Shown here: piece by piece, positions 1 through 64,000 of the stretch
Layout of the letters: every line of letters starts with the position of its first letter
Numbering within the stretch: position 1 is the stretch's first letter
From: a virus
Lineage: Duplodnaviria; Heunggongvirae; Uroviricota; Caudoviricetes
Direction: 5' to 3' (one strand)
Length of the DNA: 64,000 bases
Virus record (IMG/VR): IMGVR_UViG_3300045988_146577
Notes under the pieces: model-generated
The model's input: only the letters and a program-made list of their open reading frames with translations
Told to the model about the DNA's origin: nothing
Database searches by the model: none
Translations under genes and position numbers: made by a program

Positions 1-1042
1 TGTCCATTTCGTACTTTAGCCGCTCAACATAAACCCTGTTCTCAGAAGCAGGTGGTGTGTATCCAAACTCTTTTGTGGTAAGACGTTTACGCAGCCCTGC
101 AACAGCCAGTTTCATCAGCGTTGCAGGTTCGTCGTCTGCCATCTTGGGCAGTGCTGGTGGCAATTCATGCCAGCGCCATGTGCAGGCATCGATAATGGAG
201 TCCTGCGTTGTTGAGGCCATTGCAGCTGTTACCGGCACATCCATGCGAACGGAGAAGGCTTTAAGCGCCTCAAGGAGATGGCGACGACCATTGATGGCGT
301 TATCTCGCTGGTGGGGGATACGCAGACGATGCGGCTGGTCGATTTTTATGTTGTTCGTAACCATGTGCGCAATGTCTTTAATGTCTGCATCGTCGATCGA
401 TTCGTAATAAGCGGGATAGAACGCTACTGGCTCTATTTTCAGTGCGCTGGCTACTTTCATCGCTCGGACGTTAATCTGGTCGTAGAATGGGGTAGGGTGC
501 GGATAAACCACGCTATAGAAGTTGTCTTTCCCGCCCGCTGTAATCAGTGAGCTTATGATTTTTGCAAAATCGTTGCGTTGGAACACGCTACCGATGTCGG
601 AAGTGAGCAGGATGATGTTGCCTTTGGCATATGTAGAAACCAACTGTTCGAGCGAGAGACGCGGTACAAAGTAGAACTGTTCTCGTGTGTTGGCCACCGT
701 CATTAGTTCGCAGATGTCGCGATATCCTTGCTCATTTTTAATTAGAGCGGTAAACGAGTAGTTACGTCCCCGCTCTAATGATTCCATACATCTCATAGAT
801 TCTTTAGCAAGTTTAGCCCGGTGCTCGTATGTGGGATCATCAACGATATTTAGTTTCACACCACAAATAACCGCCATGTCGTCACCAGCGGCACGTTGTA
901 GTGGAATAACACTCGCAATATTCATGCTATCTGCTGAAATTACAGCGGTGTAGCCAGCTTCTCTGGCAATCTTCACCGCGTTTTCTGCTTTTAGAGCCGA
1001 CTCCCCAAGTGAGAAGTCAGTTCGAACCATCAGTGCTTTCAT
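1..1042 (-). CDS. DnaE-type DNA polymerase III alpha-like protein, N-terminal PHP-domain part (partial; continues past left edge)
   Basis: Hand translation from ATG at 1042 reads MKALMVRTDFSLGES...AVISADS...GVKLNIV... with no stop seen down to position 1; pattern resembles the PHP domain at the N-terminus of DnaE. Absent from ORF track, presumably because it runs off the window. Confidence 0.45.
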   Translation of the reverse strand, partial: MKALMVRTDFSLGESALKAENAVKIAREAGYTAVISADSMNIASVIPLQRAAGDDMAVICGVKLNIVDDPTYEHRAKLAKESMRCMESLERGRNYSFTALIKNEQGYRDICELMTVANTREQFYFVPRLSLEQLVSTYAKGNIILLTSDIGSVFQRNDFAKIISSLITAGGKDNFYSVVYPHPTPFYDQINVRAMKVASALKIEPVAFYPAYYESIDDADIKDIAHMVTNNIKIDQPHRLRIPHQRDNAINGRRHLLEALKAFSVRMDVPVTAAMASTTQDSIIDACTWRWHELPPALPKMADDEPATLMKLAVAGLRKRLTTKEFGYTPPASENRVYVERLKYEMD

Positions 1043-1222
1043 GTGTTTTTACCTTTATGGTTTTTTTGATTTTGTCATTGGGGAAGCCTACGAACTTCCC
1101 ATACATCGAAATCGCAACTTCTTTTGCTGATTGGTGACAATCGGGCTTGTCTGGACATACCAGACAAGCCTTACCAGTTTCAGAAGCAGCGATAAGAGAG
1201 CCGAAACATCCTTTACGCACGA

Positions 1223-2458
1223 TCAACCAAATATTTTTTGAACAACTTCACGAGCCGCTTGTGCAGAAGCTGAAGGGAGTTTGTTAATGAAAGAACGCTC
1301 AATACCTGTCACAAAGTCGCCTCGCATCATTCCAATCTTGGCCGACAACAAAAGTTCACGAGGGCCAATTGGCTGACTGATAAGGTGTTCTTCGTATCCA
1401 TCGCGAACGATACCGGCAAACTTAACCATCTTTTCTGCGTATTCATCCACGATACCGGCATTTATCAACATGTTGATCTCTGCCTCTTTGCTCATGTATT
1501 TCACATTCGAAACGATGCCAAAACGCGAAAAGTTCGCGGCGTTCTGGATGTTTGTACCCTGGTACAAGCCGGTTTCATCACCAGATCCGTTCGTGTTGCC
1601 AGTGCCAATGAAAGCAAACCGTTCATGCGGAGTAATGCGACGCCATTCTGGAGTCGCCTCTTTGATGACTAACGCTTCACCTTCCAGCACTGGCTGATAC
1701 ACGCCAAGAATTTGTGGAAACGCAAAGTCGTATTCATCCGCGAGGTAAACCCAGCCATGCTTCATTGCGAGCGCAAGCAAGCCAGGCTCGAAATACGTAG
1801 AGCCATCACGCGCCAGAATTTGCCCCGTAACATGTGCCTCTTCCATTGATGCTGTATGTTGGGCACGGATCAACGGACGATTGAGCAAAGCACATAGTTG
1901 TGTAGGCAATGACGATTTGCCTGTTCCTGCATGACCCCACAAATAGCCAGGTATGCCAAGTTCAAGCATCATGAAAATGTCTTTGATCAGTTCGAAGTCG
2001 CCATATACGTAGCCCTTCTTCACTTCTGGAACGAACTCTGGAAACGGCGTATTGACGTTGACGCTAACCATGAGCGGCGTCCCACGTTTTGTTCCGAGTT
2101 CTTTCACCGTTACATTTAGCAGTTCGTGAGCTGCGACCAGATCTGTCTTGTACTCAACTGTGCCTGTGTAGCCTGGGCTACTGGTCACGCCAGATGATTT
2201 GGCCATTTCGCTTTTTTGCTCGGCACGTTTAGCTTGAATTGCATCAAGTGCCTTTTTCGATAGCGTTGGCTCATCTGGAAACTGTGTTGTGTACATTTTC
2301 AGTACGGTGTCAGGATCGGCATCTTTTACTGACTCAGGAATGCCCTCGCAATTACCATTGGCAACATGGGACTTAAAATAGTGAAATGATTTTCCGCACC
2401 ACTTGCAAACAAGGTAATCAGAAGGATTTTTTTCATTTTGCAGTGCAGTAGTAGTCAT
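1223..2458 (-). CDS. AAA+ ATPase (MoxR/CobS-like) with N-terminal Cys-rich motif
   Basis: Walker A GHAGTGKSS, Walker B-like VYLADEYD, N-terminal CKWCGKSFHYF...C motif; 411 aa ORF. Confidence 0.75.
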   Translation of the reverse strand: MTTTALQNEKNPSDYLVCKWCGKSFHYFKSHVANGNCEGIPESVKDADPDTVLKMYTTQFPDEPTLSKKALDAIQAKRAEQKSEMAKSSGVTSSPGYTGTVEYKTDLVAAHELLNVTVKELGTKRGTPLMVSVNVNTPFPEFVPEVKKGYVYGDFELIKDIFMMLELGIPGYLWGHAGTGKSSLPTQLCALLNRPLIRAQHTASMEEAHVTGQILARDGSTYFEPGLLALAMKHGWVYLADEYDFAFPQILGVYQPVLEGEALVIKEATPEWRRITPHERFAFIGTGNTNGSGDETGLYQGTNIQNAANFSRFGIVSNVKYMSKEAEINMLINAGIVDEYAEKMVKFAGIVRDGYEEHLISQPIGPRELLLSAKIGMMRGDFVTGIERSFINKLPSASAQAAREVVQKIFG

Positions 2459-2553
2459 GCGTTTTTCCTTTGTTTTCTAATGAGCGTTCAACTTCTTATA
2501 TAAATATATCATTATCTATCGTAAGTGGTTACTTATCGTTAAGGCTGTTTTGT

Positions 2554-4662
2554 TCACTTTAAAATGATACGAGATAGTTCAGTAACTACAGATGAACCAA
2601 GACTATCAACGCTCGTTACCAGGGCATGATTTGCGTAAAATCTCTCCGGTGCATCAGTCATGATGCCAATTGCCATCAAATCAATGTCAGTCTGCGTTTC
2701 AATTTGCTTCGCAACCGAACGCAAATGAGCGTCAAAACCTCTCCCAACAGCCCACGGCTCGCCATCGCTCAGAACAAGCATGATCTTCCTGTCCTCCATG
2801 CGACCGGAAAATAACGATGCAAGGCTGGCTATGCTTTCACCATCCACGTTATTAAGAAGTGGGAATGTGTAGCCTACGCACCCCATACGTGAGCGAACTT
2901 CGCGAGAATTTGCTTTTTCATTCCAATTTTTGATGATAGGTAGCATTAAAGATTCAAAGCGAGAGAACTCATATTTGATAGCCTTAAGTTCTCCTGCTGC
3001 CATATGACTGCCAAATGTAGTGAAGCCGGTGATAATGTTGGGAACATTTATTCGATCAAGTGCATCGGCGATGGTATATGCACTTGCAAGAGCTAGTTTT
3101 ATCGTTTCGCCACTCATTGAACCCGATAAATCAATCACTTGTTGAACACAGGCGTTAACGGCTTTAGATTCTTCTTTTTTACGAAACACGCGATCATCAT
3201 TCATTGTTAATCTGTAGATACTTGAACCATGAATGCGCCCCCGACGCTGGCCAGGTATAAACTGAACTCTGTTTCTGCTTGCTATTGCACGTTCCAGGTC
3301 TTTTGCCAGCGTCGACGAAACACCTGACGAAAGGTGCTTTTCAATATATTTGTCGAAGAGTTGGTTGCCTTCAGGAACGATGCGATAACGGCTGATTGGA
3401 TATCCACCTAAATCAATATCGGAGAATGTTTTAATAAGCCGTTTGATATGGGCTTCTGCCTGATCAATCGAGCCGATGAAGTCGTATGAGCGATTGTATG
3501 GCCTGTATTCGCTTTTCGAGCTTTCTGTTAACTCGCTTTTAATCGTTTCGGATAGCGCATCTTCTGTCATGCCTCCGACTTCATCTTCCATGCTATCCAA
3601 CTCCTCTAAAGCCTCTTCCAGACTCATTTTTGACGGAGTTGGAATGTCTGAAGAGCCGTCTTCTGTCGTTTTTCTTTTTTCGTGGTCAGCGGTTAATGAT
3701 TCTGACGCCGCGTTATCAGAAGCATCAGAATCTGATACCGCTTTATCATTTTCTGTATCATCGAATATTGTTTCTGATGATTCAGGATTATCTGAATCAT
3801 CACTGTCGTTATTATCATGTTTGTGCTTACTATGTGACTCTGATTTAATAGATTTGTGATTATCTAACGATGAGGGTGTCTCATGATCTTCGTTGTCTTC
3901 ATTGTTTTCTCCAGAGGCATCCGTCTGGTCAGCGTCTGAAGGATCGGAAGTTTTTCCCGGAGCTGACTCCTTACCTTTGCTTTCACTTTCAGTGTCTTTG
4001 AGGATCTTAGCTATGGTCGCAGCCACCTTTACACAATCCTCGGTGCAAGACATGTTACGCACGGCCACATCGATACCATGTTCTTTTAATAATGAAATTG
4101 GTTTCTCAATGACAGGCCAATATTCATCCATGAAATCTACGAACGGTGCTTGGCCATCCCAGGCTCTTACAACCGGACAGAGAAAGAAGTTTAGAAAAAG
4201 CGCGCGCTGATCTTTGCCACAATAAGCAATAGCCTCTGAAGCCTTTGGTTTAAAGACTTTTTCGATTATAAGGCGCTGAGTTGCCATCAGATTACGTCTT
4301 GTTCCGTTAAAGACCTGACCCATTTTTCGCTCGATGAACACGTCTTCTAAGGCATTCCATAGCGACCAGGAAGGAACGCGTCCTTTTTCTCTCATTTTGT
4401 TGGACACACGAATATCGGTAAACAAAATGTGAGCAACCTCATGATCGAGAAATCCGCGCACAGCATTCATCAATGCCGGTGTTGCGTTATCCGGGATTGA
4501 TGGGATGTTTACGAGAATTGGCTCTCCATCATCGTTATAGCGTACATAAGCGTCGTCCCCTCGTTCTGCAACAGGGATGTTTTTACCTGAAAGGAGAGCG
4601 ACTACTCGTTTTACACTGTCACGGAAGTCCTGAACCTCTTTGATGGAACGTTTTTTAGACAT
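2554..4662 (-). CDS. von Willebrand factor A (vWA) domain protein with long acidic Ser/Asp/Glu-rich central region (CobT-like)
   Basis: C-terminal MIDAS-like motif VIDLSGSMSG; strongly acidic low-complexity middle; directly upstream of the AAA+ gene on same strand. Confidence 0.75.
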   Translation of the reverse strand: MSKKRSIKEVQDFRDSVKRVVALLSGKNIPVAERGDDAYVRYNDDGEPILVNIPSIPDNATPALMNAVRGFLDHEVAHILFTDIRVSNKMREKGRVPSWSLWNALEDVFIERKMGQVFNGTRRNLMATQRLIIEKVFKPKASEAIAYCGKDQRALFLNFFLCPVVRAWDGQAPFVDFMDEYWPVIEKPISLLKEHGIDVAVRNMSCTEDCVKVAATIAKILKDTESESKGKESAPGKTSDPSDADQTDASGENNEDNEDHETPSSLDNHKSIKSESHSKHKHDNNDSDDSDNPESSETIFDDTENDKAVSDSDASDNAASESLTADHEKRKTTEDGSSDIPTPSKMSLEEALEELDSMEDEVGGMTEDALSETIKSELTESSKSEYRPYNRSYDFIGSIDQAEAHIKRLIKTFSDIDLGGYPISRYRIVPEGNQLFDKYIEKHLSSGVSSTLAKDLERAIASRNRVQFIPGQRRGRIHGSSIYRLTMNDDRVFRKKEESKAVNACVQQVIDLSGSMSGETIKLALASAYTIADALDRINVPNIITGFTTFGSHMAAGELKAIKYEFSRFESLMLPIIKNWNEKANSREVRSRMGCVGYTFPLLNNVDGESIASLASLFSGRMEDRKIMLVLSDGEPWAVGRGFDAHLRSVAKQIETQTDIDLMAIGIMTDAPERFYANHALVTSVDSLGSSVVTELSRIILK

Positions 4663-4760
4663 GGCTAATCCTTTGTTATGAAAACAAATTATTTACTAGT
4701 GTGTTTAATGTAGCACTGCGCGAACAGGGAACTAAGCCATTCGCGCAGGGAGAAGAGGGG

Positions 4761-4973
4761 TTAACAGATTCTGACGGCTAAAGACCCGGAGCCGGTATTG
4801 AGAAGCGTGAAGCGTTTGTTGTTAAGTTCGAATATAAATCCAGTTGTGTCATTCACACCAACCTGAATCTGCTCATTCGGTAGATCGGTGAGGATGTCAG
4901 CTACACACTCATCAACTAATTTCTGTACGTGTCCGATCTCAAGAGCGATTAGGCTGGAAATAGTGGTGTTCAT
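4761..4973 (-). CDS. hypothetical small protein
   Basis: 70 aa ORF, no recognisable motif. Confidence 0.3.
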   Translation of the reverse strand: MNTTISSLIALEIGHVQKLVDECVADILTDLPNEQIQVGVNDTTGFIFELNNKRFTLLNTGSGSLAVRIC

Positions 4974-5224
4974 TCAATCAATCCATTCTAACTTATACTA
5001 TGGTAAGGAATACTACTAAAATTTATATCAATACTGAATACATTCATATCATATGCAAGTTGATTTTCTTACCTGTTTTGGGCTAATTTTTCTCCGTGCA
5101 ATGGCCTTTAACCGGTCTTTTAAGTGCCTATCGAAAAAAATGATAATAGCTTTACAACCCTAACCTTTGATGTAATATCGGTAAGCACTTACCAGAGAGA
5201 ATTGAACGCGCAAAGGTTGTAACC

Positions 5225-5611
5225 ATGTCTGATAACAAGATTGAATTTATAGAAAGTCGCTACGCTGCTTTTATCGCAGGGTTGATTGAATCCTCACCTA
5301 TGAGCCAGGCCCAGATAGCCAAAACAATTGGGTATAAAAACGCCAACAACCTTTCTTTAATTAAAAGCGGCAAAATTCCTTTGCCTATCGATAAGGTTCG
5401 TCCGCTGGCGCTGGCACTGGGCATTGAGCCAAGTCGTCTTATGATGATGGTGCTGGAAGAACGCCAACCCGAACTCGCAGCATTTTTATACAAAGAAGGC
5501 ACTGCTCCTCTTAACGAGGACGAAAAACAGGTTCTTGCTGCATATAACGAGCGATTCGGTAAAGAGAAAGGCGCATCACAAAAGGTTGTTGAGGCCATAA
5601 AGTCTCTATGA
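5225..5611 (+). CDS. HTH DNA-binding regulator (XRE-like), candidate repressor
   Basis: 128 aa; helix-turn-helix-like segment SQAQIAKTIGYKNANNLSLIKSGK; palindrome GGTAAGCACTTACC about 35 nt upstream. Confidence 0.55.
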   Translation: MSDNKIEFIESRYAAFIAGLIESSPMSQAQIAKTIGYKNANNLSLIKSGKIPLPIDKVRPLALALGIEPSRLMMMVLEERQPELAAFLYKEGTAPLNEDEKQVLAAYNERFGKEKGASQKVVEAIKSL

Positions 5612-6709
5612 AAAATTTACACGAATAAGCTCTGTTGATAGACGATCTCCCTTAAATTTGTGGTCAATTTCGTCTAAATCCGGTTGCTCTACGATTGATG
5701 CGATGTACGTCGAGAAACTTTCTAAGGCGTCTCGCATCTCGTCCATATAATCGTGCCGGTCGTAGACCCGATCTATCCCCTCAAGACTGTGGTTCATGAT
5801 TTTACGTGATACCTCCTGGCTTATGCCTAATGCTGGGAAGTAACTACGCGCAGTACGGCGCAAATCTCGGGGTGTAAATGGCTCAAGCTCCATCAGTTCT
5901 GGTCGTTCCAGAATACGACGTAATGCCTGGGCTATTGCCACTTTAGACATAGGAAGGTCTTTCCCGATTTTTTTATTCGAAGGCACGAGCCACTGGCTGT
6001 CTTTACCATATTCGAACAACTCTTCAATACAAGTGCGCATTAATGAGCTTAAAGGCAGAGAATGCTCACGGGCAGATTTGTTCCTCTTGCCTTGATTCCA
6101 AACCCCACGCTTAAGATTGAACTCACTTTTTTTAGCCCGCAGTACTTCGTCAGGTCGTCTTGCGGATACAAGACATAGCCTGGCCGCCCATTTTGTACCA
6201 GCACACACATTGAAGTAGTCCCATATATTCCAGAACACCCATACCTCTGCGTCAGTCAGCTTCCGCTCGCGGGGCGTGGGCTTTGCGCCACCGGCAACTT
6301 TGTTAAGTGACATATCGTTTAACGGTGACACGTCTATCATCCCCTGGAAGGCGCACCAGCTAAGGAACTGCTTCATCAGAGAGAAAACGCGGCGGCCCAT
6401 AACAATTTTGCCATCCAGTATTAGTGGGTTGACCAGTTGGTTCACCATGAACCTATTAATATCACTTACTTTTACATCGGCAATGTGCGGAAAAACATGT
6501 ATCAAAATACAATGAACAGCGATCTCTGGCCGACGTCTGGTTATGAGCAGAGATAAGCGAGTGAATAACATGAATGCGTCCGAGAATCTCATGTCATTGC
6601 TGACCTGGGAGATCATAACGGCCTGCATTTGAGATGCTCTTTCGAGATACTCTATCGCCTCTTTTGAGGTGTTCTCCGCAGCGCGTGCTCTGTCAAAGCT
6701 ATTTTTCAT
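5606..6709 (-). CDS. int: tyrosine recombinase / phage integrase
   Basis: 367 aa; C-terminal catalytic region with RDLRRTARS...HSLEGIDRVYDRHDY (R..H..R..Y pattern). Confidence 0.85.
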   Translation of the reverse strand: MKNSFDRARAAENTSKEAIEYLERASQMQAVMISQVSNDMRFSDAFMLFTRLSLLITRRRPEIAVHCILIHVFPHIADVKVSDINRFMVNQLVNPLILDGKIVMGRRVFSLMKQFLSWCAFQGMIDVSPLNDMSLNKVAGGAKPTPRERKLTDAEVWVFWNIWDYFNVCAGTKWAARLCLVSARRPDEVLRAKKSEFNLKRGVWNQGKRNKSAREHSLPLSSLMRTCIEELFEYGKDSQWLVPSNKKIGKDLPMSKVAIAQALRRILERPELMELEPFTPRDLRRTARSYFPALGISQEVSRKIMNHSLEGIDRVYDRHDYMDEMRDALESFSTYIASIVEQPDLDEIDHKFKGDRLSTELIRVNFS

Positions 6710-6725
6710 ATGACAATCACCGAGT

Positions 6726-6745
6726 TACGCCGATGTACTGTATAA
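6726..6745. promoter_or_regulatory. LexA (SOS) box-like site upstream of integrase
   Basis: TACTGTATAAGTAAACAGTA fits CTGT-N8-ACAG; 17-36 nt upstream of int start. Confidence 0.45.
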
Positions 6746-6889
6746 GTAAACAGTATATTAGGCATAGATTCTTATAGGATCAAGAGTAAAAGTAACTCAT
6801 TTTTACTAATGATTCCATACATAGTAGGTATGGAATCATTTTGACGTTGTTTTTTGAATTTTAAGGGAAATGGGAGTGAGTTTGGTGGG

Positions 6890-6916
6890 AATAAAAACGG
6901 CTCCTGTGAGCCGTTA
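6890..6916 (-). terminator. rho-independent terminator after glutaredoxin gene
   Basis: Hairpin ACGGCTCCTGTGAGCCGT followed by U-run on minus strand. Confidence 0.55.
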
Positions 6917-6919
6917 AAA

Positions 6920-7165
6920 TCAGAGGGTGCTGACGTATGCAGCCAGTTCTGTGTATCCGCCAATCGGCTGGCCATCGATCAGCACCTGGGGGATAGTCTC
7001 TACCGGTTTACCAACAATTTCACTTAGTTTTTCCTTGTCGATACCGGCAGTGGTGATGTCGATGTACTCATAATCACCGTAGCCATGTCCCTTTAGTTGC
7101 TTCGCCAGCTCGACCGCACGTTTGCAGTATGAGCAGTTATCTCGTCCGTAGATAGTGATCGTCAT
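6920..7165 (-). CDS. glutaredoxin-like protein
   Basis: 81 aa; CSYC active-site motif near N-terminus, glutaredoxin-like length and layout. Confidence 0.75.
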   Translation of the reverse strand: MTITIYGRDNCSYCKRAVELAKQLKGHGYGDYEYIDITTAGIDKEKLSEIVGKPVETIPQVLIDGQPIGGYTELAAYVSTL

Positions 7166-7512
7166 TGCTTTGCCTCATGCCACTTTTGCTTCAGGAGATA
7201 GCCTTCCAGGGGCCAGATTTGATCGATAGCATCTTTTCGAGCGTACTCGCGACCAACATCAAAGTTGAAGATTTCTGGTCTTACGCACGCAGATTTTCCC
7301 GTTACGGTATATCCATTTTTGAGAACCATAACGCAGAACGTTAAGAGTTTTAACGACTCATGACCTTTGTCGATATCTGTTTTTGAATTGTAAACAGAGA
7401 TGAAGTTATCCCCGTGGCTGGCATCATATGCAGTGAAATAATGTTCACTTTGAATGAGTTGTTCAATGTGTTCAGGGGTGACTTTTAGTGGTGTGTTATC
7501 TTTGCTGGTCAT
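7162..7512 (-). CDS. hypothetical protein
   Basis: 116 aa ORF overlapping glutaredoxin start by 4 nt (coupled). Confidence 0.5.
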   Translation of the reverse strand: MTSKDNTPLKVTPEHIEQLIQSEHYFTAYDASHGDNFISVYNSKTDIDKGHESLKLLTFCVMVLKNGYTVTGKSACVRPEIFNFDVGREYARKDAIDQIWPLEGYLLKQKWHEAKQ

Positions 7513-7555
7513 TATTTCTTCCTACAAAGTTCGTAGACTTGACTCTTTCAGTTGC

Positions 7556-7585
7556 AAAAAAGGGGCCGAAGCCCCTTTGAATTTT
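7556..7585 (-). terminator. rho-independent terminator (possibly bidirectional) after tRNA cluster
   Basis: GGGGCCGAAGCCCC hairpin flanked by A6 on one side and TTTGAATTTT on the other. Confidence 0.6.
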
Positions 7586-7732
7586 GCGCTGAAAAAAGTG
7601 TTGCTAGGATGTTAGCAAGCTATGGTTAAGAACGTCTGCCGTAATTGTCTATCACAGCGTTGAGCGGTCTGGTTTATGTTAGCGGAGTCTTAATCTGGGT
7701 GATTAAAAGGCCAAACCGCTCAACGCTGTGTC

Positions 7733-7819
7733 TGGCGGAGAGTAATGGAATCGAACCATCATCGCTTGCGCAATGGGACGGTTTTCAAGACCGCTTGAGC
7801 ACCATGCTCCCTACTCTCC
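7733..7819 (-). tRNA. tRNA-Ser (anticodon UGA), about 87 nt
   Basis: Acceptor stem GGAGAGT/ACTCTCC, discriminator G, encoded CCA, anticodon loop CUUGAAA, long variable arm; folded by eye. Confidence 0.6.
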
Positions 7820-8139
7820 AGCTATTGTGATGGTCGGTGCTGAACTCCGACACAGGGTTGTAGCAAGCCCCGCAAAGCGCGCACTACTGTAGTTGCGGCA
7901 CATCAGCCTGTGCATTCATCACAACGGTAAGATCACTACCTTTCGACCAGTCATTGTGCACATGAACGACGATTAACCGTAATGATCTTATCGTTGTGTT
8001 GTGAAGCCAGATGCTTATCTTCTGGTTGCTTCAAAGAGCTGCACTTCCTCACAACGGTAAGAGCACTGGTCTGACTCTATCGATTTACGGGCTTGTGGGT
8101 CAGTATCGCCGATTCGCCCAATGCTCTTACCTGTTGTGT

Positions 8140-8215
8140 TGGTGCCGGTTAACGGGATCGAACCGCTGACATCCTGCTTACAAGGCAGACGCTCTACCAA
8201 CTGAGCTAAACCGGC
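8140..8215 (-). tRNA. tRNA-Thr (anticodon UGU)
   Basis: Acceptor GCCGGTT/AACCGGC, anticodon loop CUUGUAA, T-loop GGTTCGATCC, encoded CCA. Confidence 0.65.
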
Positions 8216-8219
8216 AATT

Positions 8220-8306
8220 TGGTGGGGAGTGATGGAGTCGAACCACCCGAGTCGCAATGACAGTAGATTTACAGTCTACCCCGCTGCCCCTACGGACTAA
8301 CTCCCC
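8220..8306 (-). tRNA. tRNA-Tyr (anticodon GUA)
   Basis: Acceptor GGGGAGT/ACTCCCC, anticodon stem-loop GTAGA-CUGUAAA-TCTAC, T-loop GGTTCGACTCC, long variable arm, CCA. Confidence 0.65.
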
Positions 8307-8311
8307 TAAAT

Positions 8312-8386
8312 TGGCGATGGTGGGTGGATTCGAACCACCGACCAGTTGGTTAACAGCCAACTGCTCTACCGCTGAGCTACACCATC
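8312..8386 (-). tRNA. tRNA-Asn (anticodon GUU)
   Basis: Acceptor GATGGTG/CACCATC, anticodon stem-loop GTTGG-CUGUUAA-CCAAC, T-loop GGTTCGAATCC, CCA. Confidence 0.65.
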
Positions 8387-9164
8387 AATTCAGCACTGCC
8401 AGTATTTATTACTCAACAGTGCCAATCGCGACGGTTTAGTTTCTGCCAGGAAACGCACCGCTACTTGCACTTTTCGTTAGTGCCAGACGCTTTCGACTTC
8501 GCTCAATAGTAGAAGGCAAAATCTTTAAGTAGATGATGTTTCTGAGGACAGCACCTACTTTGTAATTTATACAATGTGATGTATGGAATCATTTGTTGTG
8601 AAAACAGGCACCAATGGCAACAGTGGTTAAACCTACACAACAATCCTGTCTTCACAACGTTGAGGCCACTACTCCGATTGAATGTTTGCCCAACATGTTA
8701 CATATCAACGCTCGCCGGTATCTCTGTGAATAGAACCTTAGAATTGATAAAAATGTAATGGCCTCAACGTTGTGTGCTGGCTAACCATACCAGCCGGGCT
8801 ACGTCGCCGCTTTTTAACCCAGTATAAACGACATAATTGAACAAAATGACGTAACAGGATGGGCGGTCAGTGGCTAAGAATCCGGGAGTCATATGGAGTT
8901 GAAAATATACCAACCACCCATTCTGTTACTTCATCGGAGGGAACATGAATGTTCCCTCCTGCGTTCTGCAATCACACTCGCTCAGTGTGTCCCATTTCGG
9001 TAACGAGGCTGGAAACTGACCTCGCTGGTGTTTGGCTTATTAGGCTACTGCCAGATAGACTTCTTCGTTTGCACTTGTATTTAAGTTCAAACAGTCGCGT
9101 CTCAACGAAAACAAAGTCATCTTATACATAAAAGATAAGTAAGTAAATACTTATCACCATGTTT

Positions 9165-9455
9165 TTATTCGGTTGTGACTTTTTTGATCAAGGCCACTCT
9201 ACGACTAGGTGTTCTTGTGATGGTGGCAGTGAATCGTTTCGCCTGGATAGTAATGGTTTCGTTCTCCTTAAGTTGCCCGTAGCGAGTTTCCACCAGGGTG
9301 CCAAGACGCCACAGACCATCATCGATACGTTTATGACTAGCAAATTTAATCAGCAACAGTTTTACGACTAACTGACCTACGTAAAAGGCGAATGCGACTC
9401 CGGCCGCTAAGAAATAGGTGGCCAACCACCAGTCCCAAGAAGTTAAATTGCTCAT
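9165..9455 (-). CDS. hypothetical membrane protein
   Basis: 96 aa; N-terminal hydrophobic helix WWLATYFLAAGVAFAFYV. Confidence 0.45.
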   Translation of the reverse strand: MSNLTSWDWWLATYFLAAGVAFAFYVGQLVVKLLLIKFASHKRIDDGLWRLGTLVETRYGQLKENETITIQAKRFTATITRTPSRRVALIKKVTTE

Positions 9456-9600
9456 TTTCTAACCTTTGTTTCATGAACTACCCGATACACACGCTTTCCG
9501 ATGCACAGTGTTTTGGTTTTAAGTTCCTGCTTAATTAAATCACGACAGATGCCGAAGCCGATAAGGAAGCCACCCATAAAAGCTAATGAGATGTATGGAA

Positions 9601-9816
9601 TCATTTTAACACTCCTGATTCTACTAATTGCTGTAGCAATACTTTCCCTTTATCAGTTAACTGGTAGTTGGCCGAACACTTCGTTTCAGAAACGTTTGCA
9701 ACCAACCCTAAACGCTCTAACTTAGCTCGCGTTTTAGGCTTCCAGTACTCAGGGAACTCCGGCCACTTACTGATTTCATGAAGCGTTTCCTTCTCCCGTT
9801 TACTTAATACGATCAT
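9601..9816 (-). CDS. hypothetical protein
   Basis: 71 aa ORF. Confidence 0.4.
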   Translation of the reverse strand: MIVLSKREKETLHEISKWPEFPEYWKPKTRAKLERLGLVANVSETKCSANYQLTDKGKVLLQQLVESGVLK

Positions 9817-9975
9817 CCTTAATCTCCTTCAGGGTGTTGGTTATTTCTACAATGCGATAAATACGACCGCGTCTTTCTATAACACCGCTTTTAATGTAGT
9901 CATTGATGCAACTGGACATCACCACAATACCTATGAAAAAACCAACTGCTAAAAATGCAATCATCCAGCCGAGCA

Positions 9976-11298
9976 TCATTCTTTATCTCCGATTCGATCT
10001 TCTGTATCGCGTAAGCAACGCGGCCATTTCAGTCGGGGGTGGCGTAAGCTGCCATCCGGTGTTTTCTCGTGACAATGAACCTCAACAATACGACCACGGT
10101 ACTTCTCTTTGTTGTTCCAGATCTCGTCCAGATATTTATGCTTAATGCCGCTCGCACGAACAATCACACCGTTTTCAAGGCGAATAACAATTTTTCCAAG
10201 CGTGTTGGCAAAACCAGAGTCCGGATCGCCCGGCTCAAAATCGATAATTTCACCATCTTCTGAATCTTCGTCTTTTAACTTCCACCAGCTGCGGGTACGT
10301 TTAAACTCGTAAACAGAGTTCGGATCTTTGCCCATCTCCCCTTCTTCGTTATCGTCCAGGCGTTTCATGAAGCGTTCGATGAAGTCTTCGTGGCTATGGA
10401 TGATATAGAACGGATGCAGGTGAATGTCTTGTGCGTAGCCTTCACTGCGATCGTTTTTGAACAACGCCACGAGAATAGCCAGGCGCTCTTTCAGCTTCAT
10501 ACCTGTCTTTGCATACTCTTTGGATTTAGCCTGTGCCCGCCATTCCGGTAGGAAGAAGTCGAAAACATGATAAATAGCGCCAATTGCCTGCACGTTCTTT
10601 TTGCGCAATGCAGATACGGACTGGTTAAATGAACCGGCTGTTCCTTCACCATCGAAGAAGATGTGTTTGTGGCCTGAAAGTTTGCCTAATTCGAGCATTG
10701 CTGGCTTTAGGTGATCGAGAGACGTGATTGGATTACCAGTACGAGAAAGGAAGTTAACCTCTTCCTCGTCAACAATAACCTCGCAAATTACTCGCAAACC
10801 ATCGAGCTTAAGACTGCCAATCATCGGCCATTTTGCTTTAGGATTTGGCTTGAAGGGGTATTTGTCGCCTTTTTCTTTATACGGTGACGCCAGCTGCACC
10901 TCGAATTTCGGAATGGGATTTTCAAAAACCTTGTTGCATAGGCTAATCCCAACACCTGCTTTCGGGTCTTTTAAGAGGAAACGACGGAACACGTCCTGCC
11001 CATCGGCGCACATTGACGCCACGATAGACTCAACAGCTGCTATTGCTGCGTTCCCCGTCAGCTCGCGAGAGGCCAGCTTATTCAGTACATCAATGGCTTT
11101 TTCGTCACTTGGGACGGACTCACTAAGCGGCTCTGCCACTTTGTATTTCTTTACCCCAAAACGGATGAAAGGGTTGAGCATCAATGAAACCATGCTTTGT
11201 TCAAAGTCATCCATGTTGGCCAATGCCTCTTTTTTTGCATTGGTTCCCATAGCTTTCATTTCGTCCAGCTTATGCTTAAGTGCGATCAACTTTTTCAT
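9976..11298 (-). CDS. ATP-dependent DNA ligase
   Basis: 440 aa; adenylation motif SLKLDGLRVI (KxDG), ligase-like size. Confidence 0.75.
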   Translation of the reverse strand: MKKLIALKHKLDEMKAMGTNAKKEALANMDDFEQSMVSLMLNPFIRFGVKKYKVAEPLSESVPSDEKAIDVLNKLASRELTGNAAIAAVESIVASMCADGQDVFRRFLLKDPKAGVGISLCNKVFENPIPKFEVQLASPYKEKGDKYPFKPNPKAKWPMIGSLKLDGLRVICEVIVDEEEVNFLSRTGNPITSLDHLKPAMLELGKLSGHKHIFFDGEGTAGSFNQSVSALRKKNVQAIGAIYHVFDFFLPEWRAQAKSKEYAKTGMKLKERLAILVALFKNDRSEGYAQDIHLHPFYIIHSHEDFIERFMKRLDDNEEGEMGKDPNSVYEFKRTRSWWKLKDEDSEDGEIIDFEPGDPDSGFANTLGKIVIRLENGVIVRASGIKHKYLDEIWNNKEKYRGRIVEVHCHEKTPDGSLRHPRLKWPRCLRDTEDRIGDKE

Positions 11299-11777
11299 TG
11301 TTGTTTTGCCTCCATATGTTGATCGATTTGCTCATGTGTTTCTTTTGTTGTTTCTTCAAGCAACGCCGCATACACGTCAGTGATCGCTGTTTGTGATGTG
11401 GCGCTCTTCTTAACCATGCTATTAATCGTTACACTGTCACGTTTTCGTTTTATAGTTCTGGCTTGTTTATTCCGTTCTTCAACCTCCTTAATGAGTGCGG
11501 TCATATCTTCGAAATACAGAGATTCTCCTTTACGAATCTCTTCAACCATCATTTTTAACGCCTTGCATTTGCCTGCTTTGATAGCGGTTGCGCACGACTG
11601 GAATGAAGTTCGAGGAAGACGGTTTTCTTTGAAGGCAAGAATGGTGTGCTGGCAAACGGAGTAGCTGCAATATGCCGACTCACCGTTTATCTTTACTTCC
11701 TCACAACGAAGTGAATAACCATTATTTCCTGAAATAGAGGGGATTTTTGACAAATCAGCTTTCACAACCACCGCCAC
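11295..11777 (-). CDS. hypothetical protein (Cys-containing)
   Basis: 160 aa ORF overlapping ligase start by 4 nt. Confidence 0.5.
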   Translation of the reverse strand: MAVVVKADLSKIPSISGNNGYSLRCEEVKINGESAYCSYSVCQHTILAFKENRLPRTSFQSCATAIKAGKCKALKMMVEEIRKGESLYFEDMTALIKEVEERNKQARTIKRKRDSVTINSMVKKSATSQTAITDVYAALLEETTKETHEQIDQHMEAKQQ

Positions 11778-11832
11778 AAATAATCTTGTACTTACCTATC
11801 ATTCTTTGCGTAAAAAACGACACACTGAGAGA

Positions 11833-12609
11833 TTACCAACTTCCCCAGCTAATCATCTTGCGCTGATTGCTTTCTAAGCGATAGGGGGCAAGAAGCTCTG
11901 TGACATGATTGGTGGCGTATGATTTAGCCTCTTGCTCTATCATCGGTAATTCGTTAGCAATCCTGACCACCTTCCAAGCAAATTCCGCCATTACGCCATC
12001 ACATGCCTTCCCAGCATCAATAACGATATGCACCAGATCCAACTGGCTTTTGCACATGTCGCAAAGAGACGCATACTCACTCTCTCTGATTACATTTACG
12101 GCATCATTAGCCCCTTTATTAAGCAAGACTTCCAACAGGTTTTTCGGGGTAACGAAATCTGCTTTCAGAGATAATGTCTTTTCACCACTTATCGAACGCA
12201 AGTACTCTTCGTAGTTATTCTTCATCAAACCGCTGCTGCGCATTGCTAGAACTGCTTCTTGAATGGCCGCTTCAATAGTTTCGTCGTTTGAAAGACAAAA
12301 AACGGTATTTGTGTAGATCACTTTGCCATCCATCCATGCACCAACCTGCACTTTAAGACTGAGCGGGTTTTCTTTGCTAATAAAAACAACTAATGCAGAA
12401 CGCCGTGCACAAGAAGGTTCACCCCATACGTGTAACTCAACTTTCAGATAAGGTAGCCCTGGTAGCGGGATCTCAACCAAACGAGTGGCGATATGATCCA
12501 TTGCTGTTTTTACCGCTTTTTCAATGATGTCTAGTCGATTGCTCTCGCTGATTTCTAAACCAGTTTTATCAATGATGTCGCAGGCTAATTTCTGAATTTC
12601 GTCTTTCAT
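11833..12609 (-). CDS. hypothetical protein
   Basis: 258 aa ORF; TAAGTA-N6-TACTTA palindrome 44-61 nt upstream. Confidence 0.5.
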   Translation of the reverse strand: MKDEIQKLACDIIDKTGLEISESNRLDIIEKAVKTAMDHIATRLVEIPLPGLPYLKVELHVWGEPSCARRSALVVFISKENPLSLKVQVGAWMDGKVIYTNTVFCLSNDETIEAAIQEAVLAMRSSGLMKNNYEEYLRSISGEKTLSLKADFVTPKNLLEVLLNKGANDAVNVIRESEYASLCDMCKSQLDLVHIVIDAGKACDGVMAEFAWKVVRIANELPMIEQEAKSYATNHVTELLAPYRLESNQRKMISWGSW

Positions 12610-12684
12610 ACCAACTCCTAGCTAACAGATGAAAGTATTCTTACAGAAAGATAAGTAATCATCTACTTATTTTAGCGGCACTTG

Positions 12685-13866
12685 TTACGATAGCGCCTTA
12701 ATGCCCAAAACCTTGCTTTGCAACTCCAACTGTTTGGTATACGGTTTTGCCCGATAATAGGCTTTGATAATTTGTTCTGGCGTTGCATCGCCTGGGTCGA
12801 GTCCTTCCTCGCCCAAACATGCTACTTTGACATTAAGACCAATACTGGTCAGTCGCCTGGCTGCGGCCATAGTGTTGCGTATAGCTTGCTTTTCACTATC
12901 CCACATCATGATCACATTACGTAATCCACGCGCCTTGAGCGTCAGGAACGCGCCCAACTGATCTTCTGCATCCTGAGTGGTGTTACCAGATAGATGCATC
13001 CCGAACGTTCCTATCGGTTCCACGTAATCACGTAATGTTTCTTCATCAAAAATAGCTCGTTTAACTCCCATAACATCGAACGCCCCCTCACAGACAACTA
13101 CAGTCTGTTTGCCGACCGCATTATGGCCGTTGTAGAGAAACTTACCTGAAGCTGGAAGCTGCATAGGAAAGAGGTAGCGACGTTCAGCTGTACCGGTAAT
13201 GTCTCGTCCCTGAAATGTCTTCATTACCCCATCCAGATCGTAAACCGGTATCAGTATTCGCATATCGAATATCTGTCCTTTAACCTGATCTGTATACGGA
13301 TCTACATAGGCGTGCTTGCCTTCGACGCAGTATCGTAGGTCAAAATACTTTGCCATTTCAGGCGATATGTTTCGTTCAACCAGATAGTCTGGAAGACGGC
13401 CATCTATAGGAAGCTCGTAATGACGAGGGAGTGCAACTGGCCCCTCTAACTCGACTGTGCTTGCAAGCACTATCTCTTCTTTCTTTGGTGCCCACCCCTG
13501 GGAAAGAAGGGCGTTCTGCACATATTCCTCGAACTGTCGTCGTGATTTGCCGCTGTAGTGCTTGAGGAAGACCAGCTTATTGAACTGAATCTCTTCGGGA
13601 TGATCACCAGCGAAGCATTTACCGACGCCACTGGTCAGATTGAAATATACCTTCCAGTTGGAGCTGCCACATACCGGACACTCCTTGATATTCACTTCAC
13701 GACCGCGAGTACTCACGCCTCCACGTCGATAAACGATACCTTCAGTATCCAACCATTGTTCAAAATCTAATTCGGTAATTAGCTCTTTCAGCTCGCTCAC
13801 GATAATTCCACTTTTAACAGGCAATATTGTGACCAACCTAAATGTTGATATAACATAAAGGCTCAT
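12685..13866 (-). CDS. DNA primase (zinc-ribbon + TOPRIM); start uncertain (track start 13938, alternative GTG near 13800)
   Basis: CPVCGSSNWKVYFNLTSGVGKCFAGDH zinc motif; TOPRIM-like VVVCEGAFDVMGV; track ORF start overlaps a hairpin. Confidence 0.7.
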   Translation of the reverse strand: MSLYVISTFRLVTILPVKSGIIVSELKELITELDFEQWLDTEGIVYRRGGVSTRGREVNIKECPVCGSSNWKVYFNLTSGVGKCFAGDHPEEIQFNKLVFLKHYSGKSRRQFEEYVQNALLSQGWAPKKEEIVLASTVELEGPVALPRHYELPIDGRLPDYLVERNISPEMAKYFDLRYCVEGKHAYVDPYTDQVKGQIFDMRILIPVYDLDGVMKTFQGRDITGTAERRYLFPMQLPASGKFLYNGHNAVGKQTVVVCEGAFDVMGVKRAIFDEETLRDYVEPIGTFGMHLSGNTTQDAEDQLGAFLTLKARGLRNVIMMWDSEKQAIRNTMAAARRLTSIGLNVKVACLGEEGLDPGDATPEQIIKAYYRAKPYTKQLELQSKVLGIKALS

Positions 13867-13919
13867 GTGTTTTTCTTTTGTGGTTTGGCAAAAGAAAAGT
13901 TGTTTCACCAATGAATCAA

Positions 13920-13949
13920 GCGTGGAGGTGTTCTCCACGCTTATTTTTT
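13920..13949. terminator. hairpin with T-run between helicase and primase genes (orientation ambiguous)
   Basis: GCGTGGAGGTGTTCTCCACGC followed by TTATTTTTT on plus strand; weaker U-tract on minus strand. Confidence 0.35.
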
Positions 13950-15288
13950 AGGTAACGTCTAAGATTCGCTCAATGAAGCGCATTTGTTCGAGGTTTTGTT
14001 TAACGCGAATGCTGATCCCTCCCTGCTGGTTACGTGAACCAGCAAAGTAGAGACGAGCCTCTCCTTTCGCTTCTTCTTCTTCGGTTTTGTTGATCGTTAT
14101 TACCAGGTCAGCAATACGTACTTTTTCGATGTTGTCGGCAGCGTGCATCATTGTGGCAACTTCTGACGCGCCACCTTCACGGTTTGTCTGCGATGCCGTG
14201 ATACCAGCAACGTTGTGTTTGTCATAAAGAGCACGTAAGTCGGTATAGATACTACGTATGTTGGCGCGATCATCACGAAGGTCATAACTGGCACGCATCA
14301 AATCTGCATAGTCGACAACAACCATGTCAGGCACCATGCCATTGGCTTTCATGCTGTTAAGCATACGATCCAGATCTGCCGGTGACATACTTCCTGACGG
14401 ACGCTCAACAACCCACAAACTACCAATCCCCTTCGTGGCTCCCAACTCTGCCAACTTACGATGAACCTCATCGCGCCGTTCCACCAGCTTGGACATTTCT
14501 GTCTCCGACAATCTTGCATCAAAACGGTCGGATAAAATGGTGGTGTGAACCTCCAGCGAGAGATACAGAACATTGTAGCCAGCAAGCGTTGCGTTTATGG
14601 AAAACTCACCCATTGCGGTCGATTTACCGGATTTAGCGAACCCCATGAAGAGCACCATTTCGCGCTTTGCCCAGCCTTTTTGGTACAGCAACCTATCGAG
14701 CAGAGGGAGTCCAGTTGTAATGCTGTTTGGCACATACTCCTCTGAAGCCTCATATTCACGCGCTTTCAATCGCTCACTTGCGGAGGTGTAGTAGTCATAG
14801 ATTCCGGTCGCTTCGTTCGATCCAATCTGCTGAACCTTGGCCATGATTGCCATCGCCCCCTGAAAGTCGCCTTTCTCTTTCAGTTCAGCAGCCTTAATCA
14901 GAGCATCATCAAACGCTACGCTTTTTGCGAAGGTTGATACCTGGTCAACCATGTACGAGGTATCGGACAATTTTTCTGCAAGGATGCGCTTAAACGCAGC
15001 AACAACATCGGCGAATAGTTCCTCACGGATAGTCTTATCGCGTTTCGCACGCTTAAGCATATCCAGAATTGCAGATGAAGAGGGCGCGCTCTTGTACATA
15101 CGGTAATAGCCCGAAACCATATTAACCAATATGGCATTGGCCACATTGGCAAATTGGCTAGGCACAACCAGATCTCCCGCACGAGTAAGAAACTCGTGAT
15201 CACGACAAAAATATGCCGTCAGTCTGTTCTGGAAATCTTCATCAAACTCTTCGGACAGCCCGCGTCCTGTATGGCAAAGTTCGGTCAT
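13948..15288 (-). CDS. DnaB-family / RecA-fold replicative helicase
   Basis: 446 aa; Walker A GFAKSGKST, Walker B VVVDYADLM. Confidence 0.75.
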   Translation of the reverse strand: MTELCHTGRGLSEEFDEDFQNRLTAYFCRDHEFLTRAGDLVVPSQFANVANAILVNMVSGYYRMYKSAPSSSAILDMLKRAKRDKTIREELFADVVAAFKRILAEKLSDTSYMVDQVSTFAKSVAFDDALIKAAELKEKGDFQGAMAIMAKVQQIGSNEATGIYDYYTSASERLKAREYEASEEYVPNSITTGLPLLDRLLYQKGWAKREMVLFMGFAKSGKSTAMGEFSINATLAGYNVLYLSLEVHTTILSDRFDARLSETEMSKLVERRDEVHRKLAELGATKGIGSLWVVERPSGSMSPADLDRMLNSMKANGMVPDMVVVDYADLMRASYDLRDDRANIRSIYTDLRALYDKHNVAGITASQTNREGGASEVATMMHAADNIEKVRIADLVITINKTEEEEAKGEARLYFAGSRNQQGGISIRVKQNLEQMRFIERILDVT

Positions 15289-15304
15289 GTGCTTTCCTTT
15301 GTTT

Positions 15305-15325
15305 TTTAAACAAATTGTTTTCTAG
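15305..15325 (-). promoter_or_regulatory. palindromic operator motif A (AAACAA-N-TTGTTT) upstream of helicase gene
   Basis: AAACAAATTGTTTTCT 15-30 nt upstream of start at 15288. Confidence 0.5.
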
Positions 15326-15331
15326 TATTAG

Positions 15332-16081
15332 TTAATTAGATAGGGGATCAATAAACCGCCGTGCTTCTTCCAGTTCTTCTGGAAAGTGGGCGGAAATAAG
15401 GCGCTCTGGAACGATTTCCATTAGCCAGATAGCGGAGAAAATTGCGCGTATGCGCTTGCTGCGGGGGATGGTGCGTAAACGCTCCAGAATCCACTCAAAA
15501 TAGCTTTCCTGAATCGGGTTGAACTGCATGTCTCCCATATGCTTAAAGCTAACGAGAGAGTCATCCAGACGGGTTGTTGCGCGTCTGGCTAATTTCTCTT
15601 CGAATATCTCAATCAGCTCTGGCTGCCACAAATGCTGTGGGCGCGGCAGCTTGTCCCACAGCCGTCGTGCAGCTGCGGAAAGAACGGTGGAGATAAAGTA
15701 GTCGTATGAGCAGCAATAGCGATCCGCAAACTGGCGTGCTTTCCATAGCGACGTTTTATTGGCAGTCGACAACTCCTGATAAGGCAGGCGTTTTAACCCG
15801 GTGGTGAACGGAGCTGTTTCAAAGTGTTCGCGACCGTGCGTCAGCATGATATTTGAGTACTGACGTTTGTATGCCTCCGTAAAAAGACAGGTGGCCATGA
15901 GAGGATGCATGTCGCGGTAATCAAACCACTTCGTCTCGAAGAGTTCAGCCTCGTCTTTACAGCGCGACAAACCAATGTTTTCAGCGACCCACTTGTCCAT
16001 AACAGCGGTATTCCACTCTGTCATGAAGTCGTACTGGTCGTTGTCGATGGTATCGAAAAAGATTTGGCTCATGTGGCTCAC
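15332..16081 (-). CDS. hypothetical protein (replication-module position)
   Basis: 249 aa ORF immediately upstream of helicase gene. Confidence 0.5.
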   Translation of the reverse strand: MSHMSQIFFDTIDNDQYDFMTEWNTAVMDKWVAENIGLSRCKDEAELFETKWFDYRDMHPLMATCLFTEAYKRQYSNIMLTHGREHFETAPFTTGLKRLPYQELSTANKTSLWKARQFADRYCCSYDYFISTVLSAAARRLWDKLPRPQHLWQPELIEIFEEKLARRATTRLDDSLVSFKHMGDMQFNPIQESYFEWILERLRTIPRSKRIRAIFSAIWLMEIVPERLISAHFPEELEEARRFIDPLSN

Positions 16082-16190
16082 CTGGTAGGTAGTTACTTAC
16101 TTATCACAATGAGCGGATGATAGCGACTGGTGGCAGTTTTTGGAAGTGGAAACGGAAGGGAGTTGTTCTGGTGGTGTCTTTTAAAAGACC

Positions 16191-16244
16191 TGCTTCCGTA
16201 TATATTTAATAAGTTACTTATTATTTATATATACAGAAGCAGGC
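16191..16244. repeat. 54-bp AT-rich palindromic element, copy 1 of 2
   Basis: CCTGCTTCCGTATATATTTAATAAGTTACTTATTATTTATATATACAGAAGCAGG; one mismatch to copy at 47801-47855; sits in a divergent intergenic region. Confidence 0.8.
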
Positions 16245-16348
16245 TCCTAATGGATACCAAGAACAACATAATTTGACTCCAACCCCAGATGCTATGTCAT
16301 TGACAGATTTATCAAGGGAGATCATGTTAGAATCAGTGTTTTAGCCTC

Positions 16349-17422
16349 GTGGATATTGTCACCATGCGCATGAATAGACTTCCAGGATATGGCCTTACCG
16401 AACTGGCTTTTTGGCCTCAGCCTAAATATGAACGGAATAAATGGTCGATGTTCTGTCTGAAACTCCGTAATGATGGAACCCTTGCTTGGTATCGGCGATA
16501 TGTTGATCGTGGTATGCCAAACCACGCTTTTGATGACGACTACGATAACTATCCTGAAGCAAGAAAAGCGGCATTAGAGCTGAATAAAAACGTGAGCTTT
16601 GACATTGAAAAACTTCCTCTATCTATGTTTCAAAAGAAGTCATTGCGTTTGAAAGTTGACAAAGCACTCAAAGCCAAATCACGTCTCATGGATGAAGAGC
16701 ATATAATGCTCAACGAAGCAATTAAGGCACACGCCAACGATCCGCGAGTGACATTAAATGAGTTAATAATTAACCCAGATTACGAAACTTTGCGTCAACC
16801 CCTTTTTGACGTGCTAAGCGAGATGCCTTACTTACATTTTGTTTTTCTTCCCAAATTCCAAGTTTCACTTCAACTCGTTGCTCCTAACACTTGGGAATGT
16901 TCATATAACAACAAAGCTAAGACAGCGAAGATCTGCTACCAAGAACGCATAGCCAGAGGTTTTGGTTTATCAGGCGCTGCACATTGGGGAAAAACAAAAG
17001 CGACTATTCGCTCAATGCTTCTGCCGCGTGCTAACCGGTTACTGCAACTCGCCAGCGTAAAAAGAATGCTGGATGAAGCTCTCAGGAATGGGCAAAAGGT
17101 ACTGGTTGTTGGCAACTTTGTTTTCTGGTTTGAGGACAAAAATCAGGTAGGTTGGAGTGTTAAAGTTGCTAGCGAAAGCGAAACCACCTCAAGAGGCAAT
17201 ACGCTCTGGAAAGAAGGAACTATCATTTCAAAAAATCACGGTCGAATTGTCGTGCTGCCGTATACAAAAGAAAACGGTAAACATGTAAAAGGTTATACCA
17301 AGAATGCCCCTAACGACGGCAACGCAATTCCGAGACATAAGGATGAGTATGTCGAGTTGCCCTTTGAAATTTTGGATGGTGACTTGATGTTCAGTCTGTT
17401 CGGTGAGCTTAACTACGAATAG
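16349..17422 (+). CDS. hypothetical protein (lone plus-strand gene)
   Basis: 357 aa ORF with no recognisable motif. Confidence 0.5.
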   Translation: MDIVTMRMNRLPGYGLTELAFWPQPKYERNKWSMFCLKLRNDGTLAWYRRYVDRGMPNHAFDDDYDNYPEARKAALELNKNVSFDIEKLPLSMFQKKSLRLKVDKALKAKSRLMDEEHIMLNEAIKAHANDPRVTLNELIINPDYETLRQPLFDVLSEMPYLHFVFLPKFQVSLQLVAPNTWECSYNNKAKTAKICYQERIARGFGLSGAAHWGKTKATIRSMLLPRANRLLQLASVKRMLDEALRNGQKVLVVGNFVFWFEDKNQVGWSVKVASESETTSRGNTLWKEGTIISKNHGRIVVLPYTKENGKHVKGYTKNAPNDGNAIPRHKDEYVELPFEILDGDLMFSLFGELNYE

Positions 17423-17482
17423 CTTTCATAGAACGAAATATTTCTAAGGCTGTCCAATGCAGACCAGCCTTAGAGATTTATA

Positions 17483-17842
17483 TCAACCTTTCTTCATCAA
17501 CTCTCGTTTGATTTCATCGGTACGCATCGTGACATCGGCAGCGGTGATCGCCTCATTCAATTTCACGATGTCCTCGATTTCCTGCGGTGACTTCTCTGCC
17601 AGATGGAAAATGGCTGCTCGAATCACGTCAGAACGAGTGAACTTCTCGAAGCGAGGGATGAACTTCATCATCTCCAGCAGTTCGAAGTATTCGTCCTCCA
17701 GTGACATTGTGCGGCTTTTAATTTTCTCTTTGCCACGAGTCGGGCGTCCCTGTGGTCTGACTGGTTGGCGCAAAGGAGTTGTGTTCTTAGCCGGTGCATC
17801 AGGCTCTTTGCGCTTTGCTAGGTCACCCATTTTCATGGACAT
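17483..17842 (-). CDS. putative partition centromere-binding protein (ParG/ParB-like small partner of ParA)
   Basis: 119 aa ORF directly downstream of and abutting ParA; basic N-terminus; assigned by position only. Confidence 0.4.
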   Translation of the reverse strand: MSMKMGDLAKRKEPDAPAKNTTPLRQPVRPQGRPTRGKEKIKSRTMSLEDEYFELLEMMKFIPRFEKFTRSDVIRAAIFHLAEKSPQEIEDIVKLNEAITAADVTMRTDEIKRELMKKG

Positions 17843-18510
17843 TATTCTTCTTCCTCCAGACTCAACAGATAATCTACAAATTCTTCAAACTCGGCTTCCG
17901 CCTTTTTGTCGCGCTCGCTACCGGTCATTTCAAAGATAGAACGACCAGACTCTTCCGCATCATCATAGACGTTGCGGTTATATAGATTGACTGGCGCAGA
18001 CTCGATTCCAAACGTCTCAACAATCTCTTTAGCCGCCAGAATGCGAGACACTTGTGATGGCAAAGCCGGGCACTGGTTCATGACCGCGCGGACCTTCACT
18101 TTATCGTTTACATTGCGAACATTGTCGATAATAGGATCGATGTCACGTAAAGATTTCAAATCACGACGCTTAGGACGCAGCGGGATAATGATAACGTCAG
18201 CCATCAGCATCGCTTGTCGCTGAATTTCGGAGTCGAAGCCACCAGCATCTACCACTACAAACTCAGCTCTACCCTGAAGCGATTTTAGGTGCTTAATGAT
18301 GTCATCCTGAACGTATGCAAAAGGAATCAGCTCAAGGTCTTCGTTCTGTCGACGGTCTTCACACCAGCTCGTTGTCGTGCGCTGAATATCTATATCGGTA
18401 ATATAAACCTTCTTCTTCTTTTTGACTTTCATGCAAACGGCAATTTGCTGGGCAACGGTGGATTTGCCAGGCCCGCCCTTTGTGCCGCCAACCACAAAGA
18501 TCTTGGTCAT
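17842..18510 (-). CDS. parA: ParA/Soj-family partition ATPase
   Basis: 222 aa; deviant Walker A GGTKGGPGKST at N-terminus. Confidence 0.8.
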   Translation of the reverse strand: MTKIFVVGGTKGGPGKSTVAQQIAVCMKVKKKKKVYITDIDIQRTTTSWCEDRRQNEDLELIPFAYVQDDIIKHLKSLQGRAEFVVVDAGGFDSEIQRQAMLMADVIIIPLRPKRRDLKSLRDIDPIIDNVRNVNDKVKVRAVMNQCPALPSQVSRILAAKEIVETFGIESAPVNLYNRNVYDDAEESGRSIFEMTGSERDKKAEAEFEEFVDYLLSLEEEE

Positions 18511-18545
18511 TGGAGAGTTCCCTTTGCGTATATAATTATCGTCTG

Positions 18546-18562
18546 AAACAACTTGTTTTCTT
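18546..18562 (-). promoter_or_regulatory. palindromic operator motif A upstream of parA
   Basis: AAACAACTTGTTTTCTT 36-52 nt upstream of parA start. Confidence 0.5.
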
Positions 18563-18828
18563 ATATGTGATATAGCCTAAATGCCTACGGCTGCGGTGTA
18601 AAGGTTAAATGGTAGGTTGTGATTAACAATTGGCAATCATAGCTTGTATTTGTCTGTTGAAAAAAGTAACAATGACCTCTATATTACAAGTACGGTGATA
18701 TGCCGTACACAATTTGATAATGCACACGTAATGGGCTATAGCCTTTTAAAGTAATTTTTGAGTCGAAAACTCAGTTTGAACAGAGGAGATTGATGGCCTT
18801 CCTACATCACGGCCATCAGGAGGAATAC

Positions 18829-19098
18829 ATGTCAGCACTAAAAAAGCAGCGCATCGATTTGAGATTAACCGATGACGATAAAAGCATCATCGAGGAAGCT
18901 GCCGCAATGTCTAACCAGAGCATTACTCAGTTTATGGTTAGCAGTGCATCTGAACGTGCCGTGAAAGTTATAGAGCAACACCGTAGACTAGTTCTGAATG
19001 AAGAATCCTGGAATCTGGTTATGGACGCTATAAGCAATCCTCCGGCACCGAACGACAAGCTGAAACGAGCTGCTGATCGTCTGAAAAGCATGGAGTAG
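18829..19098 (+). CDS. DUF1778/TacA-like antitoxin (partner of GNAT toxin)
   Basis: Start at ATG 18829 after SD AGGAGG (track ORF begins at 18790); about 89 aa; sits directly upstream of GNAT gene. Confidence 0.65.
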   Translation: MSALKKQRIDLRLTDDDKSIIEEAAAMSNQSITQFMVSSASERAVKVIEQHRRLVLNEESWNLVMDAISNPPAPNDKLKRAADRLKSME

Positions 19099-19105
19099 TT
19101 TACTC

Positions 19106-19627
19106 GTGAGCAATACAACGATAGAGATTTTCTCTGGAGAGAAAGATTATGATCTAAACGGTTTTGATTGCGGCGAAGAGTCACTAAACGCCTTTTTAGC
19201 CAACCACTTAAAAAGGCAGCATGAGGGAAAAATTCTTCGTGCTTATGTGCTTTGCACTCAAGAAGAAAGGCCAAAAGTGTTAGGATATTACACTTTGTCA
19301 GGTAGTTGTTTTGAAAAGGAGTCCTTACCTTCAAGAAGCAAACAAAAGAAGGTTCCTTATCGGAATGTTCCAAGTGTTACTTTGGGTAGGCTGGCTTTGG
19401 ACAAGTCCCTTCAAGGTCAAGGATTTGGCTCAATGCTTGTAACACATGCAATGCGCGTTGTGTACAATGCATCTCTTGCTGTAGGCATTCATGGACTTTT
19501 CGTTGAGGCGTTAAATGACAAAGCCAAGGCGTTTTATAAAAGTTTAGGCTTTATCCAGCTGGTTGGTAACAACGAGCGTTCTTTGTTCTATCCTACAAAA
19601 TCTATCGAAAAATTGTTCGAAGAATAA
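19106..19627 (+). CDS. GNAT-family acetyltransferase toxin (TacT/AtaT-like)
   Basis: 173 aa; acetyl-CoA binding motif RLALDKSLQGQGFGSMLV; 8 nt after antitoxin stop. Confidence 0.7.
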   Translation: MSNTTIEIFSGEKDYDLNGFDCGEESLNAFLANHLKRQHEGKILRAYVLCTQEERPKVLGYYTLSGSCFEKESLPSRSKQKKVPYRNVPSVTLGRLALDKSLQGQGFGSMLVTHAMRVVYNASLAVGIHGLFVEALNDKAKAFYKSLGFIQLVGNNERSLFYPTKSIEKLFEE

Positions 19628-19795
19628 TGTGTTCCCCTCATTTGAGGGGAACTTCGACATCACCAACCACAAACCCTCTCTCCCATCGTATTGTGAAAAA
19701 GGATTTGGCGTTCGGTTTCTTCAGTCATTACATCATTATTGCTGATATAGATAGGCTCAGCCCCATCGCAGAACAACACGCTGGCTGTTTGTGGT

Positions 19796-20047
19796 TTAAT
19801 GACGCACCCACTTATCATACAACTCACGATGAACGGCAGAAGCATCTTTCTGACGTATTTTACTGCTCGTCTCATTCACCACTTTCACTGTGTTTTGAAG
19901 TCGTTTTCTGTCTTCCTGTTTTGCCTTCTCTTCCATTGCTCGTCGCGCCGCATTCCCGCCCATCGTGTAAGCGCCGACAAGAACGAAAAGAACGGCAGCC
20001 AGCGTAATCAAAGCAACTTTTAGCTTTGTCATCAGGCTGCCTAGCAT
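19796..20047 (-). CDS. putative spanin / lysis accessory protein
   Basis: 83 aa; N-terminal TM helix then charged coiled-coil-like region; immediately downstream of endolysin-like gene. Confidence 0.4.
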   Translation of the reverse strand: MLGSLMTKLKVALITLAAVLFVLVGAYTMGGNAARRAMEEKAKQEDRKRLQNTVKVVNETSSKIRQKDASAVHRELYDKWVRH

Positions 20048-20048
20048 A

Positions 20049-20768
20049 TTAGACCATCCCTTTCTGGTGTTTTCTTACCTGCGACCAGGCAATGAATCCT
20101 GCCACAACAATAGTGGCAATACCGAAGATGATGCGTACTGTATCCCCGCTAGAGATATGACCTTGTGCTTTATCCATAGCAGCGGAAACCTGCGGCATAA
20201 CATCGGCCAGCTGCGCCAGACCAATACCTGCTGTAACAGTTGCGCCTGCGGTTTCTTTAGTTACAGGAACAGCCTTCACGGTTTTCACCGGCTTAACAAC
20301 GCCAGCTCGACGCAGACCTTCCTCAATAACTTCTGCCGCATACCAGGTGTTCAGCGTTTTTAGCGGACCTCGCCCATTCTCATGGCGAATGATTGCCTCA
20401 ACCAAAGGTCGAAGAATGTCGTAATCATGCAGATCGATAATCATGTCTGCGGTTACACCAACGGCTTTAGACACCTCATTAATGTAGGCGTCAGTATTAT
20501 TTTCATTCGGCGGTGCCCAGCGTTCAATAACTTCACGAATGGTATCGATACTTGAGCCGTCTTTTGCGCGACGTTTGTCGTGGTAGGTAATTAGAGTCAC
20601 CGCCAGCGCACGAATCCCCCAAACAGGGTCTTTAAACGTGCAAAAGCGCGGTTCGTCTGGATTCGCAACCAGACCTTGCCACGGTGATCCTTTATCAAGA
20701 TTACCGGGGTTATTATTACGAATGCCTCTCGGAGTCTTCATCCTTGATCTCCTGTTATTGCAGTCCAT
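20049..20768 (-). CDS. putative endolysin with C-terminal transmembrane segment
   Basis: 239 aa; N-terminal RGIRNNNPGNL motif, C-terminal hydrophobic helix; between holin-like and spanin-like genes. Confidence 0.45.
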   Translation of the reverse strand: MDCNNRRSRMKTPRGIRNNNPGNLDKGSPWQGLVANPDEPRFCTFKDPVWGIRALAVTLITYHDKRRAKDGSSIDTIREVIERWAPPNENNTDAYINEVSKAVGVTADMIIDLHDYDILRPLVEAIIRHENGRGPLKTLNTWYAAEVIEEGLRRAGVVKPVKTVKAVPVTKETAGATVTAGIGLAQLADVMPQVSAAMDKAQGHISSGDTVRIIFGIATIVVAGFIAWSQVRKHQKGMV

Positions 20769-21090
20769 TTTTTACGCCATACGCGGCTAACCCCAAAAGC
20801 AGTGCAGTAATAATGAACGACGTTATTTTAGAAACAATGCCGCCAAAGAACCCACTGGAGATGGAATCTAACCGGTTAAGGAGTTTGTCCAGATTGGAGT
20901 GTTGAATACTATGTTGCGCCGGGGTCATATCACCAAAGTAGGTTTTCAGCTGATCATTGACCTCCTGGCCAATTTCTTCACGTAGCTCTTTACCTAATTT
21001 ACCAACAACCTCCCGAGCAACGATCGCGGCAATACGCTCAACTTGCTCTGTTGTAACGCCCGCCATCTCGTTCGACATGTTTTCCTCCAT
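20755..21090 (-). CDS. putative holin
   Basis: 111 aa; C-terminal TM helix FGGIVSKITSFIITALLLGLAAYGV; first gene of cassette. Confidence 0.45.
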   Translation of the reverse strand: MEENMSNEMAGVTTEQVERIAAIVAREVVGKLGKELREEIGQEVNDQLKTYFGDMTPAQHSIQHSNLDKLLNRLDSISSGFFGGIVSKITSFIITALLLGLAAYGVKNGLQ

Positions 21091-21280
21091 GAAAAGTCAA
21101 ATCGGGATGGCGGATTTATATCACATTTCACCCTTTTGTTGTAGGTGTGTACTTACCTATCTATGTATATACCGTTTAACGGCTGTTCAAATTCGTATCT
21201 AGTAACTCACTAATATATCCCTATGATTGCGGCTGTGAGATCGCATTTTAAACCTCACAGCCATATAAATAATGTCTAAA

Positions 21281-24200
21281 TCAGTTACTTGTTGCCCCAA
21301 CAGTACCGGCAAATTTCAGCCATTGACCTGACGGACTTCTATTACTGCGGTAGTGATAAACGAGGATTGCGTTTGTCACTCCACCGTAATCAGCTTTATG
21401 TGACGTTGTTAAACGAATTGTATAATCACCGTTAGGTAGATTAAAAACTTCGATTATAGATTCTGCTAATTCTACAGCACCAAATCCCGTTATATTGTTG
21501 ATACTGCCAGCATTGAATCCCATAGCATCGCCAAAGCCAATCCAATATCTTTTGCTAAACGCCCCATTTGATTTAAGGTGGCTAATGAATGTGGACAAAC
21601 TCATGCCCATATCCCCACCTGAAATAGAGGAAGTTCGCACAGTCATGCTTGGAAGAGCACTGCTCTTCACATAGGAACTTAGAAGATTCGTTACCTCTGT
21701 TTTCGTATAAGCATTAAGGTTAGCCGCAGTCAAAGTAATATCGGCAGAGCCATCAAACGCCACACCAGCAATTTTCCTTGCTGTCTGCAATTTTGTGGCG
21801 GTTGCAGCATTACCAGTAGTGTTCTGGTTCCCATCTGCATTCACACCTGGGATGCTGTCTTTTTTAGTATATATCTGAGTCCAGTCCTCTTCGAACCCAT
21901 AGCCATCACGTGATGAACGGTAATACAATCCACCATTTTTATAATGCGCTCGGATTTGGAGAGTCCGACAACTACCTACGCCTATATAAAAATTTGCAAC
22001 GATATAAGAATCCCCGGAGCGTGTAACATTATACGCACCTGATTCGGCATTCCACGGGACCGCACCACTAGTATCGGCATAAGTTCCAGTAGCGCGTCGA
22101 GCAAAAGCAGATACATTTGCAGCTGTTAGTGTTATATCAGCAGAACCATCAAAAGACACGCCGCTTATTTTTCTAGCAGTTTGCAACTTCGTAGCTGTTG
22201 AAGCATTACCGTTCAAACTACCATTTACGCCACCAGTAACATTTAGTCCATTACCAATGGACACAGCACCGCTGGTATTATTAATTGTAATAGGTCGCAA
22301 ACCGTTCCATGAACCTAATGTGTTTCCTGATGCTGTTAGCATGAAATATGTGTTCGATCCATCATTACGGATAAAGAACCCAAAGCTACCGTAAGCAATG
22401 CGGAAACCATTTGCATATTTTGAAACGATCTCACCAGAAGACGTTAATCCGCCAGTTAACGCTCCTCCAGATAGTGGTAAAGCTCCGACATCAGCCGCAG
22501 TAGGCTTGTTTTTAGTGTTATACGCTCTGCGCCATCCTGGTGAATAGCTCGTCCCGTTAAATACATAGATAAACTCCGCATTAGTGAGAGCACCAGAGAC
22601 ACTCGTCGTTGTGGCCGTTGTTATACGGATCGTATAATTGTTTGAGCTACTACCGTTATTAAATACCTCAATAACTGCGCCAGCCAGTGGAATAATGCCG
22701 CATCCTGTTTCGCTGTCTGGTATGGATGCACTATTTGCATACGCCCAAGCACAACGCGCTATCCATGCCTTTGCATTAAAAGCACCATTATTTTGCAATA
22801 ACGTCACTAACTGTGCTGTTGTTATTGCTCCGCCATTACTTCCTGTAGTTAACCAACCAGTAGGAGATGCCGGGCAACCTATATTTGTTGGCGACAAGGA
22901 AATATTTGCCGAGCCGTCAAACGACACCCCATTGATAGTACGCGCAGTCTGCAACTTCGTAGCAGTAGCCGCGTTGCCCGTTGTATTCTGATTACCAGTC
23001 GTATTAACACCTGGCAAATTAATATTCGCAGTACCATCAAAGCTCACGCCGCCGATAGTTCTTGCCGTCTGAAGTTTTGTAGCAGTTGCAGCATTACCAG
23101 TGGTGTTCTGATTACCCGTAGTATTTACACCTGGAAGGTTGATATTTGCAGAACCGTCGAAACCAACTCCACCGATAGATCTTGCCGTCTGCAATTTCGT
23201 TGCTGTACTTGCATTACCATTTAATGTTCCGGTGATCCCACCAGTAACAGACAACGGACCTGAAACTGTTCCTCCGGTTGTTGGCAGTGCTCCAATATCT
23301 AACGGCGTCGGTTTCTGATGTGTGCTATACATCGTATAAACAACACCATCGGTAACGCTGGAAGGCTTACTAGCTGAATATGTTGGCGATGTATAAATAG
23401 AAACTGTCGCATTTGCAGTACAATCCCAATGGATATTTACACGAGTCGCATAATTGCCAATCTCAACGTAAATATCATATGTATCGCCGGATGTGTTGAT
23501 CCAGGCGAAATTCGTTAATCCGACAGCTGTACGCTTCCACAAAGCACCTGTAATCCCTTTGGGGTTTCCATTGCCTGCTCGTAGAACCAGTTCTGAAATG
23601 CCTGCCTGATGTGGGGAGCCGACGTTGTAACCAGCGCCACCAATCAATGCGATGTAAACGATGGAACTCGCTTGTGGCATTGTAACAGTAGCCAGTTTGA
23701 ACCACCCGGCCCCGCCAGAGAAAGACATCGTTATTGAATTTAAAGTACCAATATCTTTCGGCGTTAATGTGATATCCGCAGTCAGTGCTTTACCGTTAAC
23801 TTTTCGGTTAGATGGCACCCTGCTATTCGCATTGTCATTGGCTGCTTTAACTGCTTTTGGCGTTGCGGCCAGCGATTCACTGGTGCTATCAACAGCACTG
23901 CTAAGTTTCACAACACCTTTAGTTGTAAGGCTTGCGTCTTCCATCGCAACTGCACCGGCAATCTCTTCAGCACGATCAGCAGCAGCTTCCGCACGGGTCG
24001 CAGCGGATTCAGCAGCAGTTTTGCTCTGAGATGCTGCCGTCGCACTGCCTGCCGCCTCTGTCGCCTTCGTGGATGCTGTCGTGGCGCTGCCCTTCGCTGC
24101 GGACGCTTGTCTGGTCGCCTCATCTTTTGAAGCAGACGCCGATGATGCCGATGACGCCGCCGAACTGGCGGACGATGCGGCAGCCGTTTTTGAGGATTCT

Positions 24201-25306
24201 GCGCTGGTTTCCGACGCTTTCGCGTTCGTTTCGGATGTCTTCGCTGCGGAAGCTGACCTCGCTGCTGCGCTGGCCTGTTCAGTGGCTTCGCCAGCCTTCG
24301 TTGTGGCTGTTGAAGCGGATGATGCGGCGCTTTCTGCCGATTTTCCGGCGGCGGTGGCACTGGCTGAGGCCTGCCCGGCACTTGTTGACGCGGCACTGGC
24401 AGACGACGCAGCCGCTGTTTTTGAGCCTGCCGCAGCTGAGGCGCTCTGTCCCGCTGCCGTCTCAGAAGACCTGGCGTTCGCCTCGGACTTTTTTGCCGCC
24501 TTCGCGGAATTTCCTGCCGCCGTTGCCGAGGAAGCGGCACTACTGGCGCTCGAGGATGCGTTCGTTTCTGATGATTTCGCTGCCTCTTTTGAGGCCGCCG
24601 CATCCCGGGCTGAGGTGGCAGCTTCTGACGCCTTCGTGGTCGCGGTGGATGCAGAAGTGGCTGCAGATTTTTGTGACGCTGCAGCATTCGTTTCAGACGT
24701 TTTCGCGGCACCGGCACTGGTGGCCGCCGCGCTTTTTGAGGACTCTGCAGCGGATGCACTTTGAGACGCTTGAGAGGCTTTTTCTCCAGCGGTATTGGCG
24801 CTTTCTGCTGCTGCGGCAGCACTGGCCGCCGCCTCACGAGCTTTGTCGCCAGCAGCATCAATCGCGTCAGTGTTATTTTTATACCACTCAACGTTTTCGT
24901 TGTGCTCGTTGACGATCTGCATTAGCGGCTTAACGGTCACTTCTGTACCGTCTTCACGCTCGATTGTCACCTCATCCAGAGCAGTCAACCAACTGCGCAT
25001 GGACTTGGAATCAGCCGACATACGCGACATTAGTGCTGTAAAGCGCGCGCTAAACTGTGTTAAGTCGCCTTCATAGGTCGTAATGATTCGGCACGGAACT
25101 TCAGACTGAGTTTCGCCGGTATAAGGTTCTGAGAGAACAATGTTCGTATCGCTTATTACGCGCTTGATCTCATACAGCTTATTGTCGGGGCCAATGACGA
25201 TCATCCCCGGCAACACACCATTAGCTGTTACGTTCCAGGCTGTCCCTGCCCCAACCAGAGTATTGCTACCCTGTGTAAATGTGATAGTACCTTCCCTGTA
25301 CCACAT
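21281..25306 (-). CDS. stf: side tail fibre protein (lambda Stf-like) with Ala/Ser-rich repeat region and tail-fibre repeats
   Basis: 1341 aa; long ETNA...ASxSA low-complexity stretch; multiple GNAATATKLQTAR...GVxFDGSA repeats. Confidence 0.85.
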   Translation of the reverse strand: MWYREGTITFTQGSNTLVGAGTAWNVTANGVLPGMIVIGPDNKLYEIKRVISDTNIVLSEPYTGETQSEVPCRIITTYEGDLTQFSARFTALMSRMSADSKSMRSWLTALDEVTIEREDGTEVTVKPLMQIVNEHNENVEWYKNNTDAIDAAGDKAREAAASAAAAAESANTAGEKASQASQSASAAESSKSAAATSAGAAKTSETNAAASQKSAATSASTATTKASEAATSARDAAASKEAAKSSETNASSSASSAASSATAAGNSAKAAKKSEANARSSETAAGQSASAAAGSKTAAASSASAASTSAGQASASATAAGKSAESAASSASTATTKAGEATEQASAAARSASAAKTSETNAKASETSAESSKTAAASSASSAASSASSASASKDEATRQASAAKGSATTASTKATEAAGSATAASQSKTAAESAATRAEAAADRAEEIAGAVAMEDASLTTKGVVKLSSAVDSTSESLAATPKAVKAANDNANSRVPSNRKVNGKALTADITLTPKDIGTLNSITMSFSGGAGWFKLATVTMPQASSIVYIALIGGAGYNVGSPHQAGISELVLRAGNGNPKGITGALWKRTAVGLTNFAWINTSGDTYDIYVEIGNYATRVNIHWDCTANATVSIYTSPTYSASKPSSVTDGVVYTMYSTHQKPTPLDIGALPTTGGTVSGPLSVTGGITGTLNGNASTATKLQTARSIGGVGFDGSANINLPGVNTTGNQNTTGNAATATKLQTARTIGGVSFDGTANINLPGVNTTGNQNTTGNAATATKLQTARTINGVSFDGSANISLSPTNIGCPASPTGWLTTGSNGGAITTAQLVTLLQNNGAFNAKAWIARCAWAYANSASIPDSETGCGIIPLAGAVIEVFNNGSSSNNYTIRITTATTTSVSGALTNAEFIYVFNGTSYSPGWRRAYNTKNKPTAADVGALPLSGGALTGGLTSSGEIVSKYANGFRIAYGSFGFFIRNDGSNTYFMLTASGNTLGSWNGLRPITINNTSGAVSIGNGLNVTGGVNGSLNGNASTATKLQTARKISGVSFDGSADITLTAANVSAFARRATGTYADTSGAVPWNAESGAYNVTRSGDSYIVANFYIGVGSCRTLQIRAHYKNGGLYYRSSRDGYGFEEDWTQIYTKKDSIPGVNADGNQNTTGNAATATKLQTARKIAGVAFDGSADITLTAANLNAYTKTEVTNLLSSYVKSSALPSMTVRTSSISGGDMGMSLSTFISHLKSNGAFSKRYWIGFGDAMGFNAGSINNITGFGAVELAESIIEVFNLPNGDYTIRLTTSHKADYGGVTNAILVYHYRSNRSPSGQWLKFAGTVGATSN

Positions 25307-25399
25307 GTTGAATATGCTCCTTGATTTGGCGGGCTATCCTTGCCCGCCATTAAGTAAATACTTACCTATTTTTACCGATATAAAATTTTTTTTCCACCA

Positions 25400-28300
25400 T
25401 CACAGACGGCCAATTCTTACTCGTAGGACGTTGTTATCGTCATAAACGTCAATCCGCTGACCATTTATAACCAATCGCCCATTGCCGCCGCTATTACCGT
25501 TGATCTCAAGCGTTCCATTTTTGCCGAACCGCCATCCAGATCTACCGCTAACAAAATTGGTAGATTGCAGATCGCCTACTTTTGCATTGGTGATTGTGCC
25601 ATCCTTGATATACGCTCCATTCATATAGGCGATACTGTTTTCGATAACAAATGGCGTTGTGATCTTCCCGTTAACAGAGTTGACCAAACCAAACCTGTCC
25701 GCCTGAACCAAAAACTGAGATAGCCCAGTGGTGTCAATACCAAGAGCAATACCGGCAACATACTTCTGCCCTCCGCTCGTTGAAGTCTCCATTTTCAACG
25801 TCCACGCGGTTGAGACTTTTTTGTTGGTATCAGCAATGGCTGTTGCCTGCTGTTGAATTGTCGCGGTATTTCCATCCACCTCTGCTTTCAGAGTATCGAT
25901 TCGCCCACTTAGAGCATTATCTGCCTGCGTTCTCGCTGTCGTTTCAGTTGTGACCGCCGCAGAAATGTTGGCTGCCGTTTGAGACTCTAAGTTTGTGATT
26001 TGAGTCGCCAGTGCCGCATCTTGCTCTGTACGCGTTTTCGTTTCGGTTGCTACAGCCGCTTTAATATCCTCTTTGTATTGAGAGGTCAGCTTGGTGATCT
26101 GAGACGACAACGCCGAGTCAGCATCAGTTCGAGCCTGCGTTTCAACTGCAACGGCCGCACTAATATCTTTCGCAGTCTGTGCTTTTAAACTTGAAACCTC
26201 TTTTGTTAAAGCGGTATCACCATCTGCACGAGCCGTTGTTTCTCTGGCAAGAGATGCCTCAAGATCATTAGCTTTTGCTGTAAGAGACGTAATCTGAGTG
26301 GACAATGCACTATCGGCATCAGTCCTTGCCTTTGTCTCTACAGCAACCGCTGCGGCAATATCAGTTCCGGTCTGTGCTCGCAGGCTGTTAATTTCTCGTG
26401 AGAGCGCCTGGTCAGCACTTGCCCTGGCCTCCTGCTCCTGAGTGATGGCAGCGGATATATCACCGTCAACCTTTGACTGAAGCTGGTTTATTTGTTTGGC
26501 TAACGCAGAGTCCCCGCTTGCTCGAGCCTCCTGCTCACTACGTATTGCAGCAGAAATATCATCATCAACCTTTGCCTGAAGTTGTGTGATCTGGCTTGCC
26601 AGAGCCGAATCTTCCGTTGCTCGGGCTTCTTGCTCTTCCTTAATAGCTGCGACGATATCGTTGCTTACTTTCGACTCAAGCTGAGTGATCTGTGTCGTCA
26701 GAGCTTCATCGGCAGATGTACGAGCCTCCTGCTCTGTACTAATCGCCGCGCTGATATCTCCTTCAAACTTAGATTGCAGCTGAGTGACACGCTTTGCCAA
26801 CGCTTCATCGCCATCGGCACGAGCGGTGGACTCTTCCAGAATACTGGCCTTAATGTCTTCGCCAATTTCTACGCGAATTTCCTCAACCTTCGTGGCCATT
26901 GCAGACATATCATCAGCAAAGGTTTTCTGTGTTGTTGCGATCTTCGCGTTATTGACCATCTGCTTGTGCTGGTCTTCATCTTGACGAAGAGCCAGGTCAA
27001 TATTTGTTTTGGCCAACGCCTCAATGTTCGTAGTCAGTTCTGCACTGGCACGATCGACCTCTGCAACCGTCTTTTTCATTTCTTCAACGGCAGCGGAGCT
27101 TTCCTCTACCGTTGACTGCAACACTTCCAGTTGTTTAGCGTTTGCAGCATCGCCTTCAACACGAGCCTCGCTTTCCTTAGCAATAAGAGCCGCCGCTTCA
27201 TCTCTTGCAGCCTTTATTGCCTCGACTGTATTAGCGAGAGCTTTATCGTGTTCAGATACGGTGTTTTCGATTTCAACAATTGCAGCATCAGTAGCATCAA
27301 TTTTTTCAAACGCTTCATTGACCTTGTCGATCGTTGCCGAAACCTCACCTTTAAGCTCGGTTTGTGCGTTCTCCAAAGCATCGCTACGCTCGTTGAATTT
27401 TATTTCAAAATCCGCGAGGTTATCGCTGAACTGCTTATCTAATTCAGCTATATCTTCCTTAACGTCGTTTACCGACCCCTCCAAAGATTCGACGCTCTGG
27501 TTGATATGCTCATTTAACTCGTCAACTGCTTCTTGAGAGGCTTTGCTGTTGATGTCCTCAAGCAGAGCCTGACCAAGCTCGGAAGATGTAATTTTGCCAG
27601 TCAGGAACGACAGTACATCGCGAGTTGTCGCCTCTGTACCCAAGTTTGAGTTCGGAGGACTTAACATACCTCGCTTGTTCGATGCTCGAACCCAGTAATA
27701 CCACGTTTCGCTATCCCCAAGACCAGCATGTGTAAAGGTGGTGCTTGCAGACTCTGCGATCAGTTTCGCCGTATCCAGATTGTTGGTCTGGGATGCGTAA
27801 ACATTAATGTGATCAAGGTCTACCGAATCTGGATTAACCCAATTCAGTATCACATTACGATAGTCTCCAACGGCCGTTAATGACGTTGGTGCATCCGGCG
27901 GTGTCATTGTGCCCAGCACCTGATAAACGGCACTGATAATTTCTGTTTTTTTACCGTTGAATGAAACCGCATACAGTTGGAAGTCGTAGCGTCCATTCTC
28001 CGCGACATTAACGATTTCGTATTGCTCTTCGGTTACACGCGCCGATTGCCAGTTCGATACATTGTTTTCATCAGAACGTCGCCAACTGATCCAATACTCT
28101 GGAGATTTCCCTTCCCATGTTGCAGTCAGTTTTACTGACAGGTTGCCAGGGCTTGAGAGATAAGTCCCTTCGGTGATTTGCAAATTAGACGGCTTGGAGT
28201 AAGTCGGGTCCAATACCGTCGTATTTTGCGGGATAAGCGTTGCACCATTGTCGATCGCCTCATATTTAGACGGATTGTTCTCAACAGCGGTGATGTCAAA

Positions 28301-30133
28301 GCTACCCGGCGTTTCCCCCTGCGCGATGTTAACGATGCGAACGCGCATAGGTTCGAGGTCTGGTTCTGTAATAGTCCAGACGCCGTTCAAAACAGGCGTT
28401 TCAGCCGAAGACAGGGATTTTGAAAACGTAACTTTTGTTATATTTTCGCCAGTTTCAAGAACATCGCGTTCAACGATTTTGCCTTCCTGATTCAGTATTC
28501 GAATAAAGCAGCCGCCTTTGGCTAACGACACCGGCGCATCGAGTGTGACGCTGTTTTTGGTAAACGCCACAATTCGACCTGAGTTACGTTTGCCTGCGCG
28601 ATATTTGTTCTGAATCAGAACGGTTTCACCAGGCATCAGAAATGACGCGTCTAAGCCGGCAGTAAATGTAATTACATCCGACTCCATTCTGGCGGTATAT
28701 AAAAGCCACAAACCAACTCGGTGAGCCTGCCCTCGGCTTGTACAGCCAAATGCTACGACTTCTGTCTTACGCTCACCATAACGGCGCATTGCGTCCTGAT
28801 CTTCAACGTACTCGATGTTTTGCTTATAACCGTCCTCCTTGTTGTTGTAGGTTACGAGCGCAACGGATGGGCGATCTTTACGCGCAGAACCTTTATAGGT
28901 AAACAATCCATCTTTGACGTTAGAGTTGGTAAACATCATTACCGGATCTGATGGGCTATCCTGCATGATGTTAACCATCCCACCAGCCCAAAACACCATG
29001 CCGCGGAATGCTCCAGCAATATCCTGAATTAGTCGGTATGCGTCCTGTCGACTGGTGATCTGCGTATTGATTGCAAAGCGTTTCTCTTTGCCACCAAAGC
29101 CATCATCGACCTCTTCGTCACAATATCGACCAATCTGGTACAACTGGCCAAGGTCAATCATAGATTCCGACACATACTGACCAAGGCCATATCGAGCATT
29201 GGTCAGCAAATCAAAGAGAATCCACGCGGGGTTCGAAGAAGACAACAGCTTAAAAGTGCCATCCCATACCCCAGCGTAAGTGTTACTGGACTCGTTATAG
29301 TTTGAAGGTACTCGAATTTTTAGGCCACGCACCAGATAAGAGCGAGATGGCATGGTGCTGCCGAATTGCTCAGAGTTTACCTTCAATCCAACTAAAACAG
29401 AGTTTGGATAGTTCATCGGTGTATCGACAATTTCCCCGATTGAATCCACCCATGTATCGTTATAGAGATACTGGCTACTGTTATCATCGGTAATACGGAC
29501 TACACGAACCTTGTATGCGCGTCCAGGCTTAGGCAGCTTCAGCTCGTAGCTACGGTAATAAACGCCGGTCTTCTTTGCTGTTAGCTTAATGCCAACGCTT
29601 TTTTCACCTTCCGCGACCACATCTACAAATGTTGAGTCGCCATTTGCTATCTGGAACTTGTACTCAACAGTCGTACCGTTCGTGTCACCAGTTTTTTTAT
29701 CTATGCTTCGCAAAGAAGGAAACTTCATGATGACACGAACCCGATCAGCTTCATCGTTATCGATTGAAACCGTTACATAATGTGTTTTTTTTAACTGGAT
29801 ATTGACGGATTTAGGCGTTTCAACGAAATCAAAGCCAGACATTGGAGTTTGGTCTTGCGAACCGTCGCGAAAATCCCATGTGATTCCGCTGAAGTTGGAG
29901 GAACCGTCTTCATTTACAATCGGCAGATCGTCGATAAAAATAGATCTTGCGCCATTTACCAAGCCGCCAATTACACCTTCCCCAAGAAGATCGAGGATAG
30001 CGGCCATTGCACGAGAATTTACGGTATCGTCGGCTTCAACCGGTGTACGGCTAGAGCTTTTGCTGCTTTTTTTACCACCCGCACCTGCAATAAACAGCGG
30101 TAACTTTTTCTTCTTGAACTGTTCCATGTTCAA
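25400..30133 (-). CDS. host-specificity / central tail fibre protein (lambda J-like) with expanded coiled-coil repeat insert
   Basis: 1577 aa; J-like N-terminus and C-terminal QKYVAGIALGID...SQFLV motif; residues ~950-1400 are tandem ~27-aa heptad-like repeats. Confidence 0.85.
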   Translation of the reverse strand: MNMEQFKKKKLPLFIAGAGGKKSSKSSSRTPVEADDTVNSRAMAAILDLLGEGVIGGLVNGARSIFIDDLPIVNEDGSSNFSGITWDFRDGSQDQTPMSGFDFVETPKSVNIQLKKTHYVTVSIDNDEADRVRVIMKFPSLRSIDKKTGDTNGTTVEYKFQIANGDSTFVDVVAEGEKSVGIKLTAKKTGVYYRSYELKLPKPGRAYKVRVVRITDDNSSQYLYNDTWVDSIGEIVDTPMNYPNSVLVGLKVNSEQFGSTMPSRSYLVRGLKIRVPSNYNESSNTYAGVWDGTFKLLSSSNPAWILFDLLTNARYGLGQYVSESMIDLGQLYQIGRYCDEEVDDGFGGKEKRFAINTQITSRQDAYRLIQDIAGAFRGMVFWAGGMVNIMQDSPSDPVMMFTNSNVKDGLFTYKGSARKDRPSVALVTYNNKEDGYKQNIEYVEDQDAMRRYGERKTEVVAFGCTSRGQAHRVGLWLLYTARMESDVITFTAGLDASFLMPGETVLIQNKYRAGKRNSGRIVAFTKNSVTLDAPVSLAKGGCFIRILNQEGKIVERDVLETGENITKVTFSKSLSSAETPVLNGVWTITEPDLEPMRVRIVNIAQGETPGSFDITAVENNPSKYEAIDNGATLIPQNTTVLDPTYSKPSNLQITEGTYLSSPGNLSVKLTATWEGKSPEYWISWRRSDENNVSNWQSARVTEEQYEIVNVAENGRYDFQLYAVSFNGKKTEIISAVYQVLGTMTPPDAPTSLTAVGDYRNVILNWVNPDSVDLDHINVYASQTNNLDTAKLIAESASTTFTHAGLGDSETWYYWVRASNKRGMLSPPNSNLGTEATTRDVLSFLTGKITSSELGQALLEDINSKASQEAVDELNEHINQSVESLEGSVNDVKEDIAELDKQFSDNLADFEIKFNERSDALENAQTELKGEVSATIDKVNEAFEKIDATDAAIVEIENTVSEHDKALANTVEAIKAARDEAAALIAKESEARVEGDAANAKQLEVLQSTVEESSAAVEEMKKTVAEVDRASAELTTNIEALAKTNIDLALRQDEDQHKQMVNNAKIATTQKTFADDMSAMATKVEEIRVEIGEDIKASILEESTARADGDEALAKRVTQLQSKFEGDISAAISTEQEARTSADEALTTQITQLESKVSNDIVAAIKEEQEARATEDSALASQITQLQAKVDDDISAAIRSEQEARASGDSALAKQINQLQSKVDGDISAAITQEQEARASADQALSREINSLRAQTGTDIAAAVAVETKARTDADSALSTQITSLTAKANDLEASLARETTARADGDTALTKEVSSLKAQTAKDISAAVAVETQARTDADSALSSQITKLTSQYKEDIKAAVATETKTRTEQDAALATQITNLESQTAANISAAVTTETTARTQADNALSGRIDTLKAEVDGNTATIQQQATAIADTNKKVSTAWTLKMETSTSGGQKYVAGIALGIDTTGLSQFLVQADRFGLVNSVNGKITTPFVIENSIAYMNGAYIKDGTITNAKVGDLQSTNFVSGRSGWRFGKNGTLEINGNSGGNGRLVINGQRIDVYDDNNVLRVRIGRL

Positions 30134-30145
30134 AAAAATCCTTGT

Positions 30146-30739
30146 TTACATTAGCTGGTCAATCGTGATTGAAGAACTCACAACCTGTGAGCCAACCAGA
30201 ATTTCCTCGCCGTAGATAAGTTGTACTGGGTTTCCCTGGTTTTCTGTATTTTGAGGGCCGTCGAAATAATATGAGTTCGAATTATCCGCTTGCCTCACAC
30301 TTTCGTTAGTGGCTTGCGGCGATATGATTTGTGATATACCGCCCATCATCAGTGACAAACCGAGAGGTGCTAAAGCAGGCATCATTACCGCCGATACAAC
30401 CAACAAAGCGGCCCCTACTACCGTCTGAAACCACCCAAAAGCAGATCCGCCGCTCCCTCGCGGAACAGGGGTAATGCGTATTTTGGCAATGTTGTCAGAC
30501 TGCCCCATCATCTGATATTCACTCTCGTCCACAGACCACTTGTGACCCTGTTTATTGGTGATCTGGATGTGGTATCTGTCATAGGTTTTGATGTTGCGCT
30601 TCATCCATGCTTTAAACCCAGGCTTGTTAGCCTCAATTAAATCCAGAGCCTGTTTTGTATTACGCACCTTTAGATGCCAGTGGCGGCCAAAATGTTTGGC
30701 CATAGGGCCGCCAAGCTGCACATGAACTAACTCAGACAC
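30146..30739 (-). CDS. tail assembly protein (lambda I-like)
   Basis: 197 aa; Gly/Ala-rich hydrophobic middle and conserved C-terminal YGE..VGS motif; position between K and J. Confidence 0.8.
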   Translation of the reverse strand: MSELVHVQLGGPMAKHFGRHWHLKVRNTKQALDLIEANKPGFKAWMKRNIKTYDRYHIQITNKQGHKWSVDESEYQMMGQSDNIAKIRITPVPRGSGGSAFGWFQTVVGAALLVVSAVMMPALAPLGLSLMMGGISQIISPQATNESVRQADNSNSYYFDGPQNTENQGNPVQLIYGEEILVGSQVVSSSITIDQLM

Positions 30740-31551
30740 GTCTCATCTCCCTTGAGCAAGTCTCTGTGACGCAAGTGATGCGTCGTATGTTTCTGATACA
30801 TTCCGCCGTAATAAGCACGACAACTAAGGCGGTCGATCTGGTGATGAAGAATCATTCCATCGCCGATATAAACCGCGCAGTGGTCAGGCATTTTCCCGTA
30901 TTGGATAAAGAAGATGTCCCCACGTTGAGGCTCTGTTCCGGGCGCAAGACGCACCAATCCCTCGTTACGGTAGTTCTGATCGAGAATGTCGTTATCGCCG
31001 GTGTACCACGATGGAATATGCAGGTGTGCGTTCGGGTTTAGTTCGACGTTAAACTCACGCTTCAAATAGTCCCGACACAACATCCAGCAATCGAATACGC
31101 CAAATACATACGGTCTGCCCAGATATGGCATTTCGAAACCATCAGGTGTGATCACATTCATCTCGCTAAAATGGAAAGGGGCATCTCCCTCAACATTCTT
31201 GCGAATAGCCAGAATCATCCACGGAACTTCCGTCGCTTCGCAGCCTGCACGATCGGCATCAGATGCTTCTGCTGATTCATCAGTATGTGAATGCCAGATT
31301 GCGATAACATCACCCGCATCCTCTGCCGCCATAATGTCGTCAACGTGCATTACAAAAGTGTTCTGCGGGTTCTCCGAAACATTCCGCGCTTCCATAAAGC
31401 GATATTTGTCGCCATTAGTTCTAACCAGAAAGCCACACGCTTCATTAGGGTAGCGATTTATGGCGCAGAGATAGATTTGCTGCATAACGTCAGAGCCAAG
31501 CTCAGGGATTGCTTTATTACCCATACCGCGTAGCTCCAATAAATCCGCCAA
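30727..31551 (-). CDS. tail assembly protein (lambda K-like; JAB/MPN + NlpC/P60)
   Basis: 274 aa; HSHTDES...D JAMM-like motif and DCWMLCRDY...H NlpC/P60 Cys-His. Confidence 0.8.
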   Translation of the reverse strand: MADLLELRGMGNKAIPELGSDVMQQIYLCAINRYPNEACGFLVRTNGDKYRFMEARNVSENPQNTFVMHVDDIMAAEDAGDVIAIWHSHTDESAEASDADRAGCEATEVPWMILAIRKNVEGDAPFHFSEMNVITPDGFEMPYLGRPYVFGVFDCWMLCRDYLKREFNVELNPNAHLHIPSWYTGDNDILDQNYRNEGLVRLAPGTEPQRGDIFFIQYGKMPDHCAVYIGDGMILHHQIDRLSCRAYYGGMYQKHTTHHLRHRDLLKGDETCLS

Positions 31552-32248
31552 AATGGATCACACCGTCGGCAAAATAATTCCGACGCGCATTACAGGCGTC
31601 ATAACGTTTTGTGCAGTAATCCGCACCAGACATAGACGTCTGCTGGTTATTTTTGTCGAAATATGGACCGGTATAGCCGCATTCTGGCCCTCGGTATTTC
31701 CACGGGCAGGTGTTTTTAATGATCTGACGATACGGCAGTTGCACCCCCATCAAATCGAACACACTGGACAATTCAAACTCGACAACCTGATGAGTTTCGA
31801 GAGTTTTCTGTTCGATAAACCACATTTCATCCGGGAAATGTTGGTTTGGATCTGCTGTTGGGTTGCCATCTTTAAAATTAACGGCATCGAGGAAGCGAGC
31901 CAGCGTCATCTTGCGAATAATGCGGCAGCCAACAAGATCGTCGTTTGCCTGAACTTCCGCAGAGACAGTTCCGGCAAAGTTCGATACCTGAATTTTTGGA
32001 CGTGGCAACGTTCCCTGGCCAGTTTTGTCAAAGCCTGATGCTTTGATTGGCCACGGCTCGTATGTCACTCCTTGCCAGACGACCGGTTGCATCAGTTCGT
32101 TTGTTCCGGCGTGGAAGAATAGCTCCCCCCCTGAAGTTGTGTTCGACATATCCAGTACGAACAACTCAATGAGTGCAGAGGGAGATAAGCTCTGAATATC
32201 AGCTTTAATTCCCATTGTTTCATCCTTGAAATAAGTAGGCGCTAACAT
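31517..32248 (-). CDS. minor tail protein (lambda L-like)
   Basis: 243 aa; C-terminal Cys cluster CPWKYRGPECGY...C; position between M and K. Confidence 0.75.
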   Translation of the reverse strand: MLAPTYFKDETMGIKADIQSLSPSALIELFVLDMSNTTSGGELFFHAGTNELMQPVVWQGVTYEPWPIKASGFDKTGQGTLPRPKIQVSNFAGTVSAEVQANDDLVGCRIIRKMTLARFLDAVNFKDGNPTADPNQHFPDEMWFIEQKTLETHQVVEFELSSVFDLMGVQLPYRQIIKNTCPWKYRGPECGYTGPYFDKNNQQTSMSGADYCTKRYDACNARRNYFADGVIHFGGFIGATRYG

Positions 32249-32297
32249 CCTGTCAGCGCCACAATGATAGTAAATTAGTACTTACTTATCCAGATAC

Positions 32298-32633
32298 TTA
32301 AGCCTCAAATACTTGTCTGAATGTAGCAGTTAAGACACAGTACCCCTGATATCGCTTGACCGTATGACTGTCACATACAACTACAATCCGTTTTCCTCTT
32401 GGATTAACCCAATAGAACGACTCAACGCCTGCTCGCTCAGTCAGGAAGTCATCGATTGCATTAATTTCGTTGTATGATCTGGTAAAGGTTAACGACCATT
32501 CTTCTTTAATACGATTAAGACCTTGAGCCTGTCGCTGCTCGTAGTCATCACCAAAATTAAGTATCGTTACATTCGGTTTTACGCTTTTTTCAGATTCGTA
32601 ATCTGGATACCAATTAAACGTTTGTCTTTCCAT
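32298..32633 (-). CDS. minor tail protein (lambda M-like)
   Basis: 111 aa; position between tape measure and L. Confidence 0.65.
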   Translation of the reverse strand: MERQTFNWYPDYESEKSVKPNVTILNFGDDYEQRQAQGLNRIKEEWSLTFTRSYNEINAIDDFLTERAGVESFYWVNPRGKRIVVVCDSHTVKRYQGYCVLTATFRQVFEA

Positions 32634-32675
32634 CTCACATCCTTGTGAGACTGCCCCGGTCGGGGCAGTCGATAG

Positions 32676-35600
32676 TTAGTTACGTTGAGTGTTTGGGTTG
32701 AGTGATCCGCCAGGGCGTTTCTCTTGAGCGATAGTCTCAAGCGCGATTGCTTTCATCCGTTGAGCGGCATTGTTCCATATGCTTTCTGTATCGCCGGATT
32801 CAGTTGCGCTACCGTCACTATGGACGTTGATCTCAATTGATACCGGAGAAAGAACATTTCCTCCTCCACTCATGCCATCGGTACTGAGCGTTACAGGGAT
32901 TGTTCGACCATCAGGCAATGGAACATACGCCTCATTCATATCGCCTTCCCCAAACAACGCCAATTGAGGTGAGTTGGCGATACCGCCTTTCTGGTATGCC
33001 CGGAGCGGGATCACGCCGTCTTTTCCGAATATGCCACCATTTGCAAACTTCGGAATTGCAGGAATACCATTCGTGCCATCGGCAGCAGAACTGGTCAGAT
33101 TGTTGAACCCGGAAGTTGAACCAGAAGAACCGGACATCAATCCATCGAATCCACCACTAGCCCATACTGAAACCAAACCAGATGCAACTGTCGCGCCGAA
33201 ATTCAACCACTTATTACCAGAGCCGGAAGCATTAGCTCCAAGCATTGCAAACGCGGCAGACAGCGCGCCGGTAACAGAACTGAGGTTCTGCATCGAGAAG
33301 ATGGAGTCCTTCACGGCTTTTGTCTCGGCATCTTTGGCTTCAGTGCTATCAAATAGCCCTGATACCCAGCTACCAATCGCATTTGTTGCAGTGCCAATTG
33401 CGCTGGTGGTCTGCTGTGTTGTTTGCCCCAATCCAGTTACCGAACTGGACGTCTCCTTCGTGGCTTCTCCTACCGACTTGTCGCCATTAACAGTGTTGCT
33501 TATGCGCACACCTTGATTGGCAACTGCGGAAGCAACCCCGGTGAGCAAATTACCACTCTGTGAACTACCAGCTGCGGTGGCTCCCATCCCCAACATGTTC
33601 ATTAGAGGCAGCGTGATTTGCGACTTCACGACCATATTGGTGATATCTTTCAAAATGGACTGAGACAGGCTGGAGAAGCTCATCTTCCCGTTAATAACGA
33701 AATCAGTCAGGACATCAGTTAAGCCACTAAACAAATCAGTCCAGGTGCTTTCGATCTGCTCTGCCAGGTTTTCGTATTCCAGTGCCAACTTCTGCGTCGC
33801 AGTCCCCGTCTCTTTAATAAGCGCGGTATTGCCAGCAGCAATCAGTTGATTGATTTTCTTTGTATAAAGCGCCACAACTTTAGGATCAGACGCCTTATCA
33901 CGAAGTTCTATCAACGCTTTGAGATTGCGGTTGTAGGTGTCTTCGAAATCAGCAACTTTATCTTCGCGAGACGGCGTATAGCCAGCACTAATAATGGAAT
34001 CCGCCTTCGGTGCCCAAGTGGAGATCATCTGCTCAACATTGCGGCGATTAAACATCTCGCGATATTCAGGTGTCGCATTTTTGAGGTCTTCAAGACGTTT
34101 TTTCGCCTTGTCGATCATCTCTTGAGTGATGAACTCGTTAGGAACCGCATTAGCCAAATCTGTCAGCGATTTCGTTGTATCGCGAAGAGACTGATCAAAC
34201 GATACCGTAGCCTTAGAGCTTTCACCCATTTGCCCCATAAGCTGATCGGCTTTATCCAGAGCCTTCTGGTATCCGGCTGCCAGTTTCTGTTGCGCTGCCT
34301 GTTCCTTCTTGGCCGCACGCTGCGAGGCGTTAGCTGATCGTTGGGCTGCTTTCTCGGCAGCTGCTGCATCCTGTTCACGAGCTTTAGTCAGTGCAGCAAT
34401 GGCTGCGGCACGCTCTTCATCGCTCATTTTCTCCAGAGAGCTGGCACTGGATGCTTTCTGCAAATTAAGCTGCGTCTTGAGTTGTTTAGGCCCAATAATC
34501 GGCTTACCTTCGAAGTCCATCATCGGAGTGCCGTCAGGCAGAGTACGCTGATAAGTCGCAGAATCCATCTGGTTTCGCATATATTGCGCCAGCGCCTTCT
34601 GAGCTGCTTTATCAGTTGTACCTAACCCCAGAACATCTCCATTGATTGACACTAAGCCATTACCACTTTTGGCCGCGTTATCCCTCTTAAACTCTGCCTG
34701 AGTCAGTTCCTGAGCGACGACTTCCAAATTCTCCTGATAACCACGAATACTGCCTTGCAGTTTCTTGATCTGCTCGGTGTTTCCTTCCCTTTTCGCTTTT
34801 TCAAGCTGATCATTAAGAGTGGCTATTTGCCCCTCGACAGCATTCTTACGAGAAGAAAGTGAATCAACCAATTCTTGCGCTGGTTTCAGATAGCTTTTGT
34901 TTACCGTTTCACGTAACGGTGCCAATAGCTTGTTCTTTTCGTCATCTGAAAGTGAACCGTCATCCTTGATTTTCTGAATCTTCTCCAGAGCCTCCTGACG
35001 AGATTTAACGAATGTTGCCGCAAAGTCTCTATTCTCTTCGAGTATTTTCTCTATCTGTGATTCTGCCGCATCTTTTGCAAGACGTTTTGCAACAGCTGTG
35101 TCTCCACGTTCAATAGCCCCAGTAGTTTTATCGAGTTCCTTACGAAGATCATTTAACCCAGTTTCTATTCGCTTCCGTTCATCCTGATCAATCTTTACTG
35201 TGGTTCCAGCCATACCCGGCCCATAAACCACCTTTTCGCCAGATTTTAACTGTTGTTCCTTTTGCGTGATTTGTTGCTCGAGACGCGCTTTATACTCCGC
35301 CATCTGTGCACGTTTGGCCGCCGTCATCGCTTCTGGTATTTTCCTAATCTCGTCAACGACCTTTGAAGTTTCGCTACGAAGCATGGTCATATACGTGATT
35401 AAGCCAGCAACAGCGGTCATTGCAGCAGTGAAAACAAAACCTATCGGATTCGCCGCAATAAACGCAGTCAAGCCAGCAAAAGCGCCTTTAAGCCCCGTAA
35501 TCGCCCCACGGATGGCGAAAATAAGAGAGGGGATCGGAGCCAGCCCCATACGTGCCGCACGATTGAATCGGGTTACTGCTGTAGCGCCGAGGTTAAATGG

Positions 35601-37274
35601 AGTCTGTATGGCGGTCGCCATCGTGGCAAAGGTGCTAACCATCTGGCTGCCTGCGCCAACTACCCCCATGATCCCTGCTCGCATCAGTTTGAACGCAACC
35701 ATCGCGGCCACGACCTTACCGAGATTAATTACCAGCTCTTGGTTCTTTGCTAACCATTGAGCAAGCTGACGCAACCCATCGATTGCCGTTGTTAACCCCG
35801 AACCTAAAGAATTGGCAAACGAAATCCCTTCGGCGCTATTCATGATTGAAGCCAGTTCTTTCATCCCCTTCGATAGAGAATCCAGATATCCGGCCTGACC
35901 AACCCGATCAGCAAATAACGAGAATGACGTCTGAAGTTGCGCCAGCGCACCTGTGTAGGTTTGCATCATGTCTTTCGCTGCGTTCTCATTCTCCGCACGC
36001 AGACCAACAAACATCAGAGACAACGCCTGTTTTGCCTCAACCATACCGCTGGCAACGGCTTTAGTCAGTTCCCCCATAGTGATGCCTGCGGCGTCTGCCA
36101 TTGCCTGCATCGCGTTAGGAACGGCTTCACCTAATTGCTGACGTAGCTCTTCCATTGACACAACGCCCTTACCGGACATCTGCTGAACGGCCACAGCCGC
36201 ACGTTTCAACAGCTCACTATCACCACCAAAACGAGCAACGGAGTCCACCAGCGCCTTCAGAGAACCATCGGTTGGATCTAAGCCAGCAGAACGAAACTTC
36301 ACGAAGGAGTCTGTTAACGCCTGCATCGCGAACGGCGCATTTTGAGCCATGTCTACGATGTACTTCATATCATCAGCGGCAGCCTGGCCCGGGTTGGACT
36401 TCTCCTTATTCAACCCTCGAAGCATCACCCGCATACGTTCCATTTCGGCCGCAGCTTCAACAATAGGCTTCTGCCACCCAAACATGATGTCAGTAACCGT
36501 TCTGGCTGCATCTCCGATCTCGCCAAGCAGGAAAATGTTGCCACGAAGGCCAGAGAACATACCTCCTTCGTTACTTTTACCGCTATGGCCAGAAGCGCCG
36601 CTACGCCGCCCGCTACCACCATCGCCACTTCCAGATGTACGAACGCGTACCGGCTTGCTAATCAGTTGCTGACGTCCGATAACTTCGTCCATCTGCTCAC
36701 GAACCTTTTTCAGTCCCTCGGCAGCCTGACTCGTTGTGACACCCCAATTACTGAGTCGCTTCGTCGTGGTATTAAGGCGCGTATTCATGCCACTCACGGA
36801 CGCAGAGGCTTCTTTGACCTCCGTACCAAAGCGGCTTGCGCTTTTGCTTGCATAGGTCGCCCAATCAGAGAAATCATTTAGCTCTGATTGCACTTTACGT
36901 AATGACGCGGTGAGTTTATCTACTGAAGAAGTTGTCGTATCGACGCGCTCAATCAGGGCTTTAAGACCAGAATTGAGGCTGGTGATGTTGCCACGCATTT
37001 TACGCGTAGCATCTGAAGCAAGCTCAAAACCGGCAGCTACATCCTGTAGTTTATCTGCCGTAGAATCGAGCTTGCTTTCCAGAACGCCAATGATACGGGC
37101 GACCGAACCCAAAGAGCGTTCAAAGGTTTGGATTTTTTGAGCAGGCTTTGTTACCTGCTCACCAAATCGAGTAAGCAGTTTCCCCGCACGATCGATTGAC
37201 GCTGTAAACTGTTTGTCTTCCAGCGACAGGATAAACTCTACGTTTTGTGACATTCCCTTGTCATCCTCTGCCAA
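32676..37274 (-). CDS. tail tape measure protein
   Basis: 1532 aa; coiled-coil-rich with Gly/Ala-rich hydrophobic segments; follows G/T chaperone pair. Confidence 0.9.
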   Translation of the reverse strand: MAEDDKGMSQNVEFILSLEDKQFTASIDRAGKLLTRFGEQVTKPAQKIQTFERSLGSVARIIGVLESKLDSTADKLQDVAAGFELASDATRKMRGNITSLNSGLKALIERVDTTTSSVDKLTASLRKVQSELNDFSDWATYASKSASRFGTEVKEASASVSGMNTRLNTTTKRLSNWGVTTSQAAEGLKKVREQMDEVIGRQQLISKPVRVRTSGSGDGGSGRRSGASGHSGKSNEGGMFSGLRGNIFLLGEIGDAARTVTDIMFGWQKPIVEAAAEMERMRVMLRGLNKEKSNPGQAAADDMKYIVDMAQNAPFAMQALTDSFVKFRSAGLDPTDGSLKALVDSVARFGGDSELLKRAAVAVQQMSGKGVVSMEELRQQLGEAVPNAMQAMADAAGITMGELTKAVASGMVEAKQALSLMFVGLRAENENAAKDMMQTYTGALAQLQTSFSLFADRVGQAGYLDSLSKGMKELASIMNSAEGISFANSLGSGLTTAIDGLRQLAQWLAKNQELVINLGKVVAAMVAFKLMRAGIMGVVGAGSQMVSTFATMATAIQTPFNLGATAVTRFNRAARMGLAPIPSLIFAIRGAITGLKGAFAGLTAFIAANPIGFVFTAAMTAVAGLITYMTMLRSETSKVVDEIRKIPEAMTAAKRAQMAEYKARLEQQITQKEQQLKSGEKVVYGPGMAGTTVKIDQDERKRIETGLNDLRKELDKTTGAIERGDTAVAKRLAKDAAESQIEKILEENRDFAATFVKSRQEALEKIQKIKDDGSLSDDEKNKLLAPLRETVNKSYLKPAQELVDSLSSRKNAVEGQIATLNDQLEKAKREGNTEQIKKLQGSIRGYQENLEVVAQELTQAEFKRDNAAKSGNGLVSINGDVLGLGTTDKAAQKALAQYMRNQMDSATYQRTLPDGTPMMDFEGKPIIGPKQLKTQLNLQKASSASSLEKMSDEERAAAIAALTKAREQDAAAAEKAAQRSANASQRAAKKEQAAQQKLAAGYQKALDKADQLMGQMGESSKATVSFDQSLRDTTKSLTDLANAVPNEFITQEMIDKAKKRLEDLKNATPEYREMFNRRNVEQMISTWAPKADSIISAGYTPSREDKVADFEDTYNRNLKALIELRDKASDPKVVALYTKKINQLIAAGNTALIKETGTATQKLALEYENLAEQIESTWTDLFSGLTDVLTDFVINGKMSFSSLSQSILKDITNMVVKSQITLPLMNMLGMGATAAGSSQSGNLLTGVASAVANQGVRISNTVNGDKSVGEATKETSSSVTGLGQTTQQTTSAIGTATNAIGSWVSGLFDSTEAKDAETKAVKDSIFSMQNLSSVTGALSAAFAMLGANASGSGNKWLNFGATVASGLVSVWASGGFDGLMSGSSGSTSGFNNLTSSAADGTNGIPAIPKFANGGIFGKDGVIPLRAYQKGGIANSPQLALFGEGDMNEAYVPLPDGRTIPVTLSTDGMSGGGNVLSPVSIEINVHSDGSATESGDTESIWNNAAQRMKAIALETIAQEKRPGGSLNPNTQRN

Positions 37275-37530
37275 ATATTTGCATCAGTTGCTCTTTGGCG
37301 TCAGGGTCTGCCTTATCCTGGCTTGGATCGTAGACTTTATCTGTTACGACTGGTCTTCCAATCCTGAGTTGCAAACCCTCCATGAACGCCTTCACAGCCT
37401 CGCCATCCGCCTGGGACGCACGAGCGACTTGTAAGTTGCGGACATCCTCTTCCGCACGCAGACGGTCTATATTGCGACTGAGCATCCAGAACATCGTGAG
37501 AGGAACGTTCAGTAGCTCTAATGGCGACAC
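37261..37530 (-). CDS. tail assembly chaperone T-like (frameshift extension of G)
   Basis: ORF in -1 frame relative to the upstream chaperone gene; this frame is open upstream to about 37647, overlapping the chaperone 3' end. Confidence 0.55.
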   Translation of the reverse strand: MSPLELLNVPLTMFWMLSRNIDRLRAEEDVRNLQVARASQADGEAVKAFMEGLQLRIGRPVVTDKVYDPSQDKADPDAKEQLMQIFGRG

Positions 37531-37610
37531 GGCGTAGTGAGCAACTACACGACTGAAATAGAATCCGAGATCTATTGAGACGGTCCTTGTCCCGGATTCA
37601 TCGCGGGAAA

Positions 37611-37928
37611 TTACTTTGCCCCTTCGCCAGCCGCTTTTTCGTTTTCTTCATCAATCACTTCCATAGCGAAGGTGAAGATCTGCTGGAGTTGCGGAACAGT
37701 CAGTTTTTCAAGAACTTCGTCAGGTACTGAAGGGATAACCTTACGAACCAGATCTGCATAAGCTGTCACTTGCTCAACAGGAGACATGTTCATGAGATCT
37801 TTGCCTTCCATCTGCTTGATGGAAACGAACAGACCTACCGTCATTTCAACGATGGGATATTCCTGACCGCCAAATTTGATGCTTTTCTTCGGAGGCAGAA
37901 TGGAATCGAGATCGAGTAATTTGGTCAT
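37611..37928 (-). CDS. tail assembly chaperone (lambda G-like)
   Basis: 105 aa acidic protein between major tail and tape measure genes. Confidence 0.65.
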   Translation of the reverse strand: MTKLLDLDSILPPKKSIKFGGQEYPIVEMTVGLFVSIKQMEGKDLMNMSPVEQVTAYADLVRKVIPSVPDEVLEKLTVPQLQQIFTFAMEVIDEENEKAAGEGAK

Positions 37929-37983
37929 TGGTTAAAATCCTTTTAAAAGAGAGGCCCATCCTGAGCCTCTGCTTAATTACTGA

Positions 37984-38766
37984 TTAATCTGCGGGGTTAA
38001 TCGTTACTGACTTAGTTGCCTTCTTACCACCGCTATTGCTGGTGAAGGAAATATTTGTAGAACCCTGCGCCACACCACGTACCAGACCCGTTTGATCTAC
38101 CGTGGCCTTTTCCTGGTCTTCGGATTCCCAAACACCGGTTTTGTCTGCGGCATCAGCTGGAGTGATTTCGGCTGTCAGTTGCACAGTTTCTCCAGCTTTT
38201 ACGGTTGGAGATTCCGGTGAGATCGACACAGTTTTTACCGGTTTAGGACCGCTCATTTTGCCCAGAACGCCTTCATCATCCGGGTATGCGCTGAACTGAA
38301 CAGAGAACACACGAACATCATCAGACTGGTAGGTCATAGTGAAGTTGCCCGCGGTTGCCGCTTTCGGGATGGTCAACACATAGTCGGTGGTGTCCTGCGG
38401 AGTCAGAACCAGCTCCTTCGCCACATCAATCAGGTTAACGCCCTGTGCAGATGTGATCGTGACAGAGTTGTCATCTTCGCTCAGAGTAGAACCAGGCATC
38501 AGGTCAACCATGTTTTGGAGTACAGACTCAGCCAGAGGCGCGGTGATGGTAATGTTGCGCCCCTGAACTAATTCGGAAATTACGGTCTGCCCCAACTGAT
38601 CGACGGTGACTTTCAGCGTTTCAGTGGCTACTTCAACCTGAACACCACCTTTGGTGTAACCCAAATCCACACCACCAAACGACACCTTACAGGCACCAAG
38701 TTTGATGTTTTTTACATGGGTATTAGACATTGATGGAAAACTCCTTTTTCCGTTAATTCTACGCAT
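37984..38766 (-). CDS. major tail protein with C-terminal Ig-like (Big_2-type) domain
   Basis: 260 aa (likely start MSNTHVK near 38730); C-terminal segment VQLTAEITPADAADKTGVWESEDQEKATVDQTGLV typical of Ig-like domains. Confidence 0.75.
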   Translation of the reverse strand: MRRINGKRSFPSMSNTHVKNIKLGACKVSFGGVDLGYTKGGVQVEVATETLKVTVDQLGQTVISELVQGRNITITAPLAESVLQNMVDLMPGSTLSEDDNSVTITSAQGVNLIDVAKELVLTPQDTTDYVLTIPKAATAGNFTMTYQSDDVRVFSVQFSAYPDDEGVLGKMSGPKPVKTVSISPESPTVKAGETVQLTAEITPADAADKTGVWESEDQEKATVDQTGLVRGVAQGSTNISFTSNSGGKKATKSVTINPAD

Positions 38767-38804
38767 TCATTGCGCTAATAGTAAGTATATACTTACTAAT
38801 TGAG

Positions 38805-39188
38805 TTAATTCAATAAATAGCCAGCAAATTCAACAGGAATGCCTGCTTCTATTAATGCCCCATCATTTTTGGGATAAATGATTGGCATCGCCATCGGTCG
38901 TACAAGTCGAAAATAAACACCACCAGATTCCGTTTCCTCTACTGGAAACATCTCAATGATTTTATTGGCTTTCTCAACCGTCGTAGTAATTGACGAACCA
39001 CGCACAATGATTGTGAATGATTCGAGATAAAAGCCCTGTAGCTCATGATCGATGCTGATACCGGTATTTGGGTTAATAAGCAGGACGCCAGATTTCACAT
39101 TGGCAGGCAAGTAGTGACAGAAAATGTCAGTCCCGACCGTGCCAATCTTTGCCTTCTGCATCAAACTTGCAAACGCTTCAATAAACAC
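38805..39188 (-). CDS. tail terminator / tail completion protein
   Basis: Start re-assigned to GTG at 39188 abutting upstream stop (track start 39311 would overlap upstream gene by ~120 nt). Confidence 0.45.
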   Translation of the reverse strand: MFIEAFASLMQKAKIGTVGTDIFCHYLPANVKSGVLLINPNTGISIDHELQGFYLESFTIIVRGSSITTTVEKANKIIEMFPVEETESGGVYFRLVRPMAMPIIYPKNDGALIEAGIPVEFAGYLLN

Positions 39189-39189
39189 A

Positions 39190-39663
39190 TTAACCTCTCG
39201 TAAATCCGGCTTTTCTGGCAGCCTCAAGAATCGCTTCTGAGAACTGCTTCTCGCTAATTTCCACCGCTCTTTCCAGAAAGTGTGGCCCAACACGGGGTTT
39301 AACACCGGCAATTGGTGGGTTTGTCACGTTCTTCATTCGAGAAAGATAACCGAGTCGGTATTTACCCAGCTCCATGTACTTAGCATAGTCACCTACTTCT
39401 ACGCCCGGATGCCCCTGACGTGGTTTTGCTCCAGACACAGAAAGCTCAATACGCAGCCCTGAATAACCTTCTTTAATCACCCTGGCAAAGATGGCTGTCT
39501 CCAGAGATCCGGTTTCCAGCGGGGCCATTGCACGGCTGAGACGCTCAACCAAACGCGCCAGCTTTTCCATGTCCCGAATAAGATATCGCTTAAATGCTTT
39601 CTGGCTGTTGTTGAGTCGATTCCCCGCACGTTTGAACTGATGCGCATCGTATTTCAGACCCAT
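39190..39663 (-). CDS. head-tail joining / tail completion protein
   Basis: 157 aa ORF in the head-tail connector region. Confidence 0.45.
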   Translation of the reverse strand: MGLKYDAHQFKRAGNRLNNSQKAFKRYLIRDMEKLARLVERLSRAMAPLETGSLETAIFARVIKEGYSGLRIELSVSGAKPRQGHPGVEVGDYAKYMELGKYRLGYLSRMKNVTNPPIAGVKPRVGPHFLERAVEISEKQFSEAILEAARKAGFTRG

Positions 39664-40094
39664 ATATTCGCCCCTACTTCAAGATGCCCAGGTCTTCCTC
39701 GTAGCCCCCAGCGGCGATGAACACTGGACACCTTTAATTTTTGACCTTCAAGGATCAGTACATCATCAAGTTGTACAGCCGCTTCCAAAGGGACAACTAA
39801 CACAGCATCAAACAGCTCCAGACTCGCCTTACCACGACTACCAGAGCTATCAGCACGAACTGACGATTTCTCATTACTCTGTTCGAACTTAACCACGCCG
39901 ACATTCGTCTTCCTGACGAATTGTAATTGCGCCTCACCGTAAACGTTCTTTGCGCCAAAGCGGTAGATCGCAATTTCTGTTTGCCATGAAATATTCATGC
40001 TCTCTCCCTGTTGTTGTCGGTCGCTCTCATTACTGGCCAAAAACCCTTTAGACCAAAAGTAAATAATGCGACTGGCGTTACGCACGGCGAACAA
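39654..40094 (-). CDS. head-tail adaptor / head closure protein
   Basis: 146 aa ORF; start may be internal (MNISWQ...) since it overlaps upstream gene. Confidence 0.4.
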   Translation of the reverse strand: MFAVRNASRIIYFWSKGFLASNESDRQQQGESMNISWQTEIAIYRFGAKNVYGEAQLQFVRKTNVGVVKFEQSNEKSSVRADSSGSRGKASLELFDAVLVVPLEAAVQLDDVLILEGQKLKVSSVHRRWGLRGRPGHLEVGANIWV

Positions 40095-40911
40095 TCATAC
40101 GGTTGTTGATGTAACTGACCAGCAAGCGCCAGGTACTACGAGCCACATGCACGTTTGCAGCTTTACCGGTACGGTACATATTGGTTGTTTCACCGATGGA
40201 CTCTGACAAAATGCCATCCTCTCGTGCTGCGGCTACATCATTGCCATTTGCGATCTCACACGCTTCGTTGACAACGGCAAGCATCAACGCTTCTTTGAAG
40301 TAGTCAGGGAACTCTTCAAACTTCTCCTGCGTCATCTTTTCCCAATCGACTAAATCATGCCGGTACGCTCCATCTGCTCCCCACGGAATGTCATACACAT
40401 TCAGCATATTTTGAGGGCGATCGTATCGGTCAAAGTCGATACGTAGAATTTTGCGGATTGAGAACGGTAAAGTTTTAATTCGTCTGGTAGCCTCAATGAG
40501 ACGCTTGCGCATTAAGCCTTCACCATCCGACAGCAAAGTGTCCCCATTCAGCATATCGATCGCCTGCATTTGAGCATCAGCGACAGTTGCAAACGACTGT
40601 TCTGGTATCGACAGTTCAAAACTATTCAGCAGAACATACATTTGCCGCTCTTCATGCGTCAGACCCGATGCAACAGCCTTCACAATGACGTACCGCAGAT
40701 CGCGTTCTTTCTCAGAGAGCTGGTTATATTCAGCCGACACGACAACCGGAATCGACATTTGACCGCTGGTAATTTCTAGCGGCTCGCCATCAACGAGAAT
40801 AGCCCCGGTGCTGTCCTTTACTGTGTAGGTAGCAGATTCGATATCCAGCACGTTGAAGGCAAATGAAAGGGAAACAGCTTCACCGCTACGATACGAGTCG
40901 ATCTGCGCCAT
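40078..40911 (-). CDS. hypothetical virion-associated protein
   Basis: 277 aa ORF in head-tail connector region. Confidence 0.4.
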   Translation of the reverse strand: MAQIDSYRSGEAVSLSFAFNVLDIESATYTVKDSTGAILVDGEPLEITSGQMSIPVVVSAEYNQLSEKERDLRYVIVKAVASGLTHEERQMYVLLNSFELSIPEQSFATVADAQMQAIDMLNGDTLLSDGEGLMRKRLIEATRRIKTLPFSIRKILRIDFDRYDRPQNMLNVYDIPWGADGAYRHDLVDWEKMTQEKFEEFPDYFKEALMLAVVNEACEIANGNDVAAAREDGILSESIGETTNMYRTGKAANVHVARSTWRLLVSYINNRMIVRRA

Positions 40912-41345
40912 TACTCACCGCCTTGTGCTTTCAGGATGCCTTCAATCATCTCGACAATTCCTTTCGCTTTGACACCAACCTGATTACCAATCACACGTAG
41001 ACCGGCAATGCCTTCATTGTCTGCAATTGACTCCAACTCTTCTCGTGTGAAAGTCTGGATCTGTTTGGCCGGTTCATCTGGTGTCCCACGTTTCATTGGC
41101 ACAATGTCAGGTGCTGCTGGCTCGGTAATCAGGTCTGCGGTCAACTCGCCACGATCACTGTATGCGGCAGACGGAGAAACATTTTTGCCCTCGACTGTTG
41201 ATGCTCGCATTGAGGCACAAATCCTTTGCTGATCGATAAAAGGCAACTCCGCTACGGACACCCCGTTCTCGAACTGAACGCCGCACAACATTCCCGAATA
41301 ACCGGAAAATTGCGGTTCTAATAAAACAATTTTTGCTGGTTTCAT
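40911..41345 (-). CDS. hypothetical head protein
   Basis: 144 aa ORF abutting downstream gene. Confidence 0.4.
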   Translation of the reverse strand: MKPAKIVLLEPQFSGYSGMLCGVQFENGVSVAELPFIDQQRICASMRASTVEGKNVSPSAAYSDRGELTADLITEPAAPDIVPMKRGTPDEPAKQIQTFTREELESIADNEGIAGLRVIGNQVGVKAKGIVEMIEGILKAQGGE

Positions 41346-41389
41346 AACGCATTCTCTCTACATGGGCGGCTTTCGCCGCCCAATATTGA

Positions 41390-42310
41390 TTATTCCTGTG
41401 CAGCAGTGACTTCTACAGTTGCTGTCGCTTTGTGGCTACCATCTTGGGTAGTAACCTCGATTGTGGCAGTACCAGCCGCAACACCAGTTACAACACCGGT
41501 TTCGCTGTCAACCGTTGCAAACTCGGTATTTTTGGATTCCCAAGTAACGGTTTTATTTGTGGCTCCTGCCGGCTCGACATTTGCGGTCAGCTGAACAGTT
41601 TTGTTTGCCTCAACGGTTGTGCTATTTGGGTCGATTTCGACGGCGGTAACAGCCACAACAGGCGCAGTTACTTCCACCGTTGCAGTTGCCTTTTTGCTGC
41701 CATCTTGGGAAACGATCTCAATCGTCGCAGTGCCAACTTCTACACCAGTAACGTTCCCGCTCTGGTCTACCGTTGCCTTATCTTCATTTTTTGAAGACCA
41801 GGTAACAGCCTTATTCGTCGCATTTGACGGCTGAACATTCGCTTTCAGACTGACTGATTTCCCTTTCTCAACAGAGGTTGAGTCTGGCGTTACCGTTACG
41901 GATTGAACGGCTACCGGATTTACGGTGACTTCCACTGACGCGGAAAGCTGGGTTTCCTGATCAGTTGCAGTAATTTTTACTTTGCCTGGTGCTACACCAG
42001 TTACTAATCCAGTGCCGTTAACGGTTGCAATTTGATCATTCGCTGACTTCCAGGTGAATGAACTGGCACTCTTACCCATACTAATACCTGCACTAAGTTG
42101 AACAGTTTTCCCAACCAAAACTGACGGTGAAGCCGGGGTTATGTTTACGGATTGGGAGAGGGGAACCGCCTGCAAACAAGCAGATAGCTGACTTTGTTGC
42201 CGCTCGGTTAAAGGTTCATCGGAGATAGAATTGGTAAATCCGGCGCGGCACATATGCCCCGTAAAATCCGAAAATGCCTCTTCCGTAATCTTCATCTTTT
42301 GTTCTGGCAT
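41390..42310 (-). CDS. capsid decoration protein with three Ig-like (Big_2-type) repeats
   Basis: 306 aa; three repeats of ~85 aa with VTxxS..TVxxGKTVQL..AN..PxxATNKxVTW pattern; downstream of major capsid gene. Confidence 0.65.
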   Translation of the reverse strand: MPEQKMKITEEAFSDFTGHMCRAGFTNSISDEPLTERQQSQLSACLQAVPLSQSVNITPASPSVLVGKTVQLSAGISMGKSASSFTWKSANDQIATVNGTGLVTGVAPGKVKITATDQETQLSASVEVTVNPVAVQSVTVTPDSTSVEKGKSVSLKANVQPSNATNKAVTWSSKNEDKATVDQSGNVTGVEVGTATIEIVSQDGSKKATATVEVTAPVVAVTAVEIDPNSTTVEANKTVQLTANVEPAGATNKTVTWESKNTEFATVDSETGVVTGVAAGTATIEVTTQDGSHKATATVEVTAAQE

Positions 42311-42383
42311 TTCTTGCTCCTACAAAAAGGGTGGGCGTATAGCCCACCCTTTAACATAGATAACTACTTATCTACTACACTGA

Positions 42384-43259
42384 TTAAATTTTTACATTGG
42401 TCAGTGCAGCGATAGCCTTATCATGCTTATTCGCCAGAGAGCAGTACCACTTCACACGGGTACGTACTGCGTCTTTGTTCTGTACAGTGCCAATGTTTTC
42501 AACAACGATACCTGCGTTGTCGCCGCCATACAGACCAGTAACGCCGTTCTCTTCTGACAGGTGCAGGCAGTAGATGCTTGCTTTGCCAGAATCGGTCGGG
42601 ATGAAGTCGTTGATGATGAACGGAACGCCGTTATGACACAGCATCGGACGACCGAAGTTCTCCATCATGATTTCAGACGGGCCTACGTTTACTGTACGCA
42701 GCAGCGCACGGTAAGCACGCAGGTGCTCTGAACGCATCATGATGCAGTCAGCACCAAGATCTTTCACCGCATCGACCAGTTCGTCGAACATAGAGAAAGT
42801 CATAGATGCACCGGCGATATCGATCTTCTGATCTGCGTGCATCAGGCGTGGAATGCCGTCAAACGCCTTGTTGTTGGAGCTGGAGTCACCCAAAATCAGG
42901 TTGCGACGGAACGCACGAGCCAGACCTTTAACTTTCTGACGAACCTGAATAGCCAACTGGTTGTTGGTGTCGGCCATAGTGGTCGCCAGGAATTTATCAA
43001 CGTCTACGTCACCAGCCAGAATACGCAGTTTCGCAACGCATTCTTCGAAGGTTGCTGCACCTTCAGGGATGGTGTCGTTAACGTCGATGAAGGTAGCTTC
43101 ACTCAGCGTTTTTTCACGGTTGTACAGATATGCCTTTGAATTAATTTTCATAAAAGGCAGGATGGCAAACAGGTCATCGCGATCGATGATGGTTTCAATC
43201 ACGCCCTGTTCAAGTTCGTTGTTAGACAGCTTTTCAGCTTCTTCACGCAGTAATGGCAT
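42384..43259 (-). CDS. major capsid protein
   Basis: 291 aa; position between scaffold and decoration genes. Confidence 0.65.
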   Translation of the reverse strand: MPLLREEAEKLSNNELEQGVIETIIDRDDLFAILPFMKINSKAYLYNREKTLSEATFIDVNDTIPEGAATFEECVAKLRILAGDVDVDKFLATTMADTNNQLAIQVRQKVKGLARAFRRNLILGDSSSNNKAFDGIPRLMHADQKIDIAGASMTFSMFDELVDAVKDLGADCIMMRSEHLRAYRALLRTVNVGPSEIMMENFGRPMLCHNGVPFIINDFIPTDSGKASIYCLHLSEENGVTGLYGGDNAGIVVENIGTVQNKDAVRTRVKWYCSLANKHDKAIAALTNVKI

Positions 43260-43284
43260 CTATCAATTCCCTTTGATTTAGATG

Positions 43285-44172
43285 TTACTTAAGTCCAATT
43301 TTCCCCAGACCGGAGGCCAACTTATCCATAGTCGACTTGTTCTTCGGTTGGGATATTGTGTAGGTCGATTTGGAATGTGAGCCTACACCCTGCTTGGCTT
43401 CGCTACGCATCAATGCGTCAGCTTCCGGATCTGCCCGCACAATGCGTTCAATCGCGGATTCAAACGGCAACGGCTTACCTTCACCGTCAACCAGAACAGC
43501 TCGTTCTTTATGACCTGCCGGTTTGTCATAACCCACTACGCTACCGTCTTCACCCACTTCAAAATGAGAACCGTAGATCACGCGGGCTTTTGCCGGAGTC
43601 ATCAGAACTTTGTCACGTAGGAAGAGAGAGTTACTGAAGGAAGCGCCCACGGTCATCTCGACTAATTGAGATTTCAGTGATGCGTTTTCACTTTCCAGTG
43701 CTGCATAACGTTCGTCACGCTGTGCCAGCTCTGCCTGGTGTGCTTCGATCATCTGTTTTTTAACAGCATCGAACTCACCACGACGCTCCAGTTCAGCTTG
43801 CTCCGCCTCACGACGTGCGTTTTCTGCGGCCTGTTCAGCTTCTAAAAGCTGGCGAGCACGCGCCGGGTCGATATCACCGTACTGAGCAAGCTGATCGGCC
43901 AATGTGCGCTCTTTCTCTTTGCGCTTCATGTTCTCTTTCAGCAGTTCAGCACCAGCTTTCTTGGTTTTGCGAAGTTCGGCCAGTAACTCTTCATGAGTCA
44001 TGCCAGCGTATTCGTCATCACCCTTCGGCTGCTCTTTTTGTTCACCCTGTTTGTCAGGATCTTGTGTACTCTGCTCATTATCAGCAGCTACACCGCCAGC
44101 GCCTCCACGCTCATGCGCTTCAGCAACACCCATCAGACCACGACGGGCCAAAAGCATTTGCCACAGTTGCAT
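43285..44172 (-). CDS. scaffolding protein
   Basis: 295 aa; charged coiled-coil-rich central region; between portal and capsid genes. Confidence 0.65.
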   Translation of the reverse strand: MQLWQMLLARRGLMGVAEAHERGGAGGVAADNEQSTQDPDKQGEQKEQPKGDDEYAGMTHEELLAELRKTKKAGAELLKENMKRKEKERTLADQLAQYGDIDPARARQLLEAEQAAENARREAEQAELERRGEFDAVKKQMIEAHQAELAQRDERYAALESENASLKSQLVEMTVGASFSNSLFLRDKVLMTPAKARVIYGSHFEVGEDGSVVGYDKPAGHKERAVLVDGEGKPLPFESAIERIVRADPEADALMRSEAKQGVGSHSKSTYTISQPKNKSTMDKLASGLGKIGLK

Positions 44173-44193
44173 AAAAATTCCCTTTGTTACTTA

Positions 44194-45768
44194 TCACTCG
44201 TTCTCTTGAGTAGATGAGTCCCCATTCCCTCGGGGTTGATCTTGCCCGCTTTCTTGGGCTGCGCCTTGATCATAAGTAAGTACTGACTTATTTTCAAGAG
44301 TATTTAGATCATTTTTTGGCGGAAAATTCAAGAGATCTTTATCAAATTCCTTCTTCATCGCCTCAGTGATGTTCGGGAAAATCTTCTCAATCAGCATTTC
44401 CATCTGGTGACGACGTACAGAGTCCGGTGCCTGAAGTAACGACAGTTTCTCGGCAACAGAAAATTCATCAGTAAGGCCACGAATATCGAAACTTTCTGGA
44501 TACGCAATTAATGAGTGGTCTTCGTCCAGATCTACCCCCATCCATTTCGCAACCAGTAGCATGATTTGGCGTTCAGCCCTTTCCAGACGCTCTGCTTTTG
44601 TGACAAGCAAGCTATTTACACGCTGGAAGTCATACATTTTTGCGGCACCAGATGAGTTATCGATTCCCTGTGCGTTGTCCTGCTTCGTTCGCTCACCAGC
44701 TACACCAACTGAATGGTAGATTTCGTTAATCACCGTCTTAATCGTAGTGATGATCATCTGAGCTTGTTTCGGGTCTGGTGACAGATAAAACGGCTGGTTT
44801 CCACCTTCAGAATCGTAGGTGAAGACTCGCTTTGTGCCCATTTCAAGCACTTTAGTGTGGTTTTCATCACCAGGTAAAAGCGACTGTACCGGTATAGCCA
44901 ACTGGCTAAATGTCTGATCCTGAATAATGGCATCAAGGTTTGACAGATAGTTTGCAACCGCACGATCAAGATAAGCGATATCATCGATCAACGATGGGCT
45001 GAAATACGGTGATTCACTTTCTCCAATACAATCAACAGGAAACACAGGAACTACGCCGAGATTATGCTCACCGCTATCCTCTAAAATAACTTTTGCCTGA
45101 CGGCGACCTGCTCCACCAGCGCCCTTCTTCACTTCCTCACGGAACAGATACCACTCGTTTTGTGTCCACAGACGATAACGTTGGTATTCCTGACCTGTAG
45201 AAGTAAAAGGATCTGCGTCATCACGAGCGACTTCCACAATTAACGCCCACAACATATTCCCGTCGTCGTCCCATGCCACATCCAGCATTTGCTGAGGTGA
45301 AATCCAGTAGGCGTAGGCGCGAGCATCTTTCTTTTTCTCGTCAGCTACTGACTCAACATCACCACTCATCGTGCTATCGACAACAACCCATATGCGACCG
45401 TAAATAGACGACTGCAAATCAATAGCGGCCATAAATGAGTCAATAGAGGCATTCTGGCGAGTCGCACGTTTCCAGAAATTGCGGATCTGCTCTGGTGCCT
45501 CTTCGATATTTCTATGAATGTCTTCTTTAAAGAGATATTTGTTGATGAGGTTTACCACCTCACGAGTGTGGTTGAAGCGATAAGCACGCTCAACTCGCTC
45601 CTTAAACTCCTGATCTCCCTCTTTAAAGTAACGAAAGATATTGTCTGTAAACCAACCACGCCCGCCAGCGTAAGTGCTGGCGAGGAAGTCCCAATGTTCT
45701 TTTTTCTTTTCGTATTCCGGGTGGCGTCGCGCCACCAGATCCTTAATTTGTTTGTCGTTCAATTCCAT
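44194..45768 (-). CDS. portal protein
   Basis: 524 aa ORF directly downstream of terminase large subunit. Confidence 0.75.
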   Translation of the reverse strand: MELNDKQIKDLVARRHPEYEKKKEHWDFLASTYAGGRGWFTDNIFRYFKEGDQEFKERVERAYRFNHTREVVNLINKYLFKEDIHRNIEEAPEQIRNFWKRATRQNASIDSFMAAIDLQSSIYGRIWVVVDSTMSGDVESVADEKKKDARAYAYWISPQQMLDVAWDDDGNMLWALIVEVARDDADPFTSTGQEYQRYRLWTQNEWYLFREEVKKGAGGAGRRQAKVILEDSGEHNLGVVPVFPVDCIGESESPYFSPSLIDDIAYLDRAVANYLSNLDAIIQDQTFSQLAIPVQSLLPGDENHTKVLEMGTKRVFTYDSEGGNQPFYLSPDPKQAQMIITTIKTVINEIYHSVGVAGERTKQDNAQGIDNSSGAAKMYDFQRVNSLLVTKAERLERAERQIMLLVAKWMGVDLDEDHSLIAYPESFDIRGLTDEFSVAEKLSLLQAPDSVRRHQMEMLIEKIFPNITEAMKKEFDKDLLNFPPKNDLNTLENKSVLTYDQGAAQESGQDQPRGNGDSSTQENE

Positions 45769-45794
45769 TTGAATAACCTTAGATAATTACTTAC

Positions 45795-47051
45795 CTATCG
45801 AGAGCCACCAAGAATAACACGGTTTTTGACTGGATACCTACGATGTACTGGATAGCCCAATGCGTCTGCACTATGCTCAATGCCACCTGTCTTATCCATA
45901 TCTCGTGTTCCAGGCTTGTAGATGACTTTTTCCAGTGAATCAATCAAATGCTTGCACTTCGGATCGATATACAGCCGGATATCTCCAGATGCGGTCATCA
46001 GCATTCGGTTAACAGCATTAACACGATCCGCAATTGGCGGGTGCTTTTTCGAATAATCGACACGTAAGAATCCCTTCTCTTTGAATATGTCGACGTCAGA
46101 CTCCCCGCGAGCATGTTGGCGATAAGCACCTGCCGGATCTGGAAATACCGTTATCTGTGATTTCCAGCGCCAGAAGCGTCTCTCAAGCTCATCACAAACC
46201 TCTGCCGTGTTAGAGGAAAAGAGCACCAATTCATCAATTGCCCATAGCTCACCATTTGGCTGAGGTTGCAAAATTACTGAAGACATCGGGTCAATGTTGA
46301 AGTCCTGCCCTACCCATATAGGCAACCGAGGGTTGAACTGAAGCGGTTTTACATGCACGTTACGATCGAACGGGTAGTAAACGCGCCCGGACATGTTCTC
46401 AAAGCTCGCCAGGTACTCCTGAGCGAACGATTTCGGGTCCATATCGTTCTTAGCAGCTTCAATTTCCGCCGTAGGTACAAACGGAGAATCGGCAGTTACA
46501 AACTGCCAGCTCTTCCACTGTCCCTTTCTTTGCAGCTCTACGTTCTGGCCTATAGTCCACAGTTTGTGAAATTCCGAGAAGCCTTTTGGCGTACCAATGA
46601 TCAGTGCACCGCCGCGTGTCGATGAAAGAGTAGGTCGTAACACCTTGTACCAGGTGTCAGCCTTCATATCCTGAAATTCATCAAGCACTACAAAATGCAA
46701 CGCTACGCCGCGCAGAGTGTCAGGCTTATCAGCACCTTTGAGGGCGATCTCCGAACCGTTCTTCAACACGATTGTCATCGTGGTGTCGTTCTTTCTCCTA
46801 ACCCACTTACGAGGCAGAACTTCCTGTAGATCGTCCCACAAAATCTGGCGAGCCATCTGGTAAGTAGGAGCGACATACCAGACCCTTTGCTTTTTTTCCT
46901 TTGCCGCCGCACGAATAATAGTGGAGATCGACAACCGGGATTTTCCCCAGCGTCGACCAGCACAAACAACTTTAAATCGATGCGGAGACTGGAAGACTTT
47001 CATCTGTCCAGAATGCAGTTGCACAAGACTGAGCGAGGACGGGATTGCCAT
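45795..47051 (-). CDS. terminase large subunit
   Basis: 418 aa; Walker A VVCAGRRWGKS, Walker B-like VVLDEFQDM, C-terminal nuclease-like region. Confidence 0.8.
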   Translation of the reverse strand: MAIPSSLSLVQLHSGQMKVFQSPHRFKVVCAGRRWGKSRLSISTIIRAAAKEKKQRVWYVAPTYQMARQILWDDLQEVLPRKWVRRKNDTTMTIVLKNGSEIALKGADKPDTLRGVALHFVVLDEFQDMKADTWYKVLRPTLSSTRGGALIIGTPKGFSEFHKLWTIGQNVELQRKGQWKSWQFVTADSPFVPTAEIEAAKNDMDPKSFAQEYLASFENMSGRVYYPFDRNVHVKPLQFNPRLPIWVGQDFNIDPMSSVILQPQPNGELWAIDELVLFSSNTAEVCDELERRFWRWKSQITVFPDPAGAYRQHARGESDVDIFKEKGFLRVDYSKKHPPIADRVNAVNRMLMTASGDIRLYIDPKCKHLIDSLEKVIYKPGTRDMDKTGGIEHSADALGYPVHRRYPVKNRVILGGSR

Positions 47052-47683
47052 TATTCGTCCTCCCCTTCACTTCCATCATCTGTCGCATCAAATTCGCTTA
47101 GAGCTTCTTCTTCCAACGTCTCAAGCAATTCGTCATCGATGATTTCAGGCTCGTCGTCTTCCTGACGTAATTTCGCCACCTGGGAAGGCGTAAGCTCACC
47201 AAATACCAGGTTCGGAATTTCTTCCTCGTCATTTTCCGCATGATCCATGCCCAATGCTTTGGACGAAACTTCAAAGCATTTTGCAAGGGTATTACTGGCT
47301 CTCTGTAAGCTCTTGAGAGAATCCTCAATCGCCCCTAAAGGCTTACCCTCACGTTTGGCCGTAGTGACTTCGACCATCACCATCTGCCCCAACGCATACG
47401 CCCAGCCGTCATAACGTGTACGACGTTCTTCTATCTTTTCCGCACGGGCTTTAGCGCGAAGCTCTGCGTCAGATTTAAGAGACTCACGAACCATCTTCCC
47501 AACAGAGTCCGCGCCTTTCTCTAATCCTCGCTTTTTGAAATGTCTGGAGAGTGTTTCACGACGAATGCCGTACTCTTCCTCCAGCTTTGAGAGTGTATAT
47601 TCGCCTGACGTCCATTTGGCTTCAGCTTCGGCCCACTCCGCTGGTGTCAGGCGAGTTTTTACCTCGTCTTTTTCGACCGTCAT
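47051..47683 (-). CDS. terminase small subunit (HTH)
   Basis: 210 aa; N-terminal HTH-like region, acidic C-terminus; abuts terminase large subunit. Confidence 0.6.
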   Translation of the reverse strand: MTVEKDEVKTRLTPAEWAEAEAKWTSGEYTLSKLEEEYGIRRETLSRHFKKRGLEKGADSVGKMVRESLKSDAELRAKARAEKIEERRTRYDGWAYALGQMVMVEVTTAKREGKPLGAIEDSLKSLQRASNTLAKCFEVSSKALGMDHAENDEEEIPNLVFGELTPSQVAKLRQEDDEPEIIDDELLETLEEEALSEFDATDDGSEGEDE

Positions 47684-47723
47684 AGATCCCTCTAAAACAC
47701 ACAGAGCGCGTCCATGCGCTCTA

Positions 47724-47764
47724 AAACAACTTGTTTACTGCATCTTCTAACCAACTTGTTTTCT
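47724..47764 (-). promoter_or_regulatory. operator motif A, two half-site copies upstream of terminase small subunit
   Basis: AAACAACTTGTTT and CCAACTTGTTTTCT 40-80 nt upstream of start at 47683. Confidence 0.5.
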
Positions 47765-47800
47765 GGGGTGTTTAATTAGGTCTGGGCATGTCTTACTAAG

Positions 47801-47855
47801 CCTGCTTCCGTATATATTTAATAAGTTACTTATTATTTATATATACAGATGCAGG
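47801..47855. repeat. 54-bp AT-rich palindromic element, copy 2 of 2
   Basis: One mismatch to copy at 16191-16244; lies between the ParB/ATPase/GNAT/wHTH operon and the terminase operon. Confidence 0.8.
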
Positions 47856-47879
47856 TCTTTAAATAAGCTCCCAGACCGA

Positions 47880-48146
47880 TTACATCACCAGTAACTTCGC
47901 TTTGGCTCGACCTAAAGTGGTTAACCCAAGAGTTCGGCGGTGATAGCGATTGTCACTGCGTTGGCGCGTATGCCCTTTCTCCACCAGCCCCTTTTTTATC
48001 AGAGCGCGAATTGAGAACTGGATACTTTGCTTGGTTGTCTTGTACGGCAAAACTTCAAGCAATTCGTCCAGATCAAGTAGATGACCTCGCTCATAACCGA
48101 GATTGAGCGTTTTGATGATGTCCTTTTGTTTATCGGTTAACGTCAT
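47880..48146 (-). CDS. small winged-HTH-like DNA-binding protein (last gene of ParB-ATPase-GNAT operon)
   Basis: 88 aa basic protein; 10 nt downstream of GNAT-fold gene. Confidence 0.5.
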   Translation of the reverse strand: MTLTDKQKDIIKTLNLGYERGHLLDLDELLEVLPYKTTKQSIQFSIRALIKKGLVEKGHTRQRSDNRYHRRTLGLTTLGRAKAKLLVM

Positions 48147-48155
48147 GGCAAATCC

Positions 48156-49046
48156 TTATGCCGGTAAAGCAATTTCTAACGGTTTATCCAAAGGTTGTTT
48201 GTCGAATGCCAGCAGTGGCAGCGTGTCAGGCAGTCGACGGCCAAAGTCAGGGTTTCGGTACACACCATACAACGGAGACGTAAAGCTCAGGTTGTGAATG
48301 TCCTTGAGCAGCTTCACAATGCTGGCCTCGTCCACCAGACTGTCGGCAATGTCCTGAATCGTCGTGCCACGATTCCGCCCAGCTTTTGCCAGGGAACTGT
48401 TCTTGTGGTAGTCCGCCACCAGATCACGCAATGCACGGCGACGACGAGACTCGCTCATTGCGAACAACTCTTTGACGATCGCCTCGTTATCACCCGGGTC
48501 GGAACGGAAATGGCGCTGGAATACACGCAGTGCACTTTCATAGCTCTTCGGTCGCTCAGGGCGGATGAACTTAAACCCTGCTTTCATGGCGAAGGGATTG
48601 TATTTGCTCATCGAGGACTGGATCTCAATGATTGGCCGGTCATGCATCCTGCTAACCAGGTTAATCATTCGATAAGAGACGCCTACGCCACGATACTGAG
48701 TATCCACAACTGAGCGACTGATCACCGCAAAGTTGTTATTCACGTACCGACCCCAGTACTGGTTAGCCACGGTGGTATTAGTGGTTGGTTTCAACTTAGG
48801 AAACATGCGGTGGCGAGGTGCCAACAGTAGTTTCGGGTAAGCCATAACCACGACGCCCACCAGACGGTCATCAAGTTCGCAGCGATAGTAAGTTGGCGCG
48901 AAAGGTTTGCCGTCTGTTTTGTAGTGAAGCGACTTAAGAGCGTGCCAGTCCTCTACAGTTCCCTTTGTGACAGTCATTCGCTCCAGAAAGTCCAGATGAC
49001 GCGGAAACTCTTCAGGGCGGTAGCGTTTAATGATGATGTCCGTCAT
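48156..49046 (-). CDS. GNAT-fold (acyl-CoA N-acyltransferase-like) protein with extra C-terminal domain
   Basis: 296 aa; motif-A-like RSVVDTQYRGVGVSYRMINL; 4-nt overlap with upstream ATPase gene. Confidence 0.55.
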   Translation of the reverse strand: MTDIIIKRYRPEEFPRHLDFLERMTVTKGTVEDWHALKSLHYKTDGKPFAPTYYRCELDDRLVGVVVMAYPKLLLAPRHRMFPKLKPTTNTTVANQYWGRYVNNNFAVISRSVVDTQYRGVGVSYRMINLVSRMHDRPIIEIQSSMSKYNPFAMKAGFKFIRPERPKSYESALRVFQRHFRSDPGDNEAIVKELFAMSESRRRRALRDLVADYHKNSSLAKAGRNRGTTIQDIADSLVDEASIVKLLKDIHNLSFTSPLYGVYRNPDFGRRLPDTLPLLAFDKQPLDKPLEIALPA

Positions 49047-49708
49047 AAATGAACCTCATCATGACTACCATTGTGATATTCCACCTTCACGCGTTCTTTG
49101 TAGTGCTTGGTGATCTGCATATCCGGGCGCAGCGCGTTCTTCAGGTCTTCGTGAGTCGTCGCCACCATTACCGTTGCACCAACCTTTCGAGCGGCACGCT
49201 GGAGGTTAGATGCCACAACCTGAGCGGTTACACGGTCTAGAACAGCACCGAACTCGTCAGCAGCCCACACTTTAGCGCCTGACTCAATCAGTTTGGCAAT
49301 CTTGAGACGATATTTCTGACCGTCTGACATTTCAGAAGGCTTGCGAACAAACAGATATGCATCGTTCAGACCAGCCATAGATAACAACCCAAGCGCATCG
49401 CTGGTCGTTTTGCCCAACTGATCGATGACGTTAACCTCATTATCGAAGGTAAAATCATCGATGGAGGCTACAGACAGCCCTTCATCCTTCATCTGTCGTT
49501 GCAACTCGCGCAGCACAACGGATTTGCCGGAACCGGATTGGCCGGTGATGTACACCACATCGCCCTGCTTCACTTCCAGCTCCAGATTGTCGTAAAGCGT
49601 CCACTCTTTTTCGTCCAGGCCAAGCCCGAACGACTCAGCGATTTCCAACGTGCGAGTGGTTTTATTTACGCGTGTCTGAAACGATACGTTGATGATGTAT
49701 TTGCTCAT
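49043..49708 (-). CDS. ABC-type ATPase (nucleotide-binding domain only)
   Basis: 221 aa; Walker A GQSGSGKS, signature-like MSDGQKYRL, Walker B VWAADEFG, H-loop-like TTHEDL. Confidence 0.7.
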   Translation of the reverse strand: MSKYIINVSFQTRVNKTTRTLEIAESFGLGLDEKEWTLYDNLELEVKQGDVVYITGQSGSGKSVVLRELQRQMKDEGLSVASIDDFTFDNEVNVIDQLGKTTSDALGLLSMAGLNDAYLFVRKPSEMSDGQKYRLKIAKLIESGAKVWAADEFGAVLDRVTAQVVASNLQRAARKVGATVMVATTHEDLKNALRPDMQITKHYKERVKVEYHNGSHDEVHL

Positions 49709-50406
49709 GCAGCCATCTCCCCGGAAGAGATCTTCTCCGCATATGCCACAAATGCGTCTACCCCGCTTTCTCCCGTCATTTCTTCCATGTGGGCAAGCAA
49801 ATCACCAACAACAATGGCAGAGCCAGCAGGGAGCGTTTTAAAGCCCAATACGTCGACAACACGTACTTCTTCCGCTGCAACTTCACGACTGATCTCGGTG
49901 TGTTCATCCTTCTGTCGTTTAGTTTCTTCGCCAAGATCGATAACTAGCGAGTCGGTGTCCATTTCTTCTGTCATGCTGCCAACGAGAACATTCAACTCAC
50001 GCTCTTCAAAGCCGAAAACCTCGATATCGTCCAGAACAAGCGACTCAAGCTCTTTCTGTAGCTTAATTGCATCGTAATCAATGCTGGCAAGTCGGTTATC
50101 TTCAAGGCGCTTCGCACGAACCTCGTCATCACTGAGATCATCGCGAACAATAACCGGTACGCGCTCAAGTCCAGCAAAAATTGCAGCCTCACGGCGGCCG
50201 TGGCCAGTAATAATTACGTCGTTCTTATCGACCGTAATTGGCTGGTCAAATCCGCGCTTTTTAATGGCTGCGGCCAGATCTCGGATCTGCTGTTCATCAT
50301 GCTTTTTGGCATTCATCTCATAGGGAATAAGATCTGCCGGGTCGCGATATACGATTTCAAACTTTTTGGTCATTACATACGCTCCTTGTAGTAGTCGACC
50401 AGCCAC
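49705..50406 (-). CDS. ParB N-terminal-domain (ParB/Srx-like) protein, paralog 1
   Basis: 233 aa; ParB-box-like ITGHGRREAA; no obvious HTH; acidic C-terminus. Confidence 0.65.
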   Translation of the reverse strand: MAGRLLQGAYVMTKKFEIVYRDPADLIPYEMNAKKHDEQQIRDLAAAIKKRGFDQPITVDKNDVIITGHGRREAAIFAGLERVPVIVRDDLSDDEVRAKRLEDNRLASIDYDAIKLQKELESLVLDDIEVFGFEERELNVLVGSMTEEMDTDSLVIDLGEETKRQKDEHTEISREVAAEEVRVVDVLGFKTLPAGSAIVVGDLLAHMEEMTGESGVDAFVAYAEKISSGEMAA

Positions 50407-51071
50407 ACCAGAGCCTCACCAGCGTTCTCCATTTCATTACCGGTGTTAATAGCCTGCTCTTTGATGATGTTTTTTATGGTTTCTGCAACACGATCTGACG
50501 CATCGAAAGTTACTTTGAAGCGCATGGTCTGATGTTCCGCACCCACACGTTCGGTTTTCTCTCGTTTGTCGGTATCGACAGGCTCATCACTACCACGAGA
50601 CAACGCCTCCAGTGCTTCAAGGTCGATTGCCGCCTCTTTTGCTAAAACCATCGAGATTTCGTCGTCATACGGGGCGATTTCAGACAGTTGATAGTCAAGT
50701 TCTGACTGAATTTCTTCAATGAAGCGTTGCAATGCGATTTGGTCGTCTTCACCGTATCGCTCGTTGTCCACCAGTGACATCTGTTTAGCTACGACATCGC
50801 TAATTTTGCCCACAGAAAGCACCGGAACCGTTGAAATTCCTTGCTCAATAGCAGCACGCCAGCGATGTTCGCCGCCGAGGATTTCAAAAAATCCATCTTC
50901 AAGTTCACGAGCCAAAATTGGCTTAAAAAAGCCCAATTTTTCGATAGAACCTTTCAGTTTTTCAAAATTCTGCGCACCAACCGAATTGGTGTTCCAGGTA
51001 TTCGGGCGAAGGTTGGCAACATCAACCTGCAAAATCGTGATTTTTACATCCATTTTATTGCTACAATCCAC
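50373..51071 (-). CDS. ParB N-terminal-domain (ParB/Srx-like) protein, paralog 2
   Basis: 232 aa; classic ParB box ILGGEHRWRAAIEQG; first gene of operon. Confidence 0.7.
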   Translation of the reverse strand: MDCSNKMDVKITILQVDVANLRPNTWNTNSVGAQNFEKLKGSIEKLGFFKPILARELEDGFFEILGGEHRWRAAIEQGISTVPVLSVGKISDVVAKQMSLVDNERYGEDDQIALQRFIEEIQSELDYQLSEIAPYDDEISMVLAKEAAIDLEALEALSRGSDEPVDTDKREKTERVGAEHQTMRFKVTFDASDRVAETIKNIIKEQAINTGNEMENAGEALVWLVDYYKERM

Positions 51072-51135
51072 TAAGTAATCACTTACTTATTATAATAGCC
51101 AAATAACATACAAAAGGCACTAAGGAAAGAGGTTT

Positions 51136-52695
51136 ATGACTGTTCGGATTGTATCTAACGCAGTTAATGCGCTTATTTCTGGCGCAGATGACAAGGTAAA
51201 GCAAATGGTGCAACAGATGTTGAGCTACGAAGTCGAGACTGGCGACTGGAAGGGCACAAGCACGATGTTCAACTGGAGTAAAAACTCGTTCCCTGCTGGC
51301 TTTGCCAAGCCTGTAGCGGCGAACTTGAACAAGGCGGGCATAAAATGTGTTCATATCCGCAAAGACAAAGCCCCGGCGCTTGGTAAACCAAATCCGGCGG
51401 TTAACCCATTCCCATGCAATCCTGATTATGCGTATCAGGATCAGACTGTGGAAACACTAGTTCGAGAGGGAATGATGATTGCGCAGATCGCTACTGGTGG
51501 CGGGAAATCTAATGTTGCCTGCAAAGCAGCTGCACGTATCGGTCGAATGACATTATTTTTAACAACCCGCTCTGTTCTGATGTTTCAGATGGCCGAAAAC
51601 TTCCAGAGATCCATCGACTACCGCGCCGAAAATGGCGAACCGTGGTTAAAAGACCAAAAGGTTGGAGTCATTGGCTCGGGTGAGTTCCAGGTATCACGAC
51701 ATATCAACGTCGCTACAGTTCAAACTCTTGCAAGTTTCCTCGAAGAACCACCACGCGATGCAACACCAGATAAGAAAAGCTTCCACCTCAAACGTCGGGA
51801 GTTGGTGAAACGCTTCCTTTCAAGTGTCTCTCTTCTTATTCTGGAAGAGGCGCATGAGTCTTCAGGCTCAAATTTCTATGACATTGCCAGATTATGTGTG
51901 AACGCAGACTATCGTCTGGCACTTACGGCCACGCCGTTCATGAAGGATTCTACAGAAGCCAACATGCGTCTGATGGCTGTGGCTGGGCGAATTGAAATCA
52001 AAGTCACAGAAAAGTACCTGATTGATCGAGGCATTCTGGCAAAACCGTACTTCCTTTATCATAAAGTTGCCTACAAGCCAGACGAGGTCAGAATAAAGGC
52101 GGAACTTGCCAACAAACACCTCAATTTTAGAGTTGGTATGAGCACCGCCTACCAAAAGGCTTATCAGTTGGGGATCGTGTATAATTTGGGACGTAACGAG
52201 GCCATTGTGCGCGAAGCATTGCTCTATAAGCAACATTCTCTCAATTGTATGACTCTGGTTCGTCTTAAACGCCACGGGCAAATCCTGATGGAAATGATGA
52301 AAGAGTCCGGCCTTAGAGTTGACTTCATTTATGGGGAATCGAACCAGTCGACAAGGCAAGCAAAGCTGAACAGTTTAGCGTCTGGTGAAATAGATGTTTT
52401 AATAGGCTCGACTATTCTGGATGTTGGTGTTGATGTGCCAAGCGTTGGTGCGGTCATTCTTGCTGGTGGTGGGAAAGCAGAAGTTGAAATGAGACAGCGT
52501 GTCGGTCGTGGCTTACGAGCCAAGAAGAATCAGGCAAACGTGTGTTTTATCACTGATTTCATTGACATTAGCAACAAATACCTGTTGTCTCACTCTTATG
52601 AGCGAAAACACATCATCGACACCACACCTGGCTTTGCAGAAGGTGTATTGCCTATTGATGGCGCATTCGATTTTGGAGTTCTGAAACGAGATTAG
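51136..52695 (+). CDS. superfamily-2 helicase (DEAH-like)
   Basis: 519 aa; motif I ATGGGKS, motif II LEEAHE, motif III TATP, motif VI QRVGRGLR. Confidence 0.8.
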   Translation: MTVRIVSNAVNALISGADDKVKQMVQQMLSYEVETGDWKGTSTMFNWSKNSFPAGFAKPVAANLNKAGIKCVHIRKDKAPALGKPNPAVNPFPCNPDYAYQDQTVETLVREGMMIAQIATGGGKSNVACKAAARIGRMTLFLTTRSVLMFQMAENFQRSIDYRAENGEPWLKDQKVGVIGSGEFQVSRHINVATVQTLASFLEEPPRDATPDKKSFHLKRRELVKRFLSSVSLLILEEAHESSGSNFYDIARLCVNADYRLALTATPFMKDSTEANMRLMAVAGRIEIKVTEKYLIDRGILAKPYFLYHKVAYKPDEVRIKAELANKHLNFRVGMSTAYQKAYQLGIVYNLGRNEAIVREALLYKQHSLNCMTLVRLKRHGQILMEMMKESGLRVDFIYGESNQSTRQAKLNSLASGEIDVLIGSTILDVGVDVPSVGAVILAGGGKAEVEMRQRVGRGLRAKKNQANVCFITDFIDISNKYLLSHSYERKHIIDTTPGFAEGVLPIDGAFDFGVLKRD

Positions 52696-52697
52696 TT

Positions 52698-52976
52698 ATG
52701 AGCGAAAAGAAAACAACTTATTGCCAAGTGGCATTGTCTGATAAGGCCAATGAAAAACTTGGAAAATTCCAAATAAAACTCAAAGAGAAAAAAATCAAGA
52801 TGTCTAAGGCTGAAGTTATCAATGCCATTCTGGAGACGATGACTATGGCTGAATTTGACAAAGTCACATCTGCCGTTGGGGTTTCCGCTAAGACGCGTGA
52901 GAAAATCATGCGCATCTATGAAAACTCCAATATGACAAAAAAAGATCTAGAGGAAATACTGAGCAGGTTGCCGTAA
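52698..52976 (+). CDS. hypothetical protein
   Basis: 92 aa Lys-rich ORF 3 nt after helicase stop. Confidence 0.45.
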   Translation: MSEKKTTYCQVALSDKANEKLGKFQIKLKEKKIKMSKAEVINAILETMTMAEFDKVTSAVGVSAKTREKIMRIYENSNMTKKDLEEILSRLP

Positions 52977-53008
52977 CATTTCATATTTACCCCCTATCTA
53001 CTAATTCT

Positions 53009-53608
53009 ATGATGTGCTCACTTGTTAGAAAGGAGCACATCATGAGTTGGTTAAAAGAATTATCATTTGTTGACACCACTGGCGCTAAGAAAAATCATTC
53101 TTTCTGGAAAGTCAGCGATCCTTCTGATTTTCTTGTTGGTGCTAATGCTGCTTTTGAATTGCTTAACTTTTATCAACGTTATCCAGAAATGAAACACAGT
53201 CCACTCCTGTACAGAATAACAAACGATATGAATAGGTCTGGTTTATTATCAAGTGAGTCAGCGAAAGGCTTTTTTAGCAAAATTACGCCACACATATCAT
53301 TCGATGCTGCAAACGAAATTGATTATCTATCCACGAAACCTCAAGAACAATTATCTGTACCACCTGAGAAAAAAGAAAGACGAATTGCCAGCATTGAAAA
53401 TATATCGAAAGAGCTTCGCACAACAACGTTGAGGCTGCTGAACTTTCTTACGCTGCTTAATTGGATAGATGATCAAACATTGATTCCATCAACAGATGCG
53501 TTGGATAACAGAGTCCTTAGGCTGAACAAAAAATCGCAATTTGGTTTTGTGTTCACCAAAAAAGGTGAAGATTTAATCAAAAGAAAATATAGATTATTGA
53601 ATGATTAA
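53009..53608 (+). CDS. hypothetical protein
   Basis: 199 aa ORF (start possibly MSWLK at 53042); AT-rich. Confidence 0.45.
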   Translation: MMCSLVRKEHIMSWLKELSFVDTTGAKKNHSFWKVSDPSDFLVGANAAFELLNFYQRYPEMKHSPLLYRITNDMNRSGLLSSESAKGFFSKITPHISFDAANEIDYLSTKPQEQLSVPPEKKERRIASIENISKELRTTTLRLLNFLTLLNWIDDQTLIPSTDALDNRVLRLNKKSQFGFVFTKKGEDLIKRKYRLLND

Positions 53609-53992
53609 TAGTCTACATGCAGGTGTATGAGAGCACCTGCATGTGACATTCATCACATTTTTGAATGTATATACCTTCGGCTGAAAAAGATCTTGATAGG
53701 CTGAATGATATTTGTAGGCTTCGCCTCCGAAGAAATTCGGAGGATATATGCGACAATTTATAAAAACGTGTGACCTAAGAAATATAGTAGATGATATTGC
53801 ATGTGATGAAATTAGCAAAAAAGAGAAGAACAAAAACGCCAATTAACGCTATCTACCTATAAATCTGAAGAGTTCAATAGGATGCATATCTGAAACACGC
53901 CCTCGACAATACCAAAAAGATTTGTCGAGGGCGTCGGGCTTTCCCTATGTCTGAACGATTAAATTTTACAGCAATTAAATATTTTGTATATG

Positions 53993-54793
53993 TTATTCTT
54001 CTGGTGGCACGACAAAATCATCGAGCTTATTCTTTTCGTCTCGAAGCAACTTGATTTCTTCTTCTGTTATACATTTGTCATAATCTGTTTGTTCAGAATG
54101 GCACAGTGTAACCGCGAATGGATAGCCGGTATAAGACAGTCCCCTAACAGGTTCTAGTTCACCGTTGTCTTTTTTCCTAAATTTGTAAAAGTCAGGAGTG
54201 TCATAATTGGTGACGCTAACAAGAGCATATTTATCATTTTCTCTTGCATACACTTCACTAACACCTCTCGATTCGCCCAACTCTCTACTCACATATGTCG
54301 AATCACTTGCAGCATCAAACACAGCCTGACCTAATGGAGTTTTTTTTAAATCATCTATTTTCTCTTTTTCCTTCCTGATTTTAGATTCGTTTTCCAGATA
54401 AAGTTTCACACCGTTTTCTTTGCATGCTAGATTTTGGCGTTCAAAACGTAATCGTTCTCTTGCCGAGTTGGTACTTTTATCCATTGTAACGAATACAATC
54501 GGGTTACGTTCACGAACATCAAAGATGTGCGCATTGAATGCGGTCGCACCTGTATAGGCATTCAAGACGTTTTTGCCATTCACTTCTCCACATACCATAT
54601 ATGAATAGCTATTTTCACCTAACTGAATAGCTCGCATATTCGTGAACCGACCAGCATCAGGATCTAGCAGTGTAGAGCGAATATCCTTTTCAACTAGATC
54701 TATGGCTCGCTCTTCATCAGAATCACAACCTGTTAATAGTAAAGCCGCTATTAACAATGCTAATGAGTATTTTTTATTCACCCCATTCTTCAT
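53993..54793 (-). CDS. putative lipoprotein
   Basis: 266 aa; signal peptide with lipobox LLLTGC. Confidence 0.6.
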   Translation of the reverse strand: MKNGVNKKYSLALLIAALLLTGCDSDEERAIDLVEKDIRSTLLDPDAGRFTNMRAIQLGENSYSYMVCGEVNGKNVLNAYTGATAFNAHIFDVRERNPIVFVTMDKSTNSARERLRFERQNLACKENGVKLYLENESKIRKEKEKIDDLKKTPLGQAVFDAASDSTYVSRELGESRGVSEVYARENDKYALVSVTNYDTPDFYKFRKKDNGELEPVRGLSYTGYPFAVTLCHSEQTDYDKCITEEEIKLLRDEKNKLDDFVVPPEE

Positions 54794-54895
54794 GAAACTT
54801 ATTCCATAATCAATTTTTGGTGGAATGTACGGTTAGTCTGTCTACGCATCATAGAGATGTATATAATGACCAAAAAAGACTTAAAAAGGTAGACT

Positions 54896-55417
54896 ATGGT
54901 TAAAGACATCACCTACGGCATACCGGCTGAAGTATGGCCGCGAGACTACGAACATGCTGAACGCACCTTGCTCTTCTGGCGGAGAGCTAAATTTCCTGTA
55001 AGAGTCACTCTCGAAGACGGCCAAGTGTTTTGCATGTACGTTTATGGTCTCATGTCATCTCGTAACAAAGTTGACCTTTGTCCAACTCCATTTGACAAAG
55101 AAAATCGTATAAGGCTCCCACTTGAGCGCATTAGCACAATTGAATCAGGCGTAATTGATGGCATTGATTACGATTTCAAAGGGAGACTAACAATACACCC
55201 TGACTATGTAGACAACCAGCCATCACGTCGTGACTTTTTTAAGATATGTCGTCAGGCTTACCAAAACGGCAAATCTATAAGGGTCTACATGGCAGACGGT
55301 CGCGAAATTGAGGGAACGTCAGATGGCGTTGACGCCTGTCTAGTCACACTTAAGTTGGAAGACGGTAGAAAAATACTTATTTTCTTCGATTGGGTTGAAC
55401 GAATCCTTCCGTTTTAG
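54896..55417 (+). CDS. hypothetical protein
   Basis: 173 aa ORF. Confidence 0.45.
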   Translation: MVKDITYGIPAEVWPRDYEHAERTLLFWRRAKFPVRVTLEDGQVFCMYVYGLMSSRNKVDLCPTPFDKENRIRLPLERISTIESGVIDGIDYDFKGRLTIHPDYVDNQPSRRDFFKICRQAYQNGKSIRVYMADGREIEGTSDGVDACLVTLKLEDGRKILIFFDWVERILPF

Positions 55418-55426
55418 GATATTGAT

Positions 55427-55726
55427 ATGAAAACTGTAGCAGCATTCACATTCTTAACTTTCATTTTTAGCTCTTCCGCATTTCCTCAAGAAAATAGCAT
55501 TGAACGAGTGCAACGTGTCTCTACAGAGTTGTGTTCAAAGGCGGAAGACTACGATTTGTGCATGTTAGACCTAAGCATGGCTTTAGGCGCTGCATATCAA
55601 GATGGACTGATCGTTGCGGGATGCAAGTTGGGACTTGATGAGCCTTCGAAAGACAAATGCGAAAACTCGGAGCGTTTTCAGGAATATATAATAAAAGAAA
55701 TCAGGAACTATGCAAAAAAGATGTAA
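55427..55726 (+). CDS. small secreted Cys-containing protein
   Basis: 99 aa; N-terminal signal-peptide-like MKTVAAFTFLTFIFSSSAF; four Cys. Confidence 0.5.
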   Translation: MKTVAAFTFLTFIFSSSAFPQENSIERVQRVSTELCSKAEDYDLCMLDLSMALGAAYQDGLIVAGCKLGLDEPSKDKCENSERFQEYIIKEIRNYAKKM

Positions 55727-56009
55727 ATTCCTATAAGGGTAATAACCGGCTAAGTCCGGTTATTATTTTACATGCCATTCGTTTAACACTCATTCAATTC
55801 TCCCCCGTATAAATATATATAAGGTCAAAAGCCGGAATTTATTATTTATTTAGGGAACACCTTCGACGATCTCGCTTTTATTTCTAGGGCTTTCATCCCT
55901 GCAAAAAACTTAAAAAAATACTTGCAATCTTTTTTCGCGTGTCGATAATTGGACTCATCGAAAGCGAAATTGCTAACGATAATTAAATTTTATACTAAGG
56001 ATTGAAATC

Positions 56010-56660
56010 ATGACTAACATTATCATTTCTAAAAAATCCATCATTGAAGCTGCTGCCATTGTATCCGACGAGCTGCGCGAAAAAGCAGATCTGGCAACTC
56101 AAACATATAACGAACATTATAAAAATGGTACGCACACAAAAGCAGACAAAGCAAATATGCAAGCTGCGACCACCAAACTTGCTTACTTCATCAACAACGT
56201 CGTAAACGCAGTAGAAGACGAAAAATTGTGCTCTGTTTTCTACTATGCGATCAAAGCAAGCAAACAAGCGCCAGAAGTATTTTTCCGTGATGCAATGACT
56301 AATAGTTATTCTCTGGAAAAACTGGTTTATCTGGTTAAATCCATTAAAGCTGGAAAGTGTGTTTATTCCGTCGCTGATATGTCCGGATCTCGTGTATTCG
56401 CATTAATCGATATGATTAACGACGAGATCGAGACGTTCACAAATGGCGCTGTTTTCGATTTAATGAATGAAGCGAAAAAAGCCAACGAAATAAAATTAGA
56501 CGCAGGATACACTCAAGCCAACCAGCTTATCAATCTTTGCGAACGTCTTGGACTTGTTGAGAAAGTCAAAGGAATGGGAAGCGCAAAAGCTGGTACGCAG
56601 CAATATCGCTTTATTAAAAATGATTTCTATAACTATCTGGCTGATGCTTTCAAAGCGTAA
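56010..56660 (+). CDS. hypothetical protein
   Basis: 216 aa ORF followed by terminator at 56674. Confidence 0.5.
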   Translation: MTNIIISKKSIIEAAAIVSDELREKADLATQTYNEHYKNGTHTKADKANMQAATTKLAYFINNVVNAVEDEKLCSVFYYAIKASKQAPEVFFRDAMTNSYSLEKLVYLVKSIKAGKCVYSVADMSGSRVFALIDMINDEIETFTNGAVFDLMNEAKKANEIKLDAGYTQANQLINLCERLGLVEKVKGMGSAKAGTQQYRFIKNDFYNYLADAFKA

Positions 56661-56673
56661 TTAATGGAATCTG

Positions 56674-56694
56674 GCGCCCACTATGGGCGCTTTT
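56674..56694 (+). terminator. rho-independent terminator
   Basis: GCGCCCACTATGGGCGC + TTTT. Confidence 0.7.
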
Positions 56695-56707
56695 AAGGAG
56701 CTTAATC

Positions 56708-56938
56708 ATGTTTATTCTTATCGCTGGCGTTAACGTGCGCAATGAATATTTTGTTAATCGCATCGCTGGGATCGCTGGTTACGCTGGGCGCGCAGTCGAG
56801 CTTATAGATGAAACGACGCGCAAAATTGACTTATTGAGCGACCAGGAGCGAAAAAAAGCAGACGTGAATGACGCTGATATATTTTTAATGTTAAAAGCGT
56901 TTGTAGAAATGGGATTTGAAATCAGTTTACATAAATAA
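56708..56938 (+). CDS. hypothetical small protein
   Basis: 76 aa ORF followed by identical terminator hairpin. Confidence 0.45.
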   Translation: MFILIAGVNVRNEYFVNRIAGIAGYAGRAVELIDETTRKIDLLSDQERKKADVNDADIFLMLKAFVEMGFEISLHK

Positions 56939-56944
56939 AATCGA

Positions 56945-56967
56945 GCGCCCACTATGGGCGCTTTTTT
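56945..56967 (+). terminator. rho-independent terminator (identical hairpin to 56674)
   Basis: GCGCCCACTATGGGCGC + TTTTTT. Confidence 0.7.
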
Positions 56968-56991
56968 CGTTTCCAATACTTCCACCATAAC

Positions 56992-57017
56992 GCGCCAATG
57001 ATGGCGCTTTTTTTATT
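56992..57017 (+). terminator. rho-independent terminator
   Basis: GCGCCAATGATGGCGC + TTTTTTT. Confidence 0.6.
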
Positions 57018-57424
57018 GTCTTTGACTCAAGCCAACAACATAAAAATAAGCGCCAAAATAACGCCATAGACGCGCTTTTATATCCTTACCAGTACATACC
57101 CATTACTTAGCGCATTAACGCGCTTAAATCGCGTTATATTGCGTTATGGTGTATGGTTAATCATTGGCTTTTATTCTTGCTATGTGATCCGCGTTTAATT
57201 GTCGGCGCGGATCGGCATTTTGTTTTGTTCCGTATCCGCTCGCGTATTATGTGCGCGTGATTTTTCACATAATCACACCACTTAATCACATATGTGATTA
57301 CGCTACGAAAGAAATCTGGATGTCTCAGGCGACGAAAGTCATCATAATTTTCCCCGCTCACCTGTCCGACAACCGCTGGTTGGATTCCACCAGCTTCCCG
57401 ATGTTTTTTCTATATAAAGGCGAA

Positions 57425-57545
57425 TGCAGCCGTTTCCCGAAAAAATCCTGGCCGTTTCCCGTCGGCTCATGAATACGTTCCTCGCCGTTTCTGAAAATTT
57501 CCCTGCGGCAGCTGGTGGCTATATAGAAAGGGCCGTTTCTGGCCC
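57425..57545. repeat. iteron cluster 1 (4 copies of GCCGTTTCC/TG-like motif)
   Basis: AGCCGTTTCCCG, GGCCGTTTCCCG, CGCCGTTTCTG, GGCCGTTTCTGG spaced 20-50 nt. Confidence 0.6.
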
Positions 57546-57554
57546 TCTTCTCAG

Positions 57555-58037
57555 TTACACGCCATCAAGGATGTGGATGCGGTTGCTTGCGTATACATTC
57601 AGCATAAAGTTAGCGCAAAACAGTTTCCATGTATCAACGCCAGCGGTATACGTAATGTTTTTGCATTTAATCGCATTGTTGGCGATCCGCATCCCCTGCG
57701 ATACTGCTTCATCGTCGGAAAATTTGAACGACGATTGAGTTTTAATCCAGACAGAAATCTGCGTAGCGAACTCAATCAGCTTGGACTGGCAGAATCGCCC
57801 GGAGCGCACCGGAAAGACGAACGTTCCGAATCCAGAATTTACCACATACGCTTTCTCAAATACCCGCGAGTAACGACGATTGCCAATGATGTCGCGTGCA
57901 ATAATGCATTTTTCTTGTGCTGACAGTTCTACCGTCTCATTGTCGCGCCATGCACCAAGTACTCGTTTTTCAATGTCAGAGAACGTTACAGCGATATTGC
58001 CATGTGCGGGTGCGTTTACAGTAGCGATAAAATTCAT
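57555..58037 (-). CDS. hypothetical protein
   Basis: 160 aa ORF; motif-A promoter-operator immediately upstream. Confidence 0.5.
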   Translation of the reverse strand: MNFIATVNAPAHGNIAVTFSDIEKRVLGAWRDNETVELSAQEKCIIARDIIGNRRYSRVFEKAYVVNSGFGTFVFPVRSGRFCQSKLIEFATQISVWIKTQSSFKFSDDEAVSQGMRIANNAIKCKNITYTAGVDTWKLFCANFMLNVYASNRIHILDGV

Positions 58038-58054
58038 GATTAATTCCTTATCGT

Positions 58055-58092
58055 AAATAACAAATTGTTTTCTTGTTGGTGTTAATTATCGT
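58055..58092 (-). promoter_or_regulatory. promoter-operator motif A (GATAAT -10-like box plus AACAAATTGTT palindrome)
   Basis: minus-strand CGATAATTAACACCAACAAGAAAACAATTTGTT just upstream of start at 58037. Confidence 0.55.
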
Positions 58093-58241
58093 TGTACGAA
58101 TAAGGCGTCAAAGTGGAAAGTTGCGGTAGCCGGACGGGAACAGGTGGGTTTGTCGGTTGCCTGGAGGTAAGAGGTTGGTGTTTTTAGCCTGCGGGAAACA
58201 GGATGGTCATTTAAGGCCACCAGCATTGGTGGCCTTACTCT

Positions 58242-58528
58242 TTAGTGGAGCAGACCGATGTCGATGGTATCCCCTGAATCATCCACACGGATCATCAGCA
58301 TGGCGAAGGCGTTTAGTGGATAGCTTGCGTGCCATTCAGGGAAGCGGTCATCTCGCATGAAGTCGGCAATGTCGTAAACGCAGCCCTCAAAGTGGAAGAA
58401 TCGCGTGCTTACCTGCTCGTCATATTCCACATGATCCATTTCTTGCTGTTCTGTTTCCGGCAAGTCCAGCCATGATTCAAGGAATACATTTTGTGCTTTA
58501 GGGGTAATGGTGAAATCAGTCATGAGCA
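58242..58528 (-). CDS. small acidic protein
   Basis: Start re-assigned to ATG near 58528 after SD GAGGAT (track start 58655 lies upstream of the promoter motif); about 95 aa. Confidence 0.5.
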
Positions 58529-58542
58529 TATCCTCACTGCGT

Positions 58543-58575
58543 AAACATATTGTTTTCTTGTTGGTGTAATTATCG
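58543..58575 (-). promoter_or_regulatory. promoter-operator motif A
   Basis: minus-strand TGCGATAATTACACCAACAAGAAAACAATATGTTT (extended -10-like TGnGATAAT). Confidence 0.55.
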
Positions 58576-58858
58576 CAGTGTAGATAAGGCATAAAAGAAG
58601 TTAATACAGGCTGAATACACAAGAAAGGTTCTGGAAGTTGATAGCCAGGTTTCAAACTAACCTTCGGTTATTAAAAGTCATTTAAGACCACCAATGCTGG
58701 TGGCCTTAATAATTATCGCCCGATTACGCTAAGGATCTTTTCCTCAACTGATTTGTTGTTGCGACTAAACTGCCTTGCGTATCTGATGACAGAAGAGGCG
58801 TTTTGCTTTCTGACCATCTCGACTCTTTCCTTCAGGCGTTTCTTGAAATCGCCCATAT

Positions 58859-59233
58859 TTACCACCAGGCGCAGAAGGTCAGTCTGTTATTGTGAAAGTC
58901 GTGGTTCTTAATCAGATCTTCCACAAGCTCTTTCAACTCCCCCACATCATGCCAGTAACCTTCATCGTACTCCTGACTGCCGAAGAAAAAACCTTCCCGG
59001 GTAGGCAAGTACTCTTCGCAATTACTTTCGTTTATGTGCATCAAATGAGCCTTCAGAAAACAAATGTCATTCATCGTTAATTCTAAAAGCTCACAATTTT
59101 CGACTTCACCTACGTTGCGCTCCATCCACCCAACGAGCGCATTGAACTTACGGAAGTAAGCAACCTGCTTTCTGGATGCCTCGTTATTCAGATCGTTTTT
59201 AGGCTGTGTCTCGATATAGATATCAAGTCCCAT
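58859..59233 (-). CDS. hypothetical protein
   Basis: Start re-assigned to ATG near 59233 after SD AAGGAAA; about 124 aa. Confidence 0.45.
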   Translation of the reverse strand: MGLDIYIETQPKNDLNNEASRKQVAYFRKFNALVGWMERNVGEVENCELLELTMNDICFLKAHLMHINESNCEEYLPTREGFFFGSQEYDEGYWHDVGELKELVEDLIKNHDFHNNRLTFCAWW

Positions 59234-59310
59234 GATGGTTTCCTTATTAAGTTGCTTCAGTGAAATCATTTTCACAAATCAGATAAGGCAGAAAACAAAT
59301 TGTTATCGGG

Positions 59311-59339
59311 CATAATAAAATGGCGCGGTTTGCGCGCCA
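59311..59339 (-). terminator. rho-independent terminator
   Basis: GGCGCG/CGCGCC hairpin followed by U-run on minus strand, just after the stop at 59351. Confidence 0.5.
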
Positions 59340-59350
59340 TTTAAAGAGGA

Positions 59351-59746
59351 TTAAGCGAATACGCTTTCAGGGATTAAGGTGTCGGCAGGAATGCCAGAGG
59401 TAATGCGCAGACCGTACTGGCCAATCCAGGTGGTGCTGGTGTTCAGGCTGGAGGCGAATACGGTGTTAACCATATTCATCATGGTTTCAAACACCTCTTC
59501 ATCAACCTGGCGGAAGTAGTTCTCGATTTTCAGCAGCAGAGGGTCAGTTGCATCGAGAATGGACTGGTATTGAGTCGCGTACTCGCCGCCGGAGGCATCA
59601 CCTTTACGCACGATCGTACTGGCCTGGACTTCGGCACCAGTTTCGGTGTTGTACGTAACAACGGTGATTTTTGCCACATTCTTACCTTCGGCGGTTTCAG
59701 AGGCATAGTAAACATCAACTGTCAGTTTTTCGCGTTTAACGGTCAT
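59351..59746 (-). CDS. hypothetical protein
   Basis: Start re-assigned to ATG near 59746 after SD GGAGAG; about 131 aa; TAAGTATGTACTTA palindrome upstream. Confidence 0.5.
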   Translation of the reverse strand: MTVKREKLTVDVYYASETAEGKNVAKITVVTYNTETGAEVQASTIVRKGDASGGEYATQYQSILDATDPLLLKIENYFRQVDEEVFETMMNMVNTVFASSLNTSTTWIGQYGLRITSGIPADTLIPESVFA

Positions 59747-59810
59747 TTCACTCTCCGTAGTGTTTTGGTTATTTTTATATTCTATGATCGTAAGTATGTA
59801 CTTACAATAC

Positions 59811-59837
59811 AAAAAAGCCCCGTAAGGATGGCGGGGC
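59811..59837 (-). terminator. rho-independent terminator
   Basis: GCCCCGCCATCCTTACGGGGC hairpin + U6 on minus strand. Confidence 0.65.
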
Positions 59838-59872
59838 TGTCGTACTGTCGACTAATTACCACTTGCACATTA

Positions 59873-60187
59873 TCAGGCTATTGCCATCACTGATGCTCTC
59901 TGAATTTCTTGCTGGGCCACGCGGTTAACTTCCATCAAAGCCAGTTCGAGCTGATGTTCCGGCCACATTCTTTGAAATGCCATCCAGCCTTTTCCACGCT
60001 GGCGACGAACATTCATTACATAACGAGTAAAGGTGTTTTTATCGAAAGACACCGCTGTTTCACGGAACAGACGAATAGAGGTTCCATTGGCAACGATGTC
60101 CAGCAAAGTTAATTGAGCAACCAGCGCAGGCTTCTCTTTTCTCTTCTGGTCTTTGTCCAGACCAAGAACCAATGATTTTTTCATCAC
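59873..60187 (-). CDS. small basic protein, possible DNA-binding regulator
   Basis: Start re-assigned to ATG near 60187 after SD GGAG; about 104 aa, Lys/Arg-rich. Confidence 0.45.
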   Translation of the reverse strand: MMKKSLVLGLDKDQKRKEKPALVAQLTLLDIVANGTSIRLFRETAVSFDKNTFTRYVMNVRRQRGKGWMAFQRMWPEHQLELALMEVNRVAQQEIQRASVMAIA

Positions 60188-60195
60188 AACTCCGT

Positions 60196-60211
60196 AAACA
60201 ACTTGTTTTCT
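60196..60211 (-). promoter_or_regulatory. operator motif A
   Basis: AAACAACTTGTTTTCT just upstream of start at 60187. Confidence 0.5.
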
Positions 60212-60337
60212 CAATGGCGTAAATAATACCAGTAAGAAAACGGCTACAAAGCATATTGATCAGGTGCATGAGCGATATGCAGGTTCTTCCCTGCGGCTAT
60301 AGAGAAATTAAGCCAGCAATGCTGGCTTTGGTTGGGA

Positions 60338-60667
60338 TTACTCGAATACTTCAAGAAACTCCTGAACGTCCCAATGCTGGACGAGGTGAAGATAGACCTT
60401 AGAAATCACGTCATTTTCGCTATCGCATGTGAAGTAGTACTTCTGGCTGCGGTTGTATGTGTCCACACAAAATTCGCTCATATCCATAAAGTCAGCATCT
60501 TCACCCATGTCGCAAATCATCAAAGCAGGTGCGTCATCACGAGTCATCAGCTCAAGCACCCACCGCGAATTGATCAGAGTGGAAGACCAACCTTCCAGCT
60601 CATAGAACTGGTCAAACTCTTTTTGAGTCAATTTCTTGATTTGGTTGATGTCGATATGTGCAAACAT
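60338..60667 (-). CDS. small acidic protein
   Basis: Start re-assigned to ATG near 60667 after SD AAGGA; about 109 aa; Asp/Glu-rich. Confidence 0.5.
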   Translation of the reverse strand: MFAHIDINQIKKLTQKEFDQFYELEGWSSTLINSRWVLELMTRDDAPALMICDMGEDADFMDMSEFCVDTYNRSQKYYFTCDSENDVISKVYLHLVQHWDVQEFLEVFE

Positions 60668-60679
60668 AAAGCAATCCTT

Positions 60680-60712
60680 AAACAACATGTTTTCTTGTTG
60701 GTGTTATTATCG
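60680..60712 (-). promoter_or_regulatory. promoter-operator motif A
   Basis: minus-strand TGCGATAATAACACCAACAAGAAAACATGTTGTTT directly upstream of SD and ATG. Confidence 0.55.
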
Positions 60713-60994
60713 CAATAACGCACAGGCGAAAAAGGATTTTATTCCGGTGAATGTGGTTTTGGCAGTGAGTTTTCAGGTTCAGTACCGAGTACACTTTTTA
60801 CATTATTCTGATTTAGTGGCCGAAGGTGGCTGGTGGGCAGAATAATCATCTCCCCGAAAACCTACTGAAATCGATTGTGACCCGTTGGCTGTCTGGCACA
60901 ATTACGCTGTAACTGGGCATTCAGAGGGAATCCAGCGGTAAGTAAGTTCGCCTGCACGTGAGCGCCTCTCTTCTTCCCGCACATTACAGGTGGG

Positions 60995-61185
60995 TAGCCG
61001 CAACTCTCCCTCTCGCTATACCGGTACGCCGCCGTTCCTGAACCGGCATCGAGCCTTTTCCCGAAATCCACACAGGCAACTCGACCGTTTCCCTGAAAAC
61101 CTCCAGCCGTTCCCCGAAGGCAACCCAGCCGTTTCTGTAGCGGGATGCAGCCTTTTCCCTGTATGGACCGAAGGCTGACCGTAGG
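60995..61185. repeat. iteron cluster 2 (6 copies of CCGTTTCC-like motif)
   Basis: CGCCGTTCCTG, AGCCTTTTCCCG, GACCGTTTCCCTG, AGCCGTTCCCCG, AGCCGTTTCTG, AGCCTTTTCCCTG at ~20-30 nt spacing. Confidence 0.6.
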
Positions 61186-61225
61186 GGTGTTACGGGGGGG
61201 TAAAATCAGGAGTTGAATAAATACG

Positions 61226-61248
61226 AAAAAGGAGGCGACACCCCTCCT
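61226..61248 (-). terminator. terminator-like hairpin ending the transcript of the GT-skewed region
   Basis: AGGAGG/CCTCCT stem with 7-nt loop followed by U5 on minus strand. Confidence 0.4.
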
Positions 61249-61249
61249 T

Positions 61250-62110
61250 CCCTCCCCACTTATACATACCTGTCTTGTTCGCTATACATGTTGTGTTTTC
61301 TTCGTGTTTTATCTGTCTCAACCTCTCTATAGGCGTTAATGCTCACTCCTTCCAGAACGTTCTATACGGCGACTATTTCTGTTGGTGAATTGGGTGTGTT
61401 GTTTTCTCTGTCGGTGTATGTAGTTTCATTAGTTTTGCGGTGGTTCTTCTATGGGGTGTTCTCGTCGTTTTGGTGATTGTTCTTCTCCGTGTATGGAGTA
61501 ATGACAGGTGGGCGATTGCTTTCGTTATTGTGTTTGAGTTGTTTGTCTGGAGTGTGAAAGGCTTTTGTAGTTATTCGTGTATTGGGTAATGGCGTTTCCC
61601 GTGATTGTTATGTTTCGTGTCTTTTGGGATTGAGAGAAACCTTGCGGTTACAGGCTTCGTTGGGGTTTCAGTGATTCTGATGTTTCTTCGCTGTTTGGGT
61701 AATGGCGTGTCGTGAGTATCGCGCGTATGGAAGTTTCGAATTGCCTGTGAAAGTTAGGTTGGTTGTCCGGTAGCCTGGGAAGAAGAGGTGGGTCTTTTCG
61801 GTAGCCTGCCATAAAGAGGTTGGTTGTTTTGGGAATGGCATATGTGTTATTTAGTTGTTTTGTTATGCCTGAAAATAAGTTGTTTATATGGTTATGTAAC
61901 GCAACGGGAACGATTTTGAGCGTGTGTTTTTGTTGGTAGTGTGTTGGGTCGTCTGTGGTGAAAATTGGACGCTGTGGCGCTGTCTGCTGCGTAGAATTAC
62001 GGGTATAAGCTGTGATGTGTGGAAACGTCAATTTTTTAGACCAAATCGGGTGAAAGCGTTGATGTTTCGTTGATCTGTTATTCAGTTGTTTTCTTGATTG
62101 TATAAACAAC
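61250..62110 (-). ncRNA. candidate long non-coding transcript from GT-skewed (plus strand) region; transcript would be CA-rich and G-poor
   Basis: ~860 bp with strong G+T skew on plus strand, internal short repeats, no credible ORF; promoter-like motif near 62080-62110 and terminator at 61226-61248, both minus-strand. Confidence 0.3.
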
Positions 62111-62219
62111 TATAACTTATTGATATTTAAGGATGTGATTGCGGGTATGGAAGGGGAGTAGTGGCGATCAACGGATTCTTATAGAAAAGAATCAAATTGT
62201 GACCGCCATTATCAATGTT

Positions 62220-62954
62220 TTACTTAGTTTTGTTTAGCAGAGAGAGAATTTCATCACTAATTTCACTCGCCTGTTTGATAGCCAATGCAGTTACCTCTTC
62301 TATGGTTGGTGACTGTTGATGCTCATGTTTGGTTTCAGTTATGACAATGTGTTCTTCACCTGAATTTGCGCATAGTGCCGCATTGACTATAAGGTTTGAG
62401 TAAGAATTTAGCAGAGCACTGTTGATAAACGCTTTCACGGTATTACTGTCTGCACCAAATACATCTTTTCTGACCGCTTCAGCCTCACAGCGAACCCCTG
62501 CAGCAACATCGTGAAGAACATGTATGGCCTTGGAGCTTGTTTGTTCACAGTACTCAATCATTATTGTCGAATTGTTCTGTTCAACAAATGATCTGATGCC
62601 TGACGATTCACCCATAGCATCGAAGGCAGCGTGACTCGCACTAGTAGAGATATCTTCATAGAGTTCTTCATCGCTATCTTTTTCTTCAGGTGTCGAGGTG
62701 TCTTCATCGTCGTAATAGATATTGCCTTTAATCAGTGTTTTGGATACTTGATATAAACAATAAGAGACAAGATTTAAGCATTGGATTTTAGCTGTATTGT
62801 CCTTTGTCGCCTCGCTCTTCAGTTCTTTCGCTTCTTCAGTAAGGCTGTTGATAAGACTTTGTATTTTTTCCAACGCGTTAGGTGCACACTCCGCGTTGTC
62901 CATAAAGAATTTATAACCAGTTCCAGGGATTTCTAAACTTTTCAACTTTTTCAT
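62220..62954 (-). CDS. hypothetical protein
   Basis: 244 aa ORF, acidic. Confidence 0.5.
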   Translation of the reverse strand: MKKLKSLEIPGTGYKFFMDNAECAPNALEKIQSLINSLTEEAKELKSEATKDNTAKIQCLNLVSYCLYQVSKTLIKGNIYYDDEDTSTPEEKDSDEELYEDISTSASHAAFDAMGESSGIRSFVEQNNSTIMIEYCEQTSSKAIHVLHDVAAGVRCEAEAVRKDVFGADSNTVKAFINSALLNSYSNLIVNAALCANSGEEHIVITETKHEHQQSPTIEEVTALAIKQASEISDEILSLLNKTK

Positions 62955-62999
62955 TTCTTTGATAATCCTAAAAACAAACTACCAATGCTTTAATATCTG

Positions 63000-63296
63000 T
63001 TACCAGTTCCAGCACTCAAGCCCTTCAACGACCGGTGCACCACAATCAAAATGTACAGAGTCAAAGCCTACATCAAGTACTTTCTGAATGTTAGCAATCG
63101 CGCCTTCGGATATACCATATCGACGCAAGTCGTCTTTCCAGACATCATCCTGTAACCCGGCGTGGACAATACAACCGCCATCAATTTGTGAAACCCAATC
63201 CAGCTCATTGCTTGCGATCATGAATCGGCGAGCATCTTCCTCTGATGTATGAGATGAGCTGATCAATGCCACCTGGTAGGCTTGGGTAATGTTCAA
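63000..63296 (-). CDS. hypothetical protein
   Basis: Start re-assigned to ATG near 63296 after SD GGAGTGG; about 98 aa; two motif-A copies upstream. Confidence 0.5.
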   Translation of the reverse strand: MNITQAYQVALISSSHTSEEDARRFMIASNELDWVSQIDGGCIVHAGLQDDVWKDDLRRYGISEGAIANIQKVLDVGFDSVHFDCGAPVVEGLECWNW

Positions 63297-63310
63297 CATT
63301 TCAACCACTC

Positions 63311-63376
63311 CAAAACAAGTTGTTTTCTTATGTGGTTTATTATCTCCATCAACAAAAGGCAGAAAACAAATTGTTT
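63311..63376 (-). promoter_or_regulatory. two copies of operator motif A
   Basis: AAAACAAGTTGTTTTCTT and AGAAAACAAATTGTTTT. Confidence 0.5.
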
Positions 63377-63460
63377 TAGGTACTGTGTAAATCAGAAGGG
63401 ATTGTGTCTATATGAAAATGCCCGGCGTGTTGCCGGGCATTGCGAAGAGAGGTTGTTTAA

Positions 63461-64000
63461 TTACTTAACCTGGTGGCCAGGTTTAGCACCAGCATCCGGG
63501 CTTAACAGGAAGATATCTTTCCCACCGGGGCCAGCAGCCATCACCATACCTTCGGAGATACCGAAGCGCATTTTACGCGGAGCCAGGTTAGCCACCATAA
63601 TGGTGTGACGACCAATCAGTGCCTGTGGGTCTGGATAAGCAGAACGGATGCCTGAGAAGACATTGCGTTTTTCACCACCTAGATCCAGCGTCAGACGCAG
63701 CAGTTTGTCAGAGCCTTCAACAAACTCCGCGTTTTCAATCAGCGCCACGCGCAGGTCAACTTTGGCGAAGTCATCAAAGGTGATGGTTTCCTGAATCGGA
63801 TCGTCTGCCAGCGGGCCAGTAACTGGCGCGGCAGTGGCTTTCACTTCTTCTTTAGAGGCTTCCACCAGTGCTTCAACCTGCTTCATGTCGATGCGGTTAT
63901 ACAGTGCTTTGAACGGATTAACTTTGTGCGCCAGCAGCGGTTGCTGGATGCCATCCCAGGTCAGTTCCGTATTGAGGAATGCTTCTGCACGCTCGGTCAG
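63461..64000 (-). CDS. metG: methionyl-tRNA synthetase, C-terminal part (partial; 5' end beyond window)
   Basis: Translation ...[30 protein letters not shown]...[19 protein letters not shown]...PGHQVK matches enterobacterial MetG C-terminal tRNA-binding domain from memory; GCCCGGCAACACGCCGGGC hairpin just downstream. Confidence 0.85.

Follow-up and report, generated by a model that had tools for sequence, protein, structure and literature searches.

An operon of ParB-like, ABC ATPase and GNAT-fold genes beside the terminase genes of an SSU5-family phage-plasmid, and its predicted role in DNA acylation

What is the function of an operon in which two ParB-like proteins, an ABC-type ATPase, a GNAT-fold protein and a small winged-helix protein are encoded together beside phage packaging genes? 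The question is raised by a minus-strand gene set in a 64,000-nucleotide stretch of tailed-virus DNA (hereafter, the window), which belongs to an SSU5-family phage-plasmid and is 99.6% identical to the E. coli LF82 plasmid (phage Cyrano). An earlier note, made from the sequence alone, did not recognise this domain combination as a named system; loci of this kind had in fact been described by Aravind's group, with a predicted role in phage DNA modification (PMC7824862, PMC4738411). The operon and its surroundings, in the direction of transcription of the five genes, are as follows.

51136-52695, plus strand: SF2 (DEAD/UvsW-like) helicase gene, divergent from the operon (ResIII, DEAD and Helicase_C matches; phrog_16)
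51054-51135, no strand: ParB1-helicase divergent intergenic region, 82 bp, presumed promoter region with TATAAT and ATAATAAGTAA
50373-51053, minus strand: ParB1, ParB N-domain (NTP-binding fold) protein, 226 aa
49705-50373, minus strand: ParB2, paralogous ParB N-domain protein, 222 aa
49043-49708, minus strand: soluble ABC-type ATPase, 221 aa
48156-49046, minus strand: GNAT-fold acyltransferase-like protein, 296 aa
47880-48146, minus strand: probable winged-helix DNA-binding protein, 88 aa, last operon gene
47801-47848, no strand: AT-rich palindromic element, 48 bp, between the winged-helix and TerS-like genes
47702-47723, minus strand: GC-rich hairpin with T-rich tail, terminator-like, 19 nt upstream of the TerS-like start
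47051-47683, minus strand: TerS-like HTH protein (phrog_867)
45795-47051, minus strand: large terminase, TerL (Terminase_6N 3.4e-9; phrog_2/10250)

Gene layout and protein folds

All five ORFs claimed earlier were found, each with a full-length PHROG family match, but the spacing between them needed partial correction. The two 4-nt overlaps stand (ATGA, joining ParB2 to the ABC gene and the ABC gene to the GNAT gene), whereas ParB1 and ParB2 overlap by 1 nt (TAATG) and not by 34 nt, the larger figure having arisen because the longest ORF was taken for ParB2, and the gap between the GNAT and winged-helix genes is 9 nt, not 10. The ParB2 start is the ATG at 50373 in GenBank and RefSeq annotation, and its PHROG alignment begins at residue 12 of the longest ORF. 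ParB1 starts with the ATG at 51053 in the annotation of Cyrano and pLF82, and a GTG at 51071 is an alternative start. The terminator-like hairpin may end the five-gene transcript, as judged from its sequence, in a window where the consensus-scan total of such sites is no higher than chance.

Profile search and mutual similarity (33% identity over 116 residues, E 5e-10) confirm that the first two proteins are paralogues with a ParB N-domain, both passing the Pfam ParB_N cut-off (35.0 and 49.9 bits vs 26.3). ParB1 (Pfam ParB_N 3.3e-13; phrog_723 2e-79) has Spo0J, ParB and Noc as PDB sequence matches (2.6e-9), and its box II, G61-E62-H63-R64 (GEHR), aligns with the GERR of Spo0J; beyond the N-domain, the ortholog alignment displays an acidic linker followed by a conserved C-terminal domain of ~55 aa. 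The AF2 model of ParB1 was unusable (pLDDT 36). ParB2 (Pfam ParB_N 1.5e-8; phrog_930 1.2e-112; phrog_498 'DNA methyltransferase' 5e-32) is similar to ParB domains found fused to phage DNA methyltransferases, and its match to PADLOC MTase_II (2.7e-17) is limited to the ParB domain. Its box II is degenerate, G57-H58-G59-R60 (GHGR), lacking the catalytic Glu and one Arg. ParB folds can bind CTP, ATP or GTP (PMC12704722).

The third protein is, as had been claimed, an ABC-type ATPase, and profile search and motifs confirm it as complete (phrog_293 6e-59; Pfam ABC_tran 5.8e-13, 50.1 bits vs a cut-off of 25). Its motifs comprise Walker A (G56-K62-S63), the signature (S128-D-G-Q131), Walker B (D151-E152), the D-loop (D158) and the H-loop (H186), and the equivalent positions are invariant in the homologue alignment, fusions included; an N-terminal FGLGxDE motif is family-specific.

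For the fourth protein, the GNAT fold and the extra C-terminal domain described in the earlier note were both recovered, but the window protein did not reach the Pfam Acetyltransf cut-off. Its family match is phrog_886 (1.2e-164), and it has no Pfam family, Acetyltransf_10 scoring 14.4 bits vs a 23.6 cut-off, whereas the homologous fusion protein of phage Jace does pass (Acetyltransf_1, 35.9 bits vs 20.7). In the AlphaFold model the protein adopts a GNAT fold, with a mixed beta-sheet and a V-shaped opening between beta4 and beta5, and phage Mu Mom is among the nearest structures; the similarity to Mom is at fold level only, hhalign detecting no sequence homology (probability 0.4%, 11 aligned columns). 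The core spans residues about 20-165, and residues 169-296 make up the mostly helical extra domain. The CoA-pyrophosphate motif A (Q/R-x-x-G-x-G/A after beta4) is kept as R119-G-V-G122-V-S124; R119 and G122 are invariant across 30 sequences, about 35 invariant residues are conserved, and the ABC-GNAT fusions carry the same motif as RGIGLG. The operon is under purifying selection, and of all proteins in the region the GNAT protein shows the highest conservation (96.6% amino acid identity at 82% nucleotide identity, higher than the 95.0% of TerL). Judged by fold and conserved motifs, the ABC and GNAT enzyme looks active.

The fifth protein (phrog_900, 1.9e-45) is probably a small winged-helix DNA-binding protein. 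The earlier suggestion of a winged-HTH-like fold agrees with weak profile matches, all of which are to winged-helix families: the PADLOC CARF C-terminal region (4.5e-5), NCBIfam Sta1/Lrs14 (0.0025-0.004) and LexA_DNA_bind (0.072), along with Penicillinase_R (0.0046) for the RHEph10 ortholog.

Relatives, fusions and linked genes

An exhaustive HMM search returned 898 relatives, many of which are fusions of ABC_tran and GNAT-like domains of 450-500 aa. ATPase and GNAT form one polypeptide in archaeal, planctomycete and actinophage relatives, and the window ATPase matches the N-terminal half of the archaeal fusion proteins at E up to 4e-61 (phmmer). Their fusion elsewhere marks the two proteins as one functional unit, which the earlier note did not see. 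Isolated phages that infect Pseudomonas, Rhizobium, Stenotrophomonas and Xanthomonas also keep the set, as do archaeal proviruses. ParB genes adjoin ABC-GNAT in proteobacterial, actinobacterial and planctomycete viruses; in archaeal ABC-GNAT loci no ParB was detected by profile, so that ParB is not a universal partner. Other arrangements include a fusion of ABC-GNAT to family-B DNA polymerase (PolB) in viral replication modules with no terminase nearby (P0207), a fusion to a TFIIB repeat (P0157) and an intein inside the ATPase (P0165). In RHEph10, the ABC and GNAT genes are separated by an inserted Tad2-like anti-defence gene (5e-23).

The linked genes also bear on the acyl donor. In Rhodococcus phage Jace the gene order is ParB, ABC-GNAT, aspartate decarboxylase (2e-33) and CoA-transferase III (2e-8), and among 42 related loci a CoA-transferase is found in 20 and an aspartate decarboxylase in 16. 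In Jace and its relatives, the presence of these two genes after the fusion is a sign of a dedicated acyl-CoA donor. The SSU5 operon contains no donor-synthesis genes.

The neighbouring helicase had been described as a replication helicase, a description that has to be withdrawn: it is an SF2 DEAD/UvsW-like protein, while the DnaB-like helicase lies at 13948-15288. It adjoins the operon only in the SSU5-nickie-RHEph10 lineage and is present at 4 of the 114 wider loci, and it could be a putative accessory of the system. In the intergenic region between the two, no site was reported within 51054-51135 by a consensus promoter scan. The 11-mer ATAATAAGTAA, of which the window holds three exact copies, recurs in the palindromes past the downstream end of the operon and at 16.2 kb; a half-site-like AATAAGTAAGTGATT lies at 51077-51091.

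The earlier note considered a DNA-modifying role plausible, and this is the best-supported reading, given the fusions, the ParB, PolB and TFIIB context and the linked donor-synthesis genes. We put at about even the chance that the operon is an ATP-driven, ParB-assisted DNA acyltransferase module, the SSU5-family version of terminase-linked DNA-modification loci. In its favour are further the breadth of the terminase linkage and the Tad2-like insertion in RHEph10; weighing against it are the SSU5 operon's lack of donor-synthesis genes, the archaeal loci in which no ParB was detected, the degenerate box II of ParB2 and the result that a DNA-binding domain could be identified in neither ParB protein.

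Terminase linkage and alternative readings

Conservation of the operon beside packaging genes is wide among tailed viruses, both those of bacteria and those of archaea; the earlier note did not see that the link to terminase reaches archaeal viruses. In the window, 829 nt separate the operon from TerL on its downstream side, and the same order is found in nickie, RHEph10, ANB28, JGB6 and SL25. More widely, 72 of 114 ABC-GNAT loci (15 of 31 clusters at 50% identity) have TerL no more than 3.5 kb away, and in about 48 of 80 IMG/VR loci it is translationally coupled, its identity as a terminase having been confirmed with Pfam. The earlier note had allowed for a known partition or packaging set conserved beside terminase in well-studied phages; of this, conservation beside the terminase was indeed found, in many sequenced phages, which goes partly against the note. 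The tight coupling to TerL fits a packaging role without DNA modification equally well.

Such a role would have ABC-GNAT and ParB proteins assemble at or near pac/cos and control the initiation or termination of packaging, for instance by acylating a target such as TerS, TerL, portal or a host nucleoid protein, or by serving the terminase as an ATP-dependent clamp on DNA. We regard this as unlikely. Many GNATs act on proteins, and in most archaeal-type loci TerL is the immediately adjoining gene, often translationally coupled. A further point in its favour is the AT-rich palindrome, which lies about 30-80 bp from the operon end and inside which two independent linear GenBank records, those of SSU5 and Cyrano, come to an end (window 47818/47819). 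An identical copy is located at 16189-16236, so that the window holds two exact copies vs 0 expected; the DNA hairpin has a dG of -14.1 (z -6.6), each SSU5-family genome carries 2-5 copies, and the element may be a protein-binding or terminase site and a putative part of the system. However, TerS-like candidates are already present directly upstream of TerL, both in the window (phrog_867) and in archaeal loci (150-aa ORFs), and the PolB-ABC-GNAT fusions reside in replication modules away from terminase. The linkage to aspartate decarboxylase and CoA-transferase suggests a special acyl donor, as is usual in hypermodification pathways but not in regulatory acetylation.

A second possibility, which we consider quite improbable, is an anti-defence or host-takeover enzyme that acts on host proteins or small molecules, with the ParB proteins as NTP-binding regulators. 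Its targets might be RNA polymerase (as phiKMV Rac acylates), defence effectors, signalling nucleotides or polyamines. Conservation of the module across bacterial phyla and archaea, in hosts with very different targets, argues against this, as does its repeated linkage, physical or genetic, to proteins that handle DNA (PolB, TerL, ParB, TFIIB-type and winged-helix domains), which indicates a DNA context. No model of the PADLOC defence-system library matched the operon; matches were at the level of the P-loop or the ParB domain only, with none for the GNAT protein.

Very improbable is a second plasmid-maintenance or silencing system, in which the ParB paralogues would be KorB-like CTP clamps and the ATPase would stand in for ParA; the system would serve partition or incompatibility, or would repress the late genes of the plasmid prophage over a long range. 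The element is indeed a plasmid prophage, both proteins have a ParB N-domain with partly conserved NTP motifs, and the dispersed palindromes could be parS-like sites. Nevertheless, the canonical ParA with a small partner that the earlier note placed at 17.5-18.5 kb is present there (a ParA/MipZ-like ATPase, 17842-18510, and its partner of 119 aa; locus 17483-18510). It is the only ParA-like gene, 30 kb away, with none adjacent to the operon, the ATPase of which is ABC-type and not ParA/MinD-type. Both ParB proteins score under the TIGR00180 cut-off (43.0 and 43.3 bits vs 58.45) in alignments confined to the N-domain, and neither an HTH nor any other DNA-binding domain was identified in either, their C-terminal parts having no Pfam or PDB match. 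The set is also kept by isolated phages, by archaeal proviruses that are integrated and by actinophages that have linear cos genomes, and the GNAT enzyme would be left unexplained; the earlier judgement that this is unlikely to be the partition locus is thus upheld. Likewise, the operon is distinct from the GNAT toxin-antitoxin pair, for which a TacA-like antitoxin and a GNAT were found at 18790-19627.

An ABC transporter or metabolic moron, as implied by PHROG and GenBank names ('ABC transporter ATP-binding subunit', 'moron, auxiliary metabolic gene') and by the best scores of the ATPase to transporter-type nucleotide-binding domains (CcmA, DevA, LolD), is scarcely credible, since no lineage examined has a membrane-domain gene in or near the operon and the name on phrog_886 was apparently inherited from fused homologues, the GNAT protein having no ATPase domain. 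As identities for the operon, a partition locus (no adjacent ParA), a transporter (no permease) and a PADLOC-defined defence system (no model match) were each rejected.

A predicted DNA acylation module and its precedents

Under the DNA acyltransferase reading, we infer DNA as the substrate, together with the chemistry, the timing and an anti-restriction benefit. The core enzyme would be a two-subunit machine, made of the soluble ABC ATPase and the GNAT-fold, acyl-CoA-dependent transferase, that in many other viruses is a single polypeptide. ATP-driven dimerisation of the ABC heads would clamp or remodel phage DNA and offer a base to the GNAT active site, where an acyl group would be moved from acyl-CoA onto an exocyclic amine of the base. 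The donor would be host acyl-CoA in SSU5-type elements and probably phage-made beta-alanyl-CoA in the Jace clade. ParB1 and ParB2 may be NTP-dependent DNA-loading or activating partners, and the small winged-helix protein may serve regulation or site choice. As the module adjoins terminase genes, the mark would probably be written on DNA that is still concatemeric, shortly before packaging or while it proceeds, and it would shield injected DNA from host restriction.

In PMC4738411 and PMC7824862, "ParB-terminase large subunit loci" (Tls) and systems of a GNAT coupled with an ABC ATPase are both predicted to modify phage DNA, and the computational source given there is Iyer, Zhang, Burroughs & Aravind 2013 (NAR 41:7635). 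The SSU5 operon matches the kind of locus predicted in 2013 to place an acyl mark on phage DNA. It shares with the Tls loci the occurrence of ParB gene(s), a predicted DNA-modifying enzyme and TerL in one phage locus, and its enzyme is exactly such a GNAT and ABC ATPase pair; it differs in its separate, overlapping ATPase and GNAT genes, its two ParB paralogues and its extra winged-helix gene. In Tenacibaculum phage pT24, an example from this literature, the window ATPase has a distant homologue (28% identity, 2e-11; hmmsearch 4e-36 vs the fusion profile). Literature searches found no direct evidence of modified SSU5-family DNA and no experimental test of the predicted acyl mark or of any family member.

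Other systems offer partial parallels. Mom of phage Mu is a GNAT-fold DNA adenine N6-methylcarbamoyl transferase that works alone, without ATPase or ParB, whereas the window GNAT protein has an extra C-terminal domain of ~130 aa and its own invariant residues. TmcA and NAT10 are RNA cytidine N4-acetyltransferases in which an ATP-hydrolysing domain is coupled to a GNAT and a nucleobase is acetylated from acetyl-CoA. They provide an analogy for a GNAT that needs an ATPase to act on nucleic acid, but their ATPase is a RecD-like helicase domain and not ABC-type, their substrate is tRNA or rRNA, and no homology was detected. The proposed ParB role has experimental precedent in ParB-dependent thymine dioxygenases of phages and in DpdB with DpdA. 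A phage ParB-like protein is needed for DNA thymine dioxygenase activity on dsDNA (5mYOX176/ParB176; O'Toole et al., PNAS 2026, PMC13229309), and terminases neighbour ParB-dependent dioxygenases in 19% of contigs (PMC13229309). ParB176-type proteins, like those of the operon, are short phage ParB-like proteins (an NTP-binding and a C-terminal domain, no recognisable HTH) beside a DNA-modifying enzyme, a likeness of layout and fold; the enzyme itself is an Fe(II)/2-oxoglutarate dioxygenase instead of a GNAT, and an ABC ATPase is absent. DpdB is a ParB-like ATPase that works with DpdA in 7-deazaguanine DNA modification (PMC12839542). This is likewise a ParB-like NTPase that powers a base-modifying enzyme on DNA, although the chemistry is transglycosylation by another enzyme family, and the system is one of cellular defence and not a packaging-linked phage operon.

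We would tentatively go further and propose, with rather less than even confidence, that ABC-GNAT and ParB-fold proteins write an undescribed DNA base acylation on viral genomes handed to terminase. If this is true, the base would receive an acetyl or some other acyl group of the host in SSU5-type elements, but a beta-alanyl group in the Jace clade, and the packaging-coupled chemistry would be ancient, being common to tailed viruses of archaea and bacteria. Carriers of the mark would also include the ~100-kb plasmids found in Yersinia pestis and Salmonella enterica, along with hundreds of phage-plasmids of Klebsiella and E. coli.

Gene content and distribution of the operon

The five-gene operon is real and strongly conserved, and its best-supported reading, in which we place about even confidence, is that of a predicted acyltransferase, driven by ATP and assisted by ParB, whose substrate would be phage DNA and whose action would be connected with packaging. 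All five minus-strand open reading frames (ORFs) described at 47880-51071 are present, and each matches a full-length PHROG family (E-values of 1.9e-45 to 1.2e-164). As an earlier note had proposed, Pfam profile searches find ParB_N in both upstream proteins (ParB1 and ParB2), which are paralogues with 33% identity over the N-domain, and ABC_tran in the third protein. The extra C-terminal domain claimed for the GNAT-fold protein corresponds to residues 169-296, an additional and mostly helical domain, and the CoA pyrophosphate loop of this protein, R119-G-x-G122-x-S/A, is invariant across the family. The description of the fifth protein as winged-helix-like agrees with every match obtained, all of which go to winged-helix families, but these matches are all weak. 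Both 4-nt ATGA overlaps were found as described, whereas the reported 10-nt gap is 9 nt and the reported 34-nt overlap between ParB1 and ParB2 is a single base (TAATG) when the annotated ATG at 50373 is used, which is also where the PHROG alignment starts; the larger figure arose because the longest ORF was taken. The C-terminal 55 residues are conserved in both ParB proteins, and a ribbon-helix-helix fold for them, guessed from a beta-alpha-alpha pattern, is unsupported by PDB profile search or Pfam at E <= 10. The AlphaFold2 model of ParB1, built on 12 near-identical sequences, is unusable (pLDDT of 36); the homology search behind it returned SSU5-family variants only, 85-100% identical to the query. 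Separate partition and toxin-antitoxin loci lie elsewhere, as had been stated: a ParA/MipZ-like ATPase at 17842-18510, whose 119-aa partner is encoded at 17483-17842, and a TacAT-type pair at 18790-19627, in which a TacA-like antitoxin (PF08681, 8.6e-26) is followed by a GNAT protein (Acetyltransf_1/7).

The region 47051-52695 shares 99.6% identity with a 108-kb plasmid of E. coli LF82, 98-99.5% with Escherichia phages Cyrano, CMS-2020a and PhiR41_1, about 83% with Salmonella phage SSU5 and about 80% with Klebsiella phage-plasmids, from which we conclude that the window is part of an SSU5-family phage-plasmid. The same region is found in 793 PLSDB plasmids (307 from Klebsiella, 237 from Escherichia, 92 from Enterobacter, 62 from Yersinia and 49 from Salmonella), and the ABC-GNAT gene pair alone in 744, including, at about 90% identity, plasmids of Yersinia pestis (101-137 kb) and of Salmonella (106.7 kb). 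The five-gene operon belongs to the core of nearly all SSU5-family phage-plasmids. As annotated in RefSeq, the LF82 plasmid also has complete, host-like copies of metG (methionine-tRNA ligase) and apbC (iron-sulfur cluster carrier) at pLF82 77069-80360 (L006:36118-39409, starting near window position 63168), which are unusual cargo for a phage-plasmid.

ABC ATPase and GNAT protein as one predicted enzyme

An exhaustive profile search recovered 898 relatives, many of them proteins of 450-500 aa in which an ABC_tran domain lies ahead of a GNAT-like domain; JGI names such homologues 'ABC-type ATPase with predicted acetyltransferase domain'. These fusions come from Nitrososphaerota and Bathyarchaeia archaea, Planctomycetota and viral contigs. 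The window ATPase matches their N-terminal halves with E-values as low as 4e-61 and shares with them a family-specific FGLGxDE motif and all catalytic ABC motifs, and a distant homologue of it is carried by Tenacibaculum phage pT24. Judged from these comparisons, the ATPase and the GNAT protein behave as one enzyme. Further architectures include a 1260-aa protein (P0207) with a family-B DNA polymerase (exonuclease plus polymerase) N-terminal to ABC-GNAT, and related proteins with a TFIIB repeat C-terminal to ABC-GNAT (P0157) or an intein within the ATPase (P0165). The polymerase fusion occurs on metagenomic viral contigs (L007-L009), where its gene (10001-13783 of L007) is part of a replication module that also encodes PrimPol, a RecA-like protein and a 5'-3' exonuclease. 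No protein of the whole region is better conserved between E. coli and Klebsiella than the GNAT protein (96.6% amino acid and 82% nucleotide identity; TerL, 95.0%).

The two genes overlap by ATGA in the window, and relatives carry inserts at this position, which makes the junction an insertion hot spot. For example, Klebsiella phage pJN2-26 has a 183-aa ORF here without a Pfam match (L168:5430-5981), SSU5 and related Yersinia and Salmonella plasmids have either an extra ORF or a shorter stretch of about 230 bp, and Rhizobium phage RHEph10 has a Tad2-like gene (gp080; Thoeris anti-defence 2, PF11195, 5e-23; L003:5393-5695).

Database names for these genes, such as 'ABC transporter' and 'partition protein', are misleading. 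Both phrog_886 and the GenBank records of SSU5, nickie and RHEph10 label the GNAT-like protein 'ABC transporter ATP-binding subunit' despite the lack of an ATPase domain, a label that appears to have been inherited from fused homologues (COG2401-type). Membership in the family of Mom, to our knowledge the one GNAT-type DNA modification described to date, is ruled out for the GNAT protein on sequence. The earlier note pointed in the right direction, as the DNA-modifying reading is the best supported, but its claim of novelty was too strong: the domain combination, which it did not recognise, is already described in the literature and can be traced to Iyer et al. 2013 as relayed by later papers of the same group. 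The operon belongs to a class predicted by computation, and as a system it is not categorically new. Our literature search turned up no experimental test of this class, no laboratory study of the ABC-GNAT enzyme and none of DNA modification in SSU5-family elements.

Association with terminase, ParB and palindromic DNA elements

The genes are ordered helicase (divergent), ParB, ParB, ABC, GNAT, small protein, TerS-like, TerL and portal. The same helicase-to-portal order, at about 41-58% protein identity, is seen in Pseudomonas phage nickie, Rhizobium phage RHEph10, Stenotrophomonas phage ANB28 and Xanthomonas phage JGB6, and Pseudoalteromonas phage SL25 has ParB, an ABC-GNAT fusion, TerL and portal. 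Searches with iterated profiles built for this analysis place TerL within 3.5 kb of ABC-GNAT in 72 of 114 loci (15 of 31 clusters at 50% identity), and TerL lies directly upstream of ABC-GNAT in about 48 of 80 IMG/VR loci, one of which, encoding a tail tube protein and a YQBQ-like protein, is a tailed provirus. The fusion gene of an archaeal metagenome-assembled genome is translationally coupled to a Terminase_6N gene, a second archaeal case is alike, and in a planctomycete locus the fusion is followed by a TerL_ATPase gene some 1.3 kb downstream. By these gene neighbourhoods, the terminase link is old and broad and extends to archaeal viruses. Such tight coupling to TerL favours the main rival explanation, a packaging role without DNA modification; the presence of separate TerS-like genes and the position of the polymerase fusions away from terminases speak against it. 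ParB genes accompany the enzyme in bacterial lineages; in the archaeal loci, none was detected with the profile built for this analysis.

In about one third of the viral contigs (L087-L166, IMG/VR), the ABC-GNAT ORF runs to the contig end or stops no more than 100 nt short of it, and the contig often finishes precisely with the stop codon. This is not evidence for a physical genome terminus, since contig ends at stop codons fit provirus trimming at gene boundaries, which explains the bias most simply; alternatively, the gene might lie at the edge of an integrated element.

The locus also contains a palindrome that recurs elsewhere in the window, together with the 11-mer ATAATAAGTAA, which has three exact occurrences in 64 kb where about one would be expected even allowing one mismatch.

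Palindromes and ATAATAAGTAA copies in the window
47801-47848: 48-nt AT-rich palindrome, flanked by the winged-helix and TerS-like genes
16189-16236: exact second copy of the palindrome, in a divergent intergenic region near DnaB-like helicase and ParA genes
47826-47836 and 16214-16224: ATAATAAGTAA, inside the two palindromes
51077-51093: third copy of ATAATAAGTAA, in the intergenic region upstream of ParB1, beside TATAAT
51077-51091: palindrome-related half-site, in the intergenic region upstream of ParB1

The palindrome (DNA hairpin dG of -14.1 kcal/mol, z of -6.6) is present in two to five copies per SSU5-family genome, and the linear GenBank records of SSU5 and Cyrano end within the copy beside the operon (window 47818/47819). 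The palindromes could act in termination, bind a protein or serve as a terminase site, and together with the related half-site could be loading or cleavage sites. ATAATAAGTAA is perhaps an operator or promoter element common to its three positions. Consensus scans for promoters and terminators of the operon gave no more sites than in shuffled sequence, and TATAAT at about 51095 as promoter and a hairpin at 47702-47723 as terminator are offered as suggestions only.

Predicted acyl donor and possible biological implications

Rhodococcus phage Jace encodes a ParB-like protein (gp85), an ABC-GNAT fusion (gp86), an aspartate decarboxylase (gp87; 2e-33) and a family III CoA-transferase (gp88; 2e-8) in one operon (L170:4447-7212); gp86 matches the fusion profile (hhalign probability 99.9%, E-value 6e-35) and passes Pfam Acetyltransf_1. 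This gene order recurs in L174-L192, with a second ABC-GNAT paralogue after the CoA-transferase in some of these loci (L174-L179). Jace-like enzymes are encoded in 42 IMG/VR loci: 24 of these have ParB ahead of the enzyme, 20 have a CoA-transferase and 16 a decarboxylase after it, and in four TerL comes next. Aspartate decarboxylase produces beta-alanine, which a CoA-transferase could activate, and from these linked gene families we infer a beta-alanyl-CoA pathway. Because both genes adjoin the enzyme, the Jace clade appears to produce its own acyl-CoA donor, which is a better fit to a pathway of hypermodification than to regulatory acetylation and predicts that a beta-alanyl group (+71 Da) is transferred. 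No PanD or CoA-transferase homologue occurs in the 64,000-nt window, so that host acyl-CoA would serve as donor there. The linkage of donor-synthesis genes also counts against packaging without DNA modification, which we regard as unlikely. Partition, transporter and defence-system readings each fail their defining tests, the last being rejected for want of a match to any PADLOC system.

A phage thymine dioxygenase acts on dsDNA only with the help of a short ParB-like protein in which no DNA-binding domain is recognisable (O'Toole et al. 2026; PMC13229309), and DpdB is a ParB-like ATPase serving DpdA (PMC12839542). The nucleotide bound by ParB folds can be CTP, ATP or GTP, and phages often have these folds fused to DNA methyltransferases (PMC12704722). 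If the predicted acyltransferase is real, the operon would represent a new enzymatic route to modified DNA, unusual in being driven by ATP, and would be the second, independent instance in which ParB-fold proteins serve enzymes that modify DNA. Since the operon is widespread in PLSDB plasmids, it may influence the host range of clinically relevant plasmids, the restriction barriers they meet and the methylome calls made for them by sequencing. Experimental handles are provided by the treatment of the ATPase and GNAT protein as one enzyme, by the archaeal reach of the terminase link and by the donor genes of the Jace clade, which predict the transferred group. The locus is a good and specific target for finding a new DNA modification.

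Follow-up and report, generated by a model that had tools for sequence, protein, structure and literature searches.

The DNA analysed here, a stretch of 64,000 nt (the window, whose numbering is used throughout), belongs to an E. coli phage-plasmid of the SSU5/Cyrano type. Across the block of interest it is 99.6% identical to a deposited plasmid; Cyrano is a relative at 96% identity. The block begins beside a DEAD/DEAH (UvsW-like) helicase gene (51136..52695, + strand), which opens a rightward arm and is divergent from ParB-like genes. An earlier note, made from the sequence alone, had read the block as an AT-rich island of cargo genes for lysogenic conversion, superinfection exclusion, or defence. 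The ORFs it listed, including a lipoprotein and a secreted four-cysteine protein, are all found where it placed them, and the AT-richness is confirmed: the 1-kb intervals between 53 and 57 kb have a G+C of 0.36–0.40, where the window as a whole has 0.462 (36–40% vs. 46%). For the family comparison, 72 related loci were fetched with the helicase as anchor, a range reaching down to 70% helicase identity. Expression data are from published RNA-seq of Cyrano, used as a proxy: its allele of the 173-aa gene (D173) is 86% identical to the one here, and the 99-aa gene (E99) is absent there.

Conserved genes and variable slots

Three genes, A92, D173, and F216, follow each other in fixed order in all 72 relatives. 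They are separated by three variable slots whose contents differ from relative to relative; here slot 1 holds B188 and C266, slot 2 E99, and slot 3 G76. Among the relatives, slot occupants are mostly lipoproteins or small secreted proteins, and now and then defence-type genes (matches to Aga_REase/SMEK at 6e-29, HNH at 2e-5, and Pfam HEPN_LA2681 at 7e-37). The arm closes with an array of GC-rich hairpins and T-tracts where rightward genes meet leftward ones. The region is probably the rightward-transcribed arm that adjoins the helicase in every SSU5-like phage-plasmid (Cyrano/pLF82, pHCM2, pMT1, and Klebsiella relatives), and is likely to be a mosaic, with conserved putative regulator genes alternating with variable slots, rather than an acquired island. 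Gene functions across the block are inferred. In Cyrano lysogens, the orthologues of A92, C266, and D173 are transcribed, and those of B188, F216, and G76 are at or near background (PMC9928086 Table 1, S1 Table).

A92 (92 aa, phrog_1466; 52698..52976, +) starts 2 nt past the helicase stop codon. It is detected by tblastn in 68 of the 72 relatives; the other four loci are all from the most divergent lineage, and in one of them (L085) visual reading showed a diverged copy. Its Cyrano orthologue, already listed as a moron, is the top-expressed gene of the block in lysogens, at about 12 times background (PMC9928086). A beta-alpha-alpha pattern leads us to suspect a ribbon-helix-helix fold; an hhalign comparison to CopG gave the expected register but a probability of only 2.5%, and searches of Pfam and PDB gave no match.

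In slot 1, B188 (188 aa; 53042..53608, +) is predicted to be cytoplasmic and has no known domain. A longer form of the ORF (53009–53608, +) would encode 199 aa, but RefSeq and a Shine-Dalgarno site favor the start at 53042; an 11-bp inverted repeat (53009–53019/53033–53043) spans this site and the start codon. Between B188 and the convergent C266 is a strong GC-rich hairpin (53899..53934; the strands give −26 and −24 kcal/mol) that probably terminates transcription in both directions. C266 (266 aa; 53993..54793, −) is a lipoprotein whose signal peptide ends in a lipobox of the form [LVI][ASTVI][GAS]C (MKNGVNKKYSLALLIAALLLTG|C, with the lipobox LLTG|C), with Asp at +2 and a Cys that is invariant in eight homologues. 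Structure prediction gives two cystatin/NTF2-like domains joined by helices. In Cyrano, its orthologue shows strong transcription both in DMEM and in macrophages, conditions under which transcripts of both C266 and D173 go up (PMC9928086 S1 Table).

The slot 2 gene, E99 (99 aa; 55427..55726, +), starts 10 nt past D173 and encodes a secreted protein with a signal peptide and four cysteines. Other secreted Cys proteins of ~100 aa fill this slot in 22 relatives besides those with E99 itself, whose dN/dS is about 0.56. A predicted terminator hairpin for the D173–E99 unit follows (55736..55769, +; −15.3 kcal/mol, then a T tract).

A rival reading takes the entire AT-rich block for horizontally acquired cargo, put into a phage backbone. 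Low G+C, placement on the strand that most of the element does not use, the lipoprotein and secreted products, and the expression of C266 and D173 in Cyrano lysogens would all fit such an origin, as would the variable presence of part of the genes, where some relatives have HEPN, SMEK, or HNH genes in the corresponding slots. However, A92, D173, and F216 are syntenic in all relatives sampled, and purifying selection acts on D173 (dN/dS about 0.1) and F216 (about 0.08). AT-richness is the same in conserved and variable genes, so low G+C is no sign of recent acquisition; lysogen transcripts of F216 and G76 do not rise above background. PADLOC-DB 2.0 profiles gave no hit for the genes of the window except for B188, which matches SspC at 12 bits, a chance level. 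Cargo as an explanation of the whole block is thus largely refuted and seems to us very improbable. Core genes with a defined virion or replication role were what the earlier note took to speak against cargo; half of this holds, with conservation in all relatives but no defined virion or replication role.

For the slot genes of the mosaic, variable cargo is borne out. B188 is present in 20 of the 72 loci, C266 in 6, E99 in 7, and G76 in 36, so that these four show the variable presence amid synteny expected of morons, and the three fixed genes do not. Like the morons of lambda (bor/lom) and of the LF82 prophages (PMC9928086), they are small variable genes between conserved ones, with terminators of their own and, for the Cyrano orthologue of C266, prophage expression. 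C266, which would be membrane-anchored and periplasmic, and E99 may be envelope morons that block superinfection. Lipoprotein-type superinfection-exclusion proteins are exemplified by T5 Llp and phi80/N15 Cor, and C266 resembles them as a phage-encoded lipoprotein presumably made in the lysogen.

The hairpin array

F216 is followed after 14 nt by the first copy of the hairpin GCGCCCACTATGGGCGC (56674..56690, +), with an 8-bp stem, a T4 tract, and a predicted energy of −14.1 kcal/mol. The U tract is only four long and passes directly into the G76 Shine-Dalgarno site, so this copy is probably a leaky terminator. G76 (76 aa, phrog_1585; 56708..56938, +) lies between the two copies; in other relatives, slot 3 can hold a different, 67-aa ORF. 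The second copy (56945..56961, +) begins 7 nt past the G76 stop, with a 9-bp stem, T6, and −15.5 kcal/mol, and is predicted to be a strong, potentially bidirectional terminator. The third hairpin, the related GCGCCAATGATGGCGC (56992..57007, +), is 47 nt past copy 2 and 54 nt past the G76 stop, with a 6-bp stem, T7, and −10.7 kcal/mol. The duplicated hairpin and third terminator of the earlier note are thus exactly as described, with two exact matches in the window where 0.02 would be expected by chance; its assignment to the last two genes is right for F216, but the second gene so ended is G76 rather than E99, which has the different terminator described above.

By sequence and predicted RNA energies, all three hairpins combine a GC-rich stem, a 3–4-nt loop, and a U tract, and are located after a stop codon. 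The hairpin is found family-wide in one to four copies per locus. In divergent relatives the position of the third hairpin is taken by further exact copies of the first, repeated in tandem every 44 bp; in L085 no gene separates these copies. In the IMG/VR viral collection the hairpin occurs almost only at this locus of the SSU5-like family. It is probably a locus-specific, tandemly duplicated terminator, although the near-exact conservation of its sequence goes beyond what structure alone would require. Intrinsic terminators of this kind would have arisen as a unit of ~45 bp was duplicated in tandem; the leaky first copy would let some transcription into G76, the later ones would insulate the arm from convergent transcription, and the repeated copies may supply homology for swaps of small gene cassettes.

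The GCGCCCA-N3-TGGGCGC repeats could conceivably instead be mainly sites for protein binding or recombination (centromere-like, operator, or cassette-exchange) and not terminators at all. A 19-mer is conserved almost exactly even where F216 is down to 49% identity, up to four copies occur in a 44–47-bp register with no gene between, the repeat is essentially confined to this locus in IMG/VR, and putative DNA-binding proteins are encoded nearby. Against this, the anatomy is that of a textbook terminator (8-bp GC-rich stem, 3–4-nt loop, T tract), the copies come right after stop codons and where convergent genes meet, and the plasmid replicon (repA) is ~35 kb from the arm, measured round the circular plasmid. 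Sequence and length (3 or 4 nt) of the loop also vary, as does orientation, yet the stem is kept, a pattern more natural for an RNA hairpin than for a site bound by a dimer. A primary role in binding or recombination accordingly appears very unlikely.

D173 and its candidate targets

D173 (173 aa; 54896..55417, +), taken in the earlier note for an unknown protein, belongs to the FljA family. It matches the Pfam profile PF03614 (Flag1_repress) over its whole length, residues 4–170 aligning to positions 1–170 of 170, with 268.2 bits against a cutoff of 24 (E 3.5e-80); it also matches phrog_1444, “transcriptional repressor,” at E 5.5e-98. The homology had been overlooked in the first reading. Twenty-eight invariant columns are common to phage-plasmid and chromosomal FljA members, including an Atlantibacter protein encoded directly after a flagellin gene, and shared motifs include TYG..AEVWPRDY, RDFF.IC, DGR..EG, and FDWV.RI. 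Identity to FljA homologues that adjoin flagellin genes or are otherwise of known context is only 35–41%. In the full-length match, similar length, and invariant motifs, D173 is like FljA of the Salmonella fljBA operon, the phase-1 flagellin repressor, and FljA(z66) of pBSSB1.

It differs from these in being an orphan. It lacks both a partner flagellin gene and an invertible promoter; a search of the 64-kb window and of 89 related loci found no flagellin homologue, and none is annotated in the portions of the closest plasmid examined. A canonical homologue, that of Atlantibacter, comes directly after a flagellin gene. D173 is also universal in a phage-plasmid family that includes non-flagellate hosts, and any activity on fliC is putative. 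SSU5-like carriers of FljA homologues number more than 800 plasmid records over Escherichia, Salmonella, Klebsiella, Enterobacter, and Yersinia. The gene is found in 831 plasmid records, of which 341 are from Klebsiella and 62 from Yersinia pestis, and in these it is intact. Klebsiella and Y. pestis are non-flagellate, which argues against fliC as its only target.

FljA proteins are reported to act post-transcriptionally, preventing translation of fliC mRNA (PMC2652032). By analogy, D173 would be an RNA-binding translational repressor, and we rate the 5′ leader of fliC mRNA in motile E. coli as its most likely target, if tentatively. The lysogen would then lose flagellin, because the element brings none of its own. 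Horizontally mobile repressors of this type are known in E. coli: the flkAB (flk) genomic islet encodes a flagellin and the FljA-like repressor FlkB (PMC3378880). The flk repressor, however, is co-transcribed with a replacement flagellin and produces an antigen switch, whereas D173, with no replacement, is predicted to produce flagellin loss. A temperate phage of Enterobacter, FR-phi, silences host flagellin in lysogeny through TldR, as a host-fitness trait (PMC13418256); TldR, unlike D173, represses transcription under RNA guidance and is accompanied by a phage flagellin. The expression of the D173 orthologue and of the lipoprotein in Cyrano lysogens (PMC9928086 S1 Table) fits lysogenic conversion, and the silence of F216 and G76 does not; in principle, an FljA homologue could act in lysogenic conversion.

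The main alternative target, with a somewhat lower chance of being correct, is the leader of the element's own F216. This gene (216 aa, phrog_1513; 56010..56660, +) is found only in SSU5-like elements. It is preceded by a predicted sigma-70-like promoter (55922..55949, +; an A-tract, TTGCAA, 16 nt, GATAAT), conserved family-wide, and by an imperfect palindrome (55957..55980, +; ATCG-AA-AGCG-loop-TGCT-AA-CGAT) at the predicted transcript start, in which pairing holds in 93% of cells, with double (compensatory) changes at three pairs. The palindrome may serve as an operator or fold as a 5′ stem-loop in the RNA. An AlphaFold2 model of F216 (pLDDT 82.5) has a long helical hairpin or coiled coil and a C-terminal winged-helix topology (H-S-H-H-S-S, residues 126–201); the top Foldseek matches are winged-helix domains (Orc1/Cdc6, a MukBEF subunit, RTP, TubR, MarR) with probabilities of 0.9–1.0 but E-values of at least 0.03. 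With its own promoter, the hairpin or operator at +1, and the predicted winged helix, F216 may encode a DNA-binding protein that belongs to the lytic or early programme and is kept off in lysogeny.

D173 could then be an intrinsic post-transcriptional regulator rather than a repressor of host flagellin, binding the F216 5′ hairpin and keeping F216 off in lysogeny, the two forming a switch module. Its intactness in hundreds of plasmids of non-flagellate hosts, the invariable D173–F216 order, the combination of D173 on and F216 silent in Cyrano lysogens, and the compensatory changes in the leader hairpin would be explained. D173 alleles also differ by 14–26% where F216 is 95–100% identical, as in immunity-type specificity genes, and in the E. 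coli lineage hairpin variants follow D173 allele classes. This association is confounded by linkage, however, the two being 300–600 bp apart, and one hairpin variant is common to several D173 classes. A palindrome at the predicted +1 is equally where the DNA operator of a transcriptional repressor would lie, and F216 RNA is itself at background, pointing to transcriptional rather than translational silencing. There is also nothing like the fliC leader, and no copy of the K-12 version, within the window. On balance such a module seems rather unlikely. That the orphan homologue is an active RNA-binding regulator, whether silencing host flagellin without replacement or acting as an allele-specific switch of translation or stability on the F216 hairpin, is a possibility we regard as less likely than not. 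If flagellin silencing is correct, it would be a widespread plasmid-borne route to flagella loss, TLR5 evasion, and resistance to flagellotropic phages; if the F216 switch is, it would add a new RNA-level layer to lysis-lysogeny control. In the Atlantibacter prophage, flagellin and FljA genes are found beside tail-fibre genes.

Conserved backbone and cargo slots

The 4.3-kb block at 52698-57020 is 99.6% identical over its full length to E. coli plasmid pEco_M21170_105, and 96% identical over 93% of its length to Escherichia phage Cyrano (= pLF82); Salmonella phage SSU5, Klebsiella phage-plasmids, and Yersinia pestis plasmids give weaker matches. As judged by these sequence matches, the window is an SSU5-like phage-plasmid with an IncFIB replicon. 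Such elements are frequent in clinical Enterobacteriaceae (S. Typhi pHCM2, Y. pestis pMT1, E. coli LF82, Klebsiella pneumoniae), where the usual label is "cryptic." The block lies in a plus-strand arm opened by a divergent DEAD-box helicase gene (51136-52695); the minus strand upstream of the arm carries terminase, portal, ABC-type ATPase, and two ParB-like genes.

An earlier note had described the block as an AT-rich island of cargo genes, and all the ORFs it named were found: A92 (52698-52976, plus strand); B188 (53042-53608, plus strand); C266 (53993-54793, minus strand), a 266-aa lipoprotein with a signal peptide and the lipobox LLTG|C; D173 (54896-55417, plus strand); E99 (55427-55726, plus strand), a secreted 99-aa protein with a cleavable signal peptide and four cysteines; F216 (56010-56660, plus strand); and G76 (56708-56938, plus strand). 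B188 had been listed at 199 aa; that ORF is present, but its start is more likely at 53042, giving 188 aa, where there is a Shine-Dalgarno site and which is also the RefSeq start. The G+C content is low as described, 0.36-0.40 over 53-57 kb vs. 0.462 for the whole window.

For comparison with relatives, a check which the note had proposed, 86 loci were fetched around helicase homologues and searched with all window proteins; 72 of these cover the whole arm. D173 and F216 are in all 72, at 38-98% and 49-98% identity to the window respectively, and A92 is in 68 by tblastn (36-100% identity). The four loci with no A92 tblastn match are all of the most divergent lineage, and one of them (L085), read by eye, has a recognizably A92-related small ORF at the same place. 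The others are patchier: G76 is found in 36 of the 72 loci, B188 in 20, E99 in seven, and C266 in six. Gene order is fixed: helicase, A92, slot 1, D173, slot 2, F216, slot 3, and a minus-strand 160-aa gene, with the slots being variable gaps of 107-2935 bp (slot 1), about 300 or about 600 bp with a maximum of 4 kb (slot 2), and 660-1170 bp (slot 3). Slot 1 usually holds a lipoprotein or secreted protein gene: a 140-154-aa lipoprotein in 41 loci, or one of three further types, among them C266. In 29 loci slot 2 encodes a secreted Cys protein of ~100 aa, of three kinds that look unrelated; otherwise it is empty. Annotation of the Klebsiella plasmids shows the same arm architecture. Estimates of dN/dS are about 0.10 for D173, whose synonymous sites are saturated in many pairs, 0.08 for F216, 0.26 for G76, and 0.56 for E99.

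This anatomy, in which a conserved backbone alternates with three cargo slots and a terminator array follows, is well supported. The cargo reading holds for four of the seven genes (B188, C266, E99, and G76) and for the slots as such, whose contents do vary; for the entire block it does not, since A92, D173, and F216 are conserved. Conserved A92 and F216 (G+C 0.39) are as AT-rich as the cargo, and composition is therefore no marker of recent acquisition. The suggestion of defense genes was not borne out for the window itself, where PADLOC matched none of the eight proteins to a known defense system. Among relatives, however, slot 2 of L078, between D173 and F216, encodes a 607-aa HEPN_LA2681 protein (E 7e-37), that of L079 a 337-aa SMEK_N protein with a PADLOC Aga_REase match (6e-29), and slot 1 of L028 a 377-aa HNH nuclease; occasionally, then, the slots do serve as defense-gene hot spots. 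A putative role of C266 or E99 in superinfection exclusion is plausible. The region belongs to a well-known phage-plasmid family and has been sequenced before; all functions given to its genes are inferred. A PHROG family already exists for every ORF of the block, and no papers testing any of its genes were found in the literature. What the three-slot map adds is where future surveys of the SSU5-like family might seek new envelope and defense genes.

Two other regions of the window may be mentioned. At ~63.4-64.0 kb (NZ_CP133922.1 from 78175; Cyrano CYRAN_98-100) are genes for metG (methionyl-tRNA synthetase), an S24 LexA-like peptidase, and an apbC/Mrp-like ATPase, whose Cyrano version is annotated as "septum site-determining protein" and is expressed in lysogeny; in the closest plasmid a type I restriction-modification system lies downstream of these genes. 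At 24001-25000, within a 1341-aa minus-strand ORF (21281-25306), G+C peaks abruptly at 0.599 vs. ~0.46, with a strong AT skew of -0.35, and both strands carry long ORFs that overlap. This segment may encode part of a tail fiber, repetitive or collagen-like in sequence.

Hairpin array and adjoining non-coding sequence

The duplicated hairpin reported earlier, GCGCCCACTATGGGCGC, occurs as two exact copies, at 56674-56690 and 56945-56961, against a chance expectation of 0.02, and the third terminator is also present, as the hairpin GCGCCAATGATGGCGC (56992-57007) followed by T7, 47 nt beyond copy 2. The repeated hairpin had been placed after the last two genes; it does follow F216 (14 nt past the stop) and the 76-aa ORF (7 nt past the stop), but not the 99-aa gene, whose terminator differs. 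Hairpins 1-3 fold as predicted, at -14.1, -15.5, and -10.7 kcal/mol. Copies 2 and 3 have T6 and T7 tracts; in copy 1 just four U residues precede the G76 Shine-Dalgarno site, and as a predicted terminator it is for this reason probably leaky.

The 19-mer AGCGCCCA-CTA-TGGGCGCT is near-exact in all lineages, even where F216 is at 49% identity, with one to four copies across relatives. The stem is constant, while the loop may be CTA, TAG, TAA, TGA, GCAA, or GAAA, sometimes inverted. L085 has three gene-free tandem units of 44 bp, each made up of hairpin, T tract, and spacer. In other relatives, copies are separated by one or two small ORFs. When 2.9 million viral contigs were scanned, the 19-mer turned up in 94 stretches, and 76 of the 77 newly fetched are within 1.5 kb of homologues of F216, G76, or the 160-aa gene. 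The remaining one, at 12915-12933 of L101 (IMGVR_UViG_3300031925_000025, 32 kb), has the exact 19-mer with none of these homologues near.

We read the hairpins as probable tandemly duplicated intrinsic terminators where the plus-strand arm meets minus-strand genes; repeated copies would also promote cassette exchange. They could instead be sequence-specific binding sites for a protein, but this fits less well with loops variable in both sequence and length. The plasmid origin was rejected as a way to explain the repeats: repA is ~35 kb from the block, measured round the circular plasmid.

Between the array and the 3' end of the 160-aa gene are ~540 bp of non-coding sequence (57020-57555, of interest above all at 57380-57555), with moderate to good conservation across divergent relatives (column identity 0.6-0.87). 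Four GCCGTTTC repeats fall within 110 bp (57429-57539), out of six in the whole window where about two are expected, and one of them belongs to the likely terminator of the 160-aa gene; there is also a perfect inverted pair, TTTCTATATA / TATATAGAAA, 103 nt apart. This stretch could be a protein-binding array. A structured RNA at 57.0-57.55 kb is unsupported (folding z-score -1.2), and Rfam at permissive thresholds found no known RNA over 50-60 kb.

Uncharacterized proteins and expression in a lysogen

Remote-homology and structure searches, also proposed earlier, were productive for D173 (below) and suggestive for the F216 model; PDB sequence searches with single proteins and profiles gave nothing significant for A92, B188, C266, D173, or F216, and there was no informative match for B188, E99, or G76. 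F216 is found in SSU5-like elements only and has no Pfam domain. Its AlphaFold model (pLDDT 82.5) has a long helical hairpin at the N-terminus and a C-terminal H-S-H-H-S-S unit whose best matches are winged-helix domains (Orc1/Cdc6, a MukBEF subunit, RTP, TubR, MarR), with high probabilities but non-significant E-values. Its promoter is conserved across the family (A tract, TTGCAA, 16 nt, GATAAT) and is directly followed by a conserved imperfect palindrome at 55957-55980; across 18 distinct sequences 93% of cells are paired, with two-sided changes in three pairs, and none of 500 shuffles reached its covariation score. This palindrome could act either in DNA, as an operator at +1, or in RNA, as a 5' stem-loop. 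The A92 family is very small (15 representatives in a set of 1.84 billion proteins). A92 has a beta-alpha-alpha pattern recalling ribbon-helix-helix proteins, in the right alignment register but at 2.5% probability, the family being too small for a deeper profile.

RNA-seq of the Cyrano lysogen LF82 was re-analyzed (Misson et al., PMC9928086); Cyrano is a proxy which lacks E99 and whose D173 allele is 86% identical to the window's. Against a background median of 9.8 normalized counts in LB, A92 (CYRAN_117, listed as a moron) is at 114, the helicase (CYRAN_118) at 46, C266 (CYRAN_115) at 29, D173 (CYRAN_114) at 18, B188 (CYRAN_116) at 9, F216 (CYRAN_113) at 6, and G76 (CYRAN_112) at the floor value of 5. 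C266 reaches a log2 of about 9.2-9.4 in DMEM and macrophages, and D173 about 8.1 in macrophages; the F216 orthologue increases slightly, solely at 6 h in macrophages, alongside a ParB-like gene (PMC9928086). By these Cyrano counts, three arm genes are on in lysogeny and the last two, F216 and G76, behave as repressed phage genes. RNA falls roughly 12-fold from A92 to B188. An 11-bp inverted repeat at 53009-53043, ATGATGTGCTC / GAGCACATCAT, surrounds the B188 Shine-Dalgarno site and ATG (53042), and could occlude its translation.

The orphan FljA homologue and its possible target

The nature of D173, overlooked earlier, emerges from a full-length match to Pfam PF03614, "repressor of phase-1 flagellin" (E 3.5e-80, 268 bits vs. 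a cutoff of 24); it has 28 invariant positions in common with chromosomal FljA proteins. Databases already label it thus, or as a "transcriptional regulator"; no literature tying SSU5, pHCM2, or pLF82 to FljA or flagella was found. FljA-type proteins block fliC mRNA translation (PMC2652032), and in Salmonella fljBA and E. coli flkAB the repressor shares a transcript with a substitute flagellin (PMC3378880). On the phage-plasmid, by contrast, D173 is an orphan, as neither the 64-kb window nor 89 related loci contain a flagellin homologue. The reading adopted here is that D173 would be, by analogy, an FljA-like RNA-binding repressor which is made in lysogeny and represses a target mRNA as FljA does. 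Its two halves resemble an internal duplication, each a helix followed by xVRVxLxDGxxxxG...ERI, in register by hhalign but with a probability of just 6.5%; the C-terminal half has weak Hfq/LSM/Sm matches (Pfam E about 0.06-0.09; PDB Hfq-like E 1.1). A tandem Sm/Hfq-like duplication is only suggestive, but if true would suit an RNA-binding role.

In motile hosts, the most likely target, proposed tentatively, is the host fliC mRNA; a search of the window for sequence that could mimic the leader of E. coli fliC, or act as its decoy, gave chance 10-12-mers only. A target intrinsic to the element, such as the F216 leader, is somewhat less likely, but two observations leave room for it. An intact D173 is present in plasmid records of Klebsiella (341) and Y. 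pestis (62), hosts without flagella, and D173 alleles differ by 14-26% between elements with 95-100% identical F216. When the window is set against L001, L097, and L098, D173 diverges much more than the genes around it, even among close relatives: the Cyrano allele, at 86%, sits between flanking proteins that are 99-100% identical, and in two Klebsiella plasmids F216 is 100% identical and D173 just 74%, a pattern like that of immunity or specificity genes. Against the F216 leader, the silence of F216 seems to be at the RNA level. D173 allele class and F216 leader hairpin variants are associated, but this is confounded by linkage and was excluded as evidence.

If D173 truly silences flagellin, then in many pathogens plasmid carriage would alter motility, recognition by the immune system, and susceptibility to phages; if D173 instead acts on F216 of the same element, a flagellar regulator family would have been re-used as a phage switch. 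This orphan, universally conserved FljA homologue is the sole lead here deserving experiment.

One fetched locus has the partnered arrangement. At 3239-5531 of L093, on the chromosome of Atlantibacter hermannii, a canonical FljA gene comes immediately after one for flagellin, the pair lying just past phage tail-tip and tail-fiber (Peptidase_S74) genes and with a phage integrase close by. This is apparently a flagellin-plus-repressor module borne by a prophage, with an outcome analogous to that of the TldR flagellin-remodeling prophages.

Follow-up and report, generated by a model that had tools for sequence, protein, structure and literature searches.

What do two arrays of short direct repeats, set at either end of a run of small genes on a phage-plasmid, bind, and what purpose might they serve? 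The window (the whole stretch of 64,000 nucleotides analysed here) is an SSU5-type phage-plasmid of the SSU5/pLF82 type, with 98.5% identity to pLF82 of Escherichia coli LF82 (phage Cyrano), which is 108 kb when complete. The element carries genes for a DnaB-like helicase, a primase, Pol III alpha and a ligase, and no origin or initiator serving these was found in it. The first-pass annotation read the arrays as iterons bound by an initiator or a regulator. From the evidence of sequence comparison, they are very probably genuine protein-binding arrays of the phage core, and a role as cis-elements of phage (lytic) replication is proposed tentatively.

Structure and conservation of the arrays

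The repeat motif spans 10-12 bp, has the core GCCGTTTCC(C)(N)GAAA (8-12 bp) and lies on the + strand in every copy. A subset of copies is palindromic (GTTTC-N2/3-GAAAC, for example CCGTTCCTGAACCGG at 61031), while the remainder resemble half-sites. Six copies were confirmed in cluster 2 (Table 1). Of the four reported for cluster 1, three are conserved; the fourth, at 57532, would extend the cluster to 57429-57545 with spacings of 22/33/48 bp but sits in the terminator hairpin of the 160-aa gene. RNA folding gives this hairpin as GGGCC-AGAAAC-GGCCC followed by UUUCUAUAU, the copy forming both stem and loop; the corresponding stem of relatives is GGGGC/GCCCC, with TTTCTTTT after it. Since relatives read GGGGCGTTTCCAGCCCC at this position, the 57532 copy is probably a terminator rather than a binding site.

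Table 1. Coordinates of the arrays and of neighbouring features in the window
Feature	Position	Strand	Remarks
Conserved 216-aa protein gene	56010..56660	+	Candidate binder; about 770 bp upstream of cluster 1
Cluster 1	57429..57497	+	Three conserved copies: 57429 GCCGTTTCCCGAAAAAA, 57451 GCCGTTTCCCGTCGGC, 57484 GCCGTTTCTGAAAA; spacing 22 and 33 bp
Chi site	57511..57518	+	Between copy 3 and terminator; conserved in most relatives
Terminator hairpin of 160-aa gene	57531..57548	-	Contains supposed fourth copy, 57532 GCCGTTTCTGG
Six small early-type gene cassettes	57555..60667	-	Bracketed by the two clusters
Small genes	57555-58037, 58242-58523, 58859-59233, 59351-59746, 59873-60184, 60338-60667	-	
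Three 30-bp repeats	58121..58213	-	Upstream of 160-aa gene promoter; inverted iteron-like core CCTGTTCCCGTCCGGCT, CCTGTTTCCCGCAGGCT
Chi site	60829..60836	+	About 200 bp left of cluster 2
Cluster 2	61031..61164	+	Six copies at 61031, 61053, 61084, 61106, 61128, 61150; spacing 22/31/22/22/22 bp; 55-60% G+C
Intrinsic terminator	61226..61252	-	From terminator scan; ends a non-coding unit transcribed leftward; about 60 bp short of cluster 2
Conserved non-coding region, 0.9 kb	61260..62200		Adjoins cluster 2; + strand G/T-rich

The helically phased layout noted at first reading was borne out. Copies in the window are mostly 22 bp apart, the remaining spacings being mainly 31-34 bp, and among 106 distinct arrays from relatives 208 spacings equal 22 bp, nearly all the others are 31, 33-34 or 48 bp, and a few are 44, 53-55 or 66 bp, all of them roughly whole helical turns. 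Copy number changes among relatives by whole units, with the phase preserved. The exact 8-mer CCGTTTCC occurs six times in the window against 1.86 expected, a count reached in 0 of 100 shuffles; the degenerate core [GA]CC[GT]TT[TC]C forms a same-strand cluster of up to six copies within 150 bp, compared with a maximum of three in 300 Markov-shuffled windows. The most enriched 7-mer of the local non-coding DNA is CCGTTTC (observed 6, expected 0.13). A degenerate-core search found no third cluster in the complete pLF82, where 71-75 kb corresponds to 57-61 kb of the window, and the motif search proposed earlier, carried over the whole element and its relatives, returned the two clusters alone in the element and a core conserved from the E. 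coli to the Moellerella relatives.

Position, orientation and core of both clusters are kept in relatives from E. coli, Salmonella, Klebsiella, Enterobacter, Citrobacter, Cronobacter and Moellerella, and also in a lineage of 63% identity where cluster 1 is a single copy (locus L212). Cluster 1 is conserved in SSU5, Enterobacter, Klebsiella, Citrobacter, Yersinia pMT1, Cronobacter, K. quasipneumoniae and Moellerella. Cluster 2 likewise has six copies in SSU5 and Enterobacter and five in one E. coli-type contig; it is without a 53-bp block (22+31) in Citrobacter and without 9 bp in Klebsiella, where the 31-bp spacing thereby becomes 22. Throughout the SSU5 supergroup the core is unchanged while the flanks diverge to roughly 66% identity at the DNA level and the proteins encoded nearby fall as low as 34%. 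Yersinia pestis pMT1 has retained cluster 1 and has lost cluster 2 together with the conserved 0.9-kb non-coding region beside it; as pMT1 is a stably maintained plasmid, cluster 2 would seem dispensable for plasmid maintenance. On these comparisons, the clusters are very probably part of the phage core that SSU5-type phage-plasmids conserve, and not of the exchangeable plasmid replicon.

The bracketed cassettes and the cluster flanks

Six small minus-strand genes, rather than the five first counted, lie between the clusters. Most of the cassettes are individually equipped with a promoter-like element, a hairpin and, in the leader, a 13-bp palindrome. Their proteins all fall in PHROG families of unknown function, four of them being acidic (pI 4.1-4.7), and the gene content between the clusters differs among relatives. 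Each cluster lies 35-60 bp past the terminator of a leftward unit, the one beside cluster 2 having a U-run and a folding energy of -21.3 kcal/mol. There is a local enrichment of Chi sites, with 5 inside 3.5 kb. The 30-bp repeats upstream of the 160-aa gene promoter were recognized from repeat families D2 and D4, the inverted pair I25 and direct reading of the sequence.

Neither cluster overlaps a predicted promoter, and the nearest to cluster 2 is 270-400 bp away. The promoter and leader positions of the cassettes are occupied instead by the 13-bp palindrome, which is distinct from the iteron motif. The clusters are thus unlike the operators of a lysogeny repressor, which overlap the promoters under their control and are usually palindromic. 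In Moellerella the 13-bp palindrome has diverged and the iteron core has not.

A related but broader proposal is that the paired arrays form an architectural or regulatory boundary, looping out the 3.6-kb cassette region or blocking read-through or antisense transcription, with the effect that the early genes would be insulated or silenced in the plasmid state. The arrangement suits such a function, as the clusters stand exactly at both ends of the cassette region, in the same orientation and each directly past a terminator, the inner gene content varies among relatives while the ends are fixed, and inverted iteron-like cores occur upstream of the 160-aa gene promoter. The distance to the promoters argues against it, however, as does the dispersed palindrome, which already resembles an operator of the cassette promoters, and an invariant core beside a diverging palindrome would be unusual for a phage-specific regulator and its site. 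A boundary function is accordingly considered rather unlikely.

Replication and the protein that may bind the arrays

Under the replication reading, one sequence-specific phage-encoded protein would bind both clusters, its molecules lined up head-to-tail on a single face of the DNA, and the two bound complexes would act as cis-elements of lytic replication, one as the origin and the other as a second cis site, for which P4 ori/crr and SPP1 oriL/oriR offer precedents. Each cluster lies directly past a leftward unit with a palindromic operator-like element, so that on induction transcription, or the 3' end of an RNA, could be brought up to the occupied arrays.

Like iteron-type origins, the arrays consist of at least three helically phased direct repeats (about 17-22 bp in such origins). 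Beside neither cluster is there an AT-rich unwinding element of at least 40 bp; the most AT-rich 40-bp windows of the 56.8-62.4 kb region lie at promoters and leaders, and the clusters are its most G+C-rich parts. Neither a DnaA box nor an IHF site is conserved beside the repeats, and the DnaA-box-like AATCCACA in the 31-bp spacer of cluster 2 in the window has no conserved counterpart in SSU5, Klebsiella or Citrobacter. Nothing in the window or pLF82 was matched by an HMM of the O-like DNA-binding domain, and the neighbouring genes tested against Pfam, NCBIfam and PHROG gave no replication-initiator match, in agreement with the first-pass annotation that no Rep-like gene is adjacent. The replication genes are 40 kb from the clusters. 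Thus the description of the copies as phased, binding-type repeats stands, whereas an initiator reading lacks the unwinding element, the conserved DnaA box and the initiator homologue.

The best candidate for the binding protein, which we put forward tentatively, is the 216-aa protein, whose gene shares a + strand gene cluster with that of a UvsW-type helicase. It shows 83-87% identity across genera. Its AlphaFold2 model (pLDDT 82.5) predicts an N-terminal helical hairpin and a C-terminal winged-helix topology (H-S-H-H-S-S), and its local Foldseek matches are winged-helix DNA binders, at E values of at least 0.03. Helix 3 (TQxNQxxxLCxRLG) is preserved in the Moellerella homologue. No homology was detected to Pfam or NCBIfam families, nor to anything outside this phage group, and an hhalign comparison with the O-like DNA-binding domain was negative. 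The motif is unchanged in Moellerella while this protein is 34% identical there, so that a host factor, or a phage protein under stronger conservation, could equally well be the binder. The two binders suggested earlier fared less well. The 357-aa ORF at 16349 is an accessory gene. Both pLF82 and the Moellerella relative bear the clusters yet have no homologue of it, so it cannot be a conserved partner; among the small early proteins, the sole one with a DNA-binding appearance (103 aa, pI 10.5) has a predicted fold without a DNA-binding match.

Another role to be weighed against lytic replication is that of dispersed partition centromeres, as in N15, for a ParF-like ATPase (17842-18510) and the ribbon-helix-helix protein, ParG-like, that partners it (17483-17842). 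The clusters fit the general form of centromeres, which are repeat arrays in phase and lack unwinding elements, and a search found no repeat array adjoining the parFG-like operon. The ParF/ParG assignment is itself supported, with the ParG-like beta-strand IKSRTxSxEDEY conserved in Moellerella. The genera that have the clusters also have the ParG-like protein, the exception being Yersinia pMT1, which is without both the ParG-like gene and cluster 2 but nevertheless keeps cluster 1. Moreover, the par genes are 40 kb from the clusters, ribbon-helix-helix proteins usually read repeats of 4-7 bp about one turn apart, and the 13-bp palindrome in the par operon leader would be a more natural ParG-type site. 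Centromere function is considered unlikely.

Packaging signals for the small terminase-like protein (47051-47683) are judged similarly improbable, whether the clusters are taken as a pac site or as the boundaries of a long direct terminal repeat containing early genes, as in T5 and SPO1. Sites recognized by terminases are typically phased repeats, and few proteins are better conserved between distant relatives than TerL (80% identity) and the TerS-like protein (59%), as would suit a site that does not vary; small early genes bracketed by two clusters in the same orientation agree with a terminal repeat, and the Chi orientation would protect a DNA end at either cluster within 0.4-0.8 kb. On the other hand, the terminase genes are 10-13 kb away, and TerL is closest to the P74-26 and T4 gp17 terminases. 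T4 packages by a headful mechanism, and a fixed-end mechanism is therefore not suggested. Nor does any phage record or viral contig consistently end at a cluster, although the ends of database records are arbitrary.

Binding by a conserved Enterobacterales host protein, which could overlap with any other reading, would account for a core shared without change by elements of Escherichia, Salmonella, Klebsiella, Yersinia and Moellerella while the phage-specific palindrome and most phage proteins diverge. We know of no E. coli factor whose consensus fits GCCGTTTCC or GTTTC-N2-GAAAC in that order, and a host protein seems quite unlikely. A 14-mer scan of genome contigs was uninformative, the matches listed being scattered over unrelated taxa, with even SSU5-type plasmids not among them.

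That the repeats arose by chance, are decayed coding repeats or form a structured RNA is highly improbable: the motif does encode Gly-Asn-Gly in coding DNA of other phages, but the shuffle statistics and the deep conservation oppose these readings, a reading frame could not be kept across the 22-bp spacing, no Rfam match was found at E <= 1, and the RNAalifold covariation terms are unfavourable (+5.4 and +3.8 kcal/mol, with low power from only 5 sequences). Least credible, to the point of being negligible, are extra iterons of the plasmid RepA that control copy number by handcuffing, as in P1 incA; such iterons share with the clusters the general layout of two repeat groups and nothing in sequence (ATCCACTATAGAGAG), which rules the clusters out as RepA iterons, and the clusters persist with non-RepA replicons, in plasmids typed rep_cluster_763 or having RepB-family initiators.

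Comparison with known replication and partition systems

The P4 ori/crr sites, whose type I iterons are the target of the alpha protein, and SPP1 oriL/oriR, to which G38P binds, resemble the present arrays in that one short repeat forms two clusters kilobases apart, both of which one phage protein would bind. In those phages, however, the binder is a recognisable replication protein of experimentally shown function, whereas for the SSU5-type arrays no initiator was found and an AT-rich region is absent.

The P1/RepFIB-type origin of the same element also consists of direct-repeat arrays on one replicon. Its repeat, ATCCACTATAGAGAG, is different; it lies on either side of repA, its own rep gene (about 1-1600 and 107.7-108.4 kb of pLF82, some 33-38 kb from the clusters), is accompanied by DnaA boxes and GATC clusters, and is swapped for other replicons in relatives that keep the CCGTTTCC clusters. 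As the clusters are unlike these known replication iterons, they would mark an undescribed protein-binding element. Repeat-array centromeres such as R1 parC, TP228 parH and tubC, and the dispersed sopC-like sites of N15, which can be far from the par genes, resemble the clusters in their phased direct repeats, the lack of an unwinding element and, again, the two clusters; they are set apart by the survival of cluster 1 in pMT1 without a ParG-like gene.

A close likeness in sequence is to the origin iterons inside lambda-type O genes (phrog_9773 'replication initiation O-like', for example ST405-OXA48phi1.2). Klebsiella-type lambdoid phages have near-identical iterons (TTGAGCCGTTTCCATTCGGCTC, period 22) inside their O-like initiator genes, so this motif class occurs elsewhere in a lambda-type origin layout; these phages were retrieved with a pattern demanding CCGTTTCC pairs with that spacing, and the resemblance is thus partly built in. 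There are 4-5 direct repeats with a 22-bp period and the core AGCCGTTTCC, and one SSU5-type copy, GCCGTTTCCCGTCGGCTC, agrees with the O-type unit GCCGTTTCCATTCGGCTC at 16 of 18 positions. In the lambdoid phages the repeats are contained in the gene of the initiator, with the palindrome CGGCTCttGAGCCG as the full site, whereas the SSU5-type arrays are non-coding, keep only the half AGCCGTTTCC and are accompanied by no O-like protein. It is conceivable, though very unlikely, that the arrays are 'orphan' copies of the O-type initiator iterons of co-resident lambdoid prophages. Were this so, a phage-plasmid without such an initiator would engage the replication protein of a competitor, its arrays either titrating O as an origin decoy, a form of inter-phage interference, or borrowing O for its own replisome.

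Phased repeat arrays in SSU5-type phage-plasmids

The two arrays, cluster 1 and cluster 2, flank a group of small minus-strand early genes and are built from copies of a motif with about 10-11 bp of conserved information, G-CC-(G/T)-TT-(T/C)-C-C-C. The exact 8-mer CCGTTTCC was observed six times against 1.86 expected, a count that no shuffle reached, and six same-strand copies of the degenerate core fall inside 150 bp, compared with a maximum of three among 300 Markov shuffles. CCGTTTC is the top enriched 7-mer of the local non-coding DNA, and a degenerate-core scan of the complete 108-kb pLF82 found no third cluster. On direct reading, several copies are GTTTC-N2/3-GAAAC palindromes, for instance those at 61031 (CCGTTCCTGAACCGG) and 61084 (GTTTCCCTGAAAAC); the non-palindromic copies resemble half-sites. 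The first-pass annotation had counted four and six copies around five small genes. The six copies of cluster 2 stand and six small genes were counted, but the fourth copy of cluster 1 (57532) makes up stem and loop of the hairpin that terminates the 160-aa gene, and relatives have GGGGCGTTTCCAGCCCC at that position.

Coordinates of the arrays and of associated features (window positions unless another record is named)
Feature	Position	Strand	Detail
Cluster 1 copies (starts)	57429, 57451, 57484, 57532	+	spacing 22/33/48 bp
Cluster 2 copies (starts)	61031, 61053, 61084, 61106, 61128, 61150	+	spacing 22/31/22/22/22 bp
13-bp palindrome copies	4682, 15308, 18546, 47724, 47749, 58058, 58543, 59293, 60196, 60680, 61873, 63313, 63364		AAACAA-N-TTGTTT
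Chi sites, early region	57387(-), 57511(+), 58217(-), 58696(+), 60829(+)		GCTGGTGG
Second repeat set	57265-57300		TAATCACA x3 + palindrome AATCACATATGTGATT
Second repeat set, Moellerella	NZ_CP093251.1 50990-51110		six (T/A)TCAAATGAG(GGAGGT) copies, AT-rich stretch
357-aa ORF	16349
ParF-like/ParG-like genes	17483-18510
Operon with ParB-N proteins	48156-51071		ParB-N proteins 49705-51071
FljA-type homologue	54896-55417
216-aa protein gene	56010-56660	+
160-aa gene	57555-58037	-	nearest cluster 1
Promoter-like element	58110-58082		TTGACG-N16/17-GATAAT
Terminator beside cluster 2	61252-61226		closes leftward non-coding unit
G/T-rich non-coding region	61260-62200
Leftward promoter	~62029-61996		TTGACG-17-TTATAC
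metG and apbC/MinD-like gene	63461-63886 and beyond		pLF82 77069-79102
repA	pLF82 31-1086		outside window
Lambdoid O-like gene	L030 6601-7695		GAGCCGTTTCCATTCGGCTC, period 22
Related lambdoid contigs	L014, L028, L041, L043, L046, L088, L098, L103, L107, L114, L121, L037, L123

The expectation that the motif is conserved in related elements was borne out, from E. coli to the Moellerella relative. SSU5, Enterobacter, Klebsiella, Citrobacter and Cronobacter carry both clusters, unchanged in place and orientation, as does a K. quasipneumoniae element whose homologue of the 216-aa protein is 53% identical. A 63%-identity lineage (locus L212, host uncertain) has fewer copies, one and two. In the Moellerella (Morganellaceae) phage-plasmid, where protein identity to the window is 34-82%, CCCCGTTTCCCGAAACC-type copies are still present at each of the two sites. 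The 1.5-kb non-coding stretch containing cluster 2 aligns to SSU5, pHCM2-type Salmonella plasmids, Enterobacter and Citrobacter at just about 66% identity, and the match sets in precisely at the start of cluster 2. A scan of genomes for CCGTTTCCCGAAAA was uninformative, with scattered matches in unrelated taxa among the matches listed.

Of the spacings in 106 distinct arrays, 208 measure 22 bp and nearly all the others 31, 33-34 or 48 bp, with a few of 44, 53-55 or 66 bp; the spacings are roughly whole helical turns. Differences in copy number between relatives keep this phase: 53 bp (22+31) are missing in Citrobacter, 9 bp in Klebsiella, so that the 31-bp spacing becomes 22, and one 22-bp unit in one E. 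coli-type contig. Phased copies of about 10-11 bp are the pattern expected where a single DNA-binding protein occupies a row of sites along one helix face. Very probably the arrays are genuine protein-binding sites that belong to the phage core, conserved and in helical phase.

The 4.3-kb region around the clusters is 98.5% identical to Escherichia phage Cyrano, the plasmid pLF82 of E. coli LF82 (window positions correspond approximately to pLF82 minus 13,603), and about 750-840 PLSDB plasmid records match the cluster region. Some 750 matching plasmids are from Klebsiella, Escherichia, Enterobacter, Yersinia, Salmonella, Citrobacter and Cronobacter, and nearly all are non-mobilizable. The annotation shows an SSU5-type phage-plasmid, with a siphovirus structural module, DnaB-like helicase, primase, Pol III alpha, ligase, UvsW-type helicase, NrdAB, ThyA and integrase. 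Large Klebsiella plasmids that partly match the G/T-rich non-coding region were considered as a second context and rejected, being recombinants with a phage-plasmid fragment and its type I restriction-modification cargo. The element also carries metG, a complete methionyl-tRNA synthetase gene, with an adjoining apbC/MinD-like ATPase gene, a cargo that is unusual in phage. A full-length homologue of the FljA-type 'repressor of phase-1 flagellin' (Pfam E 3.5e-80) is kept in most SSU5-type elements, though not in the Moellerella relative, and may be an accessory gene directed at the host.

Early genes and non-coding DNA around the arrays

The six small genes belong to PHROG families of unknown function and gave no Pfam, NCBIfam or PADLOC match; the products of four of them are acidic, and the set varies among relatives. 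Most of the small early genes have their own promoter-like element (one was read directly; see the table) and a downstream hairpin. Cluster 1 starts about 35 bp past the terminator hairpin of the last gene and cluster 2 about 60 bp past the terminator of the leftward non-coding unit. Both clusters are the G+C-richest parts of the region, and no AT-rich stretch was found near either. Upstream of the promoter of the 160-aa gene are three 30-bp repeats with an inverted iteron-like core, and a second, lineage-specific set of repeats is found 20-190 bp to the left of cluster 1.

The 0.9-kb non-coding region is G/T-rich on the plus strand (GC skew +0.4 to +0.5, AT skew down to -0.58), has no ORF or Rfam match and is 66-79% conserved in all SSU5-type elements. 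Its invariant blocks comprise TTCTCCGTGTATGGAGTAATGGCG, which recurs four times at intervals of about 100 bp, and 30-bp repeats of the form CGGTAGCCTG..AGAGGTGGGT. Leftward transcription from its promoter, if it happens, would give a C/A-rich RNA of about 760 nt ending at the terminator beside cluster 2. Chi sites number 16 window-wide against 1.3 expected; five lie inside the 3.5-kb early region, so oriented that a DNA end at either cluster would be shielded from RecBCD, and two of these copies form part of near-identical terminator hairpins.

A 13-bp palindrome, often lengthened to TTGTTTTCT, is dispersed through the window in 13 copies with at most one mismatch, against 0.41 expected; pLF82 has 18. 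It occupies the leader or promoter region of the CobT-like, DnaB-like, parF-like, terS and small early genes, which makes a global operator its probable role. Only two copies match in the Moellerella relative, the palindrome diverging while the iteron core does not.

Plasmid replicon and candidate binding proteins

The clusters are not the plasmid origin. Their identification with plasmid RepA iterons was rejected on both sequence and location: the repA gene of pLF82 lies some 33-38 kb from the clusters and has ATCCACTATAGAGAG-type iterons, DnaA boxes and GATC runs on its flanks. There is no GC-skew switch at the clusters, the cumulative skew being monotonic with its extreme at oriR. They are also independent of the plasmid replicon, being retained in a Cronobacter plasmid typed rep_cluster_763 and in plasmids with RepB-family initiators, namely that of Moellerella and a 62-kb E. 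albertii deletion derivative. The latter was tried as a plasmid living on the clusters alone and rejected, as its RepB-type initiator is still present. Y. pestis pMT1 is a stably maintained plasmid in which an IS1541-associated deletion took cluster 2 and the neighbouring non-coding region and left cluster 1, so that cluster 2 is dispensable for plasmid maintenance.

A candidate binder is the 216-aa protein, whose gene lies some 770 bp upstream of cluster 1. Its AlphaFold2 model (pLDDT 82.5) combines a long helical hairpin with a winged-helix topology at the C-terminus, and its third helix, TQxNQxxxLCxRLG, is retained in the 34%-identical Moellerella homologue. Conservation is unusually high (83-87% identity across genera), and the family is confined to the SSU5-type phage group: a profile search of 1.84 billion proteins returned 23 representatives, 22 below E 1e-4, many of them fragments, and no distinct family.

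Other candidates fared less well. The 357-aa ORF, proposed earlier as the partner, is absent from pLF82 and the Moellerella element and has no Pfam match. The 103-aa basic early protein was rejected; its model (AlphaFold2, pLDDT 79) has four strands and one helix and no significant PDB match. A hidden O-like initiator was sought by HMM search of all ORFs and by hhalign against the 216-aa protein, both negative, and the 249-aa protein upstream of the DnaB-like gene, considered as an initiator with internal iterons, has no repeats in or near its gene. An operon conserved in all relatives encodes two ParB-N-domain proteins, an ABC-type ATPase and a 296-aa protein. The ParB-N proteins are unlikely readers of the parS-like GTTTC..GAAAC: their Spo0J alignment is confident for the N-terminal ParB domain only, and in its weak tail into the helix-turn-helix region the typical pattern is absent on direct reading. 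The GxxRxxA-type box of CTP-binding ParB proteins is preserved in one of them, whose helix-turn-helix region is, however, not recognisable, and PADLOC matched the operon only to the ParB-like N-terminus of type II methyltransferases.

Possible roles and likeness to lambdoid origins

The clusters may tentatively be regarded as cis-elements of the phage's own replication. This role is favoured because the repeats are typical iterons, because the encoded phage replisome is otherwise without an origin, and because the clusters are independent of the plasmid replicon and pMT1 has lost cluster 2; the candidate binder gene also sits in a cluster with the UvsW-type helicase, and leftward transcription units end beside each array. 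Against it stand the lack of an unwinding element and of an initiator homologue, the high G+C and the distance from the replication genes.

A regulatory or architectural boundary at the arrays is an unlikely but not negligible alternative. That they form a dispersed centromere is doubtful. A ParF-like ATPase (closest solved relatives TP228 ParF and a ParA) is encoded beside a 119-aa ParG-like protein with a basic tail and ribbon-helix-helix pattern, and the pair is probably a partition system. Most relatives have the ParG-like protein at 90% identity or more, and in Moellerella its DNA-reading strand is retained; Yersinia pMT1 lacks the protein. No repeat array lies beside these genes. The palindrome in the par operon's own leader fits the ParG-like protein more naturally than the clusters do. 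A packaging signal or terminal-repeat boundary is equally doubtful, and sites for a host factor, which could overlap with the other readings, are slightly less probable again; a small terminase-like protein or a host factor is still conceivable as the binder. An RNA element was rejected, with no Rfam match or covariation support.

The searchable literature yielded no description of these repeats or of the plasmid-to-phage replication switch of SSU5-type phage-plasmids, and no assignment of their lytic origin or virion termini. An invariant phased array pair that moves with the phage core is a concrete, testable candidate for the missing lytic cis-element and a starting point in the search for its binding protein; a centromere or packaging signal would instead fill a gap in the family map. 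SSU5/pHCM2/pMT1/pKpn-type phage-plasmids, which can bear resistance genes, account for hundreds of clinical Escherichia, Klebsiella, Salmonella, Enterobacter and Yersinia plasmid records, and the arrays are a testable lead in this clinically common mobile-element family, though their kind is not itself surprising.

Viral contigs were scanned for two CCGTTTCC copies 13-15 bp apart, and the scan matched SSU5-type elements and a lambdoid phage set, the nearest named phage to which is a Klebsiella prophage. The lambdoid phages have four to five copies of TTGAGCCGTTTCCATTCGGCTC at a 22-bp period inside an O-like initiator gene, which is the lambda-origin layout. There the repeats encode ETAQEPNGNG-type peptide repeats, with a ParB-HTH gene just downstream. 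The shared core reaches past what the scan pattern required, although the scan itself picked for this core and spacing; the comparison shows that the SSU5-type motif class does occur in a lambda-type origin layout elsewhere. This resemblance is the basis for a very improbable reading of the arrays as orphan copies of the O-type origin iterons of co-resident lambdoid prophages, which would serve to titrate or borrow the prophage's replication protein. The lambdoid O-type site, however, is a full palindrome, and the SSU5-type phage-plasmid is without an O-like domain. What is new here is iteron-like arrays without an adjoining initiator, paired around early genes and invariant through plasmid replicon exchange.
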